A stretch of DNA of 64,000 bases, taken from an uncultured Dehalococcoidia bacterium. Lineage in GTDB: Bacteria; Chloroflexota; Dehalococcoidia; Lucifugimonadales; GCA-2712585. The number at the start of each line of letters is the position of its first letter. The stretch's first letter is position 1. The DNA is taken from assembly GCA_951812825.1 (NCBI GenBank), contig OX638324.1, positions 2,203,141-2,267,140 on the forward strand, written 5' to 3'. Below the pieces are notes generated by a model. That model had not been told where the DNA came from. It was given only the letters and a program-made list of their open reading frames with translations, and ran no database searches. Made by a program: the position numbers and the translations under genes. This document shows, in pieces, positions 1 to 64,000 of the stretch.

Positions 1-43
1 GGACAAGTGGCGCAGCCTTTTCGACGGTCTCATAGAAAGCTGA
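1..43 (+). CDS. 3' end (partial) of an upstream thioredoxin-fold TlpA/ResA-like paralog
   Basis: Reading from nt 2 gives DKWRSLFDGLIES followed by TGA at 41-43. 8 of 13 residues are identical to the C-terminus KNWRSLLDSLIDG of the next gene. Confidence 0.35.
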   Translation, partial: DKWRSLFDGLIES

Positions 44-226
44 CCGATGACGCAAGCCTCGGACCGGTCTCAAAGGTAGCCTGACAAAGCAACTGCCGAG
101 GCTTTGATGGCTGCCTAAATTACAATTTTTTGGTACTCCTGATTTGCAAAACAACATCGCCAGGGTTGGTTGACAAGACCTTTGATTCGATGAATCCGAC
201 AGGTTGTATGGGGCGTAGATAGGTTT

Positions 227-1210
227 GTGATGTACGTGAATGCCCGCATTTTGGGTATGTTGATGCTGGCAACAGTCTTGTCGGCGGCTGTTGTCCTCGT
301 TGCTTGCGGTGGGGACGTTACAGTTGTAGACACAGACGAGACTGCCCAGCCCACGGCAGCGCCTGTCCCGACTGTAGCGCCACCGACGGCAGCCGCTCCG
401 GCACCGCCACCTGCCGCCGCCGCTACGGTAGCTCCGTCGAGGCCAACTGCGGCCCCGACAACCGCAGAAGCTACACCCGCGCCATCGACACCCACGCAAG
501 CCGCCGCGACAAGGGCTGCGCCCACGGCAGCGCCGACCCAGGCGGCAGCAGCGACGCCCGCGCCATCCACCCCGGCGGCGACGGCTGTGGCAACGCCTGC
601 ACCGGCGACGGCAACTCCCGTGCCGTCCATCGCAACTCCGCCACCAGCGCCGCAGCCCACCCCTGCAGCAGCTCCATCCCCGACGGCTGCTGCTACTCCT
701 GGCCCCACGCCCGAGCCAACGCCGGAACCGACTCCTGAGCCTACCCCCGAGCCCACACCCGAACCTACGGTGGTATCGGTGGAGGTGGGATCAAGGGTGG
801 GACAGCAGGGTCCGGACTTCTCGCTGACAACTGTGGATGGGGAACAGATTACGCTGTCCGCTTTGCGGGGCAGCCCCGTAGTTCTGTACTACTTTGCCAC
901 CTGGTGACCTGCGTGCCGCTCCGAGTTCCGGAGCCTCAAGAGCGTGTACTCAGACTATGAGAGCCAGCTGCACTTCATCGCCATCGGCACCGATGGGGGC
1001 GAGGACGCGGGTCGAATCCGGTCCTTCGCGGAGGATAACGGCTACACCTGGCCGATGATTCCCGCCGACGGCGACGTGCTGAATGGCTACAGAATAACCC
1101 GGCAGTCGACGGCGGTTGTGCTGGACTCGAACGGGATTATTCTTTCCCGTGCGGGCTACGGGAGTTCGAAGAACTGGCGCAGCCTCCTTGATTCCCTGAT
1201 AGATGGCTAG
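227..1210 (+). CDS. Lipoprotein thiol:disulfide oxidoreductase (TlpA/ResA-like thioredoxin fold) with in-frame UGA read as selenocysteine (W-U-P-A-C motif)
   Basis: ORFs 227-907 and 944-1210 are in the same frame, separated only by TGA 905-907 plus 12 sense codons. The joined sequence VVLYYFATW-U-PACRSEFRSL is collinear with the WCxxC thioredoxin-fold motif. The N-terminus has a signal peptide with lipobox LVAC, followed by a long Pro/Ala/Thr linker. Confidence 0.75.
710..769 (+). repeat. Five tandem 12-nt units encoding (PEPT)x5 inside the Pro/Ala/Thr-rich linker
   Basis: The units are ccc gag cca acg / ccg gaa ccg act / cct gag cct acc / ccc gag ccc aca / ccc gaa cct acg. The peptide is the same but synonymous codons differ. 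Confidence 0.9.
918..934 (+). promoter_or_regulatory. Candidate bacterial SECIS hairpin
   Basis: Perfect 6-bp stem GCUCCG / CGGAGC with 5-nt loop AGUUC (contains G-U). It starts 10 nt after the in-frame UGA (905-907). Confidence 0.5.
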
Positions 1211-1432
1211 AGAGGGCCAGGACCAGCAGGCAGGCCCACAAAGCAGCCCTTCACAGCGCTCCTTCGTCCCAGGGAGCTAGTCTAGCTTCTGCTGCTTCTG
1301 TACACTTGGCGCTGTCCGTCGCTGGTATGGTGATGGGCAGAACGCATCGGAGGCTGAAGCGCCCTGGCGTCGCATCCATCTGAAAAGTCGTTAGCCAACC
1401 AGGAATCGCCCGACAGGTGGCGTGCGCTTGCG

Positions 1433-2614
1433 TTGATGTCGCTGGCGACACTGTTGAGCCTGAGCGTCTGGTTCAGCGCCAATGCCATCGCACCCGCGCT
1501 GGAGGCGGAGCGGGGTTATTCCCAGGACGACCTGGCATGGCTCACCATGGCAGTGCAGCTGGGATTTGTGGTGGGGACGCTGATCATCGCCCTCACGAAC
1601 CTGGCGGACCTGATAAACACCCGGACGTTGTTTGCCGTCTGCTCCATCCTCGCGGGCGTGGTGAACGTGGCCATAGTCTTCCTCCCCCAGGACTTTGCTT
1701 ACGCGGTGTTGATGCGGGTGTTGGCAGGGGCCTTTCTTGGGGGCGTGTATCCGCCGGGAATGAAGATTATCGCCGGGTGGTTCCGGTTGGGCCGGGGACT
1801 CGCCATTGGTGCGATGGTGGGAGCGCTGACTCTGGGTTCCGGCTCTCCCCACCTGCTGAGCGCCATCTTCACCGCTGAGTGGGAAACGACGTTGTTCGTG
1901 AGCTCGACGCTGGCCATCGTGTCGGGTGGTGTGGTGTACTTCCTGGTTGCGGATGGGCCTTTCGACGTTCCAGCGCCCAGGTTCAACCCCCGATTCGTCG
2001 TCCGCGTGGTCAAGGACCGGGCATCCCGGCTGGTGCTGTTAGGCTATCTGGGGCACATGTGGGAGCTGTACGCCATGTGGGCGTGGATTCCGACGTACCT
2101 GCTGGCGGTGTTCGGGTCAGGGAGCTTGTTGGGTGACTCGCTGGGGCTGGCAGGGCTGATAGCTTTTCTGGTGTTTCTGGCGGGCGGCATAGGGAGCTTT
2201 GCCGCGGGGTGGTTTGCGGAGAGGTGGGGACGGTGTCTGGTGACCAGCGCGGCGATGCTGATGAGCGGGGGCATTGCCCTGTTCATCGGCTTTGTCGGCG
2301 TGGACTGGGGGTGGCTGATTGTAGTGCTTGCGCTGACGTGGGGAGTGTTTGTGATTGCGGACTCGGCGCAGTTCTCGACGGGGATGACGGAGCTATCCGA
2401 GGAAGCGTACCGGGGCACGGCGTTGACGTTTCAGACGGGGTTGGGGTTCCTGCTGACCATCGTGACCATTAGATTGGTGCCGTTGATGGAGGATGCTGCC
2501 GGTTGGGGTTGGGCGTTTGCGTTCCTTGCCATTGGCCCTGCGGTGGGAATCGCGGCGATGATGAAGCTTCGTGGGCTGCCGGAATCGCGTCAGATGGCGA
2601 TGGGGAAGAGGTGA
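1433..2614 (+). CDS. MFS transporter
   Basis: 393 aa, about 12 hydrophobic segments, typical MFS-like N-terminal half (LAWLTMAVQLGFVVGTL...). Confidence 0.75.
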   Translation: MMSLATLLSLSVWFSANAIAPALEAERGYSQDDLAWLTMAVQLGFVVGTLIIALTNLADLINTRTLFAVCSILAGVVNVAIVFLPQDFAYAVLMRVLAGAFLGGVYPPGMKIIAGWFRLGRGLAIGAMVGALTLGSGSPHLLSAIFTAEWETTLFVSSTLAIVSGGVVYFLVADGPFDVPAPRFNPRFVVRVVKDRASRLVLLGYLGHMWELYAMWAWIPTYLLAVFGSGSLLGDSLGLAGLIAFLVFLAGGIGSFAAGWFAERWGRCLVTSAAMLMSGGIALFIGFVGVDWGWLIVVLALTWGVFVIADSAQFSTGMTELSEEAYRGTALTFQTGLGFLLTIVTIRLVPLMEDAAGWGWAFAFLAIGPAVGIAAMMKLRGLPESRQMAMGKR

Positions 2615-2628
2615 GGGGGCGGCGTAAG

Positions 2629-2898
2629 TTAGGAGGTGGGCTTCGCCGCAGCATTGAGCCGAGCCAGGGCTTTTTCGTAATTGGCCTGCCGACGCATCCA
2701 GAAATCTGCGGTTGACCAACCGATGCGCTCCAATGCATGAGCCACGGAGGGGGTTATTCCACAATCCCCTTTCAACAGCCGTGAAGCCGCGCCGGGGGTA
2801 ACTCCAAGCTCAGCGGCGAAACGCTCCGCGCTCCAACCTTCTGACTCAAGGCTTCGTCGGAGGCTCACCGAAGGATGTGATGGGTTGCGTAAAGTCAT
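2629..2898 (-). CDS. higA: HigA-family antitoxin (XRE-type HTH, VapI/COG3093-like)
   Basis: 89 aa. The HTH segment SAERFAAELGVTPGAASRLLKGDCGITPSVAHALERIGWSTADFWMRRQ is typical of HigA. It lies directly downstream of higB. Confidence 0.8.
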   Translation of the reverse strand: MTLRNPSHPSVSLRRSLESEGWSAERFAAELGVTPGAASRLLKGDCGITPSVAHALERIGWSTADFWMRRQANYEKALARLNAAAKPTS

Positions 2899-2906
2899 GG
2901 CTCCTC

Positions 2907-3179
2907 CTAGTGGTAGTCTTCCAAGTTAACGTCTATGGCTTCGTTGCCCTCGAAGCGAAAGGTTAACCGCCAATTTGCGGACACTCGGACACTCCACGTT
3001 CCGCGCCGGTTTCCAGCAAGTTGGTGCAACCGCAAACCAGGAAGGTTCATGTTCGCTGGTTGTTGGGCTGCATCCAGGTCGTCCAACAAGTCAGAGATGC
3101 GGTCCAACATGTCCGGCGGCAGCCGACGTGCATCGTTATGTTCCCAGAACCGTCTCAGTGCGTTGCTTGTGAATCGCAC
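2907..3179 (-). CDS. higB: HigB-family toxin (plasmid maintenance system killer, RelE/ParE superfamily)
   Basis: 90 aa with the motif LHQLAGNRRGTWSVRVSANWRLTFRFEGNEAIDVNLEDYH, matching the HigB/COG3549 C-terminal signature (..W.I.V..NWR..F.F......Y.DYH). The GTG start overlaps the prfB stop. Confidence 0.8.
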   Translation of the reverse strand: MRFTSNALRRFWEHNDARRLPPDMLDRISDLLDDLDAAQQPANMNLPGLRLHQLAGNRRGTWSVRVSANWRLTFRFEGNEAIDVNLEDYH

Positions 3180-4303
3180 TACTTGTCCATTGTACCATGC
3201 GGCGTCGTATCATCTTTCCCGACGGTGGCAAGGAGGTAGGCTTTCAGGAAGCCGTCAATGTCGCCGTCGAGGACTGAGTTGGCGTCGGACACCTGGTGCT
3301 GGCTGCGGTGGTCTTTGACCATCCGGTAGGGGTGGAGGACGTAGCTTCTTATCTGGCTTCCCCATTCGGCGGAGATTCTTTCGCCGCGAAGCTCCGCCAT
3401 CTCTTTGGCGCGCTCTTCCAGCCGCAGCTGGAGCAGGTGGGCCTTCAGCAGGGTGGTGGCGTACTCCCGGTTCTGGTGCTGGGAGCGCTCCGTCTGGCAG
3501 GAAACGACGAGGCCGGTGGGCAGGTGGGTAAGGCGGACGGCGGAGGCGACTTTCTGGACGTTCTGCCCGCCGGGCCCGCTGGAGCGGAAGAAGTCGATTT
3601 TGAGGTCTTCGGGGCGGATTTCGACTTCGGAGTCCTCCTCGTCAGCGGTGGGCAAGACGACAACCTGGGCGAAGGAGGTGTGGCGGAGGTGATCGCTGTT
3701 GAAGGGGGAGAGGCGGACCAGCCGGTGCACGCCCTTTTCCGCCTTGAGGTAGCCGAAAGCGAGAGGGCCGGAAATCTCGACCGCCGCGCTCTTGATTCCA
3801 CCCCAATCGCCATCGGAGAGGTCCAGCAGTTGGGTCTTGTAGCCGTGGCGCTCGGCCCAGCGGAGGTACATGCGCAGGAGCATCTGGCTCCAGTCCTGGG
3901 AGTCGACGCCGCCCGCGCCGGGCTGGATGGAAAGAATGGCGGGTCGGCGGTCGTAGGGGCCGGAGAGGGTGAGCTCCATCTCCTTCTCCTGCAGGTCAGC
4001 GAAGAAGGAGTCGGATTCCTCGGCCAGCTGCTGGGCAAGGGAGTCGTCGTCCTCCTCCAGGGACATCTCCACCAGTTCCAGTAGGGAAGAGCCCTGCTCG
4101 CGCAGGTCCTTCCACGTCCGCACGGTGTCCTTGAGGTGGGTAAGTCGCCGCATCTGCGACTGGGCCTTGTTGGGGTCCTGCCAGAAGTCCGTGTTGTAGG
4201 ACTCCTTTTCTATGCGCGCAATCTCGGCTTCCTTGGAGGGGACGTCAAAGATGCTCCAGCACCTGGTCGACCTTACGGGTCATCTCCTGGAGCTTATGTC
4301 TTA
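3179..4303 (-). CDS. prfB: Peptide chain release factor 2, requires programmed +1 frameshift
   Basis: ORF0 runs from GTG 4303 (RBS GGAG upstream) and reads MQELRHKLQEMTRKVDQVLEHL, ending at CUU UGA C (4250-4244). Frame +1 continues DVPSKEAEIARIEKESYNTDFWQDPNKAQSQMRRL... into the 324-aa ORF, which contains GGQ (SSGPGGQNVQK). Confidence 0.9.
4244..4257 (-). promoter_or_regulatory. RF2 autoregulatory +1 frameshift site
   Basis: The minus strand reads GGAG CAU CUU UGA C: an SD-like GGAG 3 nt upstream of the slippery CUU followed by in-frame UGA C, as in E. coli prfB. Confidence 0.85.
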
Positions 4304-4354
4304 ACTCTTGCACTTGCGCTTCTCCAAAGTTTGCCGATGGGGTTTCTAGGGAAT

Positions 4355-5056
4355 TTAGCCGGCCGACGCGCCATTGGGCGAAGGTGGGGCCAGGCGTCCG
4401 GCGGCGGCCTGGTGGGCCAGGCGGGTGGGTTCCGGCAATCGATAGCCGCGACAGCAGGAAAGGACCCACCGGACGGCGGTATCCAGGTCAATCTTGTGGC
4501 CAACGGACACGTACACCGGGGAGACGTTGGTGCGGGTGCGGAGGGCCGTGCCCAGGTGGTCCTGGCGGTCCATGAGGGGGGCCTGGGCTCCCCGGTGTTC
4601 TTCCAGGGGATCGTGCTTGCCGGTGAGGATGGACTTGCCGCAGCCGATGGAGGGGAGGTCCATGAGCAGGCCCAGATGGCTGGCGATGCCGAATCTACGG
4701 GGGTGGGCTATGCCCTGTCCGTCGACCATGATGAGGTCGGGGGTGGTGTCCAGGGTCTCCAGAGCTTTGACGAGGACGGGGACTTCCCGGAAGGAGAGGA
4801 GGCCGGGGACGTACTTCATGGGAGGCACGGCCTGAACGGTGCGGATTTCGCGGATGGTGAAGGTGGGGACATCTAGGACGACGACAGCGCCGGTGGCGAA
4901 ACCCTTCCGGTTGATGCCGGAGATGTCGACGCCTGCAATGAGGCGGGCGCCTATGGGGACTTCGTTCTCTCTCAGGACCTGTTGGGACAGCTGCTGCTGG
5001 ATGCTACGAGCTTCCTGGGGGGTAACGTTCCATGGGTGCAATTCTTTCAATTCCAT
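4355..5056 (-). CDS. nfi: Endonuclease V
   Basis: 233 aa with IAGVDIS...VPGLLSFREVP...DGQGIAHPRRFGIASHLGL...PSIGCGKS, hallmarks of the endonuclease V family. Confidence 0.9.
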   Translation of the reverse strand: MELKELHPWNVTPQEARSIQQQLSQQVLRENEVPIGARLIAGVDISGINRKGFATGAVVVLDVPTFTIREIRTVQAVPPMKYVPGLLSFREVPVLVKALETLDTTPDLIMVDGQGIAHPRRFGIASHLGLLMDLPSIGCGKSILTGKHDPLEEHRGAQAPLMDRQDHLGTALRTRTNVSPVYVSVGHKIDLDTAVRWVLSCCRGYRLPEPTRLAHQAAAGRLAPPSPNGASAG

Positions 5057-5096
5057 GGAGTGATTATAACATTTGAGGGCCGCAGCTGGAATTGGC

Positions 5097-5115
5097 GGCG
5101 GTCATAGGCGGTCAT
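5097..5115. repeat. Direct repeat GGCGGTCAT-A-GGCGGTCAT (10-bp period) in the nfi/tauE divergent intergenic region
   Basis: Read directly. It is flanked by the inverted repeat TTGGCGGC (5092-5099) / GCCGCCAA (5124-5131). Confidence 0.8.
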
Positions 5116-5163
5116 GTATAGTAGCCGCCAATCCCGCCTGAAGGACAAGGGGGACGGCGCAGA

Positions 5164-6030
5164 TTGGGTGAACTGACTTTACTGGCGGCTTTGGGTTTGG
5201 TGGCGCTGGGCTTTTGCGCCAGCGGCTACGGGGTGCTCATCGGCTCCGGCGGGGGCTTCATCGTCGCGCCGCTGCTCATCATCCTGTTTGGCATGGACCA
5301 CAACGTGGCGGTGGGGACCAGCCTGTTCACGGTGGCGCTGGCTTCCATCTCCGGGTCCGTTTCGTACCTGTACCTGAAGCGGGTGGACTTACGGTCGGCG
5401 CTGTTGTTCAGCATGGCCGCCATTCCCGGGGCTCTGCTGGGGATTCTGGGACTGAAGGCCGTGACGGAAGGGCCCTTCGAGATCATATTCGGATCCTTCC
5501 TGAGCCTGTTGGGCCTCTACGTTATGCTTCGTCCGGAATACAAGGTGAAGCCTCCACAGCCGGGAGAGATGAGGGGCATCAGGAGACCGGCCCGGGCCCG
5601 GGCCTTCGGCTCCACCATCCGGCGGATCAAGACGTCGGATCAGGGAACATTCCGTTATCTGTACAATGAGCCGGGAGCGGTGGCAACCAACGGGCTGTTC
5701 GGGTTTCTGTCCAGCTTCTTTGGCATGGGGGGCGGGCCGGTGAGGACGCCTATGTTGGTGTATCTGTTCCGCTTCCCGGTCATCATCGCCACGGCCACGT
5801 CGGTATTCACGCAGGCAATCTACACCAGTATCGGAACGGTGGCGCACGTGATAGACGGCAACGTGGACATATGGAGCGCACTGCTGATAGGGGTGGGGGT
5901 GGTTACAGGGGCGCAGATGGGGGTGTATGTTTCGCGGTTCTTCCAGGGTGGCTGGATACTGAAGCTGCTTTCGCTGGCGCTGCTGGCAATCGGCATTCAG
6001 CTAATTATGAAGGGTCTGGAGGTAGTGTGA
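5164..6030 (+). CDS. TauE/SafE family sulfite/anion exporter membrane protein
   Basis: 288 aa, two-fold repeated 4-TM architecture, GxGGG motifs (GSGGGFIVAPLL, GMGGGPVRTPML). Confidence 0.75.
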   Translation: MGELTLLAALGLVALGFCASGYGVLIGSGGGFIVAPLLIILFGMDHNVAVGTSLFTVALASISGSVSYLYLKRVDLRSALLFSMAAIPGALLGILGLKAVTEGPFEIIFGSFLSLLGLYVMLRPEYKVKPPQPGEMRGIRRPARARAFGSTIRRIKTSDQGTFRYLYNEPGAVATNGLFGFLSSFFGMGGGPVRTPMLVYLFRFPVIIATATSVFTQAIYTSIGTVAHVIDGNVDIWSALLIGVGVVTGAQMGVYVSRFFQGGWILKLLSLALLAIGIQLIMKGLEVV

Positions 6031-7199
6031 CGGCGTCGGGATTTTCTCTTGTCCTCAATGCCACCGACGGTGGTGCGCGCGCAGGCGTCATTGAATCGCC
6101 CCACGGTGCCGTGGACACGCCGGCGTTTATGCCCGTGGCGACTCAGGGAAGCGTGAAGGGGGTGACGCCGCAGGAGCTTCAGGAGTTGGGGGCGGGTATC
6201 GTCCTCGGGAACACCTACCATCTGTATCTGAGGCCGGGCATCGAGGTCATAGAGGAGATGGGTGGTCTGCATGAGTTCATGGGGTGGAAGGGACCGATTC
6301 TGACGGATAGCGGCGGGTTTCAGGCGTTCAGCCTGCGGGCGATGGCGAAGTTGTCAGATGATGCGGTGGTCTTTCGGTCCCACTTAGACGGGAGCCTGCA
6401 CCGGTTTACGCCGGAGTCGGCGGTGGCCTACCAGGAGCGGTTGGGGGTGGATGTGATGATGTGTCTGGACCAGTGCGTGGCCGCCGACGGGTCGGAGGAA
6501 GCTGTTCGGGAGGCCATGGAGCGGACGCACCGGTGGGCGGCTCGGTGTCGAGACGCGTGGAAGAGCAGTCGACAAGCGCTGTTCGGGATTGTGCAGGGCG
6601 GCGTCTCGGAGGAGATGCGGCGGGAGTCGGCGGAGTTCATCACCGGGCTGGACTTTCCCGGCTATGCCGTGGGCGGCCTGGCGGTGGGCGAGACCAAGGC
6701 GGAGATGTACGAAATGGTGTCTTTTACGGGAGAGTTGCTGCCTGTAGACAGACCGCGTTACCTGATGGGCGTAGGGTCGCCGGAGGACCTGGTGGAAGGT
6801 GTGTCGAGAGGGATGGACATGTTTGACTGCGCGCTGCCGACGAGGGTGGCGCGGAACGGGGCGCTGTTAACGCCGGAAGGGAGGATAAACGTGGTTGCGG
6901 CTCGCTACAGTAGGGTGAAGGGGCCGGTACAGGAGGGGTGCGACTGCCTGGCGTGCGTCGGGTTCTCAATGGGGTACATCAGCCACCTGTTCAGGGCGAA
7001 GGAACTGCTGGGTCTGCGGTTGGCGTCCATCCACAACCTGCGGTTCGTGCAGCGGCTGATGGAGGAGATGCGGTGTCGGATTGTGTCGGGGGACTTCGAT
7101 GACTTCGCCGAGGACTTCCTGGGGCGATACCGTCCCACGGACGAAGCGGCGCGGATGGCGCAGAAGCGACGGTGGATGCGGGAGAGGGTTGGGGGTTAG
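6027..7199 (+). CDS. tgt: Queuine tRNA-ribosyltransferase (tRNA-guanine transglycosylase)
   Basis: DGGARAGVIESPHGAVDTPAFMPVATQGSVKG, LGNTYHL, TDSGGFQ and the Zn site CDCLAC...H. The GTG start at 6027 follows GGAGG (6018-6022). The upstream extension to 5871 overlaps tauE and is rejected. Confidence 0.9.
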   Translation: MTASGFSLVLNATDGGARAGVIESPHGAVDTPAFMPVATQGSVKGVTPQELQELGAGIVLGNTYHLYLRPGIEVIEEMGGLHEFMGWKGPILTDSGGFQAFSLRAMAKLSDDAVVFRSHLDGSLHRFTPESAVAYQERLGVDVMMCLDQCVAADGSEEAVREAMERTHRWAARCRDAWKSSRQALFGIVQGGVSEEMRRESAEFITGLDFPGYAVGGLAVGETKAEMYEMVSFTGELLPVDRPRYLMGVGSPEDLVEGVSRGMDMFDCALPTRVARNGALLTPEGRINVVAARYSRVKGPVQEGCDCLACVGFSMGYISHLFRAKELLGLRLASIHNLRFVQRLMEEMRCRIVSGDFDDFAEDFLGRYRPTDEAARMAQKRRWMRERVGG

Positions 7200-7268
7200 G
7201 GTGGATTGAGGAGGGTTTGGCGACAAGGTATATTTGAGGAATGGGGTAGTGGGGAAGGGGCAAAGTTA

Positions 7269-7610
7269 ATGAAAGAGGTTGGGCTGTCGTTGTCGGACAA
7301 GGCGCGAAGCGACCTCGCTGAAATCGTTATGCGAATCGTAGACACGGCGGAACCGGAAAGGGTTATTCTCTTTGGTTCCACGGCCCGCGGCGAGGCGGGT
7401 CCGCACAGCGATATGGACTTTCTCATTATCAAATCGACGTCTAACGAGTGGGAGTTGGGTGCCAGCATTCGCCGTGCGCTCTATGGCGTCAAAGCCGCCG
7501 TTGATCTGGTGGTGGCGAGCCCTGAAGACATTGAGAGATACAAGGACAGCCACGCTCTGGTAATTAAACCCGCCCTTAAAGATGGAATTGTAGTGTATGA
7601 CGCTGCCTGA
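7269..7610 (+). CDS. Nucleotidyltransferase-domain protein (MNT-type antitoxin of HEPN-MNT pair)
   Basis: Polymerase-beta-like NTase motif ILFGSTARGEAGPHSDMDFLI. Its 3' end overlaps the HEPN gene by 14 nt. Confidence 0.75.
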   Translation: MKEVGLSLSDKARSDLAEIVMRIVDTAEPERVILFGSTARGEAGPHSDMDFLIIKSTSNEWELGASIRRALYGVKAAVDLVVASPEDIERYKDSHALVIKPALKDGIVVYDAA

Positions 7611-8016
7611 ACGCTTTCCGCCTGACGATCCCCGGGAGTGGATTAACCGTGCCAGAAGGGATCTGGCAATGGCGAAAAACCGCATTGCCGGGGCTTACTT
7701 GGAAGGACATTGCTTTCATGCCCAGCAAGCAGCGGAGAAGGCGGTAAATTCGGTGATGATTTTGCGCGGGATTGACTTCCCGTACATTCATGACCTGAGT
7801 CGCCTGTTGTCCATGCTTGAATCGTTCGGGGAGAAGCGGACTGAACAGGTCCGTCAGGCTGACGCATTAACTGAATATGCTGGCGTCTTTCGATATCCAG
7901 TATTTGATGAACCGGTGTCTGAGCAGGCCTACAAGGATGCTGTGGCTATTGCCGAGGCGGTGGTTGTTTGGGCGGAGGATCGAATAGGATACAGCGCAAT
8001 TGGAAGCGGGCCTTAA
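7597..8016 (+). CDS. HEPN-domain protein (toxin of HEPN-MNT pair)
   Basis: 139 aa, helical, with the pattern WINRARRDLAMA...HAQQAAEKA...H typical of the HEPN domain. It is paired with the upstream NTase. Confidence 0.7.
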   Translation: MTLPERFPPDDPREWINRARRDLAMAKNRIAGAYLEGHCFHAQQAAEKAVNSVMILRGIDFPYIHDLSRLLSMLESFGEKRTEQVRQADALTEYAGVFRYPVFDEPVSEQAYKDAVAIAEAVVVWAEDRIGYSAIGSGP

Positions 8017-8018
8017 TC

Positions 8019-8294
8019 CTACCCGCCGGCTACTGCGGGTACGATGCTAATCTCGTCGCCGGACTGGGTGGCGGTGTCCACGCCCTGGAGGAACCGGACA
8101 TCCTCGCCGTTGAGGTAGATGTTGACGAAATAGCGGAGCTGTCCGGACTCGTCCATGACCCGTTCCTTGAAGCCGGGATAGTCGCTCTCCATGCTTTCGA
8201 TGAACTCGCCGATAGTGGAAGCTTCCACCTCGACCTTGTCCTGATTATTGGTAAGCCGCCGAAGGGGTGTGGGCACCCGGACCATAACTCCCAT
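8019..8294 (-). CDS. MoaD/ThiS-family ubiquitin-like sulfur-carrier protein (C-terminal Gly-Gly)
   Basis: 91 aa ending ...GDEISIVPAVAGG*. Beta-grasp-like length and strong RBS AAGGAGG. Confidence 0.75.
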   Translation of the reverse strand: MGVMVRVPTPLRRLTNNQDKVEVEASTIGEFIESMESDYPGFKERVMDESGQLRYFVNIYLNGEDVRFLQGVDTATQSGDEISIVPAVAGG

Positions 8295-8341
8295 TAGCCG
8301 GTAACCTCCTTAGAACCGAAAGGGTTGACTATTGCGATGTG

Positions 8342-8350
8342 ATTATACCA
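8342..8350 (-). promoter_or_regulatory. Extended -10 promoter element (TGGTATAAT) upstream of the MoaD-like gene
   Basis: The minus strand reads TGGTATAAT about 48 nt upstream of the ATG. No good -35 element. Confidence 0.4.
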
Positions 8351-8432
8351 GAGCCGGAGTTGACGTGTTAGACTCCCGCCTGTGCGGTAGTGACTGGAAG
8401 GGTGCTAAGATCGGGTTGGTGGAATGGGACTT

Positions 8433-8675
8433 TCAGCCTTCTACCACGTCTCCCGCGATGGGGTCTACCCGGACGCCGAGGGAACTGACCCAAGCGACGC
8501 CGCGGTTAATCTCGTCCAGAGAACCTTCCAGCTCGAGGATGACCCAGCCCATCTCGTCGCGAACGTCGGCGCGCCGGATGTTTGTGACCACGTCGTACTT
8601 CTTGCCCAGGTTGTAGATAATGGGCTGTGTTACAAGGGCGGTGGGGAAGGTAAATTTCACGCGCTGCTTGTCCAA
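8433..8675 (-). CDS. Stand-alone NIL-domain protein (MetN C-terminal-like ferredoxin-fold ligand-binding domain)
   Basis: 80 aa: VKFTFPTALVTQPIIYNLGKKYDVVTNIRRADVRDEMGWVILELEG resembles the NIL domain. The TTG start has its RBS GGAGG overlapping the stop of the upstream ThrC-like gene. Confidence 0.6.
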   Translation of the reverse strand: MDKQRVKFTFPTALVTQPIIYNLGKKYDVVTNIRRADVRDEMGWVILELEGSLDEINRGVAWVSSLGVRVDPIAGDVVEG

Positions 8676-8680
8676 ATCGT

Positions 8681-9922
8681 TTACCTCCGCACCGGGGTTT
8701 GGCCGTTGAGGGCCGCTTCGAAGTCTTTCATGGTGGGCTTGATGGTCAGGGGTTGGGCAACGTCGCTGATAACCTCCTGGGTCTTGAGGCCGTTGCCGGT
8801 GATGAAGGCGACGGTGAGTTCGTCCTTGCCTATAAGGCCACGCTTGACCAGGTTCTTGAGAGCAGATATGACAACGCCGCCGGCGGTCTCGGTGAAGATT
8901 CCCTCGGTCTCGGCGAGGAGCTTCATGCCCTCGGCTACTTCTTCCTCCTGGACGCCGTGGGCGGCGCCGCCGGACTGCTTCATGGTCTGGATGGCGTAGA
9001 TGCCATCGGCGGGGTTGCCAATGGCGAGGGACTTGGCGATGGAGTTGGGCCGGACGGGCATGACCATCTCTTCGCCGGCATTGAAAGCGTCGACGACGGG
9101 GGAGCAGCCGACGGCCTGGGCGGCGTACATCCGGGTGGGGACGGGGCCTTCCATGAGGCCGACGTCGACCATTTCGCCGAAGCCCTTCCTGATCTTGGAG
9201 AGGAGGGCGCCGGAGGCCACGGGGACGACGCAGTGGGCGGGGAAGCGCCAGCCAAGCTGCTCGGCCACTTCCAGGCCGAGAGTCTTGCTGCCCTCGGCGT
9301 AGAAGGGGCGCATGTTGATGTTGACGAAGGCCCAGTGGTAGCTATCGGCGATTTCACTGCAGAGGCGGTTGACTTCGTCGTAGCCGCCGTCTATGGCCAT
9401 GATGGTGGGGCCGTAGATGGCGGCGCCGATGACCTTACCGGCCTCCAGGTTGGATGGGATGAAGACCACGGACTTCATCCCAGCGCGGGCGGCGTGGGCC
9501 GCGACGGAGCAGGCGAGGTTTCCGGTGGAGGCGCAACTTAGGGTGTCGAAGCCGAATTCAAGGGCTTTGGTGGCGGCAACGGAGACGACCCGGTCCTTGA
9601 ATGAGAAGGAGGGGTTGACGCTGTCGTTCTTGAGATAGAGGTTGTCCAGGCCGAGGACCTTACCCAGGTTGTTGGCCTTCATCAGGGGCGTATAACCGGC
9701 GTGGATGTCGACGGCGTTGTCGTCGTCCACGGGGAGCAGGTCCTTGTAGCGCCAGATGGTGAGGGGGCCGTCCTCGATGCGGCGACGGCTGGTGGCCCTG
9801 GCGACGGCGTGGTAGTCGTAGGCGACTTCCAAGGGGCCGAAGCAGAAGTCGCACACGTTGAGAGCCTCCACGGGGTATTCCCGGGCGCACTCACGACATC
9901 TTAGGGCGGTTACGAAAGACAT
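8681..9922 (-). CDS. Threonine-synthase-like PLP enzyme with N-terminal Zn-ribbon (second ThrC paralog; candidate MetM-type homocysteine synthase)
   Basis: 413 aa. Contains CRECAREY...CDFC (zinc ribbon) and the PLP lysine motif SFSFKDR. It is distinct from the canonical thrC at 50341-51402. Confidence 0.8.
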   Translation of the reverse strand: MSFVTALRCRECAREYPVEALNVCDFCFGPLEVAYDYHAVARATSRRRIEDGPLTIWRYKDLLPVDDDNAVDIHAGYTPLMKANNLGKVLGLDNLYLKNDSVNPSFSFKDRVVSVAATKALEFGFDTLSCASTGNLACSVAAHAARAGMKSVVFIPSNLEAGKVIGAAIYGPTIMAIDGGYDEVNRLCSEIADSYHWAFVNINMRPFYAEGSKTLGLEVAEQLGWRFPAHCVVPVASGALLSKIRKGFGEMVDVGLMEGPVPTRMYAAQAVGCSPVVDAFNAGEEMVMPVRPNSIAKSLAIGNPADGIYAIQTMKQSGGAAHGVQEEEVAEGMKLLAETEGIFTETAGGVVISALKNLVKRGLIGKDELTVAFITGNGLKTQEVISDVAQPLTIKPTMKDFEAALNGQTPVRR

Positions 9923-9978
9923 TTGCAGCTTATTCGCAGGGTGGGCTGTGCCATTTGGGTGGTAGTTAACGGTTGGGG

Positions 9979-10007
9979 ATAGTAGCAGGCGAGTCGCTTT
10001 CTGTCAA
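9979..10007 (-). promoter_or_regulatory. Sigma-70-type promoter for the ThrC-like/NIL operon
   Basis: The minus strand reads TTGACA-N17-TACTAT about 57 nt upstream of the ATG at 9922. Confidence 0.45.
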
Positions 10008-10095
10008 TTGCAAGGGGTTGGAGTTGACGCATTTCGACGCGGCGGAAGATGGATTCCCGCCTTCGACGGAAATGGCGGCTTGGCGGAATCGGGAT

Positions 10096-10136
10096 GAAAC
10101 GAAAACAGGGGAGGGATTCGTCGAATCCCTCCCCTG
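10096..10136 (-). terminator. Rho-independent terminator of hsp20
   Basis: Perfect 14-bp stem CAGGGGAGGGATTC / GAATCCCTCCCCTG with a 3-nt loop, followed on the minus strand by UUUUCGUUUC. Confidence 0.7.
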
Positions 10137-10179
10137 TCGTAGCGCCGGCGGGGGCGGTTCCCGCCGCGTTAAAGCCGCC

Positions 10180-10608
10180 TCAGGACTTGATGTCGATCTT
10201 GTGGACCTGGGCCTTGGTCTCCTCGCTCTTGGGAATGGTGATGGTGAGGATGCCGTCCTCGAAGGACGCCTCCGCCATTTCGGGCTGTAGGCCCCGAGGC
10301 AGCCGCATGGTGCGTTGGAAGGCGTTGAAGCCGTGCTCCTTCATGACGTACTGCTTCTCCTCGGACTCCTTGCGACCCTTCATTACGAGCCAATTGCCGC
10401 TGATGCTGAGGTCCACGTCGTCGGCCTTGAAACCGGGAGCGGCGGCCCGCAGAACCAGGGACTCGTCGGTGTAGAAGGCATCCATGGGAAGGGCGTTCTC
10501 GGGAGTGCCGTGCCGGGGCATAAGGCCGTAGTTGTGGGGGAACATCCTGAACACGTCGCGCTCCATTCTGCGAAGGTTATGGAAGGGGTTCCAGCGCTGG
10601 ATAGCCAT
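10180..10608 (-). CDS. Hsp20/alpha-crystallin small heat-shock protein
   Basis: Alpha-crystallin domain (VLRAAAPGFKADDVDLSISGNWLVMKG...RTMRLPRGL...ASFEDGILTITIPK). The start at ATG 10608 follows GGAGGAAAC. The longer ORF to 10668 is rejected. Confidence 0.9.
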   Translation of the reverse strand: MAIQRWNPFHNLRRMERDVFRMFPHNYGLMPRHGTPENALPMDAFYTDESLVLRAAAPGFKADDVDLSISGNWLVMKGRKESEEKQYVMKEHGFNAFQRTMRLPRGLQPEMAEASFEDGILTITIPKSEETKAQVHKIDIKS

Positions 10609-10673
10609 TAAGTTTCCTCCTGAGTTTTTTTGTCTTGGAAGACCCATTTGGGCTTCCGTAACTGACAATAGTG

Positions 10674-10702
10674 ATTATACATAGTTGATAAGTTACTGTC
10701 AA
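10674..10702 (-). promoter_or_regulatory. Consensus sigma-70 promoter of hsp20
   Basis: The minus strand reads TTGACA-N17-TATAAT, perfect consensus in both hexamers and spacing. Confidence 0.6.
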
Positions 10703-10754
10703 GTATACTTATTAGAATATTGCTAACTTACATAATTATATGCACGCAATTTAG

Positions 10755-10783
10755 TTGACTAAGCTCTATATTATCACTACAAT
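10755..10783 (+). promoter_or_regulatory. Near-consensus sigma-70 promoter of the dnaJ-like/hspR/clpB operon
   Basis: TTGACT-N17-TACAAT, 59 nt upstream of ATG 10842. Confidence 0.55.
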
Positions 10784-10841
10784 ATCAGTAAGGGTATGAG
10801 ATTGAAAACTGGCACAAGCCTGTGGTCCTGAGAGGGTCGAA

Positions 10842-11714
10842 ATGGCCAGCTACTACGACATACTAGGCGTTCCAAAGACAGCAACGGATGCAGACATCCG
10901 CAAGGCGTACCGTCGGCTGGCGCGCCAGCACCACCCGGACGTGAACCCCAACAATGCGGAGGCGGAGGCGAAGTTCAAGGAGGTTAACGAGGCGTACCAG
11001 GTACTTTCCGACGGGGAGAGCCGCAAGAAGTACGACGTGTACGGAGAACGGTGGAAGTACGCGGATCACTTCCAGCAGGCCGGGGACCCTGCCGGGCCTT
11101 TCGTGTGGCGTTCCACGTGGACGGGGGGCAGCAGCGTCTTCGACGGGATGGGACCCGACCTGTTCGACGGGCTTTTTGGTGGGAGGAACCGCGGCTTTGC
11201 CTCCGTAAAGGTGGAGCACCCCGTGTCTGTCACCCTTGAGGAGGCCTACGCAGGAACGACGAGGCTGCTGGGTGTGCCGTCTGCATCGGGGGTCACGCAG
11301 AAGCTGGAGGTGAAGATACCGCCGGGGGTGGACAACGGCTCGCGGGTCAACGTTGCCTACGACAATGGCGGGAGCGGAGGCATCAGGTTAAAGGTGACGG
11401 CGCTTCCGCACTCGCGGTTCAGGCGAGAGGGGGCAAACCTTTGGGGGGAGGTGGATGTGCCGATGCTGGACGCAGTGCTGGGAGGCAGCGTTTCCGTGGG
11501 CACGCTGAGGGGACGGGTGGAGCTGACGATTCCACCGGAGACGCAGAACGGGCAGACCTTCCGGCTCGGGGGGCGAGGGATGCCCCACTTGAACGATCCG
11601 ACGAGGTTTGGCGACCTTTTCGTGAAGGCCCGTGTGATTGTGCCCAAGGGATTGAGTGAAGAAGAACGGGGTCTGTTCCAGCAGCTTCGTGACCTGAGAT
11701 CTGCAAGGAGATAG
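10842..11714 (+). CDS. J-domain co-chaperone, CbpA-type DnaJ (no Zn-finger domain)
   Basis: J domain [32 protein letters not shown]. The C-terminal DnaJ_C repeats are present and the CxxCxGxG repeats are absent. Confidence 0.85.
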
Positions 11715-11718
11715 GAAT

Positions 11719-12074
11719 ATGGCTTTTGAGCGAGACCACAGCGCGGAACCGTGCTATGTCATCAGTATTGCAGCCAGAATGGTAGGATTGCACGCCCAGA
11801 CTCTGAGATACTATGAACGGGCGGGGCTGCTTTCCCCCTCGCGCTCTCTTGGCCGGCAGCGTCTGTATTCGCCGCTGGACGTGCAGAGGATTCTTCGCAT
11901 CAAGGCTTTGACGGAGGAGATGGGGGTGAATCTGGCAGGGGCGGAGGTGGCATTGCGGCTGATGGCGCAGATCAGGGAGCTGCAGGCGGAGAATGAGGGG
12001 TTGAAGCAAGAGATTAGACGGTTGAAGTCCAGGGCCGAATCCGGCAGACGGACGGCCCGGAGGAGGATATCCTG

Positions 12075-12075
<1 letters not shown>
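11719..12075 (+). CDS. hspR: MerR-family heat-shock regulator HspR
   Basis: MerR HTH (YVISIAARMVGLHAQTLRYYERAGLL) plus a coiled-coil tail. It sits between dnaJ-like and clpB, the classical HspR context. Confidence 0.75.
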
Positions 12076-14543
<2,468 letters not shown>

Positions 14544-14566
14544 CCTTCCCCCATCAAGGAGGAAGG
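14544..14566. repeat. GC-rich hairpin CCTTCC-N11-GGAAGG immediately after the clpB stop (family with 28670-28692)
   Basis: The reverse complement CCTTCCTCCTTGATGGGGGAAGG resembles CCTCTCCCTTGATGGGAGAGG at 28671-28691. Confidence 0.6.
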
Positions 14567-14783
14567 AAGAAGAAAGATTTCCGCCTGCGCCGGGATAGTA
14601 GTGGGTGGGTAGGGCTATTCATAATCTTGCCCGCCTGTGCTATGCTAGAGAAAGCACTATTTTTCAACTCTCACCACGCTCAGGCTTGAGAAAAATCGGC
14701 TTTGCCAATGCACTATTCGCTTTCTTCAGGATTTCCCTCAGGCCCCAGGGGTGGACGGGAGGAGTAGTTAGGTAGCTGGTTAG

Positions 14784-15830
14784 TTGTTTGTAAGGCTTGC
14801 ATCCTTTGTGGTCTTTGCTGTCATTGGATGGCAGATTAGCCTTGCGTTATCGCCAGCCTCCAACGAGGGTGAGGGCTATCTGCCCTGGGGCCTCGCAATC
14901 ACCGCCATCACCGTGGTAAGCGGCATCGCGGGGGGCATTTACGGGCCACGCCTGATTGACACCTTGACCAGGGCGGTGGATGAGGTCTCCAGGGTGTCCT
15001 TGAGCACCATAGTTTCCGGTACACTGGGGCTGGTCGTGGGTCTCATCGTGGCGGCCCTTGTCTCCATCCCCTTCTTCCAGCTGCCGGGAGAGCTGAACTG
15101 GATAATTCCCTTCATCATCATGGGCACCTTCGCCTTTGTGGGCCTTTCCATAGGACTGCATAGGGAGCAGGATCTGCACCTGATACTGCCGGGAGCGGGG
15201 GGAGGTTCGAGGCCGTCGACCGGCGCGAAGGTGCGCATCCTTATGGACACCAGCGCAATCATCGACGGGCGGATCGGAGACCTGAGCGAAACGGGCTTCG
15301 TCCAGGGATCGTTAATCGTCCCACAGTTTGTGCTGGACGAACTGCGGCACATTGCCGATTCCAGCGACTCTATAAGGCGGACGCGGGGACGACGAGGTCT
15401 GGAGGTGCTTGCGAATCTCCGCCGGAACAACGACCTGCCGATACAGTTTACGGACGCGCAGGTGCCGCGGGGCGGGGAGGTGGACACGGAGCTGGTGCGG
15501 ATGGCCAAGGAGATTAAGGCGTACATTCTCACCACGGACTACAACCTCAACCGGGTGGCGGAACTGAACGGGGTCCACGTGCTCAACGTGAACCAGCTGG
15601 CCAACGCTCTCAAGCCCGTGGTTCTGCCCGGGGAAACCCTGGCGGTGAACATTATTCAGGAGGGGAAGGAGCTGGGGCAGGGGGTGGCGTTCCTGGACGA
15701 TGGGACCATGGTAGTGGTGGAAGGGGGTCGGCGCTTCATCAACTCCATTCAGGAAGTGACCGTCACGCGGGTGCTTCAGACGGCGGCGGGACGCATTATC
15801 TTTGCCCAGCCGCGGGGCGTCTATAGATGA
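14784..15830 (+). CDS. PIN- and TRAM-domain membrane protein (YacL-like)
   Basis: N-terminal TM helices, PIN core (ILMDTSAIIDGRI...VPQFVLDELRHIADS) and a C-terminal TRAM-like beta domain. Conserved yacL-ispD-ispF-cysS order. The start (TTG) is uncertain. Confidence 0.75.
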   Translation: MFVRLASFVVFAVIGWQISLALSPASNEGEGYLPWGLAITAITVVSGIAGGIYGPRLIDTLTRAVDEVSRVSLSTIVSGTLGLVVGLIVAALVSIPFFQLPGELNWIIPFIIMGTFAFVGLSIGLHREQDLHLILPGAGGGSRPSTGAKVRILMDTSAIIDGRIGDLSETGFVQGSLIVPQFVLDELRHIADSSDSIRRTRGRRGLEVLANLRRNNDLPIQFTDAQVPRGGEVDTELVRMAKEIKAYILTTDYNLNRVAELNGVHVLNVNQLANALKPVVLPGETLAVNIIQEGKELGQGVAFLDDGTMVVVEGGRRFINSIQEVTVTRVLQTAAGRIIFAQPRGVYR

Positions 15831-16540
15831 CGACGGACGACACGCCTTCCCGCGGCACTGTGGGGGTTGTGATTGTTGGCGCGGGCAGGGGTATGCGCAT
15901 GGGCGGGATGGACAAGGTCTTTGCGCCCATACTGGGACTCTCGATGATTGCGTATTCGCTGAAGACTTTTGCGATGATGCGGGAGGTGAACAGCATTGCG
16001 CTGGTGCTCTCCGAGAAGCGTTTGAGGGAGGCGCGTCGTCTGGCGACCGCCTTTGGAATGGGCAAGGTGAAGGCCATGTGCGGAGGCGGCGAGAGGCGTC
16101 AAGACTCGGTGCGGGCCGGCCTGGAGGCTCTGGGCGAGTGTGACTGGGTAGCGGTGCACGACGCCGCCCGGCCACTGGTGGACGGGCGGCTGGTGCTTCG
16201 GGGGCTGAAGGCCGCAGCGGAAACGGGAGCGGCGGTCTGCGCCGTGCCCGTGAAGGACACCATCAAGGTTGTCTCGGATGATGGCGCAGTGCTGGAGACC
16301 CCTCCCCGGGAGACGCTATGGCAGGTGCAAACGCCGCAAATCTTCCGCTACGAAACGCTGATGAAGGCCCATCAAGAATGCAACGGCGATTTCACCGACG
16401 ACGCGGCCATGGTCGAGAGCCTGGGCGTGGAGGTAAAGGTGTTCTTCGGGTCCTATCGCAACGTGAAGGTGACCACACCGGAGGACCTGTCGGTTGCGGA
16501 GGCGCTGATGACGCGTCCCGGAACGAGTGCAGCCCTGTGA
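15827..16540 (+). CDS. ispD: 2-C-methyl-D-erythritol 4-phosphate cytidylyltransferase
   Basis: GVVIVGAGRGMRMG motif, IspD length, followed by ispF. Confidence 0.9.
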   Translation: MTTDDTPSRGTVGVVIVGAGRGMRMGGMDKVFAPILGLSMIAYSLKTFAMMREVNSIALVLSEKRLREARRLATAFGMGKVKAMCGGGERRQDSVRAGLEALGECDWVAVHDAARPLVDGRLVLRGLKAAAETGAAVCAVPVKDTIKVVSDDGAVLETPPRETLWQVQTPQIFRYETLMKAHQECNGDFTDDAAMVESLGVEVKVFFGSYRNVKVTTPEDLSVAEALMTRPGTSAAL

Positions 16541-16542
16541 GT

Positions 16543-17019
16543 ATGCGGGTGGGCATGGGATTCGACGCCCATCCCCTTGTGGAAGAAAGGCCGCTGATTC
16601 TTGGGGGCGTTGAGGTCCCTTACGAAAAGGGTCTCTCCGGTCATAGCGACGGCGACGTGGTGGTGCACGCCATCATGGATGCGTTATTGGGCGCCGCCGC
16701 CCTGGGGGACAAGGGGGTCCACTTTCCTTCCAGCGACCCTTCGCTTGAGGGCATATCAAGCCTGGTGTTGTTGGAACGAACGACTTCTCTGGTGGAGGCT
16801 CTCCGGTGGCGGGTGGTTAACGTGGATGCTACAATACTGGCTCAGCGGCCCCGACTGGTGCCCTTCATCGACGATATGCGAGAGAACGTGGCGCAGGCCC
16901 TGGGAACACACAAGACGAACGTGAGCATCAAGGCTACGACCACTGACCACATGGGTTTCACCGGACGCGGAGAGGGTCTGGCGGCCTACGCCGTCGCAAT
17001 GCTGGAGGCCACGTCGTGA
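16543..17019 (+). CDS. ispF: 2-C-methyl-D-erythritol 2,4-cyclodiphosphate synthase
   Basis: MRVGMGFDAHPL...GHSDGDVVVHAIMDALLGA, the canonical IspF motifs. ATG at 16543. Confidence 0.9.
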   Translation: MRVGMGFDAHPLVEERPLILGGVEVPYEKGLSGHSDGDVVVHAIMDALLGAAALGDKGVHFPSSDPSLEGISSLVLLERTTSLVEALRWRVVNVDATILAQRPRLVPFIDDMRENVAQALGTHKTNVSIKATTTDHMGFTGRGEGLAAYAVAMLEATS

Positions 17020-18491
17020 GACTGTACAGCACCCTTTCCGGCGTGGAGAAGGAGTTCGCACCAGCCGGAGAGCGGGTGAAGATGTACGTTTGCGGCATCA
17101 CGCCCTATTCATCCAGCCACGTGGGGCATGCCTTCAGTTCCGTTGTCTTCGACGTGCTGCGCAGATATCTGGAGTTCAAGGGCCTTCAGGTCCAGCACGT
17201 CCAGAATTTTACAGATATTGACGACAAGATAATCTTACGCTCCGCCGAGGAAGGTGTCAGCTACCGGGAGCTTGCGGACCGCTACATCCAAGAGTACACG
17301 GAGGAGCTGTCCCGCCTGCGAGTCAAGCCTGCCCACGTCTATCCCCTGGCCACGGAGGCCATCCCCCGGATGCAGGAGATAATCAGCAAGCTGGTGGAGA
17401 AGGAACATGCTTACGAGTCCGGCGGGGACGTGTATTTTCGGGTGAGCGGTTGCGAGGGATACGGCAAGCTCAGTCATCGTTCAATCAACAGCATGATTGC
17501 CGGTGCGAGGGTGGAAGCGCTGGAGGGCAAGGAACACCCGATGGACTTCGCCCTCTGGAAGACGGCAAAGCCCGGCGAGCCGGCCTGGGAAAGTCCTTGG
17601 GGGCCGGGACGACCGGGCTGGCACATCGAGTGCAGCGCCATTGCCCTGGAACATCTGGGAGAGACGCTGGATATTCACGGCGGGGGCCAGGACCTGGTGT
17701 TTCCCCACCACGAAAACGAGATTGCCCAGAGCGAAAGCTATACGGGCGTGACGCCCTTCGCCCGCTTCTGGGTCCACAACGGGATGATACGGATGGGCGA
17801 AAGCAAGATGAGCAAGTCGCTGGGGAACCTGGTTGGCGTTTCGCAGGCGCTTGAGGGTCACAGCGTTGACGCCCTGCGGCTGTTTTTCCTGGGCTCCCAC
17901 TACCGCAGTCCGTTGAACTACAGCGACGAGAATTTGGACGCGATGGAGCGGGCCGCTGAACGTCTTGGCAACGCTATGCGTCCCGGGGCAGAGAGTTCAG
18001 AAAATGGACATCTGGAAGCGGACCCCTTCGAAGACCGTTTCACGGGTGCCATGGACGACGATCTGAATACGCCGCAGGCGATGGGGGCGCTCTTCGACCT
18101 GGCGCGGGAGATAAACCGGGCCAGGGAACGTCGGGAGTCGGTGGATGCCGCCCAGGCCAGCCTGAGACGGCTGGGGGGGGTGCTGGGGCTAACCTTCGCG
18201 GCGGAAGACCAGGGACAATCCCTGCCCCTGGAGGCGCTGTTGGGTCTCTTTCGGGAAACGGGGTCGCAGCTGAACGCATCGGGGCAGCACAAGCTGGCGG
18301 GATGGGTGGAGGCGCACCTGCAGGACAAAGACGGCGCGACCATTGTGGAGACTCTGCTGGCCATTCGGCGGGAGCTCAGGCAGGCCCGTGAGTACCAGTT
18401 GGCGGACGCTATACGTTCCAGTCTCGGCGAAATCGGCTTTGCATTAGAGGATACCGCCGACGGCACGGCTTGGCGTTTTCGCCCGTCATAG
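17016..18491 (+). CDS. cysS: Cysteine--tRNA ligase
   Basis: HVGHA (HIGH-like) and KMSKSLGN motifs, full length with C-terminal anticodon-binding region. The GTG start overlaps the ispF stop (GTGA). Confidence 0.95.
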   Translation: MRLYSTLSGVEKEFAPAGERVKMYVCGITPYSSSHVGHAFSSVVFDVLRRYLEFKGLQVQHVQNFTDIDDKIILRSAEEGVSYRELADRYIQEYTEELSRLRVKPAHVYPLATEAIPRMQEIISKLVEKEHAYESGGDVYFRVSGCEGYGKLSHRSINSMIAGARVEALEGKEHPMDFALWKTAKPGEPAWESPWGPGRPGWHIECSAIALEHLGETLDIHGGGQDLVFPHHENEIAQSESYTGVTPFARFWVHNGMIRMGESKMSKSLGNLVGVSQALEGHSVDALRLFFLGSHYRSPLNYSDENLDAMERAAERLGNAMRPGAESSENGHLEADPFEDRFTGAMDDDLNTPQAMGALFDLAREINRARERRESVDAAQASLRRLGGVLGLTFAAEDQGQSLPLEALLGLFRETGSQLNASGQHKLAGWVEAHLQDKDGATIVETLLAIRRELRQAREYQLADAIRSSLGEIGFALEDTADGTAWRFRPS

Positions 18492-18518
18492 CAGCTCAGA
18501 ACTTGGGCCTGCAGCCGG

Positions 18519-19949
18519 GTGGTACGACTTTTGTGGAAACATCCCGGTTGCGGCCAACGCGCAGGTATTGAAGTGCTGTACTGGGACTTGATAGACAGAC
18601 TGAAGGGGTTGCTTGAACCTTCCTGTGTGGTGACTGACGAGGCGGAGTTGCGCCGCTATTCCCGGGATGCGCTGAGTCGCAGCCGGGCCTTCGATGCCGC
18701 GCCCCTCCTCGAACGTCGGGGCGATGTGCTGGTGAGGCCGAAGACCACGGAGGAAGTGTCGTGGGTGGTGAAGGCGGCCAGGGATTTCGGCGCTCCCGTT
18801 ATCCCCTATGGAGGCGGCACCGGCGTCATGGGCGGGCTAGCGCCGGTTCGAGGCGGGATCATCGTCGACATGGGGTTGATGAACGGCATCCTGGACGTCA
18901 GTCCAAAGGACATGACGGCCACGGTGGAGGCGGGGGTAATGCTGGAAGATCTGGCGTCGGCGCTGTCCGAGCAGGGCCTTATGCTGGGCCACGACCCCTG
19001 GAGCGTGCCGATCGCCACCGTGGGCGGGGCAATTTCCACCAACGGCGTGGGCTACCGGGCCGCCGCCGTCGGCCCTATGGGCGCGCAGGTGCTGGGGCTG
19101 GAGGTGGTGATGCCCACCGGCCAGGTGATAGCAACCAGAAGCGTCCCGAAAACCTCCAGCGGCCCGAATCTGAACCACCTGTTCATCGGATCGGAAGGGG
19201 TGTTTGGCATCATCACCAGGGCGACGCTGAGGGTGTACCGGCAGCCGGAGGAGCGGGTATTTTCAACGTTCAGGTTTCAGACCTTCGAGGATGGTTTCGG
19301 CGCGGTGTCGGAGATGTTTGCGCTGGGGCTTAGACCCGCAGTGGTGGACCTGGCCGACGACTTCGAGGGAGTCCATCTGTACATGGTATTCGAGGGTTTC
19401 AGGGAGCTGGTGCAGGCTCAGAGGCGTCGTTCGGCGGAAATATGCCTCGGCTGCAAGGGACGGGACATGGGCCCGACGGAGGCCATCCTGTACTGGGACA
19501 CCCGCTACCAGGTGGCGGAGGCTTATCGGGATAGCCTGGCCGATTCCAGCGATGGGGACAAGCCCAGACCTGAGGGCCGATCCTTCGACTATCTGCACGT
19601 GGCGCTGCCGGTGTCGAGGGTGCTGGAGTACCGGCTGCAATGCGAGAAAATCTTCAGGGAGTACGACATTCGGGCGACGGAGTTTGCCATCTGGACGGAG
19701 CCGGAGCTGTTTTCGATGGTGCTGGTGCCGGGGACGGATACCCGGCCTGAGGACATGCCCAAGGCGGTTGAGCAAGCGCTGAAGCTGGCGCAGGACTTTG
19801 GGGGGATTATGGAATACTGCCACGGGGTGGGGGTGAAGCTGGCGCACCTGCTGCCTCGGGAGATGGGCTACAGCCTGGATGTGGTGCGAGCGATGAAGAT
19901 GACCCTGGACCCGCAGAATATCATGAATCCCGGTAAGCTGGGGTTGTAG
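18519..19949 (+). CDS. FAD-linked oxidase (GlcD/D-lactate dehydrogenase-like)
   Basis: FAD_binding_4-like N-terminal half (VVKAARDFGAPVIPYGGGTGVMGG) and FAD-oxidase C-terminal domain. The start is uncertain (alternative GTG 18573). Confidence 0.8.
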   Translation: MVRLLWKHPGCGQRAGIEVLYWDLIDRLKGLLEPSCVVTDEAELRRYSRDALSRSRAFDAAPLLERRGDVLVRPKTTEEVSWVVKAARDFGAPVIPYGGGTGVMGGLAPVRGGIIVDMGLMNGILDVSPKDMTATVEAGVMLEDLASALSEQGLMLGHDPWSVPIATVGGAISTNGVGYRAAAVGPMGAQVLGLEVVMPTGQVIATRSVPKTSSGPNLNHLFIGSEGVFGIITRATLRVYRQPEERVFSTFRFQTFEDGFGAVSEMFALGLRPAVVDLADDFEGVHLYMVFEGFRELVQAQRRRSAEICLGCKGRDMGPTEAILYWDTRYQVAEAYRDSLADSSDGDKPRPEGRSFDYLHVALPVSRVLEYRLQCEKIFREYDIRATEFAIWTEPELFSMVLVPGTDTRPEDMPKAVEQALKLAQDFGGIMEYCHGVGVKLAHLLPREMGYSLDVVRAMKMTLDPQNIMNPGKLGL

Positions 19950-19962
19950 GGGGTCTGAGAGG

Positions 19963-20841
19963 TTAGTGGTTGCGGCGGACGATAACGGTGTCGGTGGGGG
20001 CAAGGGACAGCATTGATGCGGCGTTTCCGTTTTTCAGGGCAATCTCCAGGGTGTCGAAGCTGCCGATGATGGCCAGCAGACCGTCTGCTTCGGCGTAACT
20101 GTCGCTCAGGCCATGGATAACCGTGTCGCCTGCTTCTATCTGGACGTTAAGGAGAGAGGGGCGCCCACAAGGGGCGCCCCTCTGAGGATCGAGGGGAGTG
20201 GTTTCGGGTTTCAGGAGTGACGAGGGGATATCCGTGACGAGGTTGCCGAACCTGTCCACGTGTACGACCCTTCCGCGTAGTAAGTCGCCCCGCCAGTGGG
20301 GCGTTGACATGGGCAGGCAACGGAGGCTATCTACTTCGTCGCCCAACTCCGAGGAGGCCGCGCCCGCGGAGAGGTGGGCTGCAACAGGGGCAAAAATATC
20401 CCGGCCGTGGAAGGTGTGGCTGAGAGGCTGAAGCCAGTAGTTTGCGTTGGTCAGGTGGTAGGCCCTCCAGCCGGCTGGCAGTTCAACGGAGCCGCCCTCT
20501 GTCGAGGGCAGGTCCAGTCCGTGAATAAGGACGTGGGTGAGGAGGCCGTTGTCGGGGGCGAGGAAGCGTCCCACAGGCGTTTCCAGCAGGATGGCGCGTC
20601 TATTTGTGCCGACGCCGGGGTCCACGACTGCCACGTGGATGGCGTTCCTGGGAAAGTAGCGGTGGCTGTGGTGGAGGAGGAAAGAGCCTTGCAGGACGTT
20701 TTGGGGCGTCACGCCGTGGGTGACGTCAACTATCTCGGCGCTGGGGTTGATGCGTAGGATGACGCCCTTCATCAAGCCGACGTAGGGGTCCTGAAGACCG
20801 AAGTCCGTCGTCAGGGTGATGACGGGACTGGGAGAGGGCAA
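19963..20841 (-). CDS. SAM hydrolase / SAM-dependent halogenase family protein (DUF62, SAM hydroxide adenosyltransferase)
   Basis: ITLTTDFGLQDPYVGLMKGVI...HVAVVDPGVGT...FLAPDNGLLT...FHGRDIFAP are DUF62 hallmarks. Confidence 0.8.
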   Translation of the reverse strand: MPSPSPVITLTTDFGLQDPYVGLMKGVILRINPSAEIVDVTHGVTPQNVLQGSFLLHHSHRYFPRNAIHVAVVDPGVGTNRRAILLETPVGRFLAPDNGLLTHVLIHGLDLPSTEGGSVELPAGWRAYHLTNANYWLQPLSHTFHGRDIFAPVAAHLSAGAASSELGDEVDSLRCLPMSTPHWRGDLLRGRVVHVDRFGNLVTDIPSSLLKPETTPLDPQRGAPCGRPSLLNVQIEAGDTVIHGLSDSYAEADGLLAIIGSFDTLEIALKNGNAASMLSLAPTDTVIVRRNH

Positions 20842-20851
20842 GGCCGCGTCC

Positions 20852-21067
20852 CTAGATCAGCCTCACTCTGATAATAGAGACGACAATGAAGATGAGCACG
20901 AGGGCAATTGTTGACCGGAACAGTACCAGTTCCACACCGCGGCGCACCCGGAAAGTGGAGTTGGCGCTGCCGAAAAGACCGCTGCCCAGGTCCCTCACCT
21001 GAAAGAGGATAACCAGCACGAGGGTCACGGAGATGATTATCTGAATGAAGTTAAGGATGGTTTCCAA
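20852..21067 (-). CDS. secG: Preprotein translocase subunit SecG
   Basis: 71 aa, two TM helices with the glycine-rich loop LFQVRDLGSGLFGSANS. Confidence 0.7.
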   Translation of the reverse strand: METILNFIQIIISVTLVLVILFQVRDLGSGLFGSANSTFRVRRGVELVLFRSTIALVLIFIVVSIIRVRLI

Positions 21068-22573
21068 CTAAGCGCTCCCGTTGGTATTTTGTAGGTTGCT
21101 GAGTTTCTGCTGCATAAGCTTGTTGGCCATGGCGGGATTGGCCTTCCCGCGGGTGATACGCATCACCTGACCGACGAGGAACTTGGCGGCGGTCTCTCTG
21201 CCGCCAAGGTAGTCCTGAACTGCCTTGGGGTTCTGGTCGAGGGCCTCCTGAACAGCCCGCTCGACCACGGATGAATCACTAATCTGCAAGTAGCCCTCAT
21301 CTTTGACGATGAGCTTCGGGGCCTTGCCTGTCTCGAAGGCCTTCTGGAGTACGGTCTTGGCGAGGGAGTTGCTGAGGTCGCCGGACTCCACCAGGTCTGA
21401 AAGCTGGCCGAGATGGGCGGGCTTCAGTAGAGACTCGTCTATGGCGACGAGGCCGTGGTCGAGCAGTCTGGAAACTTCGCCCAGCATCCAGTTGCTGACC
21501 CGTTTGGCTCTGTGTTCGGACGCGCCTGTTTTGTCGTTCACCGCCTCCTCGAAGAACTCGGCGGAGGACCGGCTGGCGGAGAGAAGGCCGGCGTCGTAGA
21601 GAGGCAGCCCGTACTGGCTGACGAATCTGTTGCGACGCTGGGCGGGCAGTTCCGGCAGGGACGCCCGGATCTCCTCCACCCACATGGGGTCTGGCAGAAG
21701 TTCGGGCAGGTCCGGCTCGGGGAAGTAGCGATAGTCGTGGGCGTGTTCTTTGCTGCGCTGGCTGACGGTGACGGCGCGATCTTCCTGCCAGCCGCGGGTC
21801 TCCTGGACGATGCGGCCGCCGTCTTCGACCACGCGCCGCTGTCGTTCCACCTCGTACTCCAGGGCGCTGAATACGGAGCGGAAGCTGTTCACGTTCTTGA
21901 TTTCGGTGCGGGTCGCAAGCTCGATGTCGCCCATGGGGCGGATGCTCACGTTGGCGTCGCAGCGGAAGTTTCCCTCCTCCATGTTGCCGGTGGAAACGCC
22001 GATATAGCGCAGGATGGAGCGGAGGGTGGTCAGGTACTGTCGAGCCTCCTCTGGGGAGCGGATGTCCGGTTCGCTGACTATCTCCATGAGGGGCACGCCG
22101 GAGCGGTTCACGTCCACCAGGCTGAAGGTCTCGCCGGTGGAGTTGCGGACGTGGGTTAGCTTGGCCACGTCCTCCTCCATGTGGACGCGGGTAATGCCGA
22201 TGGTGCGCTTTTCGCCGTTGGTCTCCACGTCGAGATGTCCCGCGTAGGCGATGGGCATGTCGTATTGGGAGATCTGATAGCCCTTCATCAGGTCGGGATA
22301 GGCGTAGTTCTTCCGGTCGAACTTGGTGCGGGTGGCGATGTTGCAGTTGAGGGCGAGGCCGGTGGCGATGGCGTACTCGACGGCCTTCTTGTTGATGACG
22401 GGGAGCACACCGGGCATTCCCAGGCAAACGGGACAGACCAGGGAGTTGGGTTCCGCGCCCTGGTAGTCTGACCGGCAGGAGCAGAACATCTTGCTCCTGG
22501 TCTTCAACTGGACGTGGACTTCCAGTCCGATGACAGTCTCGTATATTGTGGGGGCCGTTGTGGTCACGTTCAC
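21068..22573 (-). CDS. gatB: Asp/Glu-tRNA amidotransferase subunit B
   Basis: YETVIGLEVHVQL, CPVCLGMPGVLPV, and a GatB/YqeY C-terminal domain. Confidence 0.95.
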   Translation of the reverse strand: MNVTTTAPTIYETVIGLEVHVQLKTRSKMFCSCRSDYQGAEPNSLVCPVCLGMPGVLPVINKKAVEYAIATGLALNCNIATRTKFDRKNYAYPDLMKGYQISQYDMPIAYAGHLDVETNGEKRTIGITRVHMEEDVAKLTHVRNSTGETFSLVDVNRSGVPLMEIVSEPDIRSPEEARQYLTTLRSILRYIGVSTGNMEEGNFRCDANVSIRPMGDIELATRTEIKNVNSFRSVFSALEYEVERQRRVVEDGGRIVQETRGWQEDRAVTVSQRSKEHAHDYRYFPEPDLPELLPDPMWVEEIRASLPELPAQRRNRFVSQYGLPLYDAGLLSASRSSAEFFEEAVNDKTGASEHRAKRVSNWMLGEVSRLLDHGLVAIDESLLKPAHLGQLSDLVESGDLSNSLAKTVLQKAFETGKAPKLIVKDEGYLQISDSSVVERAVQEALDQNPKAVQDYLGGRETAAKFLVGQVMRITRGKANPAMANKLMQQKLSNLQNTNGSA

Positions 22574-22686
22574 TCTCTCGTTGGGGTGGGGAAACGCCTA
22601 TGCAAGTATATCAATCCAAGGGGAGAGGCTTCAATGGATTCCCATAAGATGGGCTAACACTCGATTCTTGTGAGGCGATAGCTACC

Positions 22687-23355
22687 CTATAGGCCATGCT
22701 GCCCAGAGGACGGGGGCCAAGCTTCCTCGCCTACGAGGGGTACGAAACGGCAGCCGCCTCTGTACTTGATGGACAGACCCTCGCCCGTTCTGATGGCAAG
22801 CGCGAGTTCCTGGTTCTCACGGCTGCCTACGGGGATGACCAGCCTGCCGCCAACGGCTAGCTGGTCGACGAGGGAGTGGGGCAACCGGGGTGCGGCGGCG
22901 GTGACGAGGATGGCGTCGAAGGGGGCTTTTTCGGGACACCCGAGGGTGGGGCCGGACTCCAATGCCCGGACGTTGGTCAGGCCCAGGAAGCGGAGCATTT
23001 CGTCGGCGTGGCGCGCCAGGGCGGGTATGCGCTCAACGGTTACCACGGAGCCCCGGCGGGCCAGCAATGCGAGGACGGCGGCCTGATACCCGCTGCCCGT
23101 TCCCACCTCCAGCACCCGGTCCGTGGGGGTGGGCCGGAGGACGCTGGTCATGTGGGCCGTCATCAGAGGTTGGGAGATGGTCTGGCCGAAGCCGATGGGC
23201 AGGGGCTCATTGGTGTAGGCGCGGTGGCGGAGTCCCGGCGGGACGAACAGTTCGCGAGGGACCTCGGCCATAGCCGTGAGCACGGGGCTGTCGCGGACCT
23301 GGCCGCTCAGCCTCAGAAAGAGGGCGTCCTTGGCGTCTGATAATCGGCGGGTCAT
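22687..23355 (-). CDS. pcm: Protein-L-isoaspartate O-methyltransferase
   Basis: GQTISQPLMTAHM and VLEVGTGSGYQAAVLA (SAM-binding motif). Confidence 0.9.
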   Translation of the reverse strand: MTRRLSDAKDALFLRLSGQVRDSPVLTAMAEVPRELFVPPGLRHRAYTNEPLPIGFGQTISQPLMTAHMTSVLRPTPTDRVLEVGTGSGYQAAVLALLARRGSVVTVERIPALARHADEMLRFLGLTNVRALESGPTLGCPEKAPFDAILVTAAAPRLPHSLVDQLAVGGRLVIPVGSRENQELALAIRTGEGLSIKYRGGCRFVPLVGEEAWPPSSGQHGL

Positions 23356-23417
23356 GGCTCCTGGCTAGGGGATGATGAATCTTCCCTGCTTCAGTATACA
23401 CGGTTGAGGGGATAGTT

Positions 23418-24515
23418 TTGGTACAATTGAATAAATCGTCAGGGAGGACCGCACTAAACTTGGATCCATCCGTCACGAAAACAGCCAAAGCAACCGCTAT
23501 CAGCAACTCTCCGTCGGACATGGACATCCTCGACCGGAAGCTGCTGAACATCATCCAGTCGGGGTTTCCGTTGGTGGACGAGCCTTACGTACAGATAGGC
23601 GAGGAGCTGGGCATCGACGAAGCTGCCGTCCTGGAGCGCATTGCCCGTCTGCGGAAGATCAACGTGGTGCGGCAGATAAGCGCCATCTTCGACACCAGAC
23701 GCCTGGGATACAAGACAACGTTGGTGGCTATGGCGTTTCCGCGTGAAGCACTGCACAACGCTGCACTCGTCATAAACGAGCACCCCGGCGTGAGCCACAA
23801 CTACGCCCGGGAGGGTTCCTATTACAACCTGTGGTTCACTCTGGCAGTAGCGCCCAACGAGGACTTGGAGGAGACGGTGAACGGGATGGCAGCACGTACG
23901 GCGGCACTCCAACACCGCCTGATGCCGACTATCCGGTTCTTCAAGATTGGTGTCAATTTCGACATGGTGAACCGAAAGAGCGCGGCCTTCAACTACAGTC
24001 CCGATGGGTACGACAAGGGTGTGTCTAAGGACTGGAACAAGGCGGTGGCCCTCTCGGAGTTCGACATTCGCGTCATCCGGGAGCTTCAGGAAGACCTGCC
24101 CATGATCTCTCGTCCCTTCGACGCCATGGCAGAACGCTTGGGGCTTTCCAATGACGAGATGTACCGGACAGCCGCCGACTTTCAGAAACGGGGATTCATG
24201 CGCCGATACAGCGCCGTGCTGCATCACCGCAGGGCGGGCTTTCGGGCCAACGCCATGGCCGTCTGGAAGGTCGACGAGGAGCGGGCCGAGGAGGTGGGTC
24301 AGATAATGGCGTCCCATCCCACCGTCACTCATTGCTACCAGCGTCCGACGTTTCCAGACTGGCCCTATACCCACTTCACTATGATCCACGCCACCACTCC
24401 GGAGGGCTGCGAGGAGTCGGTGACGGAGATTGCCGAGGCTACGGGGTTGGACGAGTATCTGCTTCTCTACAGCACCCGGGAGTACAAGAAGACTCGCGTT
24501 CGGTACTTTGTCTGA
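23418..24515 (+). CDS. Fused double AsnC/Lrp-like protein, siroheme decarboxylase type (AhbA-AhbB / NirD-NirL like)
   Basis: Two tandem HTH plus AsnC-type ligand-domain repeats (LDRKLLNIIQSGFPLVDEPY... and FDIRVIRELQEDLPMISRPF...). Adjacent to sirC/hemC/cobA-hemD/hemB. The real start may be ATG 23520. Confidence 0.65.
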   Translation: MVQLNKSSGRTALNLDPSVTKTAKATAISNSPSDMDILDRKLLNIIQSGFPLVDEPYVQIGEELGIDEAAVLERIARLRKINVVRQISAIFDTRRLGYKTTLVAMAFPREALHNAALVINEHPGVSHNYAREGSYYNLWFTLAVAPNEDLEETVNGMAARTAALQHRLMPTIRFFKIGVNFDMVNRKSAAFNYSPDGYDKGVSKDWNKAVALSEFDIRVIRELQEDLPMISRPFDAMAERLGLSNDEMYRTAADFQKRGFMRRYSAVLHHRRAGFRANAMAVWKVDEERAEEVGQIMASHPTVTHCYQRPTFPDWPYTHFTMIHATTPEGCEESVTEIAEATGLDEYLLLYSTREYKKTRVRYFV

Positions 24516-25158
24516 GTCTTCTTTCCCCACCTATTATCCCGTTTTCCTCAGTCTGAAGGGGAGGCGGTGTGTTGTGGTGGGGGGCGGGCCAATTGCCGAG
24601 GGCAAGGTTCGAAATCTGATGAAGCATCCCTGTGAGGTCGTGCTCATCAGCCCCGATGCTACGGATGCGCTGACAGAGTGGGCTGTGGATGGGCGTTTCG
24701 AGTGGAAGCGGCGGGAATATCGTGAAGGTGACCTGAAAGGCGCGTTTCTGGCCATCGGAGCTACGGGAGTCCTGGAGGTGGACAGGCTCATGGCGGAGGA
24801 AGCGGAACGAGAACGGGTGCTGCTTAACGTGGTGGACTACGTGCCCTTATGCATGTTTATCGCGCCGTCTATCGTCGAACGGGGGCCTGTGACGTTTGCC
24901 ATTTCCACGTCGGGGGCGAGCCCCGCCCTGGCCCGCAAGCTGCGGGAGTCCATGCAGGAGAACGAACTGCTTGACTACGCCGAGATTGCCGGGCTGCTGT
25001 CGAAGGCGCGCATGGAGGTGAAGCGGCGCGGATGGAAGATCCCGCCCGACCGGTGGCAGGAGGTCATCGACAGAAAGTTGGTCGAAGCGGTGCGTGAGGG
25101 TCGGGAAGCGGAAGCGTTGAAGGATATCCTGCGAAAGCTGTCCGGCGAGGAATCGTAG
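24508..25158 (+). CDS. sirC: Precorrin-2 dehydrogenase / sirohydrochlorin ferrochelatase (SirC/Met8-like)
   Basis: YPVFLSLKGRRCVVVGGGPIAEGKV Rossmann N-terminus. A TTG start at 24508 is proposed. The ORF-track start at 24430 lies inside the preceding gene. Confidence 0.75.
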   Translation: MSESSFPTYYPVFLSLKGRRCVVVGGGPIAEGKVRNLMKHPCEVVLISPDATDALTEWAVDGRFEWKRREYREGDLKGAFLAIGATGVLEVDRLMAEEAERERVLLNVVDYVPLCMFIAPSIVERGPVTFAISTSGASPALARKLRESMQENELLDYAEIAGLLSKARMEVKRRGWKIPPDRWQEVIDRKLVEAVREGREAEALKDILRKLSGEES

Positions 25159-26075
25159 TGAAAAGGGTGGTGATCGGGACTCGGGGGACGCCGCTGGCGC
25201 TGCTTCAGACGCAAGAAGTTGTGGACAAGCTGCGTGAGAAGCGCCCGGAGGTGGAGTTCGAGGTGAAGGTGCTGCGGACGGCGGGAGACCGGGCTGCGGA
25301 AGCCCCCCTCCGCAGCCTGGGGGTGGGCATATTCGTCAAGGAGATTGAGGAGGCGCTGCTGCGGGGGGAAATCGCCATGGCCGTTCACAGCCACAAGGAC
25401 CTGCCGCCCAAGCTGGCTCCGGGGTTGACCATCGGCGCTGTTACGGAGCGTCTGGACCCACGGGACGCGCTGGTGAATCGTTGGAACGCAAACCTGGAAG
25501 ACCTGCCCAACGGGGCGAGAATCGGCACCAGCAGCCCCAGACGGGCAGCCCAACTCAAGAGATGGGCGCCGCAGGTGGAGGTTCTGCCCGTGCGGGGCAG
25601 CGTGGGCACCCGCATTGAGAAGGCCACGGGGGATGACTACGACGGGGTGGTGCTGGCGGCAGCGGGGATGATCCGGCTGGGCGTTGAGGATGGCGTGTCC
25701 CAGTATTTACCTGCTGATAAGTTCGTGCCCGCGCCGGGCCAGGGCGCGCTGGCGGTAGAGGTACGAACGGATGACGACGCAACTTCCTGGTTGTTGCGGG
25801 GCATCGTCCACGCACCGACGCGCCGGGCAGTGATGGCGGAGATGGCCTTCCTGGAGCGGTTGGGCAGCGGATGCCAGGAGCCATCGGCGGCCTACGCGCG
25901 AGTTGCGGGAGAAACTATGGTGATGCAGGCGTTTCTGGCTTCCACGGATGGTAAGCAGTCCTACTATACGAAGGCGCGGGGTCTGGCCTCGAATCCCCAC
26001 GAACTGGCGATGGAGGCTGTGCAGCAGCTCATCGAAAGAGGCGCCGGCGACCTGGTGCCGGGAAGCGGCCGGTGA
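25158..26075 (+). CDS. hemC: Hydroxymethylbilane synthase (porphobilinogen deaminase)
   Basis: IGTRGTPLALLQT..., HSHKDLP, and a cofactor-Cys region (LGSGCQEP). Confidence 0.9.
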   Translation: MKRVVIGTRGTPLALLQTQEVVDKLREKRPEVEFEVKVLRTAGDRAAEAPLRSLGVGIFVKEIEEALLRGEIAMAVHSHKDLPPKLAPGLTIGAVTERLDPRDALVNRWNANLEDLPNGARIGTSSPRRAAQLKRWAPQVEVLPVRGSVGTRIEKATGDDYDGVVLAAAGMIRLGVEDGVSQYLPADKFVPAPGQGALAVEVRTDDDATSWLLRGIVHAPTRRAVMAEMAFLERLGSGCQEPSAAYARVAGETMVMQAFLASTDGKQSYYTKARGLASNPHELAMEAVQQLIERGAGDLVPGSGR

Positions 26076-26130
26076 ACTCTTTTTCGTTTCACACCCCCTC
26101 TTCGCGTATAACGACTATCGACCCTCCACG

Positions 26131-27678
26131 ATGGAGTTTTCGCCAATGGTAGAGTCCTTGGGTGTGGTGTCGCTGGTGGGGGCCGGCCCCGGAGACCCGG
26201 GGTTAATTACCATCAAAGGCTTGCAGCGTCTACGGGAAGCCGACGTGGTGGCCTATGACCGGCTGGTGGACCGCCGGCTGCTGGAAGAGGCCCGCAAAGA
26301 CGCAGAGCTTATCGACGTGGGGAAGCAGGCGGGCCAGAGCGGCGCGGGACAGAGGAGCATCCATACCGTCCTGATTGACAAAGCCCACGAGGGGAAGCGG
26401 GTGGTGAGGCTCAAAGGGGGAGATCCCTTCGTTTTCGGCAGAGGCGGCGAGGAAGCGCAGGTGCTTGCAATGGCGGGGATACCTTTCGAGGTGGTGCCCG
26501 GCGTCACCGCCGCCGTGGCCGCACCCGCATACGCAGGGATACCCCTCACCCACCGAGAGGCCGCGTCTTCGTTTACCGTGGTCAGCGCCGTCGAGGATGC
26601 AGCAAAAAAGGAGTCCGCAATCCCCTGGGGTACGCTCGCCCGGACGGGAGGAACCCTGGTGGTGATGATGGGCTGGGGGACGCTGCCGAGGGTGGTGGAG
26701 AGGCTGCTGGGGGGAGGTATGCCGTCGTCAATGCCGGCCGCGGTGGTTCAGTGGGGGACGGAACCGTACCAGAAAACAGTGGCGGGGAACCTGGAGAACA
26801 TCGTCGAGAGGGCAAGGGCCGCAGACCTGGGCCCGCCGGTGGTGGCGGTCATCGGGCGAGTGGTGGCGCTGCGGGAAGATATCGGGTGGTACGAGGAGAA
26901 GCCGCTATTCGGCAAGCGGGTGCTGGTCACGCGTTCCAGGACCCAGGCGTCTGTGCTGAGCCGGATGCTCGCCGATGAGGGAGCGGAGGCCATAGAGGTG
27001 CCGACCATAGAGATTGCGCCGCCGGAGGATTTTTCATCCCTAGACGAGGCTTTGCGCGATCTTGTGAGCTTCGGCTGGGTGGTGTTCACCAGCGTGAACG
27101 GCGTGGCGGCGTTCTTCAACAGGCTGAACAAGCTGGGCATGGACGCTCGAGCTCTTGGCAGCAGCCGGATCTGCGCCATCGGGCCGATTACGGCCTCCGC
27201 CCTTGAACAGCGGGGGGTCGTCCCCGACTTTACGCCTCACAGATACACCACGGAGCGGCTGGTGCAGGGGCTGTCGGAGCATGGCGTTGCGGGCGCACGG
27301 GTGCTGATGCCGCGCACGAACATTGCGCCGGAGGACGCGGCGCGGGCGTTGGAGAGCCTGGGTGCGCAGGTGGTCCAGCCCATCGCCTACCGCACGTTGA
27401 CGCCTGCAGGTTCGTCGGAGAAGGCCAGGGAGCTACTGGGCCGTGGTAAAATTGACATAGCGACCTTCACCAGTTCCTCCACAGTTCAGAACCTGATTGA
27501 GCTACTTGATGGAGACTCTTCGGCCTTGAAGGACGTGTTGATAGCCTGCATAGGCCCGGTGACGGCGCTAAAGGCGCGGGAGCTGGGCCTGAAAGTGGAC
27601 GTGGTGGCCCGTCGACACACAGTGGCGGGCCTGGTGAATGCGTTGAAAGACTACCTGGATTCTAATTCGGAGGCTTAA
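26131..27678 (+). CDS. cobA/hemD: Fused uroporphyrinogen-III C-methyltransferase / uroporphyrinogen-III synthase
   Basis: N-terminal [18 protein letters not shown]...[16 protein letters not shown] (SUMT) and C-terminal HemD-like half (KRVLVTRSR...VFTSVNGV). ATG at 26131. Confidence 0.9.
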
Positions 27679-27685
27679 GCCGATA

Positions 27686-28666
27686 ATGTCGCCATCTACC
27701 ACAACGCGGCTGCGAAGATTGAGGGAGACAAACTCCCTCCGGTCCATGGTGCGGGAGACCAGTCTGGCCGTATCCCACCTCATCTATCCCATCTTCGTTA
27801 CCCATGGCCGGGACAAACGGGAGCCGGTTGACCCCATGCCCGGCTCGTATCATCTGTCGCTGGACAAGCTGCTGGACGAGGTGGACGAAGTTGCAGAACT
27901 GGGCATTCCGGGCGTCATCCTGTTCGGCCTGCCGGCGCGCAAGGACGCGGTTGGGTCGGAAGCGTACGACAGCGGCGGCATCATCCAGGAAGCCATCCGC
28001 GTAATCAAGAAGACCATTCCCAACCTGATGGTGATTACGGACGTTTGCCTCTGCCAATACACCAACCACGGGCACTGCGGCGTCATCAGCAATGGACGGA
28101 TAGATAATGACGCCACCGTTGAACTCTATGCGAAAACGGCGGTTTCTCATGCGGAAGCAGGCGCTGACATGGTGGCCCCCTCGGGCATGATGGACGGACA
28201 GGTGGCGGCCATCCGGGACGGGCTGGACGATGGAGGGTTCGGGCATCTGCCCATCATGGCCTACGCTGCCAAGCACGCCTCCGCCTTCTACGGCCCCTTC
28301 CGGGTGGCGGCGGACTCGGCACCACAGTCCGGTGACAGGCGCAGCTATCAGATGGACCCCGCCAACGGACGGATGGCGCTGCGGGAGATTCAGGCGGACA
28401 TCGACGAAGGGGCGGACATCGTGATGGTGAAGCCCGCGCTGGCCTACCTGGACGTCATTGCCCGGGCGAGGGACAGGTTCGACCATCCCATCGCCGCCTA
28501 CAACGTGAGCGGGGAGTATTCGCTGGTGAAGGCCGCCGCCGCCAACGAGTGGATAAACGAAGAGCAGGTGACGCTGGAGTTGCTGACGGGCATCCGTAGG
28601 GCGGGGGCTGACATGATCATCACCTACCATGCCAAGGACGCCGCCCGCTGGCTCCAACACGCTTAG
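27686..28666 (+). CDS. hemB: Porphobilinogen synthase (ALA dehydratase)
   Basis: [28 protein letters not shown], and active-site lysine context. The [10 protein letters not shown] segment indicates a Zn-type enzyme. Confidence 0.95.
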
Positions 28667-28669
28667 ACC

Positions 28670-28692
28670 TCCTCTCCCTTGATGGGAGAGGA
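28670..28692. terminator. Hairpin between convergent hemB and LLM oxidoreductase genes (possible bidirectional terminator; repeat family with 14544-14566)
   Basis: Stem CCTCTCCC / GGGAGAGG (plus a T-A closing pair), loop TTGAT. No clear U-tract. Confidence 0.4.
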
Positions 28693-28715
28693 TTGAGGTG
28701 AGGGTGAATCTCTTC

Positions 28716-29666
28716 CTACACTAACCTTATCCCTCCCAGCGCCGACACCGTCCGTTCCCAGGATGCGTTGGCGTCGGGGCCGGTCAGCACCGGCGACGCT
28801 ATGATTTCCGTGACGCCGTAGGAAAACAGCCTCTGGACGCCCGATGCCACCTGCTCCCGGCTGCCGTGGATGGCCACGGCGTCGATCATGCCGTCGCTCC
28901 ACTTGCCCGACTGCGCCTCCGGGAATCCGGCGTCGACAAACATCTGGGCGTAGAAGGGCAGCGTCACGTACAGCGCCATCTGTTCGCGCACGGCGTTGCG
29001 CACGGCGTTGGCGTCATCGTCTACGGCGATGATGGCGTGGGCGACCAGAGGTGGGCAGGGCCGTCCGGCGCGCTGGGCGGCAGCGGTCATGGCGGGCAGT
29101 GCCGAGTCGCGGAGATACGCCGACGGACACACCCAGCTGATGGCGCCGTCGGCCTCCTCGCCGCAAAGCTCGTAGGAACGCCGGCGGAGGGCCGAGGCCA
29201 TGACCGGGACATCGATAGGAGCGTCGATTTCGCCTCGAGCGGTGTAGAAGCGGCCTTCGAAATCCACCTCTCCCTGTTGCAGCAGGGCCCTCAGGATGCG
29301 CAGATACTCGCGCAGATGGCTCAGGGGAGCGCGGAAGTTGACCCCGAAGGCGTGAATCATGCCGTCGCGATGGCTCGGCCCCATCCCCAGACGAAATCGA
29401 CCGCCGCTTAGCTGGTGTAGAACCTGCACCTGCTGGGCCACGGCGATGGGGTGCCGCGGCCAGGTGGGAACGATGGACGTGCCCAGCAGGATGCGGCTGG
29501 TCTTGACGGCTGCCGCAGCGAAAATCGTCAACCCGTCAGGCCGGGCGCCGCCGGTGGTGAGCCAAGCAGCGTCAACCCCCAGCTCCTCCGCCCGCTCAAT
29601 TTGGGCGACGGCTTCGGATGGTGAGCCGGTGATGGCAAGGCCTATTCGTTTTTTTGTGGAAGTCAT
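28716..29666 (-). CDS. Luciferase-like monooxygenase (LLM) family flavin/F420-dependent oxidoreductase
   Basis: LGVDAAWLTT..., SGGRFRLGMGPSH, typical LLM TIM-barrel motifs. A start at ATG 29666 is preferred over GTG 29753. Confidence 0.8.
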   Translation of the reverse strand: MTSTKKRIGLAITGSPSEAVAQIERAEELGVDAAWLTTGGARPDGLTIFAAAAVKTSRILLGTSIVPTWPRHPIAVAQQVQVLHQLSGGRFRLGMGPSHRDGMIHAFGVNFRAPLSHLREYLRILRALLQQGEVDFEGRFYTARGEIDAPIDVPVMASALRRRSYELCGEEADGAISWVCPSAYLRDSALPAMTAAAQRAGRPCPPLVAHAIIAVDDDANAVRNAVREQMALYVTLPFYAQMFVDAGFPEAQSGKWSDGMIDAVAIHGSREQVASGVQRLFSYGVTEIIASPVLTGPDANASWERTVSALGGIRLV

Positions 29667-29800
29667 GGTTTGTGGGGCCTCCGTAGGTTCATGTTGAATA
29701 ACATCATACACCCAATATGCAGGATGATTGAAAGCAGATTCTTGGTTAGGCACACTGCCCTATGGCTTCCTAGGGCAGGAGTGCCATTTCGTCGCAGTTT

Positions 29801-30015
29801 ATGGTTAAAAGATACAGGTTTACCGTGCAAGTGAATGATTGGCCAATTTCCACTGAACCAGACAAGTGGATGGCAGAAATCACAGAATTACCCGGCTGCA
29901 GGGCTTGGGGCGACACCCCGAAGAGGCTATCTACATCATCTCCGATTTGGTGGGTCACTTCATAGAGGATGGAATCGGAGAGAGGGTGCGTACAAGGGAC
30001 TTCACTACAGGCTGA
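29801..30015 (+). pseudogene. HicB-like (UPF0150) antitoxin gene with a 1-nt frameshift
   Basis: The frame from ATG 29801 reads MVKRYRFTVQV...AEITELPGCRAWGDTP, then goes out of frame. The -1 frame continues EEAIYIISDLVGHFIEDGIGE...* (stop 30013-30015). The break is at the C-run 29916-29919. Confidence 0.6.
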
Positions 30016-30077
30016 GCAGGGAGGGCGGTCCACGAACCGGCCCTACCAGACGGGTCGCATGAATCGTCGAGTTTTCT

Positions 30078-32984
30078 CTAGTCCACCGGAGCGGGGACTT
30101 GTTGGCGGGTGGGGGCCAGCGCGGCCTTGAGGTAGTGGCCGGTGTGGGAGGACTCCACCGTCGCGATGTGTTCGGGCGTCCCCTCCGCAACGACCTCTCC
30201 GCCCTCGTCGGCGGGACCGGGGCCCATGTCGATAATCCAGTCAGCGTTCTTGATCATGTCCAGGTGATGCTCAATGAGGATTATGGAGTTGCCCGCGTCC
30301 ACCAGCCGGTGCAGCACGTTCAGCAGGGCGGCACAGTCAGAGAAGGACAGGCCTGTGGTAGGCTCGTCCAGCAGATAGAGGGTCTTGCCGGTGGCCCGCT
30401 TGGATAGCTCCGTGGAGAGCTTCACCCGCTGGGCCTCGCCGCCGGACAGGGTAGTCGCGGGCTGGCCCAGTCGGATGTAGCCCAGGCCCACGGCTCGCAT
30501 GGTCTCCAGCTTGTTGCGAATCTTCGGGATGTTCTGGAAGAACTCCAGGGCGGTGTAGACCGTCATGCCGAGAACGTCGGCGATGCTCTTGTCCTTGTAG
30601 CGGATTTCCAGGGCCTCCCGGTTGTAGCGACGTCCCTTGCAGACCTCGCAGGGTACGGTAACATCAGGCAGAAACTGCATCTCCACGTGGGTGTACCCCT
30701 CGCCCTTGCAGGCCTCGCAGCGACCGCCCTTCACGTTGAAGGAGAAGCGGCCGGGCTTGTAGCCGCGGGCTTTGGATTCGGGCAGACTGGCGAAGAGATC
30801 CCGGATGGGCGTGAAAGTGCCGGTGTAGGTGGCGGGATTGCTGCGGGGAGTGCGTCCGATGGGAGACTGGTCGATGTTAATGACCTTGTCCAGCAGGTCT
30901 ATGCCGGTGACGGCGTCGTGCTTGCCGGGTCGGTCCTTGGCGCGGCTGATGGCCTGGGCGAGGCGCTTGTAGAGAATCTCGTAGACCAGGGTGCTCTTGC
31001 CGGAGCCGGAGACGCCGGTGACGCAGACCAGCCGTCCCAGGGGGAACTTGACGCTGACGCTCTTGAGGTTGTTTTCGCGGGCGCCCTTGACCTCCAGGGC
31101 GGAACCGTTGCCGTTGCGCCGGCTGTCGGGAATGGGTATGGTCTTGCGACCGCTGAGATAGAGGCCGGTGAGGGACTTTTCGGAAGCCATAACGTCGTCG
31201 ATGGTGCCCGTCACCACCACTTCGCCGCCGTGCTCTCCGGCCCCAGGCCCCAAGTCTACGATGTGGTTGGCGGCGCGCATGATTGCTTCGTCGTGCTCCA
31301 CGACGATAACGGTGTTGCCCAGGTCGCGCAGATGGTTGAGGGTGCCGATGAGGCGGTTGTCGTCAAAGGGGTGCAGGCCGATGGTCGGCTCGTCGCAGAC
31401 GTATAGGACGCCCGTGAGGCCGGAGCCTATCTGGGTGGCGAGCCGGATGCGCTGGGCCTCTCCGCCGGAGAGGGTGCGGGCGGACCGGTCAAGGGTGAGG
31501 TATCCCAGGCCGATGTCTTCCAGGAACTGAAGGCGGCTGAAGATCTCCTTGAGAATCGGTCGGGCGATGGCCTTCTCCCGGACCGAAAGGGGTAGGACGG
31601 CGCCGTTGGTTGAACTCTCAGAGGCAAGAGCGTTTGCCCACTGGAGGGCCAGGGTGACGGGCTGAGCGCACACGTCCATGATTCCCCGTCCGTCGACTTT
31701 GACGGAAAGGGCCTCGGGCCGCAGACGACGGCCCTTGCAGGACTGGCAGGGGCGGGCGGCCATGTATCGCTCGATCTCGCGCCGGATGTAGTCGGAGTCC
31801 GTGTCGCGGAAGCGGCGTTCCAGGTTGGGGATCACCCCTTCGAAGTTGGTCTTCCAGCTGTAGACGCGGCCTCGCTGGGTGGTGTGCTTGATGGTGACAG
31901 TCTCGCCCTGGCTCCCGTAGAGAATGAGGTCGATGGCCTGCTTGGACAGTTTTCGGATGGGGGTGCTGGTGGAGAAGCCGTAGTTGCGGGCCATGGACTC
32001 CAGCATGCTGCTGTACCAGGGGCTGGAGGAGCCGGCCCTCGACCAGGGGAGGACGCCGCCTTCCCGCAGCGAAATTTCCTTGTTGGAAAGCACCAGCTCC
32101 GGGTCCACCTCCAGCTTGAAGCCCAGCCCTGTGCAGGCGGAACAGGCGCCGTGGGGGCTGTTGAAGCTGAAGGTGCGGGGCTCTATTTCTGGCAGGCCGG
32201 TGCCGCAGCGGGCGCAGGCGAACTGCTCTGAGAATTCGAGTTCTTCGCCGCCCTCGACGGTGATCTGGACCACGCCGCCGCCCTCCCGCAGGGCCGTTTC
32301 GACGGAATCGGTGACGCGGACCAGTTCCAGATGTTCGTCGATGATGAGACGGTCCACGGCCAGTTCTATGTAGTGCCAATAGCGCTTGTCCAGGTTCAGG
32401 GCCTCCGCGTCTTCGACGCGCATGACCTCTCCGTTGACGCGAACGCGGGCGAACCCCTCTTTGCGAGCTTCGCTGAACACGTCCTTGTGCTCGCCCTTGC
32501 GACGGCGCACCTTGGGGGCCAGCACCATGATTCGGGTGCCCTTGGGAAGACTGAGGATGGAGTCCACAATCTGCTGGACGGTCTGGCGGGCCACGGGCTC
32601 GCCGCAGCCGGGACAGTGGGGGCGCCCGGCGCGGGCGAAGAGGAGGCGTAGGTAGTCGTAGATCTCGGTGACGGTGCCCACGGTGGAGCGGGGGTTGTGG
32701 GACACCCCCTTCTGGTCGATGGAGATGGCGGGGGAAAGCCCTTCGATGTACTCCACCTCCGGCTTGTCCATCCGTCCCAGGAACTGCCGCGCGTAGGCGG
32801 AGAGGGACTCCACGTAGCGGCGCTGTCCTTCGGCGTAGATGGTGTCGAAAGCAAGGGAGCTTTTGCCGGAGCCGGAAACGCCGGTGATGACAACAAGCTT
32901 GTCGCGGGGAATGGTCAGGCTTACGTTCTTGAGGTTGTGCTGGGTCGCGCCCCGTATGACGATGTTTTCCTGCGGCATCTGCAC
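30078..32984 (-). CDS. uvrA: Excinuclease ABC subunit A
   Basis: 968 aa, two ABC ATPase modules (GVSGSGKSS twice, LSGGEAQR twice) and Zn-finger cysteines. Confidence 0.95.
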
Positions 32985-33153
32985 CTTTCCCGGACGTGGA
33001 TTAGCTTCATTTTAGCACTATAGAGATACAAACTGTACCTCTGGAGGCGGGCGCGTTTCGGCAGAGGTCAGACTTGCGCTGGCCAAGGGGTTGGGGTTGT
33101 GCTGGCGTGTGGCGTCGCGCTGGAATGAAAGTCTTGGGAAGGCCGGCTTTCCT

Positions 33154-33708
33154 TCACCACCCGGCGCGGCTGAGGGGGCGGCTCATGGGCCCGGGGTCTT
33201 CCAGCTTGCAGCCGGACTCCGGCGCGGGCCTCATATCGGCTTTAGCGGCGTTTCGGTACCTGCGGGCACGCTTCTGCTTCTTCATCTCCTCCTCCACCAT
33301 GTTGAAGTCGAACTTGGAGATGAGATGCAGGCTGCCCTGAAACGCCAGGAACCACAATTCGGGCGTCCACCGCCGGGTGAAGTCCATGCGGGGCGCTATC
33401 TGATAGGCGTCGATGTACTGGGACGGGTTCAACACCACGTCGGGGCGGATCCCCACTCGATAAGGGTAATCGCTGCCGCCCTCCACCTTCCATAAGGGCG
33501 TATGGTCTATGTTCAGGGTCTTGGTTACGGAGGCGGAGGCGGCAAAGTACCTGTCCTGGGCGATGTATAGGATCACCCGGTCCCCTGGCGCCATGCGCTG
33601 GACCTTGCGCCGGTGCTGGGCCAGAAGGCCCACCATGTCGAAATTGCGTTTCCTGGCAATCTGGAAGTTTGCCGGACTCTTTACCACCATCCAGAAGCTT
33701 TTAGGCAT
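33154..33708 (-). CDS. EVE/PUA-like domain protein with basic C-terminal tail
   Basis: FWMVVKSPANFQIARKRNF...PGDRVILYIAQDRYFAASASV resembles the EVE (DUF55) fold signature. The assignment is from pattern memory only. Confidence 0.5.
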   Translation of the reverse strand: MPKSFWMVVKSPANFQIARKRNFDMVGLLAQHRRKVQRMAPGDRVILYIAQDRYFAASASVTKTLNIDHTPLWKVEGGSDYPYRVGIRPDVVLNPSQYIDAYQIAPRMDFTRRWTPELWFLAFQGSLHLISKFDFNMVEEEMKKQKRARRYRNAAKADMRPAPESGCKLEDPGPMSRPLSRAGW

Positions 33709-33889
33709 AGCGATTCAAAATTCCGTTTAAGGTTTAGTGAACGAACCCATTATTGCACATCGCCGGTGTTTTGTTAACGGTGGGGTCTGCCCTTGTGCCT
33801 CGGTTGATTCTGCGCTTACTATTGATACTTGGAATTGAAAAACTCCGGCTTCCTGAGGGCAGGATTGGGTTGGAGGATGGAAGGTAAGA

Positions 33890-36800
33890 GTGAATTCCAC
33901 CGAGCAGAGGGAACGTCTCGCAGACTTGCTTGAGCGGCGGATCCTGGTGGCGGGCGACGCCAATGGGACCCGCATTCAGGCGTTGGACCTCGCCGCCGAG
34001 GACTTTGGCGGGCCGGAGTACGAAGGCTGCAACGAGTACCTGAACCTGCTCCGCCCCGACCTGGTCCAGGACATCCACCGCTCCTACATGGAGGCGGGGG
34101 CAGACATAGTCATAACCAATTCCTTCGGCAGCACCCCGCTGGTTCTGGACGAGTATGGCCTGGGCCGCCAGGCGCGGGAGATAAGCGAGGCGGCGGCGCG
34201 AAACGCCCGGCTTGTAGTGGACGAGTTTTCGACGCCGGAGCGGCCTCGCCTGGTGGCAGGGTCCATGGGGCCAACGACTCGTTCCATATCGGTAACGGGC
34301 GGCGTCACTTGGGACGAGCTGCGGGAGCACTACTTCGTGCAGGCTTTGGGTCTGTGGGAAGGGGGGTCGCACCTGCTGCTGGTGGAAACTTCCCAGGACA
34401 CGCTTAACGTGAAGGCCGCCCTGGCCGCCATCGACGACCTGTCCGACAAGCTGGGGGTGGATATCCCAGTCGCGGTGCAGTGCACCATCGAGACCATGGG
34501 AACTACCCTTGGTGGACAGGATGTGGAGGCCTTCTATGCCTCCGTGAGCCACCGGAACCTGCTGTGGGTGGGGATGAACTGCTCGACAGGGCCGGAATTT
34601 ATGAGGGACCACCTTAGGACGCTGGCGTCCATCTCCCGCTTTCCCGTGTCGGTGATCCCCAACGCAGGGCTGCCCGACGAGGACGGAAACTACAACGAGA
34701 CGCCGCAACACTTCTCTCAGACCCTTCTTTCATTTGTGCGGGAGGGTTGGGTAAACGTCCTTGGCGGTTGTTGCGGCACAACGCCGGAGCACCTGAAGCC
34801 GCTCTTGAAAGGGGTAGCGGATGCCGCGCCCAGAAGGGTCTCTGAACGGCGAGCCGTTGTCTTCTCAGGGTTGGACACACTGACTGTTGATGATGACATC
34901 CGACCGGTGCTGGTGGGCGAACGCACCAACGTGTTGGGCAGCCGCCGGTTCAAGCGACTCATCCGTGAGGGGAAGTTCGACGAGGCGTCGGAGATTGGAC
35001 GCCGGCAGGTCCGCCGGGGCGCTCACGTAGTGGACGTCTGCTTGCAGGACCCGGACCGCGACGAGATGGCGGACGTTGTGACGTTCCTGAAGGGGCTGGT
35101 GGGGAAGGTCAAGGCGCCGATTATGCTTGACTCCACGGACACCGCCGTTCTTGCGGAGGCGCTTAAGCACACCCCCGGCAAGAGCATCATCAACTCCATT
35201 AACCTGGAGGACGGGGAGGAGCGTTTCGCGTCGGTGGTGCCGGTGGCGCGGAGTTTTGGCGCAGGGCTGGTGGTGGGGTGCATAGACGACGACAAGGAGC
35301 AGGCCCAGGCAATAACCCGGGAGCGGAAGCTGGAAATTGCCCAGCGCTCCTATGATCTGCTGACGGGGAAGTACGGGGTGAAGCCCGAAGACATCATCTT
35401 CGACCCGTTGGTCTTTCCCATCGGCACCGGCGACAAGAACTACGAGGGCGCCGGGGTGGAGACCGTGGAGGGGGTTCGTCTAATCAAGGAGAATCTGCCC
35501 CGGACTCGAACGGTGCTGGGCATCTCCAACGTGTCTTTCGGCCTGCCCCCCGCGGGCCGGGAGGTTCTGAACTCGGTGATGCTCTACCACTGCGTTCAGG
35601 CCGGTCTGGACATGGCCATCGTCAACACCGAGGGACTGGTGCGGTACGCGTCGATTCCCGAGGATGAGCGACGGCTGGCGGAGGACCTCATTTGGTGGCG
35701 CGGCGAAGACCCCATCGCTGCGTTCGCCGAGCGGTTCCGGGAACGACGGGTGCAGCGGCCTGAGTCTGAGCGGAAGAAAATGCCCCTGGACCAGCGGTTG
35801 TCTTCGGCCATCGTGGAGGGGATAAGAGAGGGGTTGGAGGAGGACTTGAAGGAGGCGCTGAAGGGACGTTCGCCGCTGGAGATAATCAACGGGCCGCTGA
35901 TGGACGGCATGAACGAAGTGGGGCGGCTGTTCGGCCTGAACCAGCTCATTGTCGCCGAAGTCTTAAGCTCGGCGGAGGTGATGAAGGCGGCGGTCTCCTA
36001 TCTTGAGCCGCTGATGGAGAGCGGGGAAGCCGCAACCCGCGGTAGCATCGTCCTCGCCACGGTGAAGGGGGACGTTCACGACATCGGCAAGAACTTAGTT
36101 GACATAATACTCTCCAACAACGGCTATCGGGTCATCAACCTGGGCATCAAGGTCCCGCCCCAGGACCTGATTCAGGCGTACCGTGAACACCGGCCGGACA
36201 TGATTGGGCTGTCGGGGCTTCTTGTCAAGTCGGCGCAGATGATGGTAGAGACAGTGCGGGATCTGACCGAAGCAGGCGTTGACTGCCCCGTCCTCGTCGG
36301 CGGTGCCGCCTTGACGAACCGGTTTACCCGGTTGCGGATAGCGCCGGGCCACAGGGGGGTGGTGGGATACGCCCGGGATGCCATGTCGGGCCTTGACTTG
36401 GCCCATCGCCTAGCGGACGCCGACGAACGGCAGCGGCTGGCGTCGGAACTCGTTAGAGAGACTCAGGTGATGGAGAAGGAGGAGGCGTCGCGGAGTACCA
36501 GACCCCGGACGACGCGGCCCCGTTCTTCAGGCTCGACGATTGCGCCGGTAGTGGAAGCGCCAACCCCGCCGGACCTGCGGCGACACCTGCTGGAGGACTT
36601 CGACCTCGCCGAGATCTTCAGGTACGTGAATCCGGTGATGCTTTACGTCAGACACCTTGGCTTTCGCGGTCGGTTCATGGATGCGTTGGAGGCAGGGGAA
36701 GAAAAGGCGGTGGAGCTTCGTGAACGGGTCAGGCGGGTCGAGGACGTGATGATTGAACGGAAAGACATTGCCGCCAACGCCGTTTACCAGTTCTTTCGCG

Positions 36801-37390
36801 CCGCCTCGGAGAAGGACGACCTCCTGATTCTCTCCAGCGACGGCGAAAGGGTGCTGGAGCGGTTCCACTTTGGGCGTCAATCGGGCGGCGACGGCTTGTG
36901 CCTTTCCGATTACGTGCTGTCCAGAGACGCCGGCACTCTCGACTACGTGAGCACCTTCGTCACCACCGTTGGGCCGGGGGTCCGGGACTTGGCCGCAGAA
37001 TGGCAGAAGAAGGGGGACTACCTGGCGTCCCACATACTGCAGGTGCTGGCGTTGGAGGGTGCGGAGGCTTTTGCGGAGCTTCTGCACAAACGGCTGCGGA
37101 CGGCCTGGAGCTTCCCGGACCCTGAGGGGTTGGCCAACCTTGACCTGTTCAAGGCCAACTACAGGGGCCGCCGATTCTCCTTTGGCTATCCGGCCTGCCC
37201 CAGGCTTGAGGACCAGGAGCAGCTATGGAGGCTGCTGGAGCCCGAGAAGACCATCGGGGTCTCGCTGACGGAGGGGTTCATGATGGAGCCGGAGGGTTCC
37301 GTGAGCGCCCTTGTGATGCACCATCCCCAGGCCAGATACTTCAACCTCAGTCCGGAAGACGTGGAGCTGCTGGAGTCCAAGTTCCGGTAG
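33890..37390 (+). CDS. metH: Cobalamin-dependent methionine synthase
   Basis: 1166 aa. Hcy-binding, pterin-binding and B12-binding (GDVHDIGKNLV) modules plus the AdoMet activation domain. Confidence 0.95.
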   Translation: MNSTEQRERLADLLERRILVAGDANGTRIQALDLAAEDFGGPEYEGCNEYLNLLRPDLVQDIHRSYMEAGADIVITNSFGSTPLVLDEYGLGRQAREISEAAARNARLVVDEFSTPERPRLVAGSMGPTTRSISVTGGVTWDELREHYFVQALGLWEGGSHLLLVETSQDTLNVKAALAAIDDLSDKLGVDIPVAVQCTIETMGTTLGGQDVEAFYASVSHRNLLWVGMNCSTGPEFMRDHLRTLASISRFPVSVIPNAGLPDEDGNYNETPQHFSQTLLSFVREGWVNVLGGCCGTTPEHLKPLLKGVADAAPRRVSERRAVVFSGLDTLTVDDDIRPVLVGERTNVLGSRRFKRLIREGKFDEASEIGRRQVRRGAHVVDVCLQDPDRDEMADVVTFLKGLVGKVKAPIMLDSTDTAVLAEALKHTPGKSIINSINLEDGEERFASVVPVARSFGAGLVVGCIDDDKEQAQAITRERKLEIAQRSYDLLTGKYGVKPEDIIFDPLVFPIGTGDKNYEGAGVETVEGVRLIKENLPRTRTVLGISNVSFGLPPAGREVLNSVMLYHCVQAGLDMAIVNTEGLVRYASIPEDERRLAEDLIWWRGEDPIAAFAERFRERRVQRPESERKKMPLDQRLSSAIVEGIREGLEEDLKEALKGRSPLEIINGPLMDGMNEVGRLFGLNQLIVAEVLSSAEVMKAAVSYLEPLMESGEAATRGSIVLATVKGDVHDIGKNLVDIILSNNGYRVINLGIKVPPQDLIQAYREHRPDMIGLSGLLVKSAQMMVETVRDLTEAGVDCPVLVGGAALTNRFTRLRIAPGHRGVVGYARDAMSGLDLAHRLADADERQRLASELVRETQVMEKEEASRSTRPRTTRPRSSGSTIAPVVEAPTPPDLRRHLLEDFDLAEIFRYVNPVMLYVRHLGFRGRFMDALEAGEEKAVELRERVRRVEDVMIERKDIAANAVYQFFRAASEKDDLLILSSDGERVLERFHFGRQSGGDGLCLSDYVLSRDAGTLDYVSTFVTTVGPGVRDLAAEWQKKGDYLASHILQVLALEGAEAFAELLHKRLRTAWSFPDPEGLANLDLFKANYRGRRFSFGYPACPRLEDQEQLWRLLEPEKTIGVSLTEGFMMEPEGSVSALVMHHPQARYFNLSPEDVELLESKFR

Positions 37391-37411
37391 TTGGTGGGGG
37401 AAGCGGGCAGG

Positions 37412-38503
37412 CTAGACCAGCCGACCCCGGTGGTAGCAGGGTAGTTCCCGGTCCGTGGTGAACCCCACTTGGACGCTTGTGCCCTCCGGGTAAGACTCCA
37501 GGGTAGGCTTCATGCAGTACACGATTTCTCCGTTGTCCATGATGATGGTATAGAGGGTGTACGACCCGTGGTAAGCGGAGGATATCAACCGTCCCTTGCC
37601 TTCGTCGCTGAGTTCAAAAGTCAGGTCTTCGGGGCGGGCCATCACTTCCAGGTCACGAGAGTATCTGGGCGGCGAGTCCCGCTTTACCGGCCCGGCGGCG
37701 GTGTGTAGCTGGCCGTCCGAGTAGGTGGCGGACAGAAAACCCGCGATGCCGACGAAGTTGGCGACGAAGGTTGTGGTGGGTCGCTGGTACACAATCTGAG
37801 GCGTGCCCACCTGTTCCAGGCGACCGCGGTTCATCACTGCCACGCGGTCGGCCATGGCGAGGGCCTCTTCCTGATTATGCGTGACCAGGATGGTAGTAAC
37901 CTCGGTTAGGGAAAGAATACGCTTCACGTCGTCTCGCACCTGTTCGCGCAGCTTGGCGTCCAGGTTGGAGAAGGGTTCGTCCATGAGCAGCACCAATGGC
38001 CTGGGCGCCAGGGCCCGGGCAAGGGCCGCGCGCTGTTGCTCCCCGCCGGACAGCTCGTGGGGCATCCGCTTGATCAGATGGTTCATGCCAACCAATCCCA
38101 GCACCTCCGATACCCGGGCGGAAAGTCGCAGATGCTCCATCATCCGGTTCGGATTCCTGGAGATTACGGTCTTGCGGATGGATGGAAGCCCGTAGGCAAT
38201 ATTTTTCTCCAGGTTAAGGTGAGGGAAGAGGGCGTACTCCTGGAAGACCATGCCTATCTTGCGCTTTTCCGGCGGGATGAAGGTCTGTGAGTCCGCGACG
38301 GTGCGACCGCTTAGTTCGATGGTCCCGGCGTCGGGCCACTCGAAGCCGGCCATCATGCGGAGGGTGGTGGTCTTGCCGCAGCCGCTGGGGCCCAGAATTA
38401 CCAGCAGCTCGCCCCGTGAGACCTCCAAACTCAGGTCTCTAACAGCGGAAACGCCGCTGTAGGACTTGGAGAGACCGGCGCAGCTAAGTACGGTTTCGCT
38501 CAT
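37412..38503 (-). CDS. ABC transporter ATP-binding protein (Fe3+/polyamine importer type, FbpC/PotA-like)
   Basis: GPSGCGKTT, LSGGEQQRAALARAL, and a C-terminal TOBE-like domain. Confidence 0.9.
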   Translation of the reverse strand: MSETVLSCAGLSKSYSGVSAVRDLSLEVSRGELLVILGPSGCGKTTTLRMMAGFEWPDAGTIELSGRTVADSQTFIPPEKRKIGMVFQEYALFPHLNLEKNIAYGLPSIRKTVISRNPNRMMEHLRLSARVSEVLGLVGMNHLIKRMPHELSGGEQQRAALARALAPRPLVLLMDEPFSNLDAKLREQVRDDVKRILSLTEVTTILVTHNQEEALAMADRVAVMNRGRLEQVGTPQIVYQRPTTTFVANFVGIAGFLSATYSDGQLHTAAGPVKRDSPPRYSRDLEVMARPEDLTFELSDEGKGRLISSAYHGSYTLYTIIMDNGEIVYCMKPTLESYPEGTSVQVGFTTDRELPCYHRGRLV

Positions 38504-40137
38504 TGGCTTTGCCAGCGCTGTCTAACGATGATGAGAGCCATGGGCACTGATGATACCAGTATAAGCGCAAGAGCGTGGGCCGCTGCCTCCGCAAAGAACG
38601 CTTCCGAAGAAGCAGACCATACCGAGGTGGCCAGGGTCTTGAATCCCGCCGGGCCCAGGATTAGCGTCGCGGGAAGTTCCTTCATTATCAGCAGGAAAGT
38701 TAGGCTCCCCCCGGCGATCAGTCCGGGCCGCATGAGGGGCAGATCTATGGTGCTAATGACGGCCAGCGGGCCTCTGCCCAGGCTGCGACCCGCTTCTTCC
38801 CATCGGGGACTGATCTGGAGCAGCGAGGTGCGTAGAGCGCCCACTCCCGCTGGAAGGAAGAGGACGAGGTAGGCGAAGACCAGCAGGGCCGTCGTCTGGT
38901 AGAGGACGGGGGCGAACTGGGAGCCGAAATAGACCAGGGAAAGGGCCACGGCGATGCCCGGAAGGGCGAAGCCGACGTGGGAGGCCCGTTCCAGCAGTGC
39001 GCTGGCCCGGCTGGGAAAACGGATGGAGAGGAGGGCCACAGGGAGGGACGCGGCCAGGACAACAAGGACGGCAACGGCGGAGACGATTACGGAGTTTGCA
39101 GTCGCACTCCAAAGGTCGGGCACGGACTCGCCGGCGGAGATGCCCCGGGCAACCCACCAGCCCAGGACGGACATGGGCAGCACAAGGGCGAATAGAACGA
39201 TGCCGCCGCAGAATGCCAGGGCGGGTAGCCGCCAGTGGCCGAGGGGAAGGGGTTTGGCCGGTCGGGCGGCGCCGGAGGAGCTTCTATGATAGGCGGCCTG
39301 GGTGCGGGTTCGCGACTCCGCCAGAAGGATGCCGGCGGCGAAGAGAGCCAGCACCAGGCATAGGCCCGCCGCCAGGATCCTGTCCAGGGACGAGTTGTAC
39401 TGGAGGTAGATGGCCCAGGTGAAGGTCTCGTAGCGCATGAGAGATACAGCGCCGAAGTCGCTCAGGGTATATAGAGCCGCGAGCAGGGCGCCGGAGGCGA
39501 TGGCGGGTCGTAGGAGGGGAAGGGTGATCCGTCGGAAGGTGCTCCAGGCGGAATGGCCCAGACTGCGGGAGGCTTCCTCCAGGGATGGGTCCATCCGGGT
39601 AAGGGCGGCCTGGGCTGGAAGAAGCACGTAAGGGAAGCTGAGCAGGGTCAGGGTGAGCAGGGCTCCGGGGAAGCCGTATATCTCCGGCAGACGTTCGATT
39701 CCGAAGGGGCCCTCCAGCGCACGTTGGAGCATGCCCCTGGGGCCAAGGGCCACTATTACCAGGAACGCCCCGATGTAGCTGGGGATTACAAGGGGCAGCG
39801 CCGTCAGGATGGCCCAGACTCTTCGAAAGGGCAGGTCCGTTCGGGTGATTAGCCATGCCAGGGGGACGGCAATGAGGATGCAGGCCCCGGTGACCGCAGC
39901 CACCAGCAGGGCCGAGCGGATGACTATCTGAAGTGTGCGAAGCCTGAAGAGCAGTTCCCAGAACTCCGCGCCCGCCCCGACTCCCCGGATGAACAGGTAG
40001 ACCAGTGGAAGGGCGATGGCGACGGCCACCACGGCGGCGGCGCCCAGCAGGACCGGGTGGGGACCCGCTCGGCGAGATGCCCGGGGGCGGGTTAAACCGC
40101 TTTTGCGGCCCGCCCCGGATTCATTAGCGGACGCCAT
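38500..40137 (-). CDS. Iron(III) ABC transporter permease (duplicated BPD-type TMD, FbpB-like)
   Basis: 545 aa, two tandem permease modules each with an EAA-like loop (LEEASRSLG, WEEAGRSLG). Confidence 0.9.
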   Translation of the reverse strand: MASANESGAGRKSGLTRPRASRRAGPHPVLLGAAAVVAVAIALPLVYLFIRGVGAGAEFWELLFRLRTLQIVIRSALLVAAVTGACILIAVPLAWLITRTDLPFRRVWAILTALPLVIPSYIGAFLVIVALGPRGMLQRALEGPFGIERLPEIYGFPGALLTLTLLSFPYVLLPAQAALTRMDPSLEEASRSLGHSAWSTFRRITLPLLRPAIASGALLAALYTLSDFGAVSLMRYETFTWAIYLQYNSSLDRILAAGLCLVLALFAAGILLAESRTRTQAAYHRSSSGAARPAKPLPLGHWRLPALAFCGGIVLFALVLPMSVLGWWVARGISAGESVPDLWSATANSVIVSAVAVLVVLAASLPVALLSIRFPSRASALLERASHVGFALPGIAVALSLVYFGSQFAPVLYQTTALLVFAYLVLFLPAGVGALRTSLLQISPRWEEAGRSLGRGPLAVISTIDLPLMRPGLIAGGSLTFLLIMKELPATLILGPAGFKTLATSVWSASSEAFFAEAAAHALALILVSSVPMALIIVRQRWQSQ

Positions 40138-40199
40138 GACGAAGGATCAAAGCTACGGCCTCTAGCTAGCGTGGATTTGGCGGATTATATCATGCAGTT

Positions 40200-40231
40200 G
40201 GTTGCGAGCCGTTCGCGAACGGCTCGCAACC
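40200..40231. repeat. Perfect 32-bp palindrome in the spacer between the binding-protein and permease genes
   Basis: GGTTGCGAGCCGTTCGCGAACGGCTCGCAACC equals its own reverse complement. Confidence 0.95.
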
Positions 40232-40349
40232 TTCGGCTCTTGCAAAGGCGTTTCCAAATGACCTCCGTAATCCAGGGTAAAAGTGCCCCTGCGGGGAAAG
40301 GGCGGTGATGGGCAATCCCCGCAGGGGCTTTCGGTGTTGTCTCAACGGA

Positions 40350-41435
40350 TCAGGGAAGGATGCCCACGCTTCTCAGCATCTCCTGGGTCCCCTTCAGGTC
40401 GGCCAGGTCTCCCATCCTCACGGAGGGGTTGTTAATCTCCGAGAGGGGCGTCAGCAGCCGGTTGACGTTCACGCCCTCCACCAGCGGGTACTCGTAGGTC
40501 TGACCGGCAAAGTATTGCTGGGCAACAGGCGAAAGCAGGAAGTCGAGGAACTTGGCGGCGTTTTCGGAATTGTCCGACGCAGAGAGGATGCCCGCGCCCG
40601 CAACCATAATCAGGGAGCCCGGCCCGCCCGCCGTGAGATGGTGGTTTCGGGCGGCGAAATCTTCGCCCTCTTCGGCGAGGAAGCGGTACAGGTAGTAGTG
40701 GTTGACGAATCCCACGTCAATCTCGCCGGCGCCGGCGGCTGCCACGGTGGGGGTGTTCTTTTCATACACCTTGGGTTCGTTGGCCTGGATTCCCTCCAAC
40801 CACAGGCGGGTGCGCTCGTCACCCCAAAGCTGGCGCATGGCCGTAACCATGGTCTGAAAGGAGGCGTTGGTGGGAGGCCAGCCAATGCGCCCCTTCCACG
40901 CGGGGTCGGTGAATCCCCACATGTCAGTGGGAATATCATCGGGCGAGATGTTGTCAGTGCTGTAGACAACCACCCTGGCCCGGCCGGAAATGCCGACCCA
41001 GCGGCCCTCCGCAGAACGCGCCCAGGCCGGCGCCTTGTCCAGGGTGTCCCGGGGGATGATCTGAAGCATATCCTCGATGGCTCCGAGTCCGCCGGGGTCC
41101 TGGGCAAAGAAAACGTCTGCCGGGGTGTTGTCGCCCTCCTCGGCCAGGGTTGCGGCCATCTGGGAGGTGCTGGCGTACTTGACGCTGACGTCGATGCCGG
41201 TGGCGTTTGAGAACTGCTCGATAATGGGACCGACGAGGGACTCGCTGCGGCCTGAGTAGATGGTCAACGATTTCGCTTCATCATCACCGTCGCCGTCGCA
41301 CGCAGCGATAATTCCCACAAGCAGGGGCATTAGCAGGACGAAAAACAAGGCCGCCCGGACGGGAACTTTTCGACACCGGGAGATTAGTCGTGCAGGGCCA
41401 TTATTTCCGTAAAGGTTCTTCCGGGTCATGGGCAT
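40350..41435 (-). CDS. Fe(III)-type ABC transporter substrate-binding lipoprotein (FbpA/AfuA-like)
   Basis: Signal peptide with lipobox IIAAC and a periplasmic-binding-protein family 1 pattern. It is the first gene of an SBP-permease-ATPase operon. The start may be the second ATG (41429). Confidence 0.85.
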   Translation of the reverse strand: MPMTRKNLYGNNGPARLISRCRKVPVRAALFFVLLMPLLVGIIAACDGDGDDEAKSLTIYSGRSESLVGPIIEQFSNATGIDVSVKYASTSQMAATLAEEGDNTPADVFFAQDPGGLGAIEDMLQIIPRDTLDKAPAWARSAEGRWVGISGRARVVVYSTDNISPDDIPTDMWGFTDPAWKGRIGWPPTNASFQTMVTAMRQLWGDERTRLWLEGIQANEPKVYEKNTPTVAAAGAGEIDVGFVNHYYLYRFLAEEGEDFAARNHHLTAGGPGSLIMVAGAGILSASDNSENAAKFLDFLLSPVAQQYFAGQTYEYPLVEGVNVNRLLTPLSEINNPSVRMGDLADLKGTQEMLRSVGILP

Positions 41436-41511
41436 CCTCTCCTCAAACTAATAACTAGGGTTGCGTTAAAGAATAGATTCCTGGATTCACCTATGTATGT
41501 ACAGACTCCTA

Positions 41512-41531
41512 TTAGAGTTAGTGTAGACTAA
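41512..41531. promoter_or_regulatory. Candidate DtxR/IdeR-type iron box downstream of the transporter promoter
   Basis: The minus strand reads TTAGTCTACACTAACTCTAA. It matches about 12/19 positions ungapped (more with one indel) of the IdeR consensus TTAGGTTAGGCTAACCTAA. It lies 11-30 nt downstream of the -10 element. Confidence 0.35.
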
Positions 41532-41541
41532 TTTGCATTCT

Positions 41542-41570
41542 TATATACATTAACCGTTATCGTCTGTCAA
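41542..41570 (-). promoter_or_regulatory. Sigma-70-type promoter of the iron ABC operon
   Basis: The minus strand reads TTGACA-N17-TATATA. Confidence 0.5.
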
Positions 41571-41743
41571 TACCCTCTTTGGTGGAACTTAGTTCGTCTT
41601 CCGTGTGACTTTGGCTGTTTCGGGGAGGGTGCGCAGCCCAGGCGTATTCCTTGCATCGGCAGAACCTTCCTTGACGCTGTTTTGGGGCGGTGCTAGATTC
41701 TTTCTTGGCTTCAACCAGCACTCTACTAGACGAAAGCGTCCCT

Positions 41744-42706
41744 ATGCATCCACTTGCAGAACAGATTCACAGGGGAAACAAGCGCGCCCTTTCCAGGGCC
41801 ATTTCCCTCTTGGAGCGGGATAATCCCCTTGCGGCTCAGATTATGGCCCAGCTGCACCCCCACACGGGCAATGGTTATACCGTGGGCATAACTGGACCGC
41901 CGGGAGCGGGCAAAAGCACCCTCATAGCTCGGCTTACGCAGAAATATCGTGGTCATGGCTGTTCCGTAGGAATCCTGGCCGTGGACCCTTCCAGTCCCTA
42001 TTCAGGCGGTGCGTTGCTGGGAGACCGCATCCGCATGGAGGGTCACTACCTGGATGCGGGGGTGTTCATCCGCAGCATGTCCACCCGCGGCGCCCACGGT
42101 GGCGTGCCCAGAATGGTGAAGGGCGTGGTTCGTCTGCTGGAGGCGTCCGGGAAGGATGTGGCGCTGGTGGAAACGGTGGGTGTGGGTCAGACGGAGCTGG
42201 ACGTGATGGGGGTCGCGGACACGGTGGTGGTGGCGCTGGTGCCGGAGGCGGGAGACGCCGTTCAAACCCTCAAGGCGGGGCTGATGGAGATTGCCGACGT
42301 ATTCGTCGTCAACAAGGCGGACCGGCCCGGCGCGCAACAGATGACCGCCAACGTCCGCTCCCTCTTGTCAATGTCGCCAACCGACGTTGTTTGGAAGACG
42401 CCGGTGATTGAGACCCAGGCAGTGAACGGCGTGGGAATCGAGGAACTGGCAGATGCGATTGAGGAACACCGGAACTTCCTGTCGGAATCGGGCGCACTGG
42501 AGGAGAGGCGGCGGAAGCGACGCTCCGCGGAACTTTCGGAGATGCTCCGCGATAGGCTGGTCAGGAGGATAGAGCGGCAGATTGCCCGCAGTCCCGCCCT
42601 GCAATCGCTGGTGGATCGGGTAGAGGGGGGAGACATGGAGCCGCACGCGGCCGTTCTGGAGCTGCTGGGAAAGTTTGCGGTTGGGACAGACGGGGCGGAC
42701 TTCTAG
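41744..42706 (+). CDS. meaB: MeaB/ArgK-type G3E GTPase (methylmalonyl-CoA mutase-associated chaperone family)
   Basis: GITGPPGAGKSTL, LAVDPSSPYSGGALLGDRIRM, VETVGVGQ, NKADR. ATG 41744 is preferred over the ORF-track start at 41690. Confidence 0.85.
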   Translation: MHPLAEQIHRGNKRALSRAISLLERDNPLAAQIMAQLHPHTGNGYTVGITGPPGAGKSTLIARLTQKYRGHGCSVGILAVDPSSPYSGGALLGDRIRMEGHYLDAGVFIRSMSTRGAHGGVPRMVKGVVRLLEASGKDVALVETVGVGQTELDVMGVADTVVVALVPEAGDAVQTLKAGLMEIADVFVVNKADRPGAQQMTANVRSLLSMSPTDVVWKTPVIETQAVNGVGIEELADAIEEHRNFLSESGALEERRRKRRSAELSEMLRDRLVRRIERQIARSPALQSLVDRVEGGDMEPHAAVLELLGKFAVGTDGADF

Positions 42707-42725
42707 CGCAATCCTGAAAAGCATC

Positions 42726-42749
42726 GGGGGCGGCAGTAAAGCCGCCCCC
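42726..42749. terminator. Bidirectional terminator hairpin between convergent meaB and SPFH genes
   Basis: Perfect 9-bp stem GGGGGCGGC / GCCGCCCCC, loop AGTAAA. T-rich flanks are on both strands (AATTGATTTG on plus, GATGCTTTTC on minus). Confidence 0.6.
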
Positions 42750-42788
42750 AATTGATTTGCAAGCCTGTGTTTTGTCGCTGCCGGAAGG

Positions 42789-43658
42789 CTAAGAGGACTG
42801 GTCCTTACCGTTCCCCGATCCGCCTCCGCCCAGATTCAGGAAGGGCTGCAACATGGAGGTGAACTCCATGGGGAATATGAACTTGGTGGAGGCGCTGGAA
42901 CCCATCTCCTTGAGCACCTCGAAATACTGCAAGCTCATTGTTTTGTTGTCCACGTTGGAGGCTACCTGATAGATGCGGTCGAGGGCAGTGCTGAAACCCT
43001 CGGCGCGAAGAATAGCGGCCTCTCGGTCTCCCTCGGCTTCCAGAATCTCCGACTGGCGCCTGCCCTCGGACTCCAGGATTGCGGACCGCTTCTCGCCTTC
43101 GGCCCGGTTGATGGCGGCCTGCCTCTTGCCTTCGGACTCGGTAATGTCCGCCGTCTTGATGGCGGCGGCGGACTTCTCCCGCTCCATGGCGGCCTTGACG
43201 CCCGGCGGCGGGTCTATCTCGTTGATCTCCACCTGGCTAACCTTCACGCCCCAGCGTCCGGTTACCTCGTCCAACCGAATCTGCAGGGCGTCCCGCACCT
43301 TTTCCCTCTCCGCCAAGGCGGATGCCAGGGAGGTTGAGCCTATGACGGCCCTGAGGGTGGATAGGGCCAGGTTCACGACGGCGGCCTCGAAGTTCTGCAC
43401 GTTTAGCACGGCCGCTTCCGACTGCTCCTCCATCACCCGGTAGTAGATTACAAAGTCCATGTCTACAACCACGTTGTCGCTGGTAATGTACTTCTGGGTG
43501 GGTACCCGCTGCACGCGCTCGCGGAGGTCTACCTTTCTCCCGTCTTCCATGAAGGGCACCACGAAGCGGAGGCCGGGCTGCGAAACCCGTTCCAGGCGTC
43601 CCCATCTGAGCACAACCATCTTCTCGAACTGTCTTACAACCGTTAGTCCAAAGGGCAT
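42789..43658 (-). CDS. SPFH/Band-7 (stomatin/slipin-like) protein
   Basis: VVRQFEKMVVLRWGRL...PGLRFVVPF..., followed by an Ala/Glu-rich coiled coil. The start at ATG 43658 follows GGGAGG. Confidence 0.9.
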   Translation of the reverse strand: MPFGLTVVRQFEKMVVLRWGRLERVSQPGLRFVVPFMEDGRKVDLRERVQRVPTQKYITSDNVVVDMDFVIYYRVMEEQSEAAVLNVQNFEAAVVNLALSTLRAVIGSTSLASALAEREKVRDALQIRLDEVTGRWGVKVSQVEINEIDPPPGVKAAMEREKSAAAIKTADITESEGKRQAAINRAEGEKRSAILESEGRRQSEILEAEGDREAAILRAEGFSTALDRIYQVASNVDNKTMSLQYFEVLKEMGSSASTKFIFPMEFTSMLQPFLNLGGGGSGNGKDQSS

Positions 43659-43668
43659 GTCGTCCTCC

Positions 43669-45054
43669 CTATTCTTTCCGTTCACATGATGAGGAAGGGT
43701 CTTCCGTATCCTCGATGGGGGAAACTCTCAGGACTGCGCCTTCAACGGCGACCACCCGAACCCTTCCACCCACTGGAATCATTGTCCCATAGTTGCAGTA
43801 GGCTGTCCATATTTCCGTATTGACGTGCACAGTTCCCCTGGGTTCCAACGCCGACGTGACCACCGCCTCGGAGCCGACAATGGGTGAGAGGTCCAGCACC
43901 TTTTCCATCTTGTGTTGTCGTACTATGGTCGTAATCACCCAGACGCCGATGATGGAAACTACGGCAACGGTCGGCCACAAGACCCAGGGGCTGACCCCCA
44001 GGGAAGGCGCCGTTGGCGACGGCGCGCCGAAATGCGCAAACAGGAGCAGACCTCCAAGGATGAAGCTGATGATGCCCCCGATGCCCAAAACGCCAAAGCC
44101 GGATACGAATATCTCCAGGCCAATCAGCGCCAAGCCGACGAGGATTAGGGCCACACCTCCCCAATTGACGGGGAGATTCCCCAGACTGATGAAGGCCAGG
44201 ACCAGGAACACCACGCCGGTCAGCCCCGGAATGACCAGGCCGGGACTCCAGAGCTCTACGACCAGTCCCAGTCCCCCAAGGCTGAGGAGGATGAAGGAGA
44301 TGTTGGGGTCCGCCAGAATGAAGAGCACGCGGTTGATCAGTCCCATGTTGAGGCGCTCAACCTGGGCGTTTGCCGTTGTGAGGGTACGTGTCTCTTCGCC
44401 GACGTTTACGGTCATACCGTCCAACTGGATGAGCAGATCATCCAGATCGTTGGCGAGGAAGTCCACCACGTTGAGGTTGACGGCTTCTTCGGCGGAGAAG
44501 GACATCGCGAGAATAACGGTGTTTTCCAATTGTTGTATGTTGCGACCCCGCTGGGTGGCAATGGCCCGAATATCAGCGGCGGCGGCGTTCGTCGCCTTGT
44601 CCGCCAGGGTATCCGGCAGGTCTTCGCCCCCGCTGCCCACGGGCGTGGCTGCGCCAATGCTGGTGCCCGGCGCCATGACGGCCACGTGGGCCGCCGCGGT
44701 GATGAAGGTGCCCGCCGAGGCCGCCTGCGCCCCCGCGGGTGAAACGTAGACCACTGTGGGCACGGTGGCGTTGAGGAGGGACTCGTAGATCTCGCGGGTG
44801 GATGAGAGAAGGCCGCCCGGGGTGTTGAGCAGGATGATTACCACTTCGGCAGCTTCATCCTCGCCCTTTTCCACCGTGCGGGAAATGTACCGCTGGGAGA
44901 TGGGGTTGATGATGCCGTCCACATCGGCCACCAGGGCAGTGGGGCCTTCCCGTTCCTGGGCGAGGGCAAGTCCGGCCAGGCCCAGGAGAAATGAGGTTAC
45001 GAAGACGAGGAGGAACAGGAATCTTGCGAGTTTCCAAGGGCGGGTCTTCGGCAT
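43669..45054 (-). CDS. NfeD-family membrane-bound ClpP-class serine protease
   Basis: N-terminal ClpP/SppA-like protease domain, a central block of TM helices and a C-terminal OB-fold NfeD domain. Located upstream of the SPFH gene (classical pair). ATG 45054 follows GGGAGGG. Confidence 0.85.
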   Translation of the reverse strand: MPKTRPWKLARFLFLLVFVTSFLLGLAGLALAQEREGPTALVADVDGIINPISQRYISRTVEKGEDEAAEVVIILLNTPGGLLSSTREIYESLLNATVPTVVYVSPAGAQAASAGTFITAAAHVAVMAPGTSIGAATPVGSGGEDLPDTLADKATNAAAADIRAIATQRGRNIQQLENTVILAMSFSAEEAVNLNVVDFLANDLDDLLIQLDGMTVNVGEETRTLTTANAQVERLNMGLINRVLFILADPNISFILLSLGGLGLVVELWSPGLVIPGLTGVVFLVLAFISLGNLPVNWGGVALILVGLALIGLEIFVSGFGVLGIGGIISFILGGLLLFAHFGAPSPTAPSLGVSPWVLWPTVAVVSIIGVWVITTIVRQHKMEKVLDLSPIVGSEAVVTSALEPRGTVHVNTEIWTAYCNYGTMIPVGGRVRVVAVEGAVLRVSPIEDTEDPSSSCERKE

Positions 45055-45206
45055 TGTGCACCCTCCCAAGTCTTCAGCAATGAATGGCGGACGAAGTTTT
45101 TCTTGTCCCTCAAGTCAATGATGCTGGGAGAGGGGGATTGTGTCAACAGGATATATTCGCCCCTGCTGCGGAGTGTGCGGTTGAGGCCCCTCCGCAGGCC
45201 CATTCG

Positions 45207-45235
45207 TTGACAGGAAATGCGGCCCCACTTAGACT
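45207..45235 (+). promoter_or_regulatory. Candidate promoter of glyA
   Basis: TTGACA-N17-TAGACT, 37 nt upstream of ATG 45272. Confidence 0.45.
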
Positions 45236-45271
45236 AACGGTCACATTTGCGAGCGCCGGAGAAGGGGCAAA

Positions 45272-46516
45272 ATGACGGCAGTTCGAAAAGTTGATGCAGC
45301 GGTAGCCGACATAATCGAGCGGGAGAATCGGCGCCAGCGGACGAACATCGTCCTGATTGCGTCGGAAAACTACGCCAGCCGCGCAGTCCTGGAAGCCCAG
45401 GCAAACCTGATGAGCAACAAGTACGCCGAGGGCTACCCCGGCCGCCGCTACTATGCCGGTTGCAGCTTCGTCGACGAGGTCGAAGAGCTGGCCAGGGCGC
45501 GCGCCAAGGCGCTGTTCGGCGCGGAGCACGCCAACGTGCAGCCCCACAGCGGCGCCCAGGCAAACATGGCCGTCTACTTTGCGCTGCTCCAGCCCGGCGA
45601 CACGGTCATGGGGCTGCGCCTCGACCAGGGCGGACACCTCACCCATGGCAGCCCGGTAAACTTCTCCGGCAAGCTCTACAACTTCTTGGGGTATGAGCTG
45701 GACAGGGAGACGGAGACCATCGACTACGATGCGGTGGAGCGAATGGCCAAGGAGCACCGGCCAAAGCTGATTGTGGCGGGCTACACGGCATACCCGCGTA
45801 CCATCGACTTTTCAAGGTTTCGGGAGATAGCTGACATGGTGGGTGCTCGGCTGATGGTGGACATGGCCCACGTATCCGGGCTGATTGCCGGTGGGGCCTA
45901 TCCTTCTCCGTTCCCCTACGCTCACGTGGTAACTTCCACCACCCAGAAGACCCTCCGGGGCCCCCGTGGCGGCATCATTCTCTGCGAGTCTAAACTCGCT
46001 CGAAGGATTGACCGGGCGGTGTTTCCCCACACCCAGGGCGGTCCCTTCATGCATGTCATCGCCGCAAAGGCCGTGTGCTTTGGAGAGGCGATGAAGCCGG
46101 AATTTCGCGAATATGCCCGTGCAGTGGTGGAGAATTCCCGGACCATGGCGGCAACGCTGGCTGAAGAAGGGCTTCGAATCGTGTCGGACGGCACGGACAA
46201 TCATCTTTGCCTGGTGGACCTGCGCCCGCTGGGAGTGAAGGGCAACGAAGGGGAAGAAGTGCTGGAGCGGGCGTCCATTATCACCAACAAGAACGAGATT
46301 CCCAACGACCCGGAGCCGCCACGCGTGACCAGCGGTCTCCGAATCGGTTCCGCCGCCGTTACCACTCGTGGTTTCGGTACGGAGGAGATGGAGCAGACGG
46401 CGCGGATGATAGTCCGCGCTCTGGCCGCCAGGGACGATGAAGCAGCGATTGACTCCATACGGGAGGAAGCGGAGGCGTTGGCGGGAGGCTTTCCGGTGCC
46501 AGGCATCGACGACTAA
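45272..46516 (+). CDS. glyA: Serine hydroxymethyltransferase
   Basis: [18 protein letters not shown], and [14 protein letters not shown] (PLP lysine motif). Confidence 0.95.
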
Positions 46517-46521
46517 CCCTG

Positions 46522-46550
46522 TTGAGTACATAGGGCAAAAATGCTATAAT
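46522..46550 (+). promoter_or_regulatory. Promoter of rpsF-ssb-rpsR (extended -10)
   Basis: TTGAGT-N17-TATAAT with TG at -15/-14 (aTGcTATAAT). RBS AGGAGG at 46565-46570 precedes TTG 46576. Confidence 0.55.
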
Positions 46551-46575
46551 CACCGCCGACTTCTAGGAGGGTGCA

Positions 46576-46956
46576 TTGAAACAGGACTATGAGCTGATGC
46601 TGGTGTTGAATCCCGCCCTTAGCCGGGAGGAGGACTCCTCTGCCCGAGAGCGGGTTCGGGAGTTGATTACCACTAACGGGGGCACCATCGCCAAGGAAGA
46701 CGCGTGGGGAACCCGTCGCCTGGCCTACACCATCAAGAAGGCGGGACAAGACTATATGGAGGGCGTCTACTACCTATACCGGTTCGACCTTGACCCGGAC
46801 CAGGTGAACGCCATCCAGCGTCCTCTTCTGCTTTCCGAGCAGGTGTTGAGGCACATGGTCGTGCGAACTGAGACGCCCATAAAGGTTGAGGAGAAGGAAG
46901 CCCCGAAAGCTGAAGAAGAGTCGAGTCCCGCACCGGGAAGCCCCCTGCCGGGGTAG
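46576..46956 (+). CDS. rpsF: 30S ribosomal protein S6
   Basis: YELMLVLNP...WGTRRLAYTIKK...G.YYLYRF pattern. TTG start. Confidence 0.9.
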   Translation: MKQDYELMLVLNPALSREEDSSARERVRELITTNGGTIAKEDAWGTRRLAYTIKKAGQDYMEGVYYLYRFDLDPDQVNAIQRPLLLSEQVLRHMVVRTETPIKVEEKEAPKAEEESSPAPGSPLPG

Positions 46957-46989
46957 TTTTGGGGAGTTAGAGAGGAGGAGCAGGAGAGC

Positions 46990-47415
46990 ATGGTACGCGG
47001 CCTGAGCAAAATAACTATAATCGGCAACGTTGGTAGAGATCCGGAAATGCGCTATACCCCCAATGGGAATGCAGTCACGGAGTTCTCTGTTGCCGTAAAC
47101 CGGCGTTCCCGAAGTCGGGACGGCGAATGGCAGGATGAGACCAACTGGTTCCGGGTTTCGGCCTGGGGTCGCTTGGGTGAAAACGTTAACCAATATCTCA
47201 CCAAGGGAAGCCCCGTATGTGTCGAAGGCCGCTTTTGGGTAAGGCAATGGACATCCCCGGACGGACGGGAAGGGTCAACAAATGAGATTAACGCCAATGA
47301 CGTTGTCTTCCTATCCGGGCGAGATACGGACGGGGGCAGCGGCTTTGGCGGAGACCGGCCTCGGGACGACTTCGGTGGCGGCGGAGACATGGACCCGGAC
47401 GACCTGCCCTTCTAG
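46990..47415 (+). CDS. ssb: Single-stranded DNA-binding protein
   Basis: OB-fold N-terminus (ITIIGNVGRDPEMRYTPNG), Gly-rich tail, acidic tip DPDDLPF. Confidence 0.9.
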   Translation: MVRGLSKITIIGNVGRDPEMRYTPNGNAVTEFSVAVNRRSRSRDGEWQDETNWFRVSAWGRLGENVNQYLTKGSPVCVEGRFWVRQWTSPDGREGSTNEINANDVVFLSGRDTDGGSGFGGDRPRDDFGGGGDMDPDDLPF

Positions 47416-47452
47416 CAGTGAAGCCGGCTTATATCAAGGAGACGATTAACAG

Positions 47453-47743
47453 ATGACCAGCAGACCCCCCTTTAGACCAGGCGGTAGACCGGGTGGCAGG
47501 CCAAGACGCCGCTACATTCCCAGACGGAAGGTGTGCGCCTTCTGCGTGGATAAGATCCAGTACATCGACTACAAGGACGTGGGCCGGTTGAGGAGATACC
47601 TTTCCGACAGGTTCAAGATCGACCCCCGCCGCAAGACGGGCAACTGCGCCCGGCACCAGCGCGCCCTCTCCCGGGCCATCAAGCGGGCGCGCATCGTCGC
47701 GCTCTTGCCCCTCAGCCCCGACCATGGCCGTGTAATGGCCTAG
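47453..47743 (+). CDS. rpsR: 30S ribosomal protein S18
   Basis: [47 protein letters not shown]. Confidence 0.9.
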
Positions 47744-47825
47744 AAAACCTTTCTTGCCGCAGCAGCGTAATTCAAGCATCACCGGGCCCCTCTTCTTCTT
47801 TGGGCGGCCTTTGGGAGTTGCGTAG

Positions 47826-49031
47826 ATGGCATCACCACAGCGGCGCGGCAGACGAGGCGGCCCCTCGGAGGCCGACGACAGACGGATTAGGCGCGTCCGG
47901 CAGCAGAGCACACTTTCGAAGAATCGACTTGCCCTCGCCTTCCTGAGCATCGGCCTTCTGGTCATCGCCGGCGTGGCGGTCGCCTACTGGTACACCCAGC
48001 TCTACAGACCCCCGCGAGTGGAAGCAGCCGTGGTGAACGACGTTCAGTTCAACCAGGGCGATCTCGTGAAGCGGGTGCGAATGATACAGGCCAGCCAGGG
48101 TTACACCGGCGCCTTCGTGGACCTCACCTCCATCCTCCGTGTGCTCTACAACCCGGACATCGAGATTACCTCCGGGCCCTTTGGCCTCGGCTGGGTGCAA
48201 ATGGAGCTCCTGAAGCAGAGCGCTCCCGAGTTCGGCGTGTCGTTCACGGAGAATGACATTGATGAAACCATTCGCGCCATCTTCACTCCCGATCCAACCC
48301 CGGGCGAGATTGTCACCGAGGACCAGCAGGAGCGGGAGTACAAGGAGCGGTACGCTTCCTACCTCAACTTCAATCGAATCTCCGACGCCGACTTCCGACG
48401 GCTGATTGAAGAGCGGCTCTACTTCTACGAAATGCGCGAAGCCATCGGAGCCGGTGTGCCTACGGAAGCGGAGCACCTGGAGGTCTACTGGCTCCGTACG
48501 CCCGTACGGCCTGACCCGGCGATGGGCGACCCGGCAAAGTATCAGGACCTTCAACTCATTGCCGAACGCCTCGAAGAGGAGGAATTCGAGGCCGTGGCCT
48601 ACGAGTACAGCATGGTCTTCGACCAGAGATACACGGAACCTAATGGCTACGTGGGCTGGATTCCCAGAGGGACCTACCCCAACCTGGAACCCCGCCTATA
48701 CGGGGGCGAAGTGGGGAATCGACAAATTGAACCCCTTGAAATCGGCGAAATCAGCGATCCCTGGGAGAGCAGCGGCTTCATGTACTTCATGAAGGTTGTC
48801 GACGGGCCGGATGTGCGCCAGGTGGAAGCCAAGTGGACCGAGAGGCTGAAGGACATTGCCCTCCAGACTTGGTTGGAGGATAAGTTCGAAGAGGGCACTA
48901 GCGAAGAGTGGGTGAGGGTAAAGTACGACAGCCGCATCTATGCCTGGGCGGCGGAACAACTGCGTCAGACGGCCGAGCAGAAGAGGGGACAGACCCCGGC
49001 GCCCCAACAACCAAATAGCATTGGACCCTAA
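47826..49031 (+). CDS. Membrane-anchored SurA/PpiC-like peptidyl-prolyl isomerase family protein (divergent)
   Basis: N-terminal basic region plus one TM helix, then a SurA_N-like helical region. The C-terminal parvulin-like segment is GYVGWIPRG...EIGEISDPWESSGFMYFMKV. Confidence 0.5.
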   Translation: MASPQRRGRRGGPSEADDRRIRRVRQQSTLSKNRLALAFLSIGLLVIAGVAVAYWYTQLYRPPRVEAAVVNDVQFNQGDLVKRVRMIQASQGYTGAFVDLTSILRVLYNPDIEITSGPFGLGWVQMELLKQSAPEFGVSFTENDIDETIRAIFTPDPTPGEIVTEDQQEREYKERYASYLNFNRISDADFRRLIEERLYFYEMREAIGAGVPTEAEHLEVYWLRTPVRPDPAMGDPAKYQDLQLIAERLEEEEFEAVAYEYSMVFDQRYTEPNGYVGWIPRGTYPNLEPRLYGGEVGNRQIEPLEIGEISDPWESSGFMYFMKVVDGPDVRQVEAKWTERLKDIALQTWLEDKFEEGTSEEWVRVKYDSRIYAWAAEQLRQTAEQKRGQTPAPQQPNSIGP

Positions 49032-50328
49032 CCGGCCCATTGGCGTTGGCCTTCTGGGGCTGGGAGTCGTCGGCAGCGGTGTAGCCCTTGCCCTTCAGCA
49101 ACGGCGGAACGCCCTGTCCAAGGCCGTCGGCGCGCCTGTTCAGCTGGTCAGGGCGCTTGTCAGAGACCCGCATAAGCCGCGACGCCCCAACCTGTCCCAC
49201 AGCGTGCTGACCACGGACCCGACCCAGGTTTTGGAAGTCCCCGGCATAGATATCGTCGTGGAGCTTATTGGCGGCGAACAGCCGGCGGGCGAGTACGTCC
49301 GAAGGGCGCTGGTCCAGGGCAAGCACGTCGTCACGGCCAACAAAGACCTCATTTCGCAGCAGGGCTCGGAGCTGCTGGACCTGGCGGATGAGAAGCGGCT
49401 TGGTCTCCGGTTCGAAGGGGCCGTCGGTGGCGGAATCCCCATTATCGGCTCGCTGACGGAAGACCTGCTGGGCAACGACATCAGCTCCATCCACGCCATC
49501 ATCAACGGCACCACCAACTTCATTCTGTCGAGCATGGCCGACGAGGGGATGGATGCGAAGGAAGCCCTCAGTCGCGCCCAGCAGCTTGGCTACGCCGAGG
49601 CTGACCCTGCGAAGGACGTTTCCGGCCTGGACGCCGCCTACAAGCTCTCCATCCTCGCCTCTCTGGCCTTTCACACGAAGGTGGACCCCGGGCAGGTCTT
49701 CAGGCAGGGCATCGACGGTCTCTCCGCCAGGGACTTCCGATACGCCCGGGAGCTGGGCTATGCCATCAAGCTCCTGGCCATCGCCAAGGCCCAACGGAAC
49801 GGGGTGGAAGTTCGGGTGCATCCGGCGCTGATACCGGAGGGCCATATATTGGCCAAGGTTGGGGGCGTGTTCAACGCTGTCGAGGTGGCGGGCGAGCCGG
49901 TGGGCCGGGCCTTTTTCCACGGGCTTGGCGCCGGGGCCGACCCCACCACCAGCGCCGTTCTGGGCGACCTGGTCCACGTGGGCCGGATGCTCGCCACGGG
50001 CGGCCGTCCCCTGAGGAGAGTCCCCGATGACGCTGACTTCTACGTGAAGGCAATGTCGGACGTGGAGACTCGCTACTATTTTCGGTTGAACGTTCCCGAC
50101 CGGGCCGGGGTGCTGAGCCAGATTACGAGGGTTCTAGGCGACCTGGACATCAGCATTGCGTCCATCATCCAGAAGGACGCAGACGCGGCGGCGGGCACGG
50201 CGGAAATCGTAATAACCACTCATCCGGCCCGGGAAGCGGCGGTGCAGCGTTCTCTGGCTTTGCTTGACGGGCTGGATGTGGTAAAAGTGGTAAACAACAT
50301 GATCCGTTTGGAGGAGCTTCCGGTCTGA
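49021..50328 (+). CDS. hom: Homoserine dehydrogenase (with C-terminal ACT domain)
   Basis: IGVGLLGLGVVGSGV Rossmann start, a catalytic region (GIINGTTNFILS-like IINGTTNFILSSM) and ACT-like RYYFRLNVPDRAGVL. The TTG 49021 start is inferred. Confidence 0.9.
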   Translation: MDPNRPIGVGLLGLGVVGSGVALALQQRRNALSKAVGAPVQLVRALVRDPHKPRRPNLSHSVLTTDPTQVLEVPGIDIVVELIGGEQPAGEYVRRALVQGKHVVTANKDLISQQGSELLDLADEKRLGLRFEGAVGGGIPIIGSLTEDLLGNDISSIHAIINGTTNFILSSMADEGMDAKEALSRAQQLGYAEADPAKDVSGLDAAYKLSILASLAFHTKVDPGQVFRQGIDGLSARDFRYARELGYAIKLLAIAKAQRNGVEVRVHPALIPEGHILAKVGGVFNAVEVAGEPVGRAFFHGLGAGADPTTSAVLGDLVHVGRMLATGGRPLRRVPDDADFYVKAMSDVETRYYFRLNVPDRAGVLSQITRVLGDLDISIASIIQKDADAAAGTAEIVITTHPAREAAVQRSLALLDGLDVVKVVNNMIRLEELPV

Positions 50329-50340
50329 GGGCCGGGCGTT

Positions 50341-51402
50341 ATGGCTTGGGGAGTTCTGGAGAGTTACAGGGAGTTTCTGCCCGTGGGCGAAGATACGCCC
50401 ATGATTACCCTGGGGGAAGGGAACACGCCCCTGGTGCGCTCCTACCGGCTGGCTGAGGAGATCGGTTGCCCGGAACTCTACTTCAAACTGGAAGGATGCA
50501 ACCCCACCGGATCATTCAAGGACCGTGGCATGGTGCTGGCCGTGGCCAAGGCCATGGAGGCAGGCAGCCGGGGAATCATCTGCGCCTCCACGGGAAACAC
50601 CAGCGCCTCTGCCGCTGCGTACGGCGCACGCGTGGGACTGCCCGCCACCGTGCTGGTGCCCCAGGGCGACATCGCCTTCGGCAAGCTGGCCCAGACCCAG
50701 GCCCACGGAGCCCGAATTCTGGCCATCGACGGCAATTTCGACAAGGCCCTATCCCTCGTCAGGACCATCACCGAACGCCAGCCCCTCACCCTCGTCAACT
50801 CCGTCAACCGCGTGCGTCTCGAGGGGCAGAAGACTGCCGCCTTCGAAATTGTCGACCGGCTGCAAGACGCCCCGGACCTCCTCTGCATCCCCGTCGGCAA
50901 CGCGGGAAACATCACCTCCTACTGGAAAGGCTTTAACGAATACAAGGCAGCTGGCAAGTCGCAATCCCTGCCTCGCATGATGGGCTTCCAGGCCCAGGGC
51001 GCGGCGCCGTTGGTGGAAGGCCGCCCCGTGGCCAGCCCCGAAACCGTTGCTTCCGCCATCCGCATCGGCAGCCCCGCCTCCTGGCAGGGCGCCATCAACG
51101 CCCGGGACGAATCCGGCGGCGCCATCGACTCGGTAACGGACGAGGAAATCATGGACGCCTACCGCCTCCTCTCCACCGGCGAGGGCATCTTCTGCGAACC
51201 GGCGTCGGCGGCCAGCGTGGCCGGAATCATCAAGCTGCACCAGCAGGGCATGGACCTGCGAAACCGGCGCGTTGTCTGCGTAATCACCGGCTCCGGCCTC
51301 AAGGACCCTGAGCTCGCCGTTAGCGTCATCAGCACCGGCGTCAAGGAAGTCTCCTCCGACCTGGAGGAGGTGGAGGCCGCCCTGCTGGAGTTCGCCGCCT
51401 AG
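50341..51402 (+). CDS. thrC: Threonine synthase (canonical short form)
   Basis: LGEGNTPLV, NPTGSFKDRGM (PLP lysine), directly after hom. Confidence 0.9.
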   Translation: MAWGVLESYREFLPVGEDTPMITLGEGNTPLVRSYRLAEEIGCPELYFKLEGCNPTGSFKDRGMVLAVAKAMEAGSRGIICASTGNTSASAAAYGARVGLPATVLVPQGDIAFGKLAQTQAHGARILAIDGNFDKALSLVRTITERQPLTLVNSVNRVRLEGQKTAAFEIVDRLQDAPDLLCIPVGNAGNITSYWKGFNEYKAAGKSQSLPRMMGFQAQGAAPLVEGRPVASPETVASAIRIGSPASWQGAINARDESGGAIDSVTDEEIMDAYRLLSTGEGIFCEPASAASVAGIIKLHQQGMDLRNRRVVCVITGSGLKDPELAVSVISTGVKEVSSDLEEVEAALLEFAA

Positions 51403-51405
51403 GCT

Positions 51406-51966
51406 ATGGACTCGGACCCGTTGATACGAGCCAGCGTCGCCAGCATTCTGCGGGCGGTGGGGGATGACCCGGAGCGGGAGGGGCTTCGAGACACGCCGAA
51501 GCGGGTTGCCGCCCTCTACAAAGATATCTTCAGCGGAGTGAGTCTGGACCCCGCAAGCGCCATCGACACTGTATTTGAGGAAGAACACGAGGGTGCGGTC
51601 ATTCTGAGAGACGTAGAATTCTTCTCAATCTGCGAGCATCACCTGCTGCCCTTCTTCGGCACGGTGCAGATGGGGTACGTGCCCAGGGGCAAGGTGGCGG
51701 GCGCCAGCAAGCTGGTCCGCGCCCTGGACGTGGCGTCGAAGCGGCTTCAGATGCAGGAGCGCCTGACTTCTCAACTGGCGGACGCCATCTGCCATGCGTT
51801 GCAGCCCGCTTCCGCAGCCGTACTTATAGAGGCTGAGCATCTCTGCATGGTGATGCGAGGCGTAAAGAGGCCGGGCAGCAGGGTTGTCACCACGGCCCTC
51901 CGCGGACCCTTCGCGGACAGCGTGGCCGACCCCAAAGAATTACTGTCGTTGATGCAGAGGCGCTAG
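51406..51966 (+). CDS. folE: GTP cyclohydrolase I (FolE type I)
   Basis: REGLRDTPKRVA, FFSICEHHLLPFFG, and HLCMVMRGV. Confidence 0.9.
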   Translation: MDSDPLIRASVASILRAVGDDPEREGLRDTPKRVAALYKDIFSGVSLDPASAIDTVFEEEHEGAVILRDVEFFSICEHHLLPFFGTVQMGYVPRGKVAGASKLVRALDVASKRLQMQERLTSQLADAICHALQPASAAVLIEAEHLCMVMRGVKRPGSRVVTTALRGPFADSVADPKELLSLMQRR

Positions 51967-51967
51967 G

Positions 51968-52948
51968 GTGACTGAGGTCCGCCGCATAGGTTCCTTCGAC
52001 GCCGCCGCCGGCGAATGGGAGCGTCTTCTTTCCCAGAGCGTGGCGAATTCCCCCTTCCAGACCCTGGAATGGCAGCGGGTCTGGATGAGCGAGGTTGGGG
52101 ACGGGGCATCCCCGCAGATCCTGAAGTTTGTCGATGGACAGGAGACGCTGGGCATGGCCTCCCTGCGCAGGGACGGCGACACGATGACTTTCGTGGGCGA
52201 CGAGGACCTTTGCGACTACAACGACTTCGTTGTTCTTCCCGGTCGAGAGCGTCCATTCTTCGATGCGCTGTTGGACTATCTGGAACAGTCGGGATGGTCT
52301 GACTTGCATCTTTTTTCCCTGTCCAGAGAATCTCCAACGCTCACGCTCTTGCCGGAGGCGGCGCGTTCCAGGGGCTGCGACGTAGATATCGTCCAGCAGG
52401 AGGTATGTCCGGGCCGCCAACTCCCCGGGGAGTGGGAGGAGTACGTCGCAGGTCTGTCGAAGAAGCACCGCCACGAGCTCCGGCGCAAGCTGCGACGGCT
52501 GGACACAGCGGAGGGGGTGCGGTGGTACTCGCTGAAGGATACCCAGGAAGTGGATGCCGCCATGGGCGACTTCCTGCAACTCCTCGCCATGAGCGGCCAC
52601 GACAAAGCCGAATTTCTGACTCCCCAGAGGGAAAAATTTTTCCGATCGCTGGCATCGTCCCTCAGCCGGGAGGGGTTGCTTAGCCTCTTCTTCATGGAAA
52701 TTCAGGGATCCCGGGTAGCCTCGGCCATGACCTTCGACTATGGCGGCTCTCGCCTGCTCTACAACAGCGGCTTCAACCCGGAATTCGGCTACTACAGCGT
52801 GGGACTGCTGCTCAAGGCCCTCAGCGTCAAGAGCGCCATTGAGGATGGCAAGAGCTACTACGACTTCCTCCGGGGCAACGAGCGGTACAAGTACCACCTG
52901 GGGGGCATAGACAAGCCCATCTTCAACATGGTGGTAACCCGCCCTTGA
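51968..52948 (+). CDS. GNAT-fold acyltransferase of the FemAB/CelD (Acetyltransf_6) type
   Basis: 326 aa. WERLLSQSVANSPFQTLEWQRVW and the C-terminal YDFLRGNERYKYHLGG are typical of CelD/BioF2-like GNATs. Its stop overlaps the start of the GT4 gene. Confidence 0.6.
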   Translation: MTEVRRIGSFDAAAGEWERLLSQSVANSPFQTLEWQRVWMSEVGDGASPQILKFVDGQETLGMASLRRDGDTMTFVGDEDLCDYNDFVVLPGRERPFFDALLDYLEQSGWSDLHLFSLSRESPTLTLLPEAARSRGCDVDIVQQEVCPGRQLPGEWEEYVAGLSKKHRHELRRKLRRLDTAEGVRWYSLKDTQEVDAAMGDFLQLLAMSGHDKAEFLTPQREKFFRSLASSLSREGLLSLFFMEIQGSRVASAMTFDYGGSRLLYNSGFNPEFGYYSVGLLLKALSVKSAIEDGKSYYDFLRGNERYKYHLGGIDKPIFNMVVTRP

Positions 52949-54204
52949 CATCCACCATGGCAACCTCAGGGAGAGAGAAAGAGGGCCTCTCTCATTCGCA
53001 TGATAATCAGTCGCAACCCCGGGTGGCCCTCATCAGCTTCCACAGCTGTCCGGCAATGGCCCCCGGAGCAGGCAAGGTTGGCGGCATGAACGTCTACGTC
53101 CGGGAGTTGGCCAACCGGCTGGGCGCCCTTGGCGTGGGCGTAGACGTCTTCACGCGCAAGCACGCCGGGGCAGACGAGGACGGTCTTCCCGACGACGAAA
53201 ACGTGCGCGTAATTCACCTGGAGGGAGGCCCAACGGACGCTGATTTGAAAGACCTGCTTCCGCACGTTGAGCCTTTTACGCGCAACGTCCTGGAATTTCA
53301 GAATCGTAGTGGGGTGTGCTACGACGTGGTGCATTCTCACTACTGGCTTTCGGCCCTGGCGGGACGCCGCCTGGCCGAAAGCAGCAGAGCGCGCCACGTG
53401 GCCACTTTTCACACCCTGGCGGAAGTGAAGCGTAGAGCCCGCGCCGGTGAAAACGAACCGGACTACAGGAGCCGTGCCGAGGGAGACATCATGCGCTCCG
53501 CCCACTGGATTACCGCCTCTACGCCCCACGAAGTGGACGCAATGGCGGAGCTTTACGGCGTATCAAGAAATCGGTTGAAGGTTGTGCACTGCGGCGTGGA
53601 CACGTCCCTGTTTAGACCTCAGGATGCGGCGAAGTCGAGGCGCAGGTTGGGGCTGAACGGGGAGAAGGTCGCGCTCTACGTCGGGCGCATCGAGCCGCTG
53701 AAGGGCGTGGAGTTTCTGCTCCATATTGCGGCCTGTATGGACGGCGATGTGCCGTTCAAGCTGATGATTGTCGGGGGGGATCCGGCAACGGAGCCGGAGC
53801 CGCGTCGACTGGCTGAAATGGCGGTGAGGTTGGGCCTTGACGACGTTGTAGAGTTCGTTGGCAGGGTGCCTCGTTACACTCTCGCTGATTACTTCTCCGC
53901 TGCCGACGTTTGCGTGGTGCCCTCCTATTACGAGAGCTTCGGCCTGGTGGCGCTGGAGGCGATGGCCTGCGGGTCGCCGGTGGTGGCAACCCGCGTGGGC
54001 GGGTTGCCATGGGTGGTGAAGCATGGACGCAACGGCTACCTGCTTCCCTGGCGCTGTCCGGAGCGGTTCGCCGACACGTTGGAGATGATCTTCTTCAACG
54101 AGGGACTGCGAGATTCCTTGAGTCACGCAGCCCTTAAGACGGCGGATGCCATGAGTTGGGATAGGGCCGCCGGAAAGTTTCTGGAGCTTTACGGCTTAAC
54201 ATAG
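52945..54204 (+). CDS. GT4 glycosyltransferase, MshA-like (D-inositol-3-phosphate glycosyltransferase family)
   Basis: Collinear with remembered MshA motifs. RVALISFHSCPAMAPGAGKVGGMNVYV matches [26 protein letters not shown], and YDVVHSHYWLS matches YDLIHSHYWLS. FHTLAEVK and ESFGLVALEAMACGSPVV are also present. The start may be ATG 52957. Confidence 0.8.
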   Translation: MTSTMATSGREKEGLSHSHDNQSQPRVALISFHSCPAMAPGAGKVGGMNVYVRELANRLGALGVGVDVFTRKHAGADEDGLPDDENVRVIHLEGGPTDADLKDLLPHVEPFTRNVLEFQNRSGVCYDVVHSHYWLSALAGRRLAESSRARHVATFHTLAEVKRRARAGENEPDYRSRAEGDIMRSAHWITASTPHEVDAMAELYGVSRNRLKVVHCGVDTSLFRPQDAAKSRRRLGLNGEKVALYVGRIEPLKGVEFLLHIAACMDGDVPFKLMIVGGDPATEPEPRRLAEMAVRLGLDDVVEFVGRVPRYTLADYFSAADVCVVPSYYESFGLVALEAMACGSPVVATRVGGLPWVVKHGRNGYLLPWRCPERFADTLEMIFFNEGLRDSLSHAALKTADAMSWDRAAGKFLELYGLT

Positions 54205-54206
54205 AA

Positions 54207-54235
54207 TTAACATAAGCCGTTTAAGGCAATATAAT
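54207..54235 (+). promoter_or_regulatory. Candidate promoter of the DUF502 gene
   Basis: TTAACA-N17-TATAAT, 34 nt upstream of ATG 54269 (RBS GGAGGAGG). Confidence 0.45.
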
Positions 54236-54268
54236 GCACGGTATCGCAACCAGGGTCTGGAGGAGGCA

Positions 54269-54946
54269 ATGCCCAGTCCGGCGGGTATATTGAGGTCAAT
54301 TGGAGGCCACTTTCGTGGAAAGATAATCTCCGGCCTCCTCATCCTGCTGCCCCTCGGGGCCACTTACCTGATAGTCAAGTTCGTGTTCGACGTGATTGAT
54401 CCTCCCCTGGTGCAGCTAATTGACGGAATAACCGATAGGCACGTCCCCGGAGTTGGCATAGTCAGCTTCATCGTGGTGCTCTATCTGGTGGGAATCGTGG
54501 GAAGCTATGTAATCGGGCGGCGGCTCATATCTTTTGGACACTCGATGGCAAACTTAATCCCGATTGTGAGGCCCATCTACAGGACCGCCAAGCAGACGGT
54601 GGATGCCCTTGGCCCCAGCAGCATAGAGAAGCACTATAGCAGGGTTGTCCTTCTGGACTTTCCCAGGATAGGAATCAAGTCCATAGGATTTGCCACCTCT
54701 ACATTCAAAGCCCCCAATGGGGACCCTTTGGTGGCTGTGTACATCCCGACAACCCCCATTCCCACCTCCGGGTACCTGGCCCTGGTGCGGGAGGATGAGG
54801 TTACCTCAACCAACCTGACCGTGGATGAGGCTATGAAAATTGTGATTTCCGGCGGGGTGCTGACGCCGGAGGCGATCGAAGGTAAGGAGGAGGAGCCCGA
54901 AAACGGGCAAGCAGGGTTGGAGAACTGCAAGGACCGTGGGGATTAG
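54269..54946 (+). CDS. DUF502 family membrane protein
   Basis: Two N-terminal TM helices, conserved IPIVRPIY and PTTPIPTSGYLALV motifs. Confidence 0.7.
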   Translation: MPSPAGILRSIGGHFRGKIISGLLILLPLGATYLIVKFVFDVIDPPLVQLIDGITDRHVPGVGIVSFIVVLYLVGIVGSYVIGRRLISFGHSMANLIPIVRPIYRTAKQTVDALGPSSIEKHYSRVVLLDFPRIGIKSIGFATSTFKAPNGDPLVAVYIPTTPIPTSGYLALVREDEVTSTNLTVDEAMKIVISGGVLTPEAIEGKEEEPENGQAGLENCKDRGD

Positions 54947-55851
54947 TCAGGACTGGGGTTAGTCTCGTACCAGTAGCTTTCGGAGTCCTTGGTGAAGCCC
55001 AGGGAGAAGTATAGTCTGGTGGCTGGAGTGTTCGCCCCATCGACCTCCAGCTCCACGTGGTCTACCCCCAGTGATGCAAGATACTTCAGTCCCGCCGTAA
55101 GCAGGGGCTTGCCCAGCCGACGCCGTCTATAGTCGGGGTGAATTCCAATCATGAAGATGATTCCCACCCGCTTGGAGGCATCCTCCATAAGGTACGTCCA
55201 ACAGTACCCGCAGACGGTCTCCCCTTGACAGAGAAAAAGAATTCCGTCGTGGCTGGTGACGCTCATCTCGGCGCGATAGACAATCTCCTGGGGGGTGTTT
55301 GGAGCGAACCCCCAGCTCCCTACGAAGGCGGCGTTCTGGATGGCTGTGAGCGCCTCTGCGTCGCCTTCCTGGCCGTAACTGCGAAAGGTGCAGCCTTCCG
55401 GGGGGTCGGCGGGAGGCAGGTCCTGGATTTTCCAGCCCATGGTCCAGTAGGTGCGGACGTGTCGGAATCCGCGACGCATGAGCATCCGGCTCTGGGTAGA
55501 GTCGGGCTTTGTTTGAATTTGGAAGACGCTGGCTCCGAGCCTGCGCGCCCGCCGGATGGCTGTATCCAGCAGCGCCTCTTCCACGGTGGATGCGTCCGCA
55601 TCTGGGTGGGTTTTCAGCATCAGAACGCTGCGGCCTATGGCCGGTTCGGGGAAGATGAGGCCGTACCCCTGCAGGCTTCCTTGGGATTCGTAGAGGAACA
55701 GGTCTTTCTCCGGGTTCAGATTCGGCTGGCCGAGAAACTCGGTGACGAAACGTTGCTTGGGGGCCGGCGTTGCATGAGGGGATTGCAGCAGCCGGTTGTC
55801 CAACTCTGCCAGGGCGGGTACGTCTTCCCACCGGAAATTGCGTATGGTCAA
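54943..55851 (-). CDS. Tandem double-GNAT N-acetyltransferase (MshD-like architecture)
   Basis: 302 aa with two GNAT-like halves. The second half carries the acetyl-CoA motif IGIHPDYRRRRLGKPLL. Confidence 0.6.
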   Translation of the reverse strand: MTIRNFRWEDVPALAELDNRLLQSPHATPAPKQRFVTEFLGQPNLNPEKDLFLYESQGSLQGYGLIFPEPAIGRSVLMLKTHPDADASTVEEALLDTAIRRARRLGASVFQIQTKPDSTQSRMLMRRGFRHVRTYWTMGWKIQDLPPADPPEGCTFRSYGQEGDAEALTAIQNAAFVGSWGFAPNTPQEIVYRAEMSVTSHDGILFLCQGETVCGYCWTYLMEDASKRVGIIFMIGIHPDYRRRRLGKPLLTAGLKYLASLGVDHVELEVDGANTPATRLYFSLGFTKDSESYWYETNPSPD

Positions 55852-56048
55852 AGGATTGTTTTCTCGTCAGGCTGGCGGGGATGTTCCTCCCCGGATTTGC
55901 CGGAAATGCGGGGCCCATTGTCCCCGAATTCGCCGCAGTAAAGGGGGCATTGCTGCCCTTCTCTTGGGCCGAAAATGTCGTCTTGACAGCGAATTGAGAT
56001 TGTAGCAGAGTAGCTTGTCACTAACAACCCAACCTGTGGAGGAGGCCT

Positions 56049-56750
56049 GTGGTGGAGGTTCCTCGAACTGCGATGGTGGTTACTCCCCATCCCGACGACG
56101 CTGAGATTTCCTGCGGCGGCACCGTGACCAACTGGATACGCCAGGGAGCCAGCGTCTACTACGTGCTTTGCAGCGACGGCAGCAAGGGCACGGACGACCC
56201 GGAAATGACGCCGGAGCGACTGGCGAAGATACGATACAGGGAACAGCTTGAGGCGGCGAAGACCCTGGGCGTCAAGGAGGTGGTGGCCCTGGGCTACCCC
56301 GACGGCGAGCTGGAGGACACCCGGGAGTTTCGCGGACATCTGGTGCGGGCGCTGCGTCGTTTTCGGCCCGAGGTGGTTATCTGCCCCGACCCCTATCGCC
56401 GTTCCTTCTACTTCCACCGCGACCACCGGATAGTGGGACAGGTGACCCAGGACGCTGTCTTCCCCTACGCCCGCGACCGGCTGCATTTCCCGGAGCATGA
56501 GGCGGAAGGGCTGGTTCCCCACAAGACGGGCACGTTGATGTTCTGGGGCCCGGAAGAGATAGAGACCTACGTGGACATTACCGAAAGCATGGACCTGAAG
56601 GCGGAGGCCCTGAAATGCCACCGCAGCCAGCTTGGCGGACTCTCGGAAGACGAGAACGTCGGCTGGCTCCGACGCTGGTGCGCCGAGATGGGGAAGAAGG
56701 CGGGCTTCGAATACGCCGAGGGCTACCGCGTGGTCCGGTTCCGCACCTAG
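56049..56750 (+). CDS. PIG-L/LmbE-family N-acetylglucosaminyl deacetylase (MshB/BshB-like)
   Basis: VVTPHPDDAEISCGGT and the HRDH motif of the LmbE zinc site. Confidence 0.85.
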   Translation: MVEVPRTAMVVTPHPDDAEISCGGTVTNWIRQGASVYYVLCSDGSKGTDDPEMTPERLAKIRYREQLEAAKTLGVKEVVALGYPDGELEDTREFRGHLVRALRRFRPEVVICPDPYRRSFYFHRDHRIVGQVTQDAVFPYARDRLHFPEHEAEGLVPHKTGTLMFWGPEEIETYVDITESMDLKAEALKCHRSQLGGLSEDENVGWLRRWCAEMGKKAGFEYAEGYRVVRFRT

Positions 56751-56754
56751 CCCC

Positions 56755-57450
56755 ATGGAAGCCGGGTTGTTGAATAGGGCGGGCAAGGCCGCTCTGGACT
56801 TTTTTCTTCCCATGTACTGCGTTGGCTGCCGGAGAGAAGGCAGCGGAATTTGTCGTCAATGCCTGGCCGGGATGTCTGAATTGCAGGCATATTGCGAGGT
56901 GTGCGCCCAGCCCGGAGAAGCCCGCCGGTGTCGCCGATGCTCAAGGTCGCCCCTGCCCATCAACGGCATCCGGGCGGTGTATCCCTTCGAGGGCGTCATC
57001 CGGTCCGCCGCTCACGCCTTCAAGTATCGAAACTACCGCGCCCTGGCCCCGGAGATCGCAGGCCTTCTGGCCTCTCGCCTGGAGGCCGCGCGTATTCCGG
57101 CCACTCTGCTTGTCCCCGTGCCCATGCACCCTCGCAGGGAGAGGAGCCGCGGATACAATCAAGCCGGGCTCTTAGCCGCCGAACTGGGCAAATTGACCGG
57201 CATTCCCATAGGTGAGGGCGTTCTGGAGCGAGCTGTAGACTCGCCGCCGCAGGTGCAGCGCGCATCGCGGGCCGACCGGATGCGCATAGCCGAGGGGACT
57301 TTCTCAGCAGCCGCAACTGTTGAGGGTGAGTCCGTTCTGGTGATTGACGACGTGGTAACAACGGGCAGCACCATGGCGGCTTGCGCCAAGGCCCTGTGGG
57401 GAGCGTCGGCGGATTCGGTGTGGGGGCTGTCCCTGGCCCGGGAGGCGTAG
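56755..57450 (+). CDS. comFC: ComF-family phosphoribosyltransferase-domain protein (ComFC-like)
   Basis: N-terminal 4-Cys cluster (CVGC...CRQC...CEVC...CRRC) and the PRTase motif VLVIDDVVTTGST. ATG 56755. Confidence 0.8.
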   Translation: MEAGLLNRAGKAALDFFLPMYCVGCRREGSGICRQCLAGMSELQAYCEVCAQPGEARRCRRCSRSPLPINGIRAVYPFEGVIRSAAHAFKYRNYRALAPEIAGLLASRLEAARIPATLLVPVPMHPRRERSRGYNQAGLLAAELGKLTGIPIGEGVLERAVDSPPQVQRASRADRMRIAEGTFSAAATVEGESVLVIDDVVTTGSTMAACAKALWGASADSVWGLSLAREA

Positions 57451-57502
57451 CCTAAAATGCCAACGAATCCCCTATCCCTGCCTTCCACACCCATCTCTGG
57501 TA

Positions 57503-57529
57503 GGGGCGGTTCGCGAACTGCCCGTCCCC
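57503..57529. repeat. TTCGCGAA-centred GC-rich imperfect palindrome (copy 1)
   Basis: GGGGCGGTTCGCGAACTGCCCGTCCCC. About 22/25 identical to 58518-58542. Confidence 0.8.
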
Positions 57530-57563
57530 CGGTGACCACAACGCCCGCCGCCCTGCATCCGTT

Positions 57564-57583
57564 ATTCCCGCGCAGGCGGGAAT
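57564..57583. repeat. Hairpin repeat ATTCCCGC-GCAG-GCGGGAAT
   Basis: Perfect 8-bp stem with a 4-nt loop. Degenerate relatives occur at 10041-10090 and 62146-62168. Confidence 0.8.
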
Positions 57584-57630
57584 CCATCCCCGCTACCCAA
57601 AGCCCGCGTTAGCGTGAACAGCAAAAGCCC

Positions 57631-58344
57631 ATGATTAAGGCCGTCTTCTTCGACTTCTACAACACGCTAGCCTACTTCTGGCCGCCCGTACAGGAGATAC
57701 AGGCGGCGGCCTGCCAGGAGGTGGGGCTGTTCGCCGAAAAAGAGGGGATACTGAAGGGTTATGCGAAGGCTGACGAACTCTTCAGCCGTGAGAACCACGA
57801 ACGCCCGCTTTATCTGCGGTCGGAGAAGGAACGCAACCGGTTCTTCTCCCACTATGAGCAGTTGATCCTGAAGGGAGCGGGGCTGGACGTTAGTCTGGCT
57901 CTTGCGGAAAGTGTGTGGAAGGTGGGAGCCACGGTGCCGAAGAGCTTCGCTCTATTCCGCGACGTTGCCCCGACGTTGACCAGGCTGAAAGAGATGGGGA
58001 TCTCCACAGGCATCCTTTCCAACCTGGTTGAAGACCTGGGCACGCTGGTGAAGGAGTTGGGCGTCGCCCCCAATCTGGACGTGCTGGTAACCTCGCTGGA
58101 GGTGGGAGCCGAGAAGCCCGACCCGCGAATGTTCAACGCCGCCCTGGAGAAAGTCGGTATACTCCCCAGTGAAGCGGTGCACGTGGGAGACCAGTACCAT
58201 TCCGACGTTGGTGGAGCGCGAGGAATAGGCATGCACGCCGTTCTGCTGGACAGGGGCCACTGGCATCCGGAAATTACGGACTGCCCACGAATCGCCAGCC
58301 TCACCACCCTGGTTGACCTGCTGAGGAAAGGCGCCTTCGCCTGA
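57631..58344 (+). CDS. HAD-superfamily hydrolase (subfamily IA)
   Basis: IKAVFFDFYNTL (DxD-type motif I variant), S/T motif ILSN, and motif IV VGDQYHSDVGGA. Confidence 0.8.
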   Translation: MIKAVFFDFYNTLAYFWPPVQEIQAAACQEVGLFAEKEGILKGYAKADELFSRENHERPLYLRSEKERNRFFSHYEQLILKGAGLDVSLALAESVWKVGATVPKSFALFRDVAPTLTRLKEMGISTGILSNLVEDLGTLVKELGVAPNLDVLVTSLEVGAEKPDPRMFNAALEKVGILPSEAVHVGDQYHSDVGGARGIGMHAVLLDRGHWHPEITDCPRIASLTTLVDLLRKGAFA

Positions 58345-58409
58345 AAATAACTGGCCTATCCCTTCCGTCATTCTGGCGCAAAGCCTGTTCTCGTGCTCTG
58401 ACACGGGGG

Positions 58410-58455
58410 GCCGGAATCCAGCCTCTCCCTCCTCGTCCCCAAATGTCATTCTGAA
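58410..58455. repeat. Intergenic repeat GCCGGAATCCAG..CCTCTCCCT..CATTCT (copy A, 3' of mfd)
   Basis: Aligns with 62158-62200 at roughly three-quarters identity with small indels, in the same orientation. Confidence 0.7.
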
Positions 58456-58517
58456 CGCAGCGCAGCGGAGTGAAGAATCTCGTAGCCCAAGGTCATCTTT
58501 CTTCCTGACTCGCTGTC

Positions 58518-58542
58518 GGCGATTCGCGAACCACCCGTCCCC
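58518..58542. repeat. TTCGCGAA-centred GC-rich imperfect palindrome (copy 2), abutting the mfd stop codon
   Basis: GGCGATTCGCGAACCACCCGTCCCC. See 57503-57529. Confidence 0.8.
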
Positions 58543-61500
58543 TCAGACTGTCCCCACGGGGAGGCTTGAGAGCTTCTCCTGGAATTCCTTCAGTCGCTGC
58601 ATCGTTACGTCCAGCACGGCCCGCCATTTAGACCCCATCACCCGACGGTTCAGCCGTATCTGGCGGTTGCCCACGGAAGCCCACCCTCCCAGAGTCCGCT
58701 CCAGCACGAGTCTGGCGCCGCCGACGCTCTCCTTGAGGGTGATGTTTATTTCCGTCTCCGAAGAGGCTATGGATTGAACGCCCATCTCCTGGGCCATGAT
58801 CTTCAGGGATACCAGGTAGAGGAGGTTGTCCACGGCCTTGGGCATGCGGCCGAAGCGGTCTCGCAGTTCCTCCCGCATATCGTCAATCTGAGGCTGGCTT
58901 CTCAGGTCCATAAGTCTCTGGTATACGTTTAACCGCACGGGCAGATGGCCGATGTAGCCGTTGGGAATGTGGGCGGAAAGGGGCAGGTCAACCCGCGTGT
59001 CTTCCTTCGCCTCGGCCTGGGTCGGGGCCTCTCCGTTCCGCTGCTCCCGGAGCTCCTGCACGGCCTGGTTCAGCAACTTCGTGTACAGCTCGAAGCCGAT
59101 GGCGTGGATGTGGCCGCTCTGCTCAGCGCCCAGAATGTTGCCCGCCCCACGAATCTCCAGGTCCCGCATGGCGATGCGGAAGCCGGAACCAAGCTCCGAG
59201 GCCTCCAGAATGGCCTGCAGACGCTTCTCCGCGCCGGGGGTGATGCGCTTTCCCCTGGGCACCAGCAGATAGGAATACGCGCGGCTGCTGCTGCGCCCGA
59301 TCCGACCCCGCAACTGGTACAGCTGGGAGAGGCCGAACCGGTCCGCCCGGTCGACTACCAGCGTGTTGGCGTTGGGTATGTCCAGCCCCGACTCGATAAT
59401 TGTCGTGCAGACCAGCACATTGAATTCCCCCTCGCTGAAGGCCAGCATCACGTCCTCCAGCCGTGACTCCTCCATCCGGCCGTGCGCCACGGCGATGCGG
59501 GCCTGGGGCGTCAGCTTGGCCAGGTCGGCGGCCACCCGGTGGATCGACCGGATCCGGTTGTGCAGGAAGAAGACCTGCCCGCCCCGGTCCAACTCCCGCT
59601 TCACCGCCTCCTGGATGATGTGGTCGCTGTATTCCCCCACGTAGGTCTTCACCGGGTACCGCTCCTCCGGCGGCGTGTCCATCGCGCTCATGTCGCGAAC
59701 GCCGGAGAGGGCCATGTACAGCGTGCGGGGAATCGGCGTCGCGCTCAGGGTCAGAAAGTCCACCGAGCGGCGCAGCTTCTTGATATGCTCCTTGTGGGCG
59801 ACGCCGAAACGCTGCTCCTCGTCCACCACCACTAGGCCCAGATTGCGGAACCTGATGTCCTTCTGGATGAGCCTGTGGGTGCCGATTACGATGTCGATGG
59901 CCCCCTCGCGCAGCTCCCCCACAATCCGACGCTGCTCCTTCTGGGTGCGAAACCGGCTCAGCACGTCCACGCGTATCGGATATGGGCTGAGCCTGTCCAC
60001 GAACGTGGCGTAGTGCTGCTGCGCCAGGATTGTCGTGGGCACCAGCAGCGCCACCTGCCGACCGTCGTTCACGGCCTTGAAGGCGGCACGAAGGGCCACC
60101 TCCGTCTTGCCGTAGCCCACATCGCCGCAGACCAGCCTGTCCATGGGTTGCACGTCCTCCATGTCCGCCTTCACCTCGTCGATAACCCGGGCCTGATCGG
60201 GGGTTTCCTCGTAGGGGAAGGCGTCCTCCATCTCCTGCTGCCACACTACGTCTGCGGAGAAAGCGTGCCCCTTTGCCACCCGCCGGTTGGCGTACAAGTC
60301 CAGAAGCTCCCTGGCCAGCTCCCGCGCGGATGCCTTCACCCGCTCCTTGGCCCGCGCCCACTCGGAGCTGCTCAGGCGCGTCAGCGTCGGCGGACGGTCG
60401 CTCGTCCCCACGTAGGGATAGATGCGGTCCAGGTGGTCCGTCGGCAGATACAGCTTGTCCGACTCCGCGTATTCCAGCACGAGATACTCGCGGCTTTCCC
60501 CGTTGGCCTCCATGCTCGTGGTGCCGGAGAATCGCGCCACCCCGTGGTCTTCGTGCACCACGAAGGTCCCCGGCTCCAGCTGGGAGAGGAACAACGACTT
60601 CTTCACCTGTCTTCTAGGTCGGCTTCGGCGCTCCTTGGCGGTGCCGAAGATCTCCAGGTCCGTCAGCAACAGCACCTCCGCCTCCGGCAGCGTCAGGCGC
60701 CAGCCATGCTCAAGCGAGCCGGGCACGATCACCACCCGCCCGGGCCGGAGATTCGAGTTGGCATCGTCTACGAGCACGGAGCCGATTTCTGCATCGGCGA
60801 GAATCTCCGCCAGCCTCCGGGCGTGTCTACTGGCCAGGACCACGGTCTTCCCGCCGACAAGCTCCTCCTTCACCTCCGAGGTGAACCGTTCGATCCGTCC
60901 GAAATAGGAAGGCGCGCTGCGAAACTCGAATCCCACCCCCTCGGTGTTCCACGGGGTCACGTCCAATACCGGCCGGTCAGCCAGCCCCCCTGCGAAATCC
61001 TCCCACCCCAGCGTAGACGCCGGAAAGTTCCTCGGAAGCTCCCCGCGATCGACCCGGCCCCGGCGCATCCGCTCCACGTGCTCCTCCAGGGAGTCCGCTT
61101 CCTGCTCCACGTAGCTCTGCTGCAGAAACACCACAATCGCGTCGTCCGTCAGATGGTCCAGAATCGACGATTGATTGATGAGGCCGTGATAGTAGTCCAT
61201 CTCGTCCCAGTTGGCCCCGGCGAAGATGTCCGCCAGGTCTTCCTGGAACCTCTCCTGCACCCCCTCGGGGCAGCGCCCGAAGTCCAACTCCGACGCCAGC
61301 CGGTCCACTTCGTCGCGGTCCACGTGGAGCGGCAATGATTCCTGCGCCGGGACGATTCGCGCCCTCTCGACAGCCCTCATCGACCGCTGCGTCAATGGGT
61401 CGAATAGGTGCAGGCTTTCTATTTCGTCGCCGAACAGGTCCAGCCGCAGCGGCAGTTCCGAGTTTGGCGAGAACACGTCCACGATGCCGCCCCGAATGCT

Positions 61501-62034
61501 GAAGGAGCCGGGAATCTCTACGGAATGCTCCCGTCTGTAGCCCATGTTCACCCACGCCTCGGCAAGCTCGCCCAGGCGCACTCTCTGCCCCGTTTCCAGC
61601 GTGACCGCAGTCTGTTGGAAGGTCGATGGAGGCACCGTCTTCCGCAGAGCCGCCGCCAGCGACGACACGACGATGGCAGGGTTGTCGGACGACGAATAGG
61701 CTAGCGCGTTTATCGCCATCAGCCGCCGGTTGTTGGTGGATGCGTCCACCGTCATTCGTTCAAAGGGGAGCACGTCCGGCTCCGGCAGGGGAAGGGCGGC
61801 ATCGTCGCTGCCCAAATACAATGACAACTGGTCCAGAAGACGCCGGGCGTCGTCCTGCCGTGGCGCGATGACCAGCATTGGCCGCTTCAGCGCCTCCCGA
61901 AGGGCGGATAGGACCAGGGCTGTCCCGCCGCTGGATACGGATGTGGTGGCGCTTCCCCCTCCGGCCAGCCCGTCCGCCAACCTATCGAATGCTGGGTGGT
62001 CCGTCAAAAGGGGCAGCAGCGCTTTCAGGGACAA
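58543..62034 (-). CDS. mfd: Transcription-repair coupling factor
   Basis: UvrB-homology N-terminus, RNAP-interacting domain, SF2 translocase (CGDVGYGKTEVA, DEEQRFGV) and TRG motif. A TTG start at 62034 after GAGAGGAAAC gives MSLKALLPLL.... The longer ORF to 62205 runs through a repeat region. Confidence 0.9.
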   Translation of the reverse strand: MSLKALLPLLTDHPAFDRLADGLAGGGSATTSVSSGGTALVLSALREALKRPMLVIAPRQDDARRLLDQLSLYLGSDDAALPLPEPDVLPFERMTVDASTNNRRLMAINALAYSSSDNPAIVVSSLAAALRKTVPPSTFQQTAVTLETGQRVRLGELAEAWVNMGYRREHSVEIPGSFSIRGGIVDVFSPNSELPLRLDLFGDEIESLHLFDPLTQRSMRAVERARIVPAQESLPLHVDRDEVDRLASELDFGRCPEGVQERFQEDLADIFAGANWDEMDYYHGLINQSSILDHLTDDAIVVFLQQSYVEQEADSLEEHVERMRRGRVDRGELPRNFPASTLGWEDFAGGLADRPVLDVTPWNTEGVGFEFRSAPSYFGRIERFTSEVKEELVGGKTVVLASRHARRLAEILADAEIGSVLVDDANSNLRPGRVVIVPGSLEHGWRLTLPEAEVLLLTDLEIFGTAKERRSRPRRQVKKSLFLSQLEPGTFVVHEDHGVARFSGTTSMEANGESREYLVLEYAESDKLYLPTDHLDRIYPYVGTSDRPPTLTRLSSSEWARAKERVKASARELARELLDLYANRRVAKGHAFSADVVWQQEMEDAFPYEETPDQARVIDEVKADMEDVQPMDRLVCGDVGYGKTEVALRAAFKAVNDGRQVALLVPTTILAQQHYATFVDRLSPYPIRVDVLSRFRTQKEQRRIVGELREGAIDIVIGTHRLIQKDIRFRNLGLVVVDEEQRFGVAHKEHIKKLRRSVDFLTLSATPIPRTLYMALSGVRDMSAMDTPPEERYPVKTYVGEYSDHIIQEAVKRELDRGGQVFFLHNRIRSIHRVAADLAKLTPQARIAVAHGRMEESRLEDVMLAFSEGEFNVLVCTTIIESGLDIPNANTLVVDRADRFGLSQLYQLRGRIGRSSSRAYSYLLVPRGKRITPGAEKRLQAILEASELGSGFRIAMRDLEIRGAGNILGAEQSGHIHAIGFELYTKLLNQAVQELREQRNGEAPTQAEAKEDTRVDLPLSAHIPNGYIGHLPVRLNVYQRLMDLRSQPQIDDMREELRDRFGRMPKAVDNLLYLVSLKIMAQEMGVQSIASSETEINITLKESVGGARLVLERTLGGWASVGNRQIRLNRRVMGSKWRAVLDVTMQRLKEFQEKLSSLPVGTV

Positions 62035-62157
62035 TCCGTTTCCTCTCGCACAATAGACATTTGGCCTGGCTGCCTCCAGCCAGACCTTCCGCCTATTGTA
62101 CCCTCCAACCTTCTCCCCATTCCACTCCCCCTTCCCATTCCCGTCCTCCCGGCGGAA

Positions 62158-62200
62158 GCCGGAATCCAGTCCTCTCCCTTCCTCCCCATGCCATTCTAAG
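62158..62200. repeat. Intergenic repeat GCCGGAATCCAG..CCTCTCCCT..CATTCT (copy B, 5' of mfd)
   Basis: See 58410-58455. It is embedded in a pyrimidine-rich (plus strand) 278-bp spacer between mfd and proB. Confidence 0.7.
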
Positions 62201-62312
62201 ACCATCGAGAAATCCCACCCTTCCAGGCCAACCTACCCCATTCCCCGTTGTTGGCCCTCTGGCCCCCTGATATAATGAACCCTCCCAACGCACAGAGCAC
62301 ACGCCATGCGAT

Positions 62313-63476
62313 ATGACTAGAAAAACAGCCCCCCAAGCCCTCAAGCAAAAGAGGTCCGATGCCTCCAAACGGTACCGGCGCATCGTCGTGAAGGCGGGCA
62401 CCGGCGTCCTCACCGGCGGCGCCGACTCCCTCCACGTCCCCACCATGCAGTCCCTCGTCGCCCAGATTGGCGACCTCTATGGTGAGGGAAAAGAAATACT
62501 GCTGGTCACCTCCGGGGCCATCGCCGCCGGCATGAACTATCTCGGCATCTCGGAGCAGGTACGCCAGGTCTCCTTCCGGCAGGTGCTCGCCGCCGTCGGC
62601 CAGAACCACCTCATGCACGCCTACAGCTCCCTCTTTGAACGACTCAAAATCCCCGTGGCCCAGGTGCTCCTCACACGCCGTGACCTCGAAGACAGGCAGG
62701 GCTATCTGAACGTCCGAAACACCATCCTCTCCCTGTTGCAGCGTCGCGTGGTGCCCATCATCAACGAAAACGACGTGGTGGCGGTGGACGAAATAGGGCC
62801 GGTCTTCGGCGACAACGACACCCTCTCCGCCCTCGTCGCCAACCTGGTGGACGCCGACCTGCTGCTGGTGCTGACGGACATGGACGGTCTTTTCACCGCC
62901 GACCCCAGGCGCAACCCCAGCGCCACGTTGATTCCCAGGGTGGAGCGGATAGATTCGTACATCGAGTCCCTTGCGGGGAAGCACGTCAGCACCTGGTCCA
63001 GGGGCGGCATGTCCTCCAAGCTCCAGGCTTGCAAGGTTGCCACCCGCTCCGGCGTCCCTGCCGTCATCTGCAACGGCAGGGAGCCGAACATCGTCAACCG
63101 GGTTGTGGGCGGTGAAGACGTGGGCACCTACTTCTCCACCTCGGTAAGCAAGATGGAGAGCCGCAAACGGTGGATGCTGAGCGGTCTCTCCCTCCACGGG
63201 GTCATCATCGTCGACGAGGGGGCGGAAGCGTCGCTGCGTCGGCGGCACGGCAGCCTGCTGCCCGTGGGCATCAGGGAAGTGAACGGCCCCTTTCAACGGG
63301 GTGATATAGTTTACATAAGCAATATGGAGGGCCAGCACTTCGCCTGCGGTTTGGTCAACTACAGCTCCGACCAGGTGGACGCCATCAAGGGGAAACGCTC
63401 CGACGGCATACCGGAACTCATCGGGTGCAGCTACGGCGAAGAGGTGGTGCACCGGAACAACCTGGCGCTGATATAG
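62313..63476 (+). CDS. proB: Glutamate 5-kinase (with C-terminal PUA domain)
   Basis: RIVVKAGTGVLT, LLVTSGAIAAG, and a PUA-like C-terminus (IIVDEGAEASL...GDIV). Confidence 0.95.
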   Translation: MTRKTAPQALKQKRSDASKRYRRIVVKAGTGVLTGGADSLHVPTMQSLVAQIGDLYGEGKEILLVTSGAIAAGMNYLGISEQVRQVSFRQVLAAVGQNHLMHAYSSLFERLKIPVAQVLLTRRDLEDRQGYLNVRNTILSLLQRRVVPIINENDVVAVDEIGPVFGDNDTLSALVANLVDADLLLVLTDMDGLFTADPRRNPSATLIPRVERIDSYIESLAGKHVSTWSRGGMSSKLQACKVATRSGVPAVICNGREPNIVNRVVGGEDVGTYFSTSVSKMESRKRWMLSGLSLHGVIIVDEGAEASLRRRHGSLLPVGIREVNGPFQRGDIVYISNMEGQHFACGLVNYSSDQVDAIKGKRSDGIPELIGCSYGEEVVHRNNLALI

Positions 63477-63552
63477 GGGATGGAATTAGAGAAGTTCGCG
63501 AAAAGCCCCGGACATTCAACCGAACGGCAGACGTTGAGGTAGAGAAAAGAAA

Positions 63553-64000
63553 ATGATTACAACAACTGAAAGCATAGTCTCCCAGGGAAGGCGGGCGCGG
63601 CGAGCCGGCAAGGCGCTGGCCCACTGCTCCACGGCCCAGAAGGACCGCGCCCTCCAAAACATCGCCGACGCCCTGCTAGATAACCAACCGGCCATTCTGG
63701 CGGCCAACGAGCTCGATATCGAAGCGAGCCGGGAGATGGGCCTTTCCGACTCTCTACTGGACCGAATTCTCATCACCGGCGCAAGGCTGGAATCCATGGC
63801 CGCCGACGTGCGCTCCATTGCCATGCTTCCCGATCCGGTGGGACAGGTCTTCGACATGCACACCCGCCCCAACGGCCTCCAGGTCGGCAAGAAACGCGTG
63901 CCCCTGGGCGTCGTGGGGTCCATCTACGAGAACCGTCCCAACGTGACCATCGACATCTCCGCCCTGTGCCTGAAGTCGGGCAACGCCTGTATTCTTCGCG
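63553..64000 (+). CDS. proA: Gamma-glutamyl phosphate reductase, 5' partial (runs off window)
   Basis: My own translation from ATG 63553 gives MITTTESIVSQGRRARRAGKALAHCSTAQKDRALQNIADALLDNQPAILAANELDIEASREMGLSDSLLDRI...PLGVVGSIYENRPNVTIDISALCLKSGNACILR. This ORF is not in the ORF track because no stop lies in the window. Confidence 0.9.
   Translation, partial: MITTTESIVSQGRRARRAGKALAHCSTAQKDRALQNIADALLDNQPAILAANELDIEASREMGLSDSLLDRILITGARLESMAADVRSIAMLPDPVGQVFDMHTRPNGLQVGKKRVPLGVVGSIYENRPNVTIDISALCLKSGNACILR

Follow-up and report, generated by a model that had tools for sequence, protein, structure and literature searches.

A predicted selenocysteine-containing, thioredoxin-like lipoprotein whose gene is interrupted by an in-frame TGA in an uncultured Dehalococcoidia bacterium

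Introduction

Thioredoxin-fold selenoproteins with a UxxC motif are already known, as are selenoprotein-rich Dehalococcoidia, and gene callers routinely halve such genes. The closest described family is the "Prx-like thiol:disulfide oxidoreductase", also termed "Prx-like 1" (PF00578, UxxC), a known selenoprotein family predicted from genomes and marine metagenomes (PMC13188914; PMC2398784). It features an AhpC-TSA/Redoxin-type fold, selenocysteine (Sec) in place of the first Cys of CxxC and a selenocysteine insertion sequence (SECIS) immediately downstream within the coding region; Cys homologs are abundant, the family is common in marine uncultured bacteria, and its genes are usually mis-called as fragments. 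The same features recur in a gene from an uncultured Dehalococcoidia bacterium, found in a 64-kb stretch of DNA (64,000 nucleotides, hereafter the window), and its likeness to Prx-like 1 (reference member WP_010940744.1) is drawn from the PF00578 domain and the UxxC motif. Different from Prx-like 1, the window protein starts with the signal peptide of a lipoprotein, continues with ~150 residues of Pro/Thr/Ala linker, occurs in Dehalococcoidia as tandem Sec paralogs and belongs to a subgroup without the cis-proline.

ResA from Bacillus subtilis and B. anthracis and TlpA from Bradyrhizobium are extracytoplasmic thiol-disulfide oxidoreductases that take part in cytochrome c and oxidase maturation. 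They share with the window protein, as predicted, a membrane-tethered domain facing outward, a redox motif where helix 1 begins and, at the position of ResA Glu80, an acidic residue. The window protein differs from them in the presumed Sec for the first Cys, in a Ser at the cis-proline position, in a lipid anchor with a long linker instead of a transmembrane helix, and in having no ccdA or resBC neighbours.

Etrx1 and Etrx2 of Streptococcus pneumoniae are surface-exposed lipoproteins of the thioredoxin family (PMC3914529; PDB 4hqs, 4hqz, 2yp6). Like the predicted window protein, they are two paralogs whose TlpA-like domains are held by a lipobox anchor outside a cell with a single membrane, and both sequence (7e-20) and fold match those of the window family. 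Etrx is a plausible model, in which CcdA supplies the reducing power for the repair of extracellular oxidative damage. The Etrx proteins, however, use a Cys nucleophile and have msrAB2 and ccdA nearby, in contrast to the predicted Sec of the window protein, for which no such partner was found within 64 kb.

The SECIS elements of Escherichia coli fdhF and fdnG and the general bacterial model (bSECISearch; PMC13188914) describe a hairpin that lies within the coding sequence a short way 3' of the UGA and has a small apical loop carrying a G and then a U. These traits are shared by the hairpin of the window gene, whose loop starts 16 nt after the UGA. In contrast to the E. coli elements, it is very short, in essence no more than an upper stem-loop of 17-18 nt with a loop of 3-5 nt, and has an unrelated sequence; some members of the window family carry a bulge on the 3' side, and no Rfam model detects the element.

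Gene structure and predicted export

The called open reading frame (ORF) 227-907 stops at TGA 905-907. The same frame continues beyond it through 12 sense codons (908-943) into a second called ORF, 944-1210, which ends at the stop TAG 1208-1210, so that the joined translation reads ...VVLYYFATW-[TGA]-PACRSEFRSLK.... An earlier note on this DNA had proposed that the two ORFs are a single frame broken by the TGA only; this was confirmed from the sequence, and every sequence statement of that note proved correct, including those on the hairpin at 918-934 and the lipobox LVAC. GTG 227 is an alternative start, and the orthologs begin at a Met equivalent to ATG 230 (MxxxxR(I/S)L...). The apparent stop lies inside one real gene, whose product, a membrane-anchored redox protein of the thioredoxin type, almost certainly contains Sec. 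The gene and its parts, all on the plus strand, are as follows.

230-1210, plus strand: selenoprotein gene of 326 codons, from ATG 230 to TAG 1208-1210, with the predicted Sec226 at TGA 905-907
230-307, plus strand: lipoprotein signal peptide, residues 1-25, followed by the predicted lipidation Cys, with the lipobox L23-V24-A25-C26 at 296-307 (from sequence)
308-769, plus strand: low-complexity linker of ~154 residues, rich in Pro, Thr and Ala, with (PTPE)n repeats (from translation)
770-1207, plus strand: thioredoxin-fold domain of the TlpA/ResA-like (AhpC-TSA/Redoxin) superfamily, residues 181-326 (from Pfam and PDB matches)
905-916, plus strand: redox motif U226-P-A-C229 (TGA CCT GCG TGC), in which TGA 905-907 is the predicted Sec codon
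918-934, plus strand: SECIS-type hairpin, with a 6-bp stem (918-923/929-934) and the loop AGUUC (924-928)

The lipobox, with Cys26 counted from ATG 230, had been noted before and is conserved among the homologs, being kept in all 11 genomic homologs and in 28 of the 32 Sec-form genes with a complete 5' end. An extracytoplasmic location is predicted from the signal peptide and the lipobox. As the sequence of the signal peptide contains no twin-arginine motif, export through the Sec translocon and lipidation of Cys26 are predicted. The Pro/Ala/Thr linker of ~150 residues that had been described is seen in the translation; it contains a tandem repeat at 695-765 (period 12/36) and differs in length between homologs, which total 195-348 aa.

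The export of a selenoprotein had been called unusual on the ground that exported Sec proteins are rarely described, which is overstated. Exported selenoproteins include the periplasmic formate dehydrogenase-N and [NiFeSe] hydrogenase. Marine surveys, too, list selenoproteins of the DsbA-like, DsbG-like and thiol:disulfide-interchange types (PMC2398784).

Thioredoxin-fold domain

The domain is matched in Pfam by AhpC-TSA (5.6e-19), Redoxin (3.3e-13) and Thioredoxin_8 (6e-10), and with Sec replaced by Cys in the search query it scored 68.7 bits against PF00578 (AhpC-TSA), above the Pfam cutoff of 26. Together with U226-P-A-C229 as the UxxC motif, this agrees with two traits of the Prx-like thiol:disulfide oxidoreductase family. 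The best PDB match of the family profile is ResA (4nmu, E = 7.8e-23, over residues 4-129). ResA is also the best structural match of the family member P0006, a Cys homolog 35% identical to the window protein over 93% of the query, whose AF2 model, used here as the structural representative in place of the window protein itself, has a domain pLDDT above 90 and superimposes on ResA 1st9 with a TM of 0.86 and an rmsd of 1.8 A. Both the family profile and the P0006 model point to a thioredoxin fold that has the ResA-type additions and the redox motif starting helix 1.

The ResA/TlpA likeness claimed from the sequence therefore stands for the fold and the superfamily, and not for equivalog status, since the window protein lacks the cis-proline and scores far under the cutoffs of the ResA, TlpA and DsbE models. 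The bit scores and cutoffs are 65.1 versus 170 for ResA, 33.7 versus 230 for TlpA, 29.3 versus 359 for DsbE and 46.7 versus 210 for StoA, and all four assignments were rejected. The ResA-like WAxxUGC selenoprotein family (NCBIfam NF041054) was rejected as well (28.5 bits versus 300), the motif here being W-U-P-x-C. Peroxiredoxins proper (AhpC/BCP/Tpx) were discarded because their models score only 15-21 bits, no PxxxT/SxxC is present, FATW-U-PAC lies in the CxxC register, and the Arg/cis-Pro position is occupied by Ser or Ala.

At the position of the cis-proline (ResA Pro141), the window protein aligns a Ser (..TRQSTAVVLD). Of 37 Sec forms, 35 have S or A at this position and one has Pro; of 40 Cys forms, 34 have T or S and four have Pro. 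A Gln precedes it in 31 of the 37 Sec forms. The acidic residue equivalent to ResA Glu80 is conserved as E in the Sec forms and as D in the Cys forms.

These residues bear on the question of whether the same Sec decoding serves another job, namely that of a Prx- or GPx-like surface peroxidase with Sec226 as the peroxidatic and Cys229 as the resolving residue. Such a role is possible, although we consider it rather unlikely. It would agree with AhpC-TSA as the best Pfam hit, with the Ser/Ala that replaces the cis-proline of Trx/TlpA/ResA-type oxidoreductases, with the conserved Gln before it, with the GPx structures among the fold matches of the P0006 model (ranks 48 and 50), and with the lack of adjacent cytochrome c maturation or CcdA genes. 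On the other hand, the Prx signature is missing (neither PxxxT/SxxC nor the conserved Arg), the nearest relatives in sequence and structure are all reductases (ResA, StoA, DsbF and Etrx), and the acidic residue at the Glu80 position is retained.

Decoding of the TGA codon

In genomes of Dehalococcoidia and in metagenomes, 39 distinct genes contain the same in-frame TGA, and 42 distinct relatives carry TGC or TGT at the Sec codon; among 82 motif hits, the codon was TGA in 32 and TGC/TGT in 50. Within genomes, the TGA lies at W-U-P-x-C in 11 genes of seven Dehalococcoidia genomes, with the window counted and both tandem copies included. The residue opposite it in P0006, P0009 and ResA is the first Cys of WCxxC, the WCPTC of P0006 pairing with the W-U-P-A-C of the window protein. 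The proposal that the TGA occupies the place of the first, nucleophilic Cys of CxxC is borne out by this alignment with the Cys homologs. The alignment of orthologs that the earlier note had suggested as a check shows TGA or TGC/TGT at this position, conservation that runs past the TGA, and a hairpin conserved in the TGA-bearing genes.

The hairpin GCUCCG/AGUUC/CGGAGC begins 10 nt after the TGA, and its loop core G925-U926-U927 consists of the third base of the Glu codon GAG and the first two bases of the Phe codon UUC. As an isolated 21-nt hairpin it folds with -10.5 kcal/mol (z = -3.55). The wider folds of 895-975 and 905-945 are unremarkable (z = -0.18 and -0.63), so that thermodynamics alone is insufficient to establish a SECIS. 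A comparable hairpin follows 6.2% of all TGA trinucleotides in the GC-rich window, and taken by itself, without comparison, the hairpin is weak evidence.

Among the homologs, a hairpin of 17-18 nt at the fixed offset of 10 nt past the TGA is present in 39/39 Sec genes and in 0/42 Cys genes, with a loop core that is usually GUU. The hairpins fall into two classes. In class 1 (23 sequences), 95.7% of the cells are paired and all seven pairs have changed on both sides; none of 500 shuffles came up to the observed value, and slid controls paired at 35-54%. In class 2 (16 sequences, with the bulge), 91% are paired and four pairs are compensated. The closing A-U pair of many homologs is an A.C mismatch in the window hairpin, which leaves its stem at 6 bp instead of 7. 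The bSECIS model asks for a loop of 3-9 nt, a stem of 4-16 bp, a G in the first two loop positions, a UGA-to-loop distance of 16-37 nt and a minimum free energy no higher than -7.5 kcal/mol (PMC13188914), and the window hairpin agrees with it throughout, with a 5-nt loop, a 6-bp stem, a spacing of 16 nt, the free energy given above, and a G at loop position 2 followed by U. Agreement with this model, covariation and absence from the Cys genes support the hairpin as a bacterial SECIS, as had been suspected from its position and size. Rfam returned only noise, both for the whole window, scanned at gathering thresholds, and for 880-1000, scanned with E up to 10; evidently, short bacterial SECIS of this type escape the Rfam models.

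Searches for selA, selB, selD and tRNA-Sec applied ARAGORN to the window and to every locus, screened for the motifs of SelD (G[C/U]GCK) and of EF-Tu-type GTPases, and covered 40 window ORFs with Pfam; none of these genes was found in the 64-kb window or in 88 fetched loci. Of the 37 confident ORFs of the window, 11 end in UGA, and prfB, which has a CTT TGA C frameshift site, was found as well; reassignment of UGA in the genetic code was rejected, because UGA is an ordinary stop in the window and prfB (RF2) is present. When the window was screened for further selenoprotein genes by in-frame TGA, coding on both sides and a SECIS-like hairpin, the gene at 230-1210 was the only credible one. Regarding the selenium setting, Dehalococcoidia metagenome-assembled genomes (MAGs) carry 46-49 selenoprotein genes (PMC13326102), and SelA and SelB are enriched in the symbiont bins of the sponge metagenome MKWU (PMC5649159), the assembly from which the TGA-bearing loci L026, L037 and L076 come.

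It is very improbable that the UGA is instead read as a standard amino acid (Cys, Trp or Gly) by near-cognate suppression or local recoding without Sec, the hairpin being merely a generic stimulator. Downstream structures can in general stimulate stop-codon read-through, which counts for this explanation together with the lack of Sec machinery genes in the window and the fetched loci. It is opposed by the replacement of the nucleophilic Cys of a redox motif, a classic Sec/Cys pair, by the match of hairpin spacing, size and loop G-U to the SelB-dependent bSECIS model, by the presence of RF2 with UGA in use as a stop, and by the related Dehalococcoidia being among the richest known carriers of selenoproteins (PMC13326102). 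Furthermore, the loop G-U-U is kept despite fixing Glu(GAG)-Phe/Leu in the Sec-form peptide, where the Cys forms have Asp.

Slightly less probable still is that the TGA is a true stop of a truncated gene or pseudogene, giving a 225-residue lipoprotein made of the linker and half a thioredoxin fold, with ORF 944-1210 as a separate small gene or a dead remnant. Just such fragments are annotated by public callers: as the earlier note had expected, the gene calls of related public genomes record unnamed pieces of 80-88 aa, and an exact look-up of the 88-aa C-terminal fragment of the window gene in the assembly collection returned no record. The use of TGA as an ordinary stop elsewhere in the window and the missing Sec machinery genes also fit truncation. 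However, the identical TGA recurs in the 39 distinct genes at 27-94% protein identity with no other disabling mutations seen, and the short product would lack the active site as well as half of the fold. Compared with L001, L002 and L003 (dS 0.6-1.2), dN/dS is 0.095-0.133 downstream of the TGA, equal to the 0.084-0.121 upstream; purifying selection thus acts on the frame before as well as after the TGA. Conservation also covers the 12 codons that separate the TGA from GTG 944 and encode the remainder of the CxxC helix.

A sequencing or assembly error, with TGC or TGT, each one base away, as the real codon, is negligible in view of the same TGA in independent assemblies of many projects, long-read chromosome-level MAGs included, its presence in both tandem copies of single genomes, and its constant company of a hairpin that the Cys forms lack.

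The decisive support for the predicted reading as Sec is comparative, comprising the conserved TGA with its covarying hairpin and the purifying selection. On these grounds we consider it highly probable that window positions 230-1210 are one gene for a Sec-containing lipoprotein with a thioredoxin fold.

Tandem paralog and gene neighbourhood

The selenoprotein gene is flanked by two genes on the same strand.

1-43, plus strand: 3' end of an upstream tandem paralog, ending ...DKWRSLFDGLIES with the stop TGA 41-43; the gene is cut by the window edge
1433-2614, plus strand: MFS transporter gene (Pfam MFS_1, 4.1e-25), after a gap of 222 nt from the selenoprotein gene

The tandem paralogs belong to the TGA-bearing set, and the window holds only the last codons of its upstream copy. 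The complete upstream paralogs in L002 and L004 end in ...WR(S/T)LFDGLIE(S/N) before the stop, that of L001 has the same type of ending (...WRNLFDGLIES), and the complete paralog in L005 ends differently, in ...DWQALFDDLLES. Every one of these upstream paralogs carries an in-frame TGA in W-U-P-x-C and a hairpin of its own.

The conserved neighbours are the paralog, the MFS transporter, higBA, prfB and nfi. The MFS gene lies directly downstream in L001-L005 with 89-94% aa identity and is a conserved same-strand neighbour that serves as context only. No CcdA/DsbD, cytochrome c maturation or Msr genes were found nearby in the Pfam scan of the 40 window ORFs, and another part of the genome may hold ccdA/dsbD or cytochrome c maturation genes. 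A promoter and terminator scan of 1-1600 gave no sites.

Proposed mechanism and function

Judging from the cis signals, the hairpin at 918-934, 10 nt 3' of UGA 905-907 and with its G-U-U loop core, would act as a bacterial SECIS that recruits SelB-GTP-Sec-tRNA(Sec), whereby the UGA would be decoded as Sec226 and not read as a stop by RF2. The precursor is predicted to leave through the Sec translocon, to be lipidated at Cys26 and to be cut by signal peptidase II, and the domain would stay tethered to the outer face of the cytoplasmic membrane by the extended linker. By analogy with the CxxC of ResA, TlpA and Etrx, U226-P-A-C229 would alternate between the selenol/thiol and the selenylsulfide, with re-reduction by a CcdA/DsbD-type membrane electron shuttle encoded elsewhere. 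In an oxic habitat, Sec would speed up the exchange and protect against irreversible over-oxidation.

Within this scheme, the protein would most likely serve as an extracytoplasmic reductant that acts on small oxidants or on envelope proteins that have become oxidised. Its assignment to the reductases is weak, as neither a CcdA/DsbD, cytochrome c maturation or Msr neighbour nor the cis-proline is present.

A more far-reaching reading, put forward tentatively and as a whole that we think unlikely to hold in every part, is that of a distinct clade of TlpA-like surface lipoproteins without the cis-proline and with the conserved Gln, which would have switched to Sec and undergone tandem duplication in GC-rich Dehalococcoidia, sponge-associated ones included. 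The same doubtful estimate applies jointly to all its components: the role would be that of a Se-dependent extracellular antioxidant or reductase and not of a cytochrome-maturation reductase, the domain would be kept off the membrane by the long, possibly glycosylated linker, and the SECIS, minimal at 17 nt, would dictate the R-(A/S)-E-(F/L)-R peptide of the active-site helix. If true, this coupling would be a clear natural case in which an RNA signal co-evolves with a catalytic helix encoded by the very same nucleotides.

Implications

The current understanding is not overturned by the window selenoprotein gene. Its novelties are minor, namely the lipid anchor combined with a long linker, the occurrence of Sec paralogs in tandem, the absence of the cis-proline and the constraint that the SECIS places on the peptide. 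With its 39 Sec and 42 Cys genes, the family is a compact set on which bacterial SECIS models and selenoprotein callers could be refined; its 17-nt SECIS covaries fully, and the RNA has left a visible mark on the peptide.

Since callers record two unnamed fragments in the related public genomes, the gene inventories of these marine and sponge Dehalococcoidia, abundant as they are, lack a pair of redox proteins of the cell envelope. The gene adds lipid-anchored, linker-extended members to the UxxC thioredoxin-fold selenoproteins and suggests that these monoderm Dehalococcoidia invest selenium in redox chemistry outside the cytoplasm.

Gene continuity across the TGA codon

The gene at 230-1210 (+) is very probably a genuine selenoprotein gene in which TGA 905-907 specifies Sec226. 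Re-reading of the window bore out the earlier note's description of frame, TGA, lipobox and hairpin: the mechanically called ORFs 227-907 and 944-1210 are joined by the 12 codons of 908-943, with the residues W-[TGA]-P-A-C around the interruption, and GTG 227 can be read as an alternative start to ATG 230. The features of the gene are as follows.

230-1210, +, selenoprotein gene of 326 residues, one frame from ATG 230 to TAG 1208-1210, sole interruption TGA 905-907
305-307, +, Cys26, at the lipobox L-V-A-C that ends the signal peptide (sequence reading)
+, Pro/Thr/Ala-rich linker of ~154 residues, including (PTPE)n repeats
770-1207, +, C-terminal domain of 146 residues (Pfam matches)
918-934, +, hairpin GCUCCG/AGUUC/CGGAGC (sequence reading)

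With Cys substituted for the TGA stop in the query, the C-terminal domain matched AhpC-TSA (E = 5.6e-19), Redoxin (3.3e-13) and Thioredoxin_8 (6e-10). Scanning a single genome from each species yielded six homologous loci from Dehalococcoidia MAGs (L001-L006, 39-86% identity), all six with TGA at the equivalent codon and protein sequence that carries on in frame past it. In four of them a second tandem copy lies immediately upstream, also with TGA in W-U-P-x-C, and as window 1-43 comprises the final codons of such a copy, the window begins within a tandem pair. In metagenomes, the motif Y[YF]F[AT]TWxPxC was hit 82 times, the codon at x being TGA in 32 cases and TGC/TGT in 50; de-duplication left 39 Sec-type and 42 Cys-type genes. 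The WCxxC of two Cys-containing protein homologs, P0006 and P0009, aligns exactly with W-U-P-A-C, confirming the claim that the TGA falls on the first Cys of CxxC.

Conservation past the TGA in orthologs, which the earlier note had proposed to look for, was found as well: against L001-L003 (dS 0.6-1.2), dN/dS was 0.095-0.133 for the codons after the TGA and 0.084-0.121 for those before it, indicating that the downstream part is translated under a constraint equal to that on the upstream part. This similarity ruled out a true stop at 905-907, and the equal purifying constraint on either side likewise disposed of a pseudogene and of an assembly error. Reassignment of UGA in the organism was rejected, since UGA ends 11 of the 37 confident ORFs in the window and a gene for release factor 2 lies 2 kb from the selenoprotein gene.

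3179-4279, -, prfB (release factor 2)
4244-4250, -, classic-type programmed +1 frameshift site CTT TGA C inside prfB, with GGAG ahead of it

The short ORF0 of prfB reads ...VDQVLEHL*, and this frameshift site marks UGA as a genuine RF2-read stop in the organism.

A covarying SECIS-type hairpin

By itself, the window hairpin is weak evidence for a SECIS: in a window this rich in GC, 6.2% of all TGAs have a comparable hairpin after them, folding of the wider region around the TGA was unremarkable, and Rfam gave no match to the element. Across the family, a hairpin beginning 14 nt from the U of UGA was present in 39/39 Sec-type genes and at that place in 0/42 Cys-type genes, so the anticipated association of a conserved hairpin with TGA forms held; the folding-energy difference between the two types is confounded by GC content (0.59 vs 0.44), while this positional result is not. 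Class 1 hairpins (23 sequences) have a contiguous 7-bp stem, 95.7% paired, with both-side changes in 7/7 pairs; none of 500 shuffles reached the observed covariation, and sliding the partner columns lowered pairing to 35-54%. In class 2 hairpins (16 sequences) the same stem has one nucleotide bulged out on its 3' side; pairing is 91%, and four pairs are compensated. Nearly all Sec genes have G-U-U as the loop core, and a few have GUC or GGU. The window element also agrees with the bacterial SECIS model of PMC13188914 in all five properties.

Window hairpin compared with the bacterial SECIS model (PMC13188914)
Property; published model; hairpin 918-934
Length of apical loop; 3-9 nt; 5 nt (AGUUC)
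Length of upper stem; 4-16 bp; 6 bp
G among the first two loop nucleotides; required; second nucleotide is G, then U
UGA-to-loop distance; 16-37 nt; 16 nt
Free energy; <= -7.5 kcal/mol; -10.5 kcal/mol

The same nucleotides encode part of the active-site helix. The codons of 917-934 translate to R-S-E-F-R-S; Sec forms nearly always read C-R-(A/S)-E-(F/L)-R at the hairpin, Cys forms C-(A/E)-(K/Q)-D-(L/F)-x. The loop G-U-U consists of the third base of Glu GAG and the UU of a Phe/Leu codon (UUN), and an Asp codon is incapable of supplying the loop G. The RNA signal thus appears to dictate Glu rather than Asp at the position equivalent to Glu80 of ResA, which is acidic in the family. Several compensatory stem changes are synonymous Arg/Ser codon switches.

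Fold and proposed function

The protein belongs to the ResA/TlpA-like fold family. The family profile matched Bacillus ResA (4nmu, 7.8e-23; 1st9, 3.4e-20) and further TlpA-like proteins, among them Etrx1 and Etrx2, two surface lipoproteins of the pneumococcus. The fold comparison rests on an AlphaFold model of P0006, the Cys homolog (domain pLDDT >90), which superposed on ResA (TM 0.86, rmsd 1.8 A), followed by StoA, DsbF and Etrx1/2. Scores far under the curated cutoffs exclude it as an equivalog of ResA, TlpA, DsbE or StoA, and the curated model for WAxxUGC selenoproteins likewise scored far below its cutoff.

A cis-proline opposite the active site is conserved in thioredoxin, DsbA, ResA and TlpA and is a hallmark of the group. 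It is replaced by Ser/Ala in Sec forms and Thr/Ser in Cys forms; in the window, Ser takes its place at 1084-1110 (residues ~286-294, ..YRITRQSTAVVLD..). Gln stands just before this position in 31/37 Sec forms, and Cys forms mostly have T-T at both positions. The closeness to ResA/TlpA claimed earlier was therefore overstated, both in scores and in the cis-proline. A lipobox occurs in 11/11 genomic homologs and 28/32 5'-complete Sec forms, and Cys forms begin with either a lipobox-bearing signal or a transmembrane helix at the N-terminus, so the whole family is predicted to face outward.

Beyond the demonstrated gene continuity, Sec/Cys pair with homologs, covarying hairpin and conserved lipobox, Sec would be inserted at residue 226 in a SelB-dependent manner, and the protein would be exported via the Sec translocon and lipidated at Cys26. 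U226/C229 would then cycle between selenylsulfide and selenol-thiol, and the protein would serve, like ResA or Etrx, as a reductant facing outward, its electrons restored by a CcdA/DsbD-type protein whose gene lies elsewhere. A peroxidase-like role, less likely than this, is nevertheless a serious alternative: the cis-proline is missing, the Gln is conserved and no maturation genes lie next to the gene. The peroxiredoxin signature (PxxxT/SxxC + Arg) is absent.

Genomic context and paralogs

Pfam detected housekeeping genes only among 40 window ORFs, with no sel, ccdA/dsbD, cytochrome c maturation or msr genes; the 64-kb window holds no tRNA genes, and no homologous locus retrieved holds tRNA-Sec. 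At 23418-27678 (+) lies a tetrapyrrole cluster with an AsnC/NirDL-like siroheme decarboxylase-type protein, a siroheme synthase-like NAD-binding protein, porphobilinogen deaminase and a fused uroporphyrinogen methyltransferase/HemD. This set suggests a siroheme-dependent alternative haem pathway, and bears on whether a ResA-like protein would have cytochromes to serve in this organism.

The order paralog A, paralog B, MFS transporter, (higBA), prfB, nfi ... tgt is kept in L001-L005. Between the MFS gene and prfB lie two genes variably present in relatives by tblastn (higB only in L001, L002 and L004; higA in L001-L004, absent from L005).

2629-2898, -, putative antitoxin gene
2907-3179, -, HigB-like toxin gene (Pfam 2.6e-17)

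Flanking genes mostly share 89-97% protein identity between the window and L001-L005, the thioredoxin domain just 61-86%. The downstream-paralog domains of L004 (2305-2733) and L005 (6001-6435) are ~61% identical to window 770-1207, with MFS, prfB and nfi at 93-96% and tgt at 86-87%; tandem copies resemble each other in places. From these alignments, the divergence suggests fast evolution of a surface-exposed protein or gene conversion between its paralogs. Among more distant family members, L036 (445 and 1278, LXNJ01012361.1) and L037 (868 and 2236, MKWU01000190.1) hold neighbouring Sec-containing gene pairs, each gene with its own hairpin (loop GUU in one gene of a pair, GUC in the other), so tandem duplication of the Sec form recurs or is old.

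Relation to known selenoproteins

"Prx-like thiol:disulfide oxidoreductases", which share the UxxC motif and PF00578 domain with the present protein, are among the high-confidence predicted prokaryotic selenoprotein families (PMC13188914), and the GOS survey counted 225 members of "Prx-like 1" alone, beside DsbA-like, DsbG-like and thiol:disulfide interchange selenoproteins (PMC2398784). Exported thioredoxin-fold selenoproteins have thus been predicted previously; the earlier note was right about the selenoprotein but overstated its rarity along with its kinship to ResA/TlpA. Dehalococcoidia MAGs are among the selenoprotein-richest organisms, with 46-49 genes (PMC13326102). The Aplysina aerophoba sponge assembly (MKWU) is the source of the TGA-bearing loci L026, L037 and L076, and most symbiont bins of that sponge's metagenome contain SelA together with SelB (PMC5649159). 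A BCP/PrxQ-like gene of an unrelated, uncultured low-GC bacterium (L007 3458-3625, CAYVHK010000033.1) reads ...LYFFPKADTPG-[TGA]-TKQACGF; with TGA in place of the peroxidatic Cys, it is probably a further selenoprotein gene, belonging to the known TxxU type of peroxiredoxin.

What the present family adds to the descriptions found is a predicted lipid anchor with a long linker, tandem Sec paralogs, a subgroup without the cis-proline, and a clear SECIS imprint on the active-site helix.

Follow-up and report, generated by a model that had tools for sequence, protein, structure and literature searches.

We conclude that three consecutive genes in a 64-kb stretch of DNA from a Dehalococcoidia-type member of the Chloroflexota (hereafter, the window) probably encode a homocysteine synthase of the MetM/MetO type together with a dedicated accessory protein, a stand-alone NIL domain whose most likely role would be that of a ligand-sensing regulatory subunit. 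The MetM/MetO route itself was described in 2024; what is new here is NIL. An earlier note on this DNA, made from the sequence alone, had read the trio as a sulfur-insertion system of the methionine branch, and the comparative evidence described below (the clade to which the enzyme belongs, the linkage of the carrier gene and the recurrence of the NIL gene) backs that reading. Of the checks proposed in the note, all those that were feasible gave results in its favour.

Table 1 Features of the three-gene locus and of associated pathway genes in the 64-kb window
Feature	Position	Strand	Remarks
MetM-like PLP enzyme, ThrC-family paralogue	8681..9922	(-)	413 aa
Stand-alone NIL-domain protein	8433..8675	(-)	80 aa, TTG start, no cysteine
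MetO-like sulfur-carrier protein, ThiS/MoaD β-grasp family	8019..8294	(-)	91 aa, ends PAVAGG
N-terminal Cys4 zinc ribbon of MetM-like protein	9842..9898	(-)	C9, C12, C24, C27; read off sequence
PLP-lysine motif SFSFKDR (K109) of MetM-like protein	9590..9610	(-)	
GGAGG ribosome-binding site of NIL	8684..8688	(-)	abuts metM stop TAA (8681-8683)
AGGAGG ribosome-binding site of metO	8305..8310	(-)	
Promoter-like site for metM-NIL	9979..10007	(-)	TTGACA-17-TACTAT, extended TG
Intrinsic terminator of upstream hsp20 gene	10104..10138	(-)	16-bp stem, then T run
Second promoter-like site, NIL-metO spacer	8342..8371	(-)	CTAACA-18-TATAAT; pattern match only
Cobalamin-dependent methionine synthase MetH	33890..37390	(+)	all five MetH domains present
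Homoserine dehydrogenase (hom) with ACT domain	48940..50328	(+)	homoserine supply
Canonical threonine synthase thrC	50341..51402	(+)	directly after hom; TIGR00260 308 bits

All the features that the note had described lie where it placed them, and the list of open reading frames gives the same proteins of 413, 80 and 91 aa, the last ending VAGG. Translational coupling of NIL to the ThrC paralogue, which the note had also claimed, is borne out by the layout: the ribosome-binding site of NIL abuts the metM stop codon, and the NIL ORF starts 5 nt downstream of metM, with its TTG at position 8675. The spacer between NIL and metO is 138 nt in the window and shorter in relatives. Upstream, the metM unit is bounded on its 5′ side by the terminator of the hsp20 gene, and the 5′ leader from the metM-NIL promoter-like site is ~50 nt, too short for a riboswitch. 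No known RNA family matched anywhere in the 64-kb window at Rfam gathering thresholds, and a permissive Rfam scan (E ≤ 5) of positions 7900-10900 gave no credible match, the SAM riboswitch included. The MetM-NIL-MetO trio was found again on other Chloroflexota contigs with different flanking genes, indicating that the arrangement is not due to chance.

The 80-aa protein matched the NIL domain PF09383 (9.3e-14; 51.5 bits, cut-off 24). Its AF2 model (pLDDT 87) has a ferredoxin-like β-α-β-β-α-β fold, and the best PDB matches of the model are 3tuz_H, 3tui and 3dhw (TMq 0.82-0.84, rmsd 1.0-1.5 Å); superposition on the C2 domain of MetN in selenomethionine-soaked MetNI (3TUZ) gave a TMq of 0.83 and an rmsd of 1.0 Å, with ACT domains the next matches. 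N32 of NIL aligns with N295 of MetN (numbering checked via A299 and M301 of PMC6233128), and the N295A substitution in MetN abolishes L-Met binding (PMC6233128). N32 does not vary among 32 homologues from Chloroflexota; of the four NIL proteins seen from Nitrospirota, three have Asp or Ser at this position, suggesting that methionine need not be the universal ligand. Beside the Asn lies RRAD, part of a TNIRRADV motif that is specific to this NIL subfamily; given that RRAD is absent from MetN, the ligand or the partner of NIL may differ. Two other identities were considered and rejected. The protein is not a MetN fragment, since the 80-aa ORF consists of NIL only and the homologues listed are uniformly 77-96 aa in length. 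Nor is it the NIL-ferredoxin subunit of an L-ASST, since it contains no cysteine and there is no DUF39 protein among the annotated genes of the 64-kb window; for the same reasons, the source names 'FeS-binding protein' and 'L-ASST ferredoxin' are misnomers.

NIL is adjacent in 27 of 80 related loci, in two gene orders and at least five phyla. The order is MetM-NIL-MetO in Chloroflexota and MetM-MetO-NIL in Desulfobacterota, Planctomycetota and Omnitrophota; Nitrospirota have MetM-MetO-NIL-ThiF-JAB, and thus encode the E1 and JAB peptidase genes within their version of the operon. In Nitrospira, NIL lies 2 nt past MetO and is followed by ThiF and Prok-JAB in an eight-gene operon. The searchable literature makes no mention of NIL in connection with MetM/MetO, and the earlier note's description of it as an uncharacterised third component is upheld by its recurrence as a neighbour across five phyla and two gene orders. 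We conclude from gene neighbourhood in these five phyla that NIL belongs to the MetM/MetO system. It is nevertheless an accessory rather than a part of the core chemistry, being absent from cyanobacteria, actinomycetes and some Chloroflexota that are nested among NIL-bearing relatives. No fusion of NIL with MetM or MetO was seen among the homologues listed; long ThrC-like representatives carry LeuA_dimer, PadR or ThiF instead of NIL.

A SAM riboswitch lies 5′ of the operon in seven loci (L009, L023, L027, L028, L033, L036 and L039); it is a trait of regulation and does not define the enzyme. It was present in 3 of the 25 NIL-containing units tested (24 related loci and the window), namely L023, L028 and L033, from Chloroflexota, as well as in 4 of 11 NIL-less non-cyanobacterial loci and none of 4 cyanobacterial loci. 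The possibility that NIL and the SAM riboswitch replace one another is refuted by those three loci, which have both.

NIL might be a working adaptor in the sulfur relay rather than a regulator, for example by recognising a MetO-homocysteine adduct at its homocysteine-like end and handing it to the JAB peptidase, or by docking thiocarboxylated MetO on MetM or the E1. Such a role would agree with the position of NIL next to MetO in both gene orders, with its tight spacing between MetO and ThiF/JAB in Nitrospira, with a conservation approximately that of MetM and MetO, and with the methionine-shaped ligand that the domain binds in MetN (PMC6233128). We nevertheless regard an adaptor as unlikely, given that NIL is lacking in cyanobacteria, in actinomycetes and in several Chloroflexota, the last nested among NIL bearers, and given that the S. 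albulus pathway has been described without NIL (10.1101/2024.10.14.618325); the chemistry can thus do without NIL, as expected of a regulator. Moreover, with no Cys and no conserved C-terminal Gly-Gly, NIL itself cannot be a sulfur carrier.

It is improbable that NIL is a passenger whose target is some other methionine function (for example, an importer or a different enzyme) and which has only the operon, with its response to methionine, in common with MetM/MetO. The domain is known chiefly as part of the importer MetN, two thirds of MetM loci have no NIL, and one locus (L025) has MetM-NIL with no adjacent MetO, all of which a passenger would accommodate. However, a passenger would not be expected to lie directly beside MetM or MetO across five phyla, in two different gene orders, to be coupled translationally to MetM in the window, or to follow MetO so closely in Nitrospira, and the contexts sampled starting from NIL were all MetM/MetO operons. 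We infer, by analogy, that NIL is most likely a small ligand-sensing regulatory subunit of the system in which it is found.

By its homology to threonine synthase, the 413-aa protein is a PLP enzyme of fold type II: a profile search matched PALP (8e-66) and the NCBIfam equivalog model TIGR00260 thrC (267.6 bits, cut-off 167.1). A score above the TIGR00260 cut-off explains the label 'threonine synthase' that MetM genes still routinely receive, a common misannotation according to the GapMind authors (10.1101/2024.10.14.618325). The N-terminal Cys4 ribbon and the SFSFKDR motif pointed out in the note were confirmed: in the alignment of relatives, C9, C12, C24 and C27 vary little or not at all, and S107, K109, D110 and R111 are invariant. 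The ribbon does not serve as a marker of MetM, since distant ThrC-like representatives retain the CxxC pairs, and more distant ThrC-like proteins, haloarchaeal 'thrC' genes of 36-38% identity among them, align with the 413-aa protein from residue 1.

Identity of the 413-aa protein to the window's own ThrC is only 33%, whereas it shares 52% identity, over its full length including the zinc ribbon, with a gene on the Nonomuraea chromosome that we used as the actinomycete reference for comparisons. The Nonomuraea gene lies directly 3′ of a SAM-I riboswitch (68.7 bits) and directly 5′ of a gene for a 91-aa protein ending AVAGG; metM of Streptomyces albulus likewise has an upstream SAM riboswitch (PMC12172450). 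Identity to a Microcystis homologue (L088) is 56%; for the Microcystis homologue described in the literature, a MetO-like neighbour and 51.6% identity to S. albulus MetM are reported (PMC12172450). In a neighbour-joining tree, homologues from cyanobacteria, actinomycetes and Nitrospirota share a clade with the 413-aa protein, and ThrC forms a distant outgroup. The clade is distinguished by the motifs STGNL, RPYYAEGSKT, PxASGxL and TETAGG, where ThrC has STGNT, NxxRxEGQKT, PVGNAGN and EPASA; the 413-aa protein carries STGNL, PVASGAL and TETAGG, and lacks STGNT, PVGNAGN and EPASA. Thus, the paralogue stands apart from true threonine synthases, as the note's reading required, in a clade that holds actinomycete genes under SAM riboswitches and cyanobacterial MetM homologues. 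This chain of 50-56% identities, together with gene context, suggests that the enzyme is an orthologue of MetM.

The 91-aa protein belongs to the ThiS/MoaD β-grasp family (ThiS 3.2e-16; SAMP1 64.9 bits, cut-off 60; moaD_arch 57 bits, cut-off 49.5), ends in Gly-Gly and is 49% identical to the protein encoded next to the Nonomuraea gene. A MetO-like gene is found immediately 3′ of the MetM-like gene in 74 of 80 related loci, and most of the carriers end AGG. The carrier is therefore tied to the MetM-like enzyme and not to molybdopterin genes.

Given the TIGR00260 score, and given that the best PDB matches of the 413-aa protein are all threonine synthases, the enzyme could instead be a second threonine synthase or a threonine deaminase, with the carrier serving another pathway. 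In vitro data on the Microcystis homologue point the same way, since with Na2S it reportedly showed threonine synthase and deaminase activity but no clear MetM activity (PMC12172450); that assay, however, supplied sulfide and not a thiocarboxylated carrier. We consider this alternative very improbable. As the note had observed, the window has two threonine-synthase-family genes, and the canonical copy is already present beside hom. The riboswitches of orthologues respond to SAM and not to threonine, a Gly-Gly carrier gene is the regular neighbour of the enzyme gene, with E1 and JAB genes in the Nitrospirota operons, and the active-site motifs are systematically unlike those of ThrC. It is barely credible that the trio makes another sulfur compound, such as cysteine or a thio-amino acid destined for a natural product or cofactor: carrier-dependent PLP enzymes do exist for cysteine (CysM/CysO) and Nitrospira operons have a second ThiS-PALP-ThiF module beside MetM/MetO, but the window enzyme is of the ThrC and not the CysK/M type (TIGR01136 cysKM 33.9 bits, cut-off 344), the SAM riboswitches argue for the methionine branch, in Nitrospira the separate PALP of 309 aa is the better candidate for cysteine, and no biosynthetic-cluster genes flank the trio.

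For homocysteine synthesis by the trio, homology suggests the following mechanism. A ThiF/MoeZ-type E1, with its gene elsewhere in the genome, would adenylate the C-terminal Gly-Gly of the MetO-like carrier and convert it to a thiocarboxylate; tblastn found no ThiF/MoeZ E1, JAMM peptidase or second ThiS in the 64-kb window. The MetM-like PLP enzyme would eliminate phosphate from O-phosphohomoserine and then add the sulfur of the carrier thiocarboxylate at the γ carbon, yielding homocysteine, which MetH would consume by methylating it to methionine. The ORFs of the 64-kb window include no thrB, HomK, metX or metY. Canonical ThrC would compete with MetM for O-phosphohomoserine; since both enzymes would use it, this compound would be a shared branch point, as it is in plants. 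NIL, presumably produced together with MetM from a single translationally coupled unit, would have as its ligand methionine or a similar compound, such as homocysteine or SAM, and would throttle either MetM or the loading of MetO.

A broader proposition, which we advance tentatively, is that stand-alone NIL proteins are small ligand-gated subunits, widespread but unrecognised, that control or join homocysteine synthesis dependent on protein thiocarboxylates in Chloroflexota, in Nitrospira and in further phyla. NIL would in that case be the sensor of methionine status shared by three unrelated systems (MetN import, archaeal L-ASST and MetM/MetO), and in these bacteria would determine how O-phosphohomoserine is divided between threonine and methionine. 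In plants, that division is set by SAM activation of threonine synthase. NIL may thus show how bacteria in which the two branches share O-phosphohomoserine keep them in balance. Recognition of MetM/MetO in Dehalococcoidia, Nitrospira and their relatives fills gaps in the methionine pathway of environmentally important, mostly uncultured lineages, and corrects the names 'FeS-binding protein', 'ferredoxin' and 'methionine transport ATPase' for NIL. A small, soluble, cysteine-free NIL protein also offers a tractable route to the function of this domain outside MetN, including in the NIL-ferredoxin of archaeal L-ASST.

The closest known system is MetM/MetO of Streptomyces albulus (Hasebe et al. 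2024, Appl Environ Microbiol 90:e01247-24, as reported in 10.1101/2024.10.14.618325 and PMC12172450), for which the GapMind description lists MetO, Mec, MoeZ and MetM only (10.1101/2024.10.14.618325). As in those accounts of S. albulus, the window has a gene for a ThrC-homologous PLP enzyme and then one for a ThiS/MoaD carrier of ~90 aa ending in Gly-Gly, and the enzyme falls in the clade of the Nonomuraea pair, the layout of which is that reported for metM/metO. Control by a SAM riboswitch is a further likeness, seen in related Chloroflexota operons. In contrast to S. albulus as so described, an 80-aa NIL gene lies between metM and metO in the window, there is no SAM riboswitch in the window, neither a MoeZ-type E1 nor Mec was found within its 64 kb, and the host is a Dehalococcoidia-type member of the Chloroflexota.

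Two other carrier-dependent systems are more distant. In the CysM/CysO/Mec/MoeZ system of Mycobacterium tuberculosis, a protein thiocarboxylate donates sulfur to a PLP enzyme that converts O-phosphoserine to cysteine. The window carrier is, like CysO, of the MoaD-archaeal/SAMP1 type, and the donor chemistry would likewise act on an O-phospho amino acid; the window enzyme, however, is of the ThrC type where CysM is of the CysK/M type, its substrate is presumably O-phosphohomoserine, and the CysM system is not known to include NIL. Homocysteine synthesis by HcyS/MetY/HcyF/HcyD of Wolinella succinogenes also depends on a sulfur-carrier protein, but that system relies on an O-acetylhomoserine sulfhydrylase of the MetY type (fold type I) instead of a ThrC-type enzyme, and is likewise not known to include NIL.

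For NIL itself, the nearest relative of known function is the C2/NIL domain of MetN, a methionine-responsive switch, which has the same Pfam family, the same fold and the equivalent Asn, N295 (3DHW, 3TUI, 3TUZ and 3DHX; PMC6233128). The window protein differs in being a free-standing 80-aa protein rather than the C-terminal domain of an ABC ATPase and in having TNIRRADV, and would be paired with a biosynthetic enzyme or a carrier protein. L-ASST, which consists of a DUF39/COG1900 protein and a NIL-ferredoxin (MA1821/MA1822, DvMF_1464/0262; PMC5764234, PMC12068725), also attaches a NIL domain to a homocysteine-forming system, and in the archaeal enzyme this domain is treated as a methionine-binding regulatory module for which methionine feedback has been proposed (PMC12068725). 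There, however, the NIL domain is joined to 4Fe-4S ferredoxin domains, and its partner is a DUF39 enzyme whose substrate is aspartate semialdehyde, whereas the window NIL is cysteine-free and its partner would be a PLP enzyme that acts after homoserine. The mode of action that we propose for NIL has a parallel in the small subunit of acetolactate synthase, IlvH/IlvN, an ACT protein of ferredoxin fold that is co-transcribed with its catalytic subunit and mediates end-product feedback. Given that IlvH/IlvN belongs to the ACT family and the window protein to the NIL family, the resemblance would be one of analogy only.

The trio of ORFs described in the earlier note was recovered by ORF and family searches on the minus strand at 8019–9922. 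The second threonine-synthase-family gene claimed there was also borne out: in addition to the canonical thrC behind hom, the window encodes a 413-aa paralog, the product of metM, that shares only 33% identity with the window's own ThrC. The top NCBIfam match of the 413-aa protein is PRK08197, over residues 1–391 with a score under the model's cut-off, and the protein carries a Cys4 ribbon (C9, C12, C24 and C27) and the PLP lysine motif SFSFKDR, both of which are kept in relatives. The 80-aa protein consists of a NIL domain and nothing else. Its TTG start codon, at 8675, lies 5 nt past the metM stop codon, and a GGAGG abuts the same stop, as expected for the proposed coupling of the two genes. 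The predicted promoter gives metM a leader of just ~50 nt, and a weaker promoter-like site lies within the 138-nt spacer between NIL and metO.

Features of the operon and of related genes in the window
Feature	Position	Strand	Evidence or context
MetM-like enzyme, 413 aa	8681–9922	-	PALP 8e-66; TIGR00260 thrC 267.6 bits
Stand-alone NIL protein, 80 aa	8433–8675	-	PF09383 51.5 bits (cut-off 24)
ThiS/MoaD protein, 91 aa, C-terminus PAVAGG	8019–8294	-	exceeds SAMP1 and archaeal-MoaD cut-offs
Consensus-like promoter, metM-NIL	10007–9979	-	downstream of hsp20 terminator
hsp20 terminator	10138–10104	-	5′ of metM promoter-like site
Canonical thrC	50341–51402		directly after hom
metH, complete	33890–37390		methionine synthase

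A toxin-antitoxin-like pair, consisting of an MNT-type nucleotidyltransferase and a HEPN protein, is encoded on the plus strand at 7206–8016, in the gap from tgt to the metO 3′ end. This insert is strain-variable: in one near-identical contig its place is taken by a 620-aa AAA_15/AAA_21 ATPase, and in more distant relatives the site is empty. A heat-shock cluster occupies 10104–14543, where hsp20 is preceded by a perfect TTGACA-17-TATAAT promoter and closed by a strong terminator, and an operon of dnaJ, a MerR-type (HspR-like) regulator and clpB is divergent from hsp20. A plus-strand tetrapyrrole cluster at 23418–28666, encoding an NirDL/AhbAB-like siroheme decarboxylase, precorrin-2 dehydrogenase, HemC, a CobA-HemD fusion and HemB, suggests an alternative siroheme-dependent haem route. 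GC skew is positive over the first ~57 kb and negative from ~58 kb (about 57000–59000), which could be a replication terminus-like switch or an effect of gene orientation.

In a tblastn search of a plasmid collection, the 413-aa protein had a full-length match, ribbon included, on the chromosome of Nonomuraea gerenzanensis (52% identity). A SAM-I riboswitch (68.7 bits) lies immediately 5′ of this metM-like gene, and a 91-aa protein ending AVAGG, 49% identical to the window carrier, is encoded 25 nt 3′ of the enzyme gene. This layout of riboswitch, enzyme and carrier is the one reported for metM/metO of Streptomyces albulus, in which a SAM riboswitch lies upstream of metM (PMC12172450). The S. 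albulus pathway steps are given as MetO, Mec, MoeZ and MetM in the GapMind 2026 preprint, which also describes MetM as frequently misannotated as threonine synthase (10.1101/2024.10.14.618325). In a neighbour-joining tree, the window protein falls within a Chloroflexota group that is adjoined by cyanobacterial, Nitrospirota-type and actinomycete riboswitch groups, with canonical ThrC as a distant outgroup. Four motifs separate the MetM clade from ThrC (STGNL versus STGNT, RPYYAEGSKT versus NxxRxEGQKT, PxASGxL versus PVGNAGN, and TETAGG versus EPASA), and the window protein has the clade-specific version of all four. Tree, motifs and low identity to ThrC together place the paralog with MetM-like groups and apart from true threonine synthases; grouping with the latter was a refuting outcome named in the earlier note. 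We conclude from these sequence comparisons that the enzyme and carrier are very likely MetM and MetO; comparative genomics thus supports the candidate homocysteine synthase reading.

The zinc ribbon was rejected as a marker of MetM, since distant ThrC-like proteins match the query from the first residues and keep the CxxC pairs. Those that match from the first residues include haloarchaeal 'thrC' genes and LeuA-type allosteric or PadR fusions. In the representative search, distant ThrC-like proteins matching from the N-terminus were P0213, P0253, P0256, P0205, P0219, P0229 and P0237; fusions to a LeuA-type allosteric domain or a PadR DNA-binding domain occur in this set, and one member joins ThiF to a ThrC-like domain, which is a genuine E1-enzyme fusion or else a product of faulty gene calling.

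An alignment of MetM-like proteins, used to scan a single genome of each species, yielded 80 loci, in Chloroflexota, Cyanobacteria, Nitrospirota, Actinomycetota, Desulfobacterota, Planctomycetota, Omnitrophota and Aquificaceae. A MetO-like gene lies downstream of the enzyme in 74 of them, and most of these carriers end in AGG. At seven loci (L009, L023, L027, L028, L033, L036 and L039) a SAM riboswitch lies 5′ of the enzyme gene, which ties the operon to the methionine/SAM regulon, Chloroflexota included. At species level, the nearest genome is a Dehalococcoidia MAG (L010) whose enzyme is 97% identical to the 413-aa protein, and a NIL protein of identical sequence occurs in metagenome contigs with the window's gene order. 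These matches assign the window to an uncultured Chloroflexota member of class Dehalococcoidia. At one surveyed locus (L032, 7116–7542), a T-box leader (104 bits) lies directly 3′ of metO and 5′ of a gene for an SBP_bac_5-type binding protein; L005, L013 and L052 also have genes for similar binding proteins close to the operon.

The chief experimental evidence against one shared MetM function throughout the clade comes from Microcystis, whose homologue has 51.6% identity to MetM and a MetO-like neighbour. With sulfide in vitro, this enzyme behaved as a threonine synthase and deaminase; the assay contained no thiocarboxylated carrier (PMC12172450). Of the four ribbon cysteines kept by other cyanobacteria, the MetM-like protein of Microcystis novacekii (L088, 4366–5595) has lost three, which may be relevant to the unusual activity described for the enzyme from Microcystis.

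No E1, JAMM peptidase, thrB or HomK gene, and no metX/metY-type gene, was found within the 64-kb window. Dehalococcoides is without thrB and makes O-phosphohomoserine with HomK (10.1101/2024.10.14.618325), so that by analogy a supply of this substrate is plausible in the window's host. Long ORFs of 401, 178, 157 and 321 aa at 46531–49031 and 55848–56813 have no Pfam or NCBIfam match; the 401-aa ORF, just 5′ of hom, was considered as a homoserine kinase and is neither HomK nor ThrB. A SAM-cleaving SAM hydroxide adenosyltransferase (DUF62 family; 19963–20841, minus strand) shares the window with metH and glyA.

Of the 80 loci, 27 have an adjacent NIL gene, with two gene orders: MetM-NIL-MetO at 20 Chloroflexota loci, and MetM-MetO-NIL at seven loci in Nitrospirota, Desulfobacterota (Syntrophaceae), Planctomycetota and Omnitrophota. 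In Nitrospira (L046 and L090–L092; about 3360–8680 in L090), the NIL gene lies 2 nt past MetO inside an eight-gene operon with two carrier modules in tandem, in the order ThiS, 309-aa PALP enzyme, ThiF, MetM, MetO, NIL, ThiF, Prok-JAB. The first module probably serves cysteine, implying a protein-thiocarboxylate route to each of the two sulfur amino acids in Nitrospira. This Nitrospira NIL sequence occurs in 393 indexed blocks of the assembly collection, and all three contexts sampled from the NIL side are MetM/MetO operons. We therefore consider it likely that NIL belongs to the MetM/MetO system. No cyanobacterial locus and neither of the two actinomycete loci has NIL, and several Chloroflexota loci also lack it; some of these Chloroflexota are nested among relatives that have NIL, a pattern suggestive of secondary loss. 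This patchy distribution points to a dedicated but dispensable accessory, in agreement with the S. albulus pathway having been described without NIL. The six papers in which full-text searching located the term 'NIL domain' contained no link to MetM/MetO; with adjacency in five phyla, this supports the proposal of a previously uncharacterised third component. Cysteine-free NIL proteins of 79–83 aa (P0001–P0120 and P0287–P0406) are publicly named 'FeS-binding protein', 'ferredoxin', 'L-aspartate semialdehyde sulfurtransferase ferredoxin' or 'ABC-type methionine transport system ATPase subunit', all four of which are domain-transfer misannotations.

The AlphaFold model of NIL (pLDDT 87) has the element order beta-alpha-beta-beta-alpha-beta, and its best structural match is the MetN C2 domain of selenomethionine-soaked MetNI 3TUZ (TMq 0.83, rmsd 1.0 Å), with ACT domains ranking next. 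A HMMER alignment to the E. coli C2 domain puts N32, from the motif TNIRRADV, opposite MetN N295. Each of 32 Chloroflexota homologues keeps N32; in MetN, the N295A mutation abolishes L-methionine binding and transinhibition (PMC6233128). In the archaeal homocysteine-forming L-ASST, the NIL domain is likewise treated as a methionine-binding regulatory module (PMC12068725). The most economical model is that NIL would be a small ligand-sensing subunit through which methionine status acts on MetM or on the loading of MetO. Such control of MetM would matter because MetM and ThrC share O-phosphohomoserine. The key Asn is replaced by Asp or Ser in three of four Nitrospirota NIL proteins, and the neighbouring RRAD residues are subfamily-specific; hence, the ligand could differ from methionine, for example homocysteine or O-phosphohomoserine. 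We hold the ligand-sensing role tentatively, as somewhat short of probable. A real rival is that NIL acts as an adaptor, for example by handling a MetO-homocysteine adduct. A role as stand-in for the SAM riboswitch failed, since three NIL operons carry both, and NIL is ruled out as a sulfur carrier because it has neither Cys nor a conserved C-terminal Gly-Gly.

The MetM/MetO core is a further case of a system known since 2024, and the stand-alone NIL protein within its operon, conserved in five phyla, is an undescribed variant. The regulatory hypothesis for NIL is clear and testable; a comparable case, by analogy, would be acetolactate synthase, with its separately encoded ACT-type small subunit.
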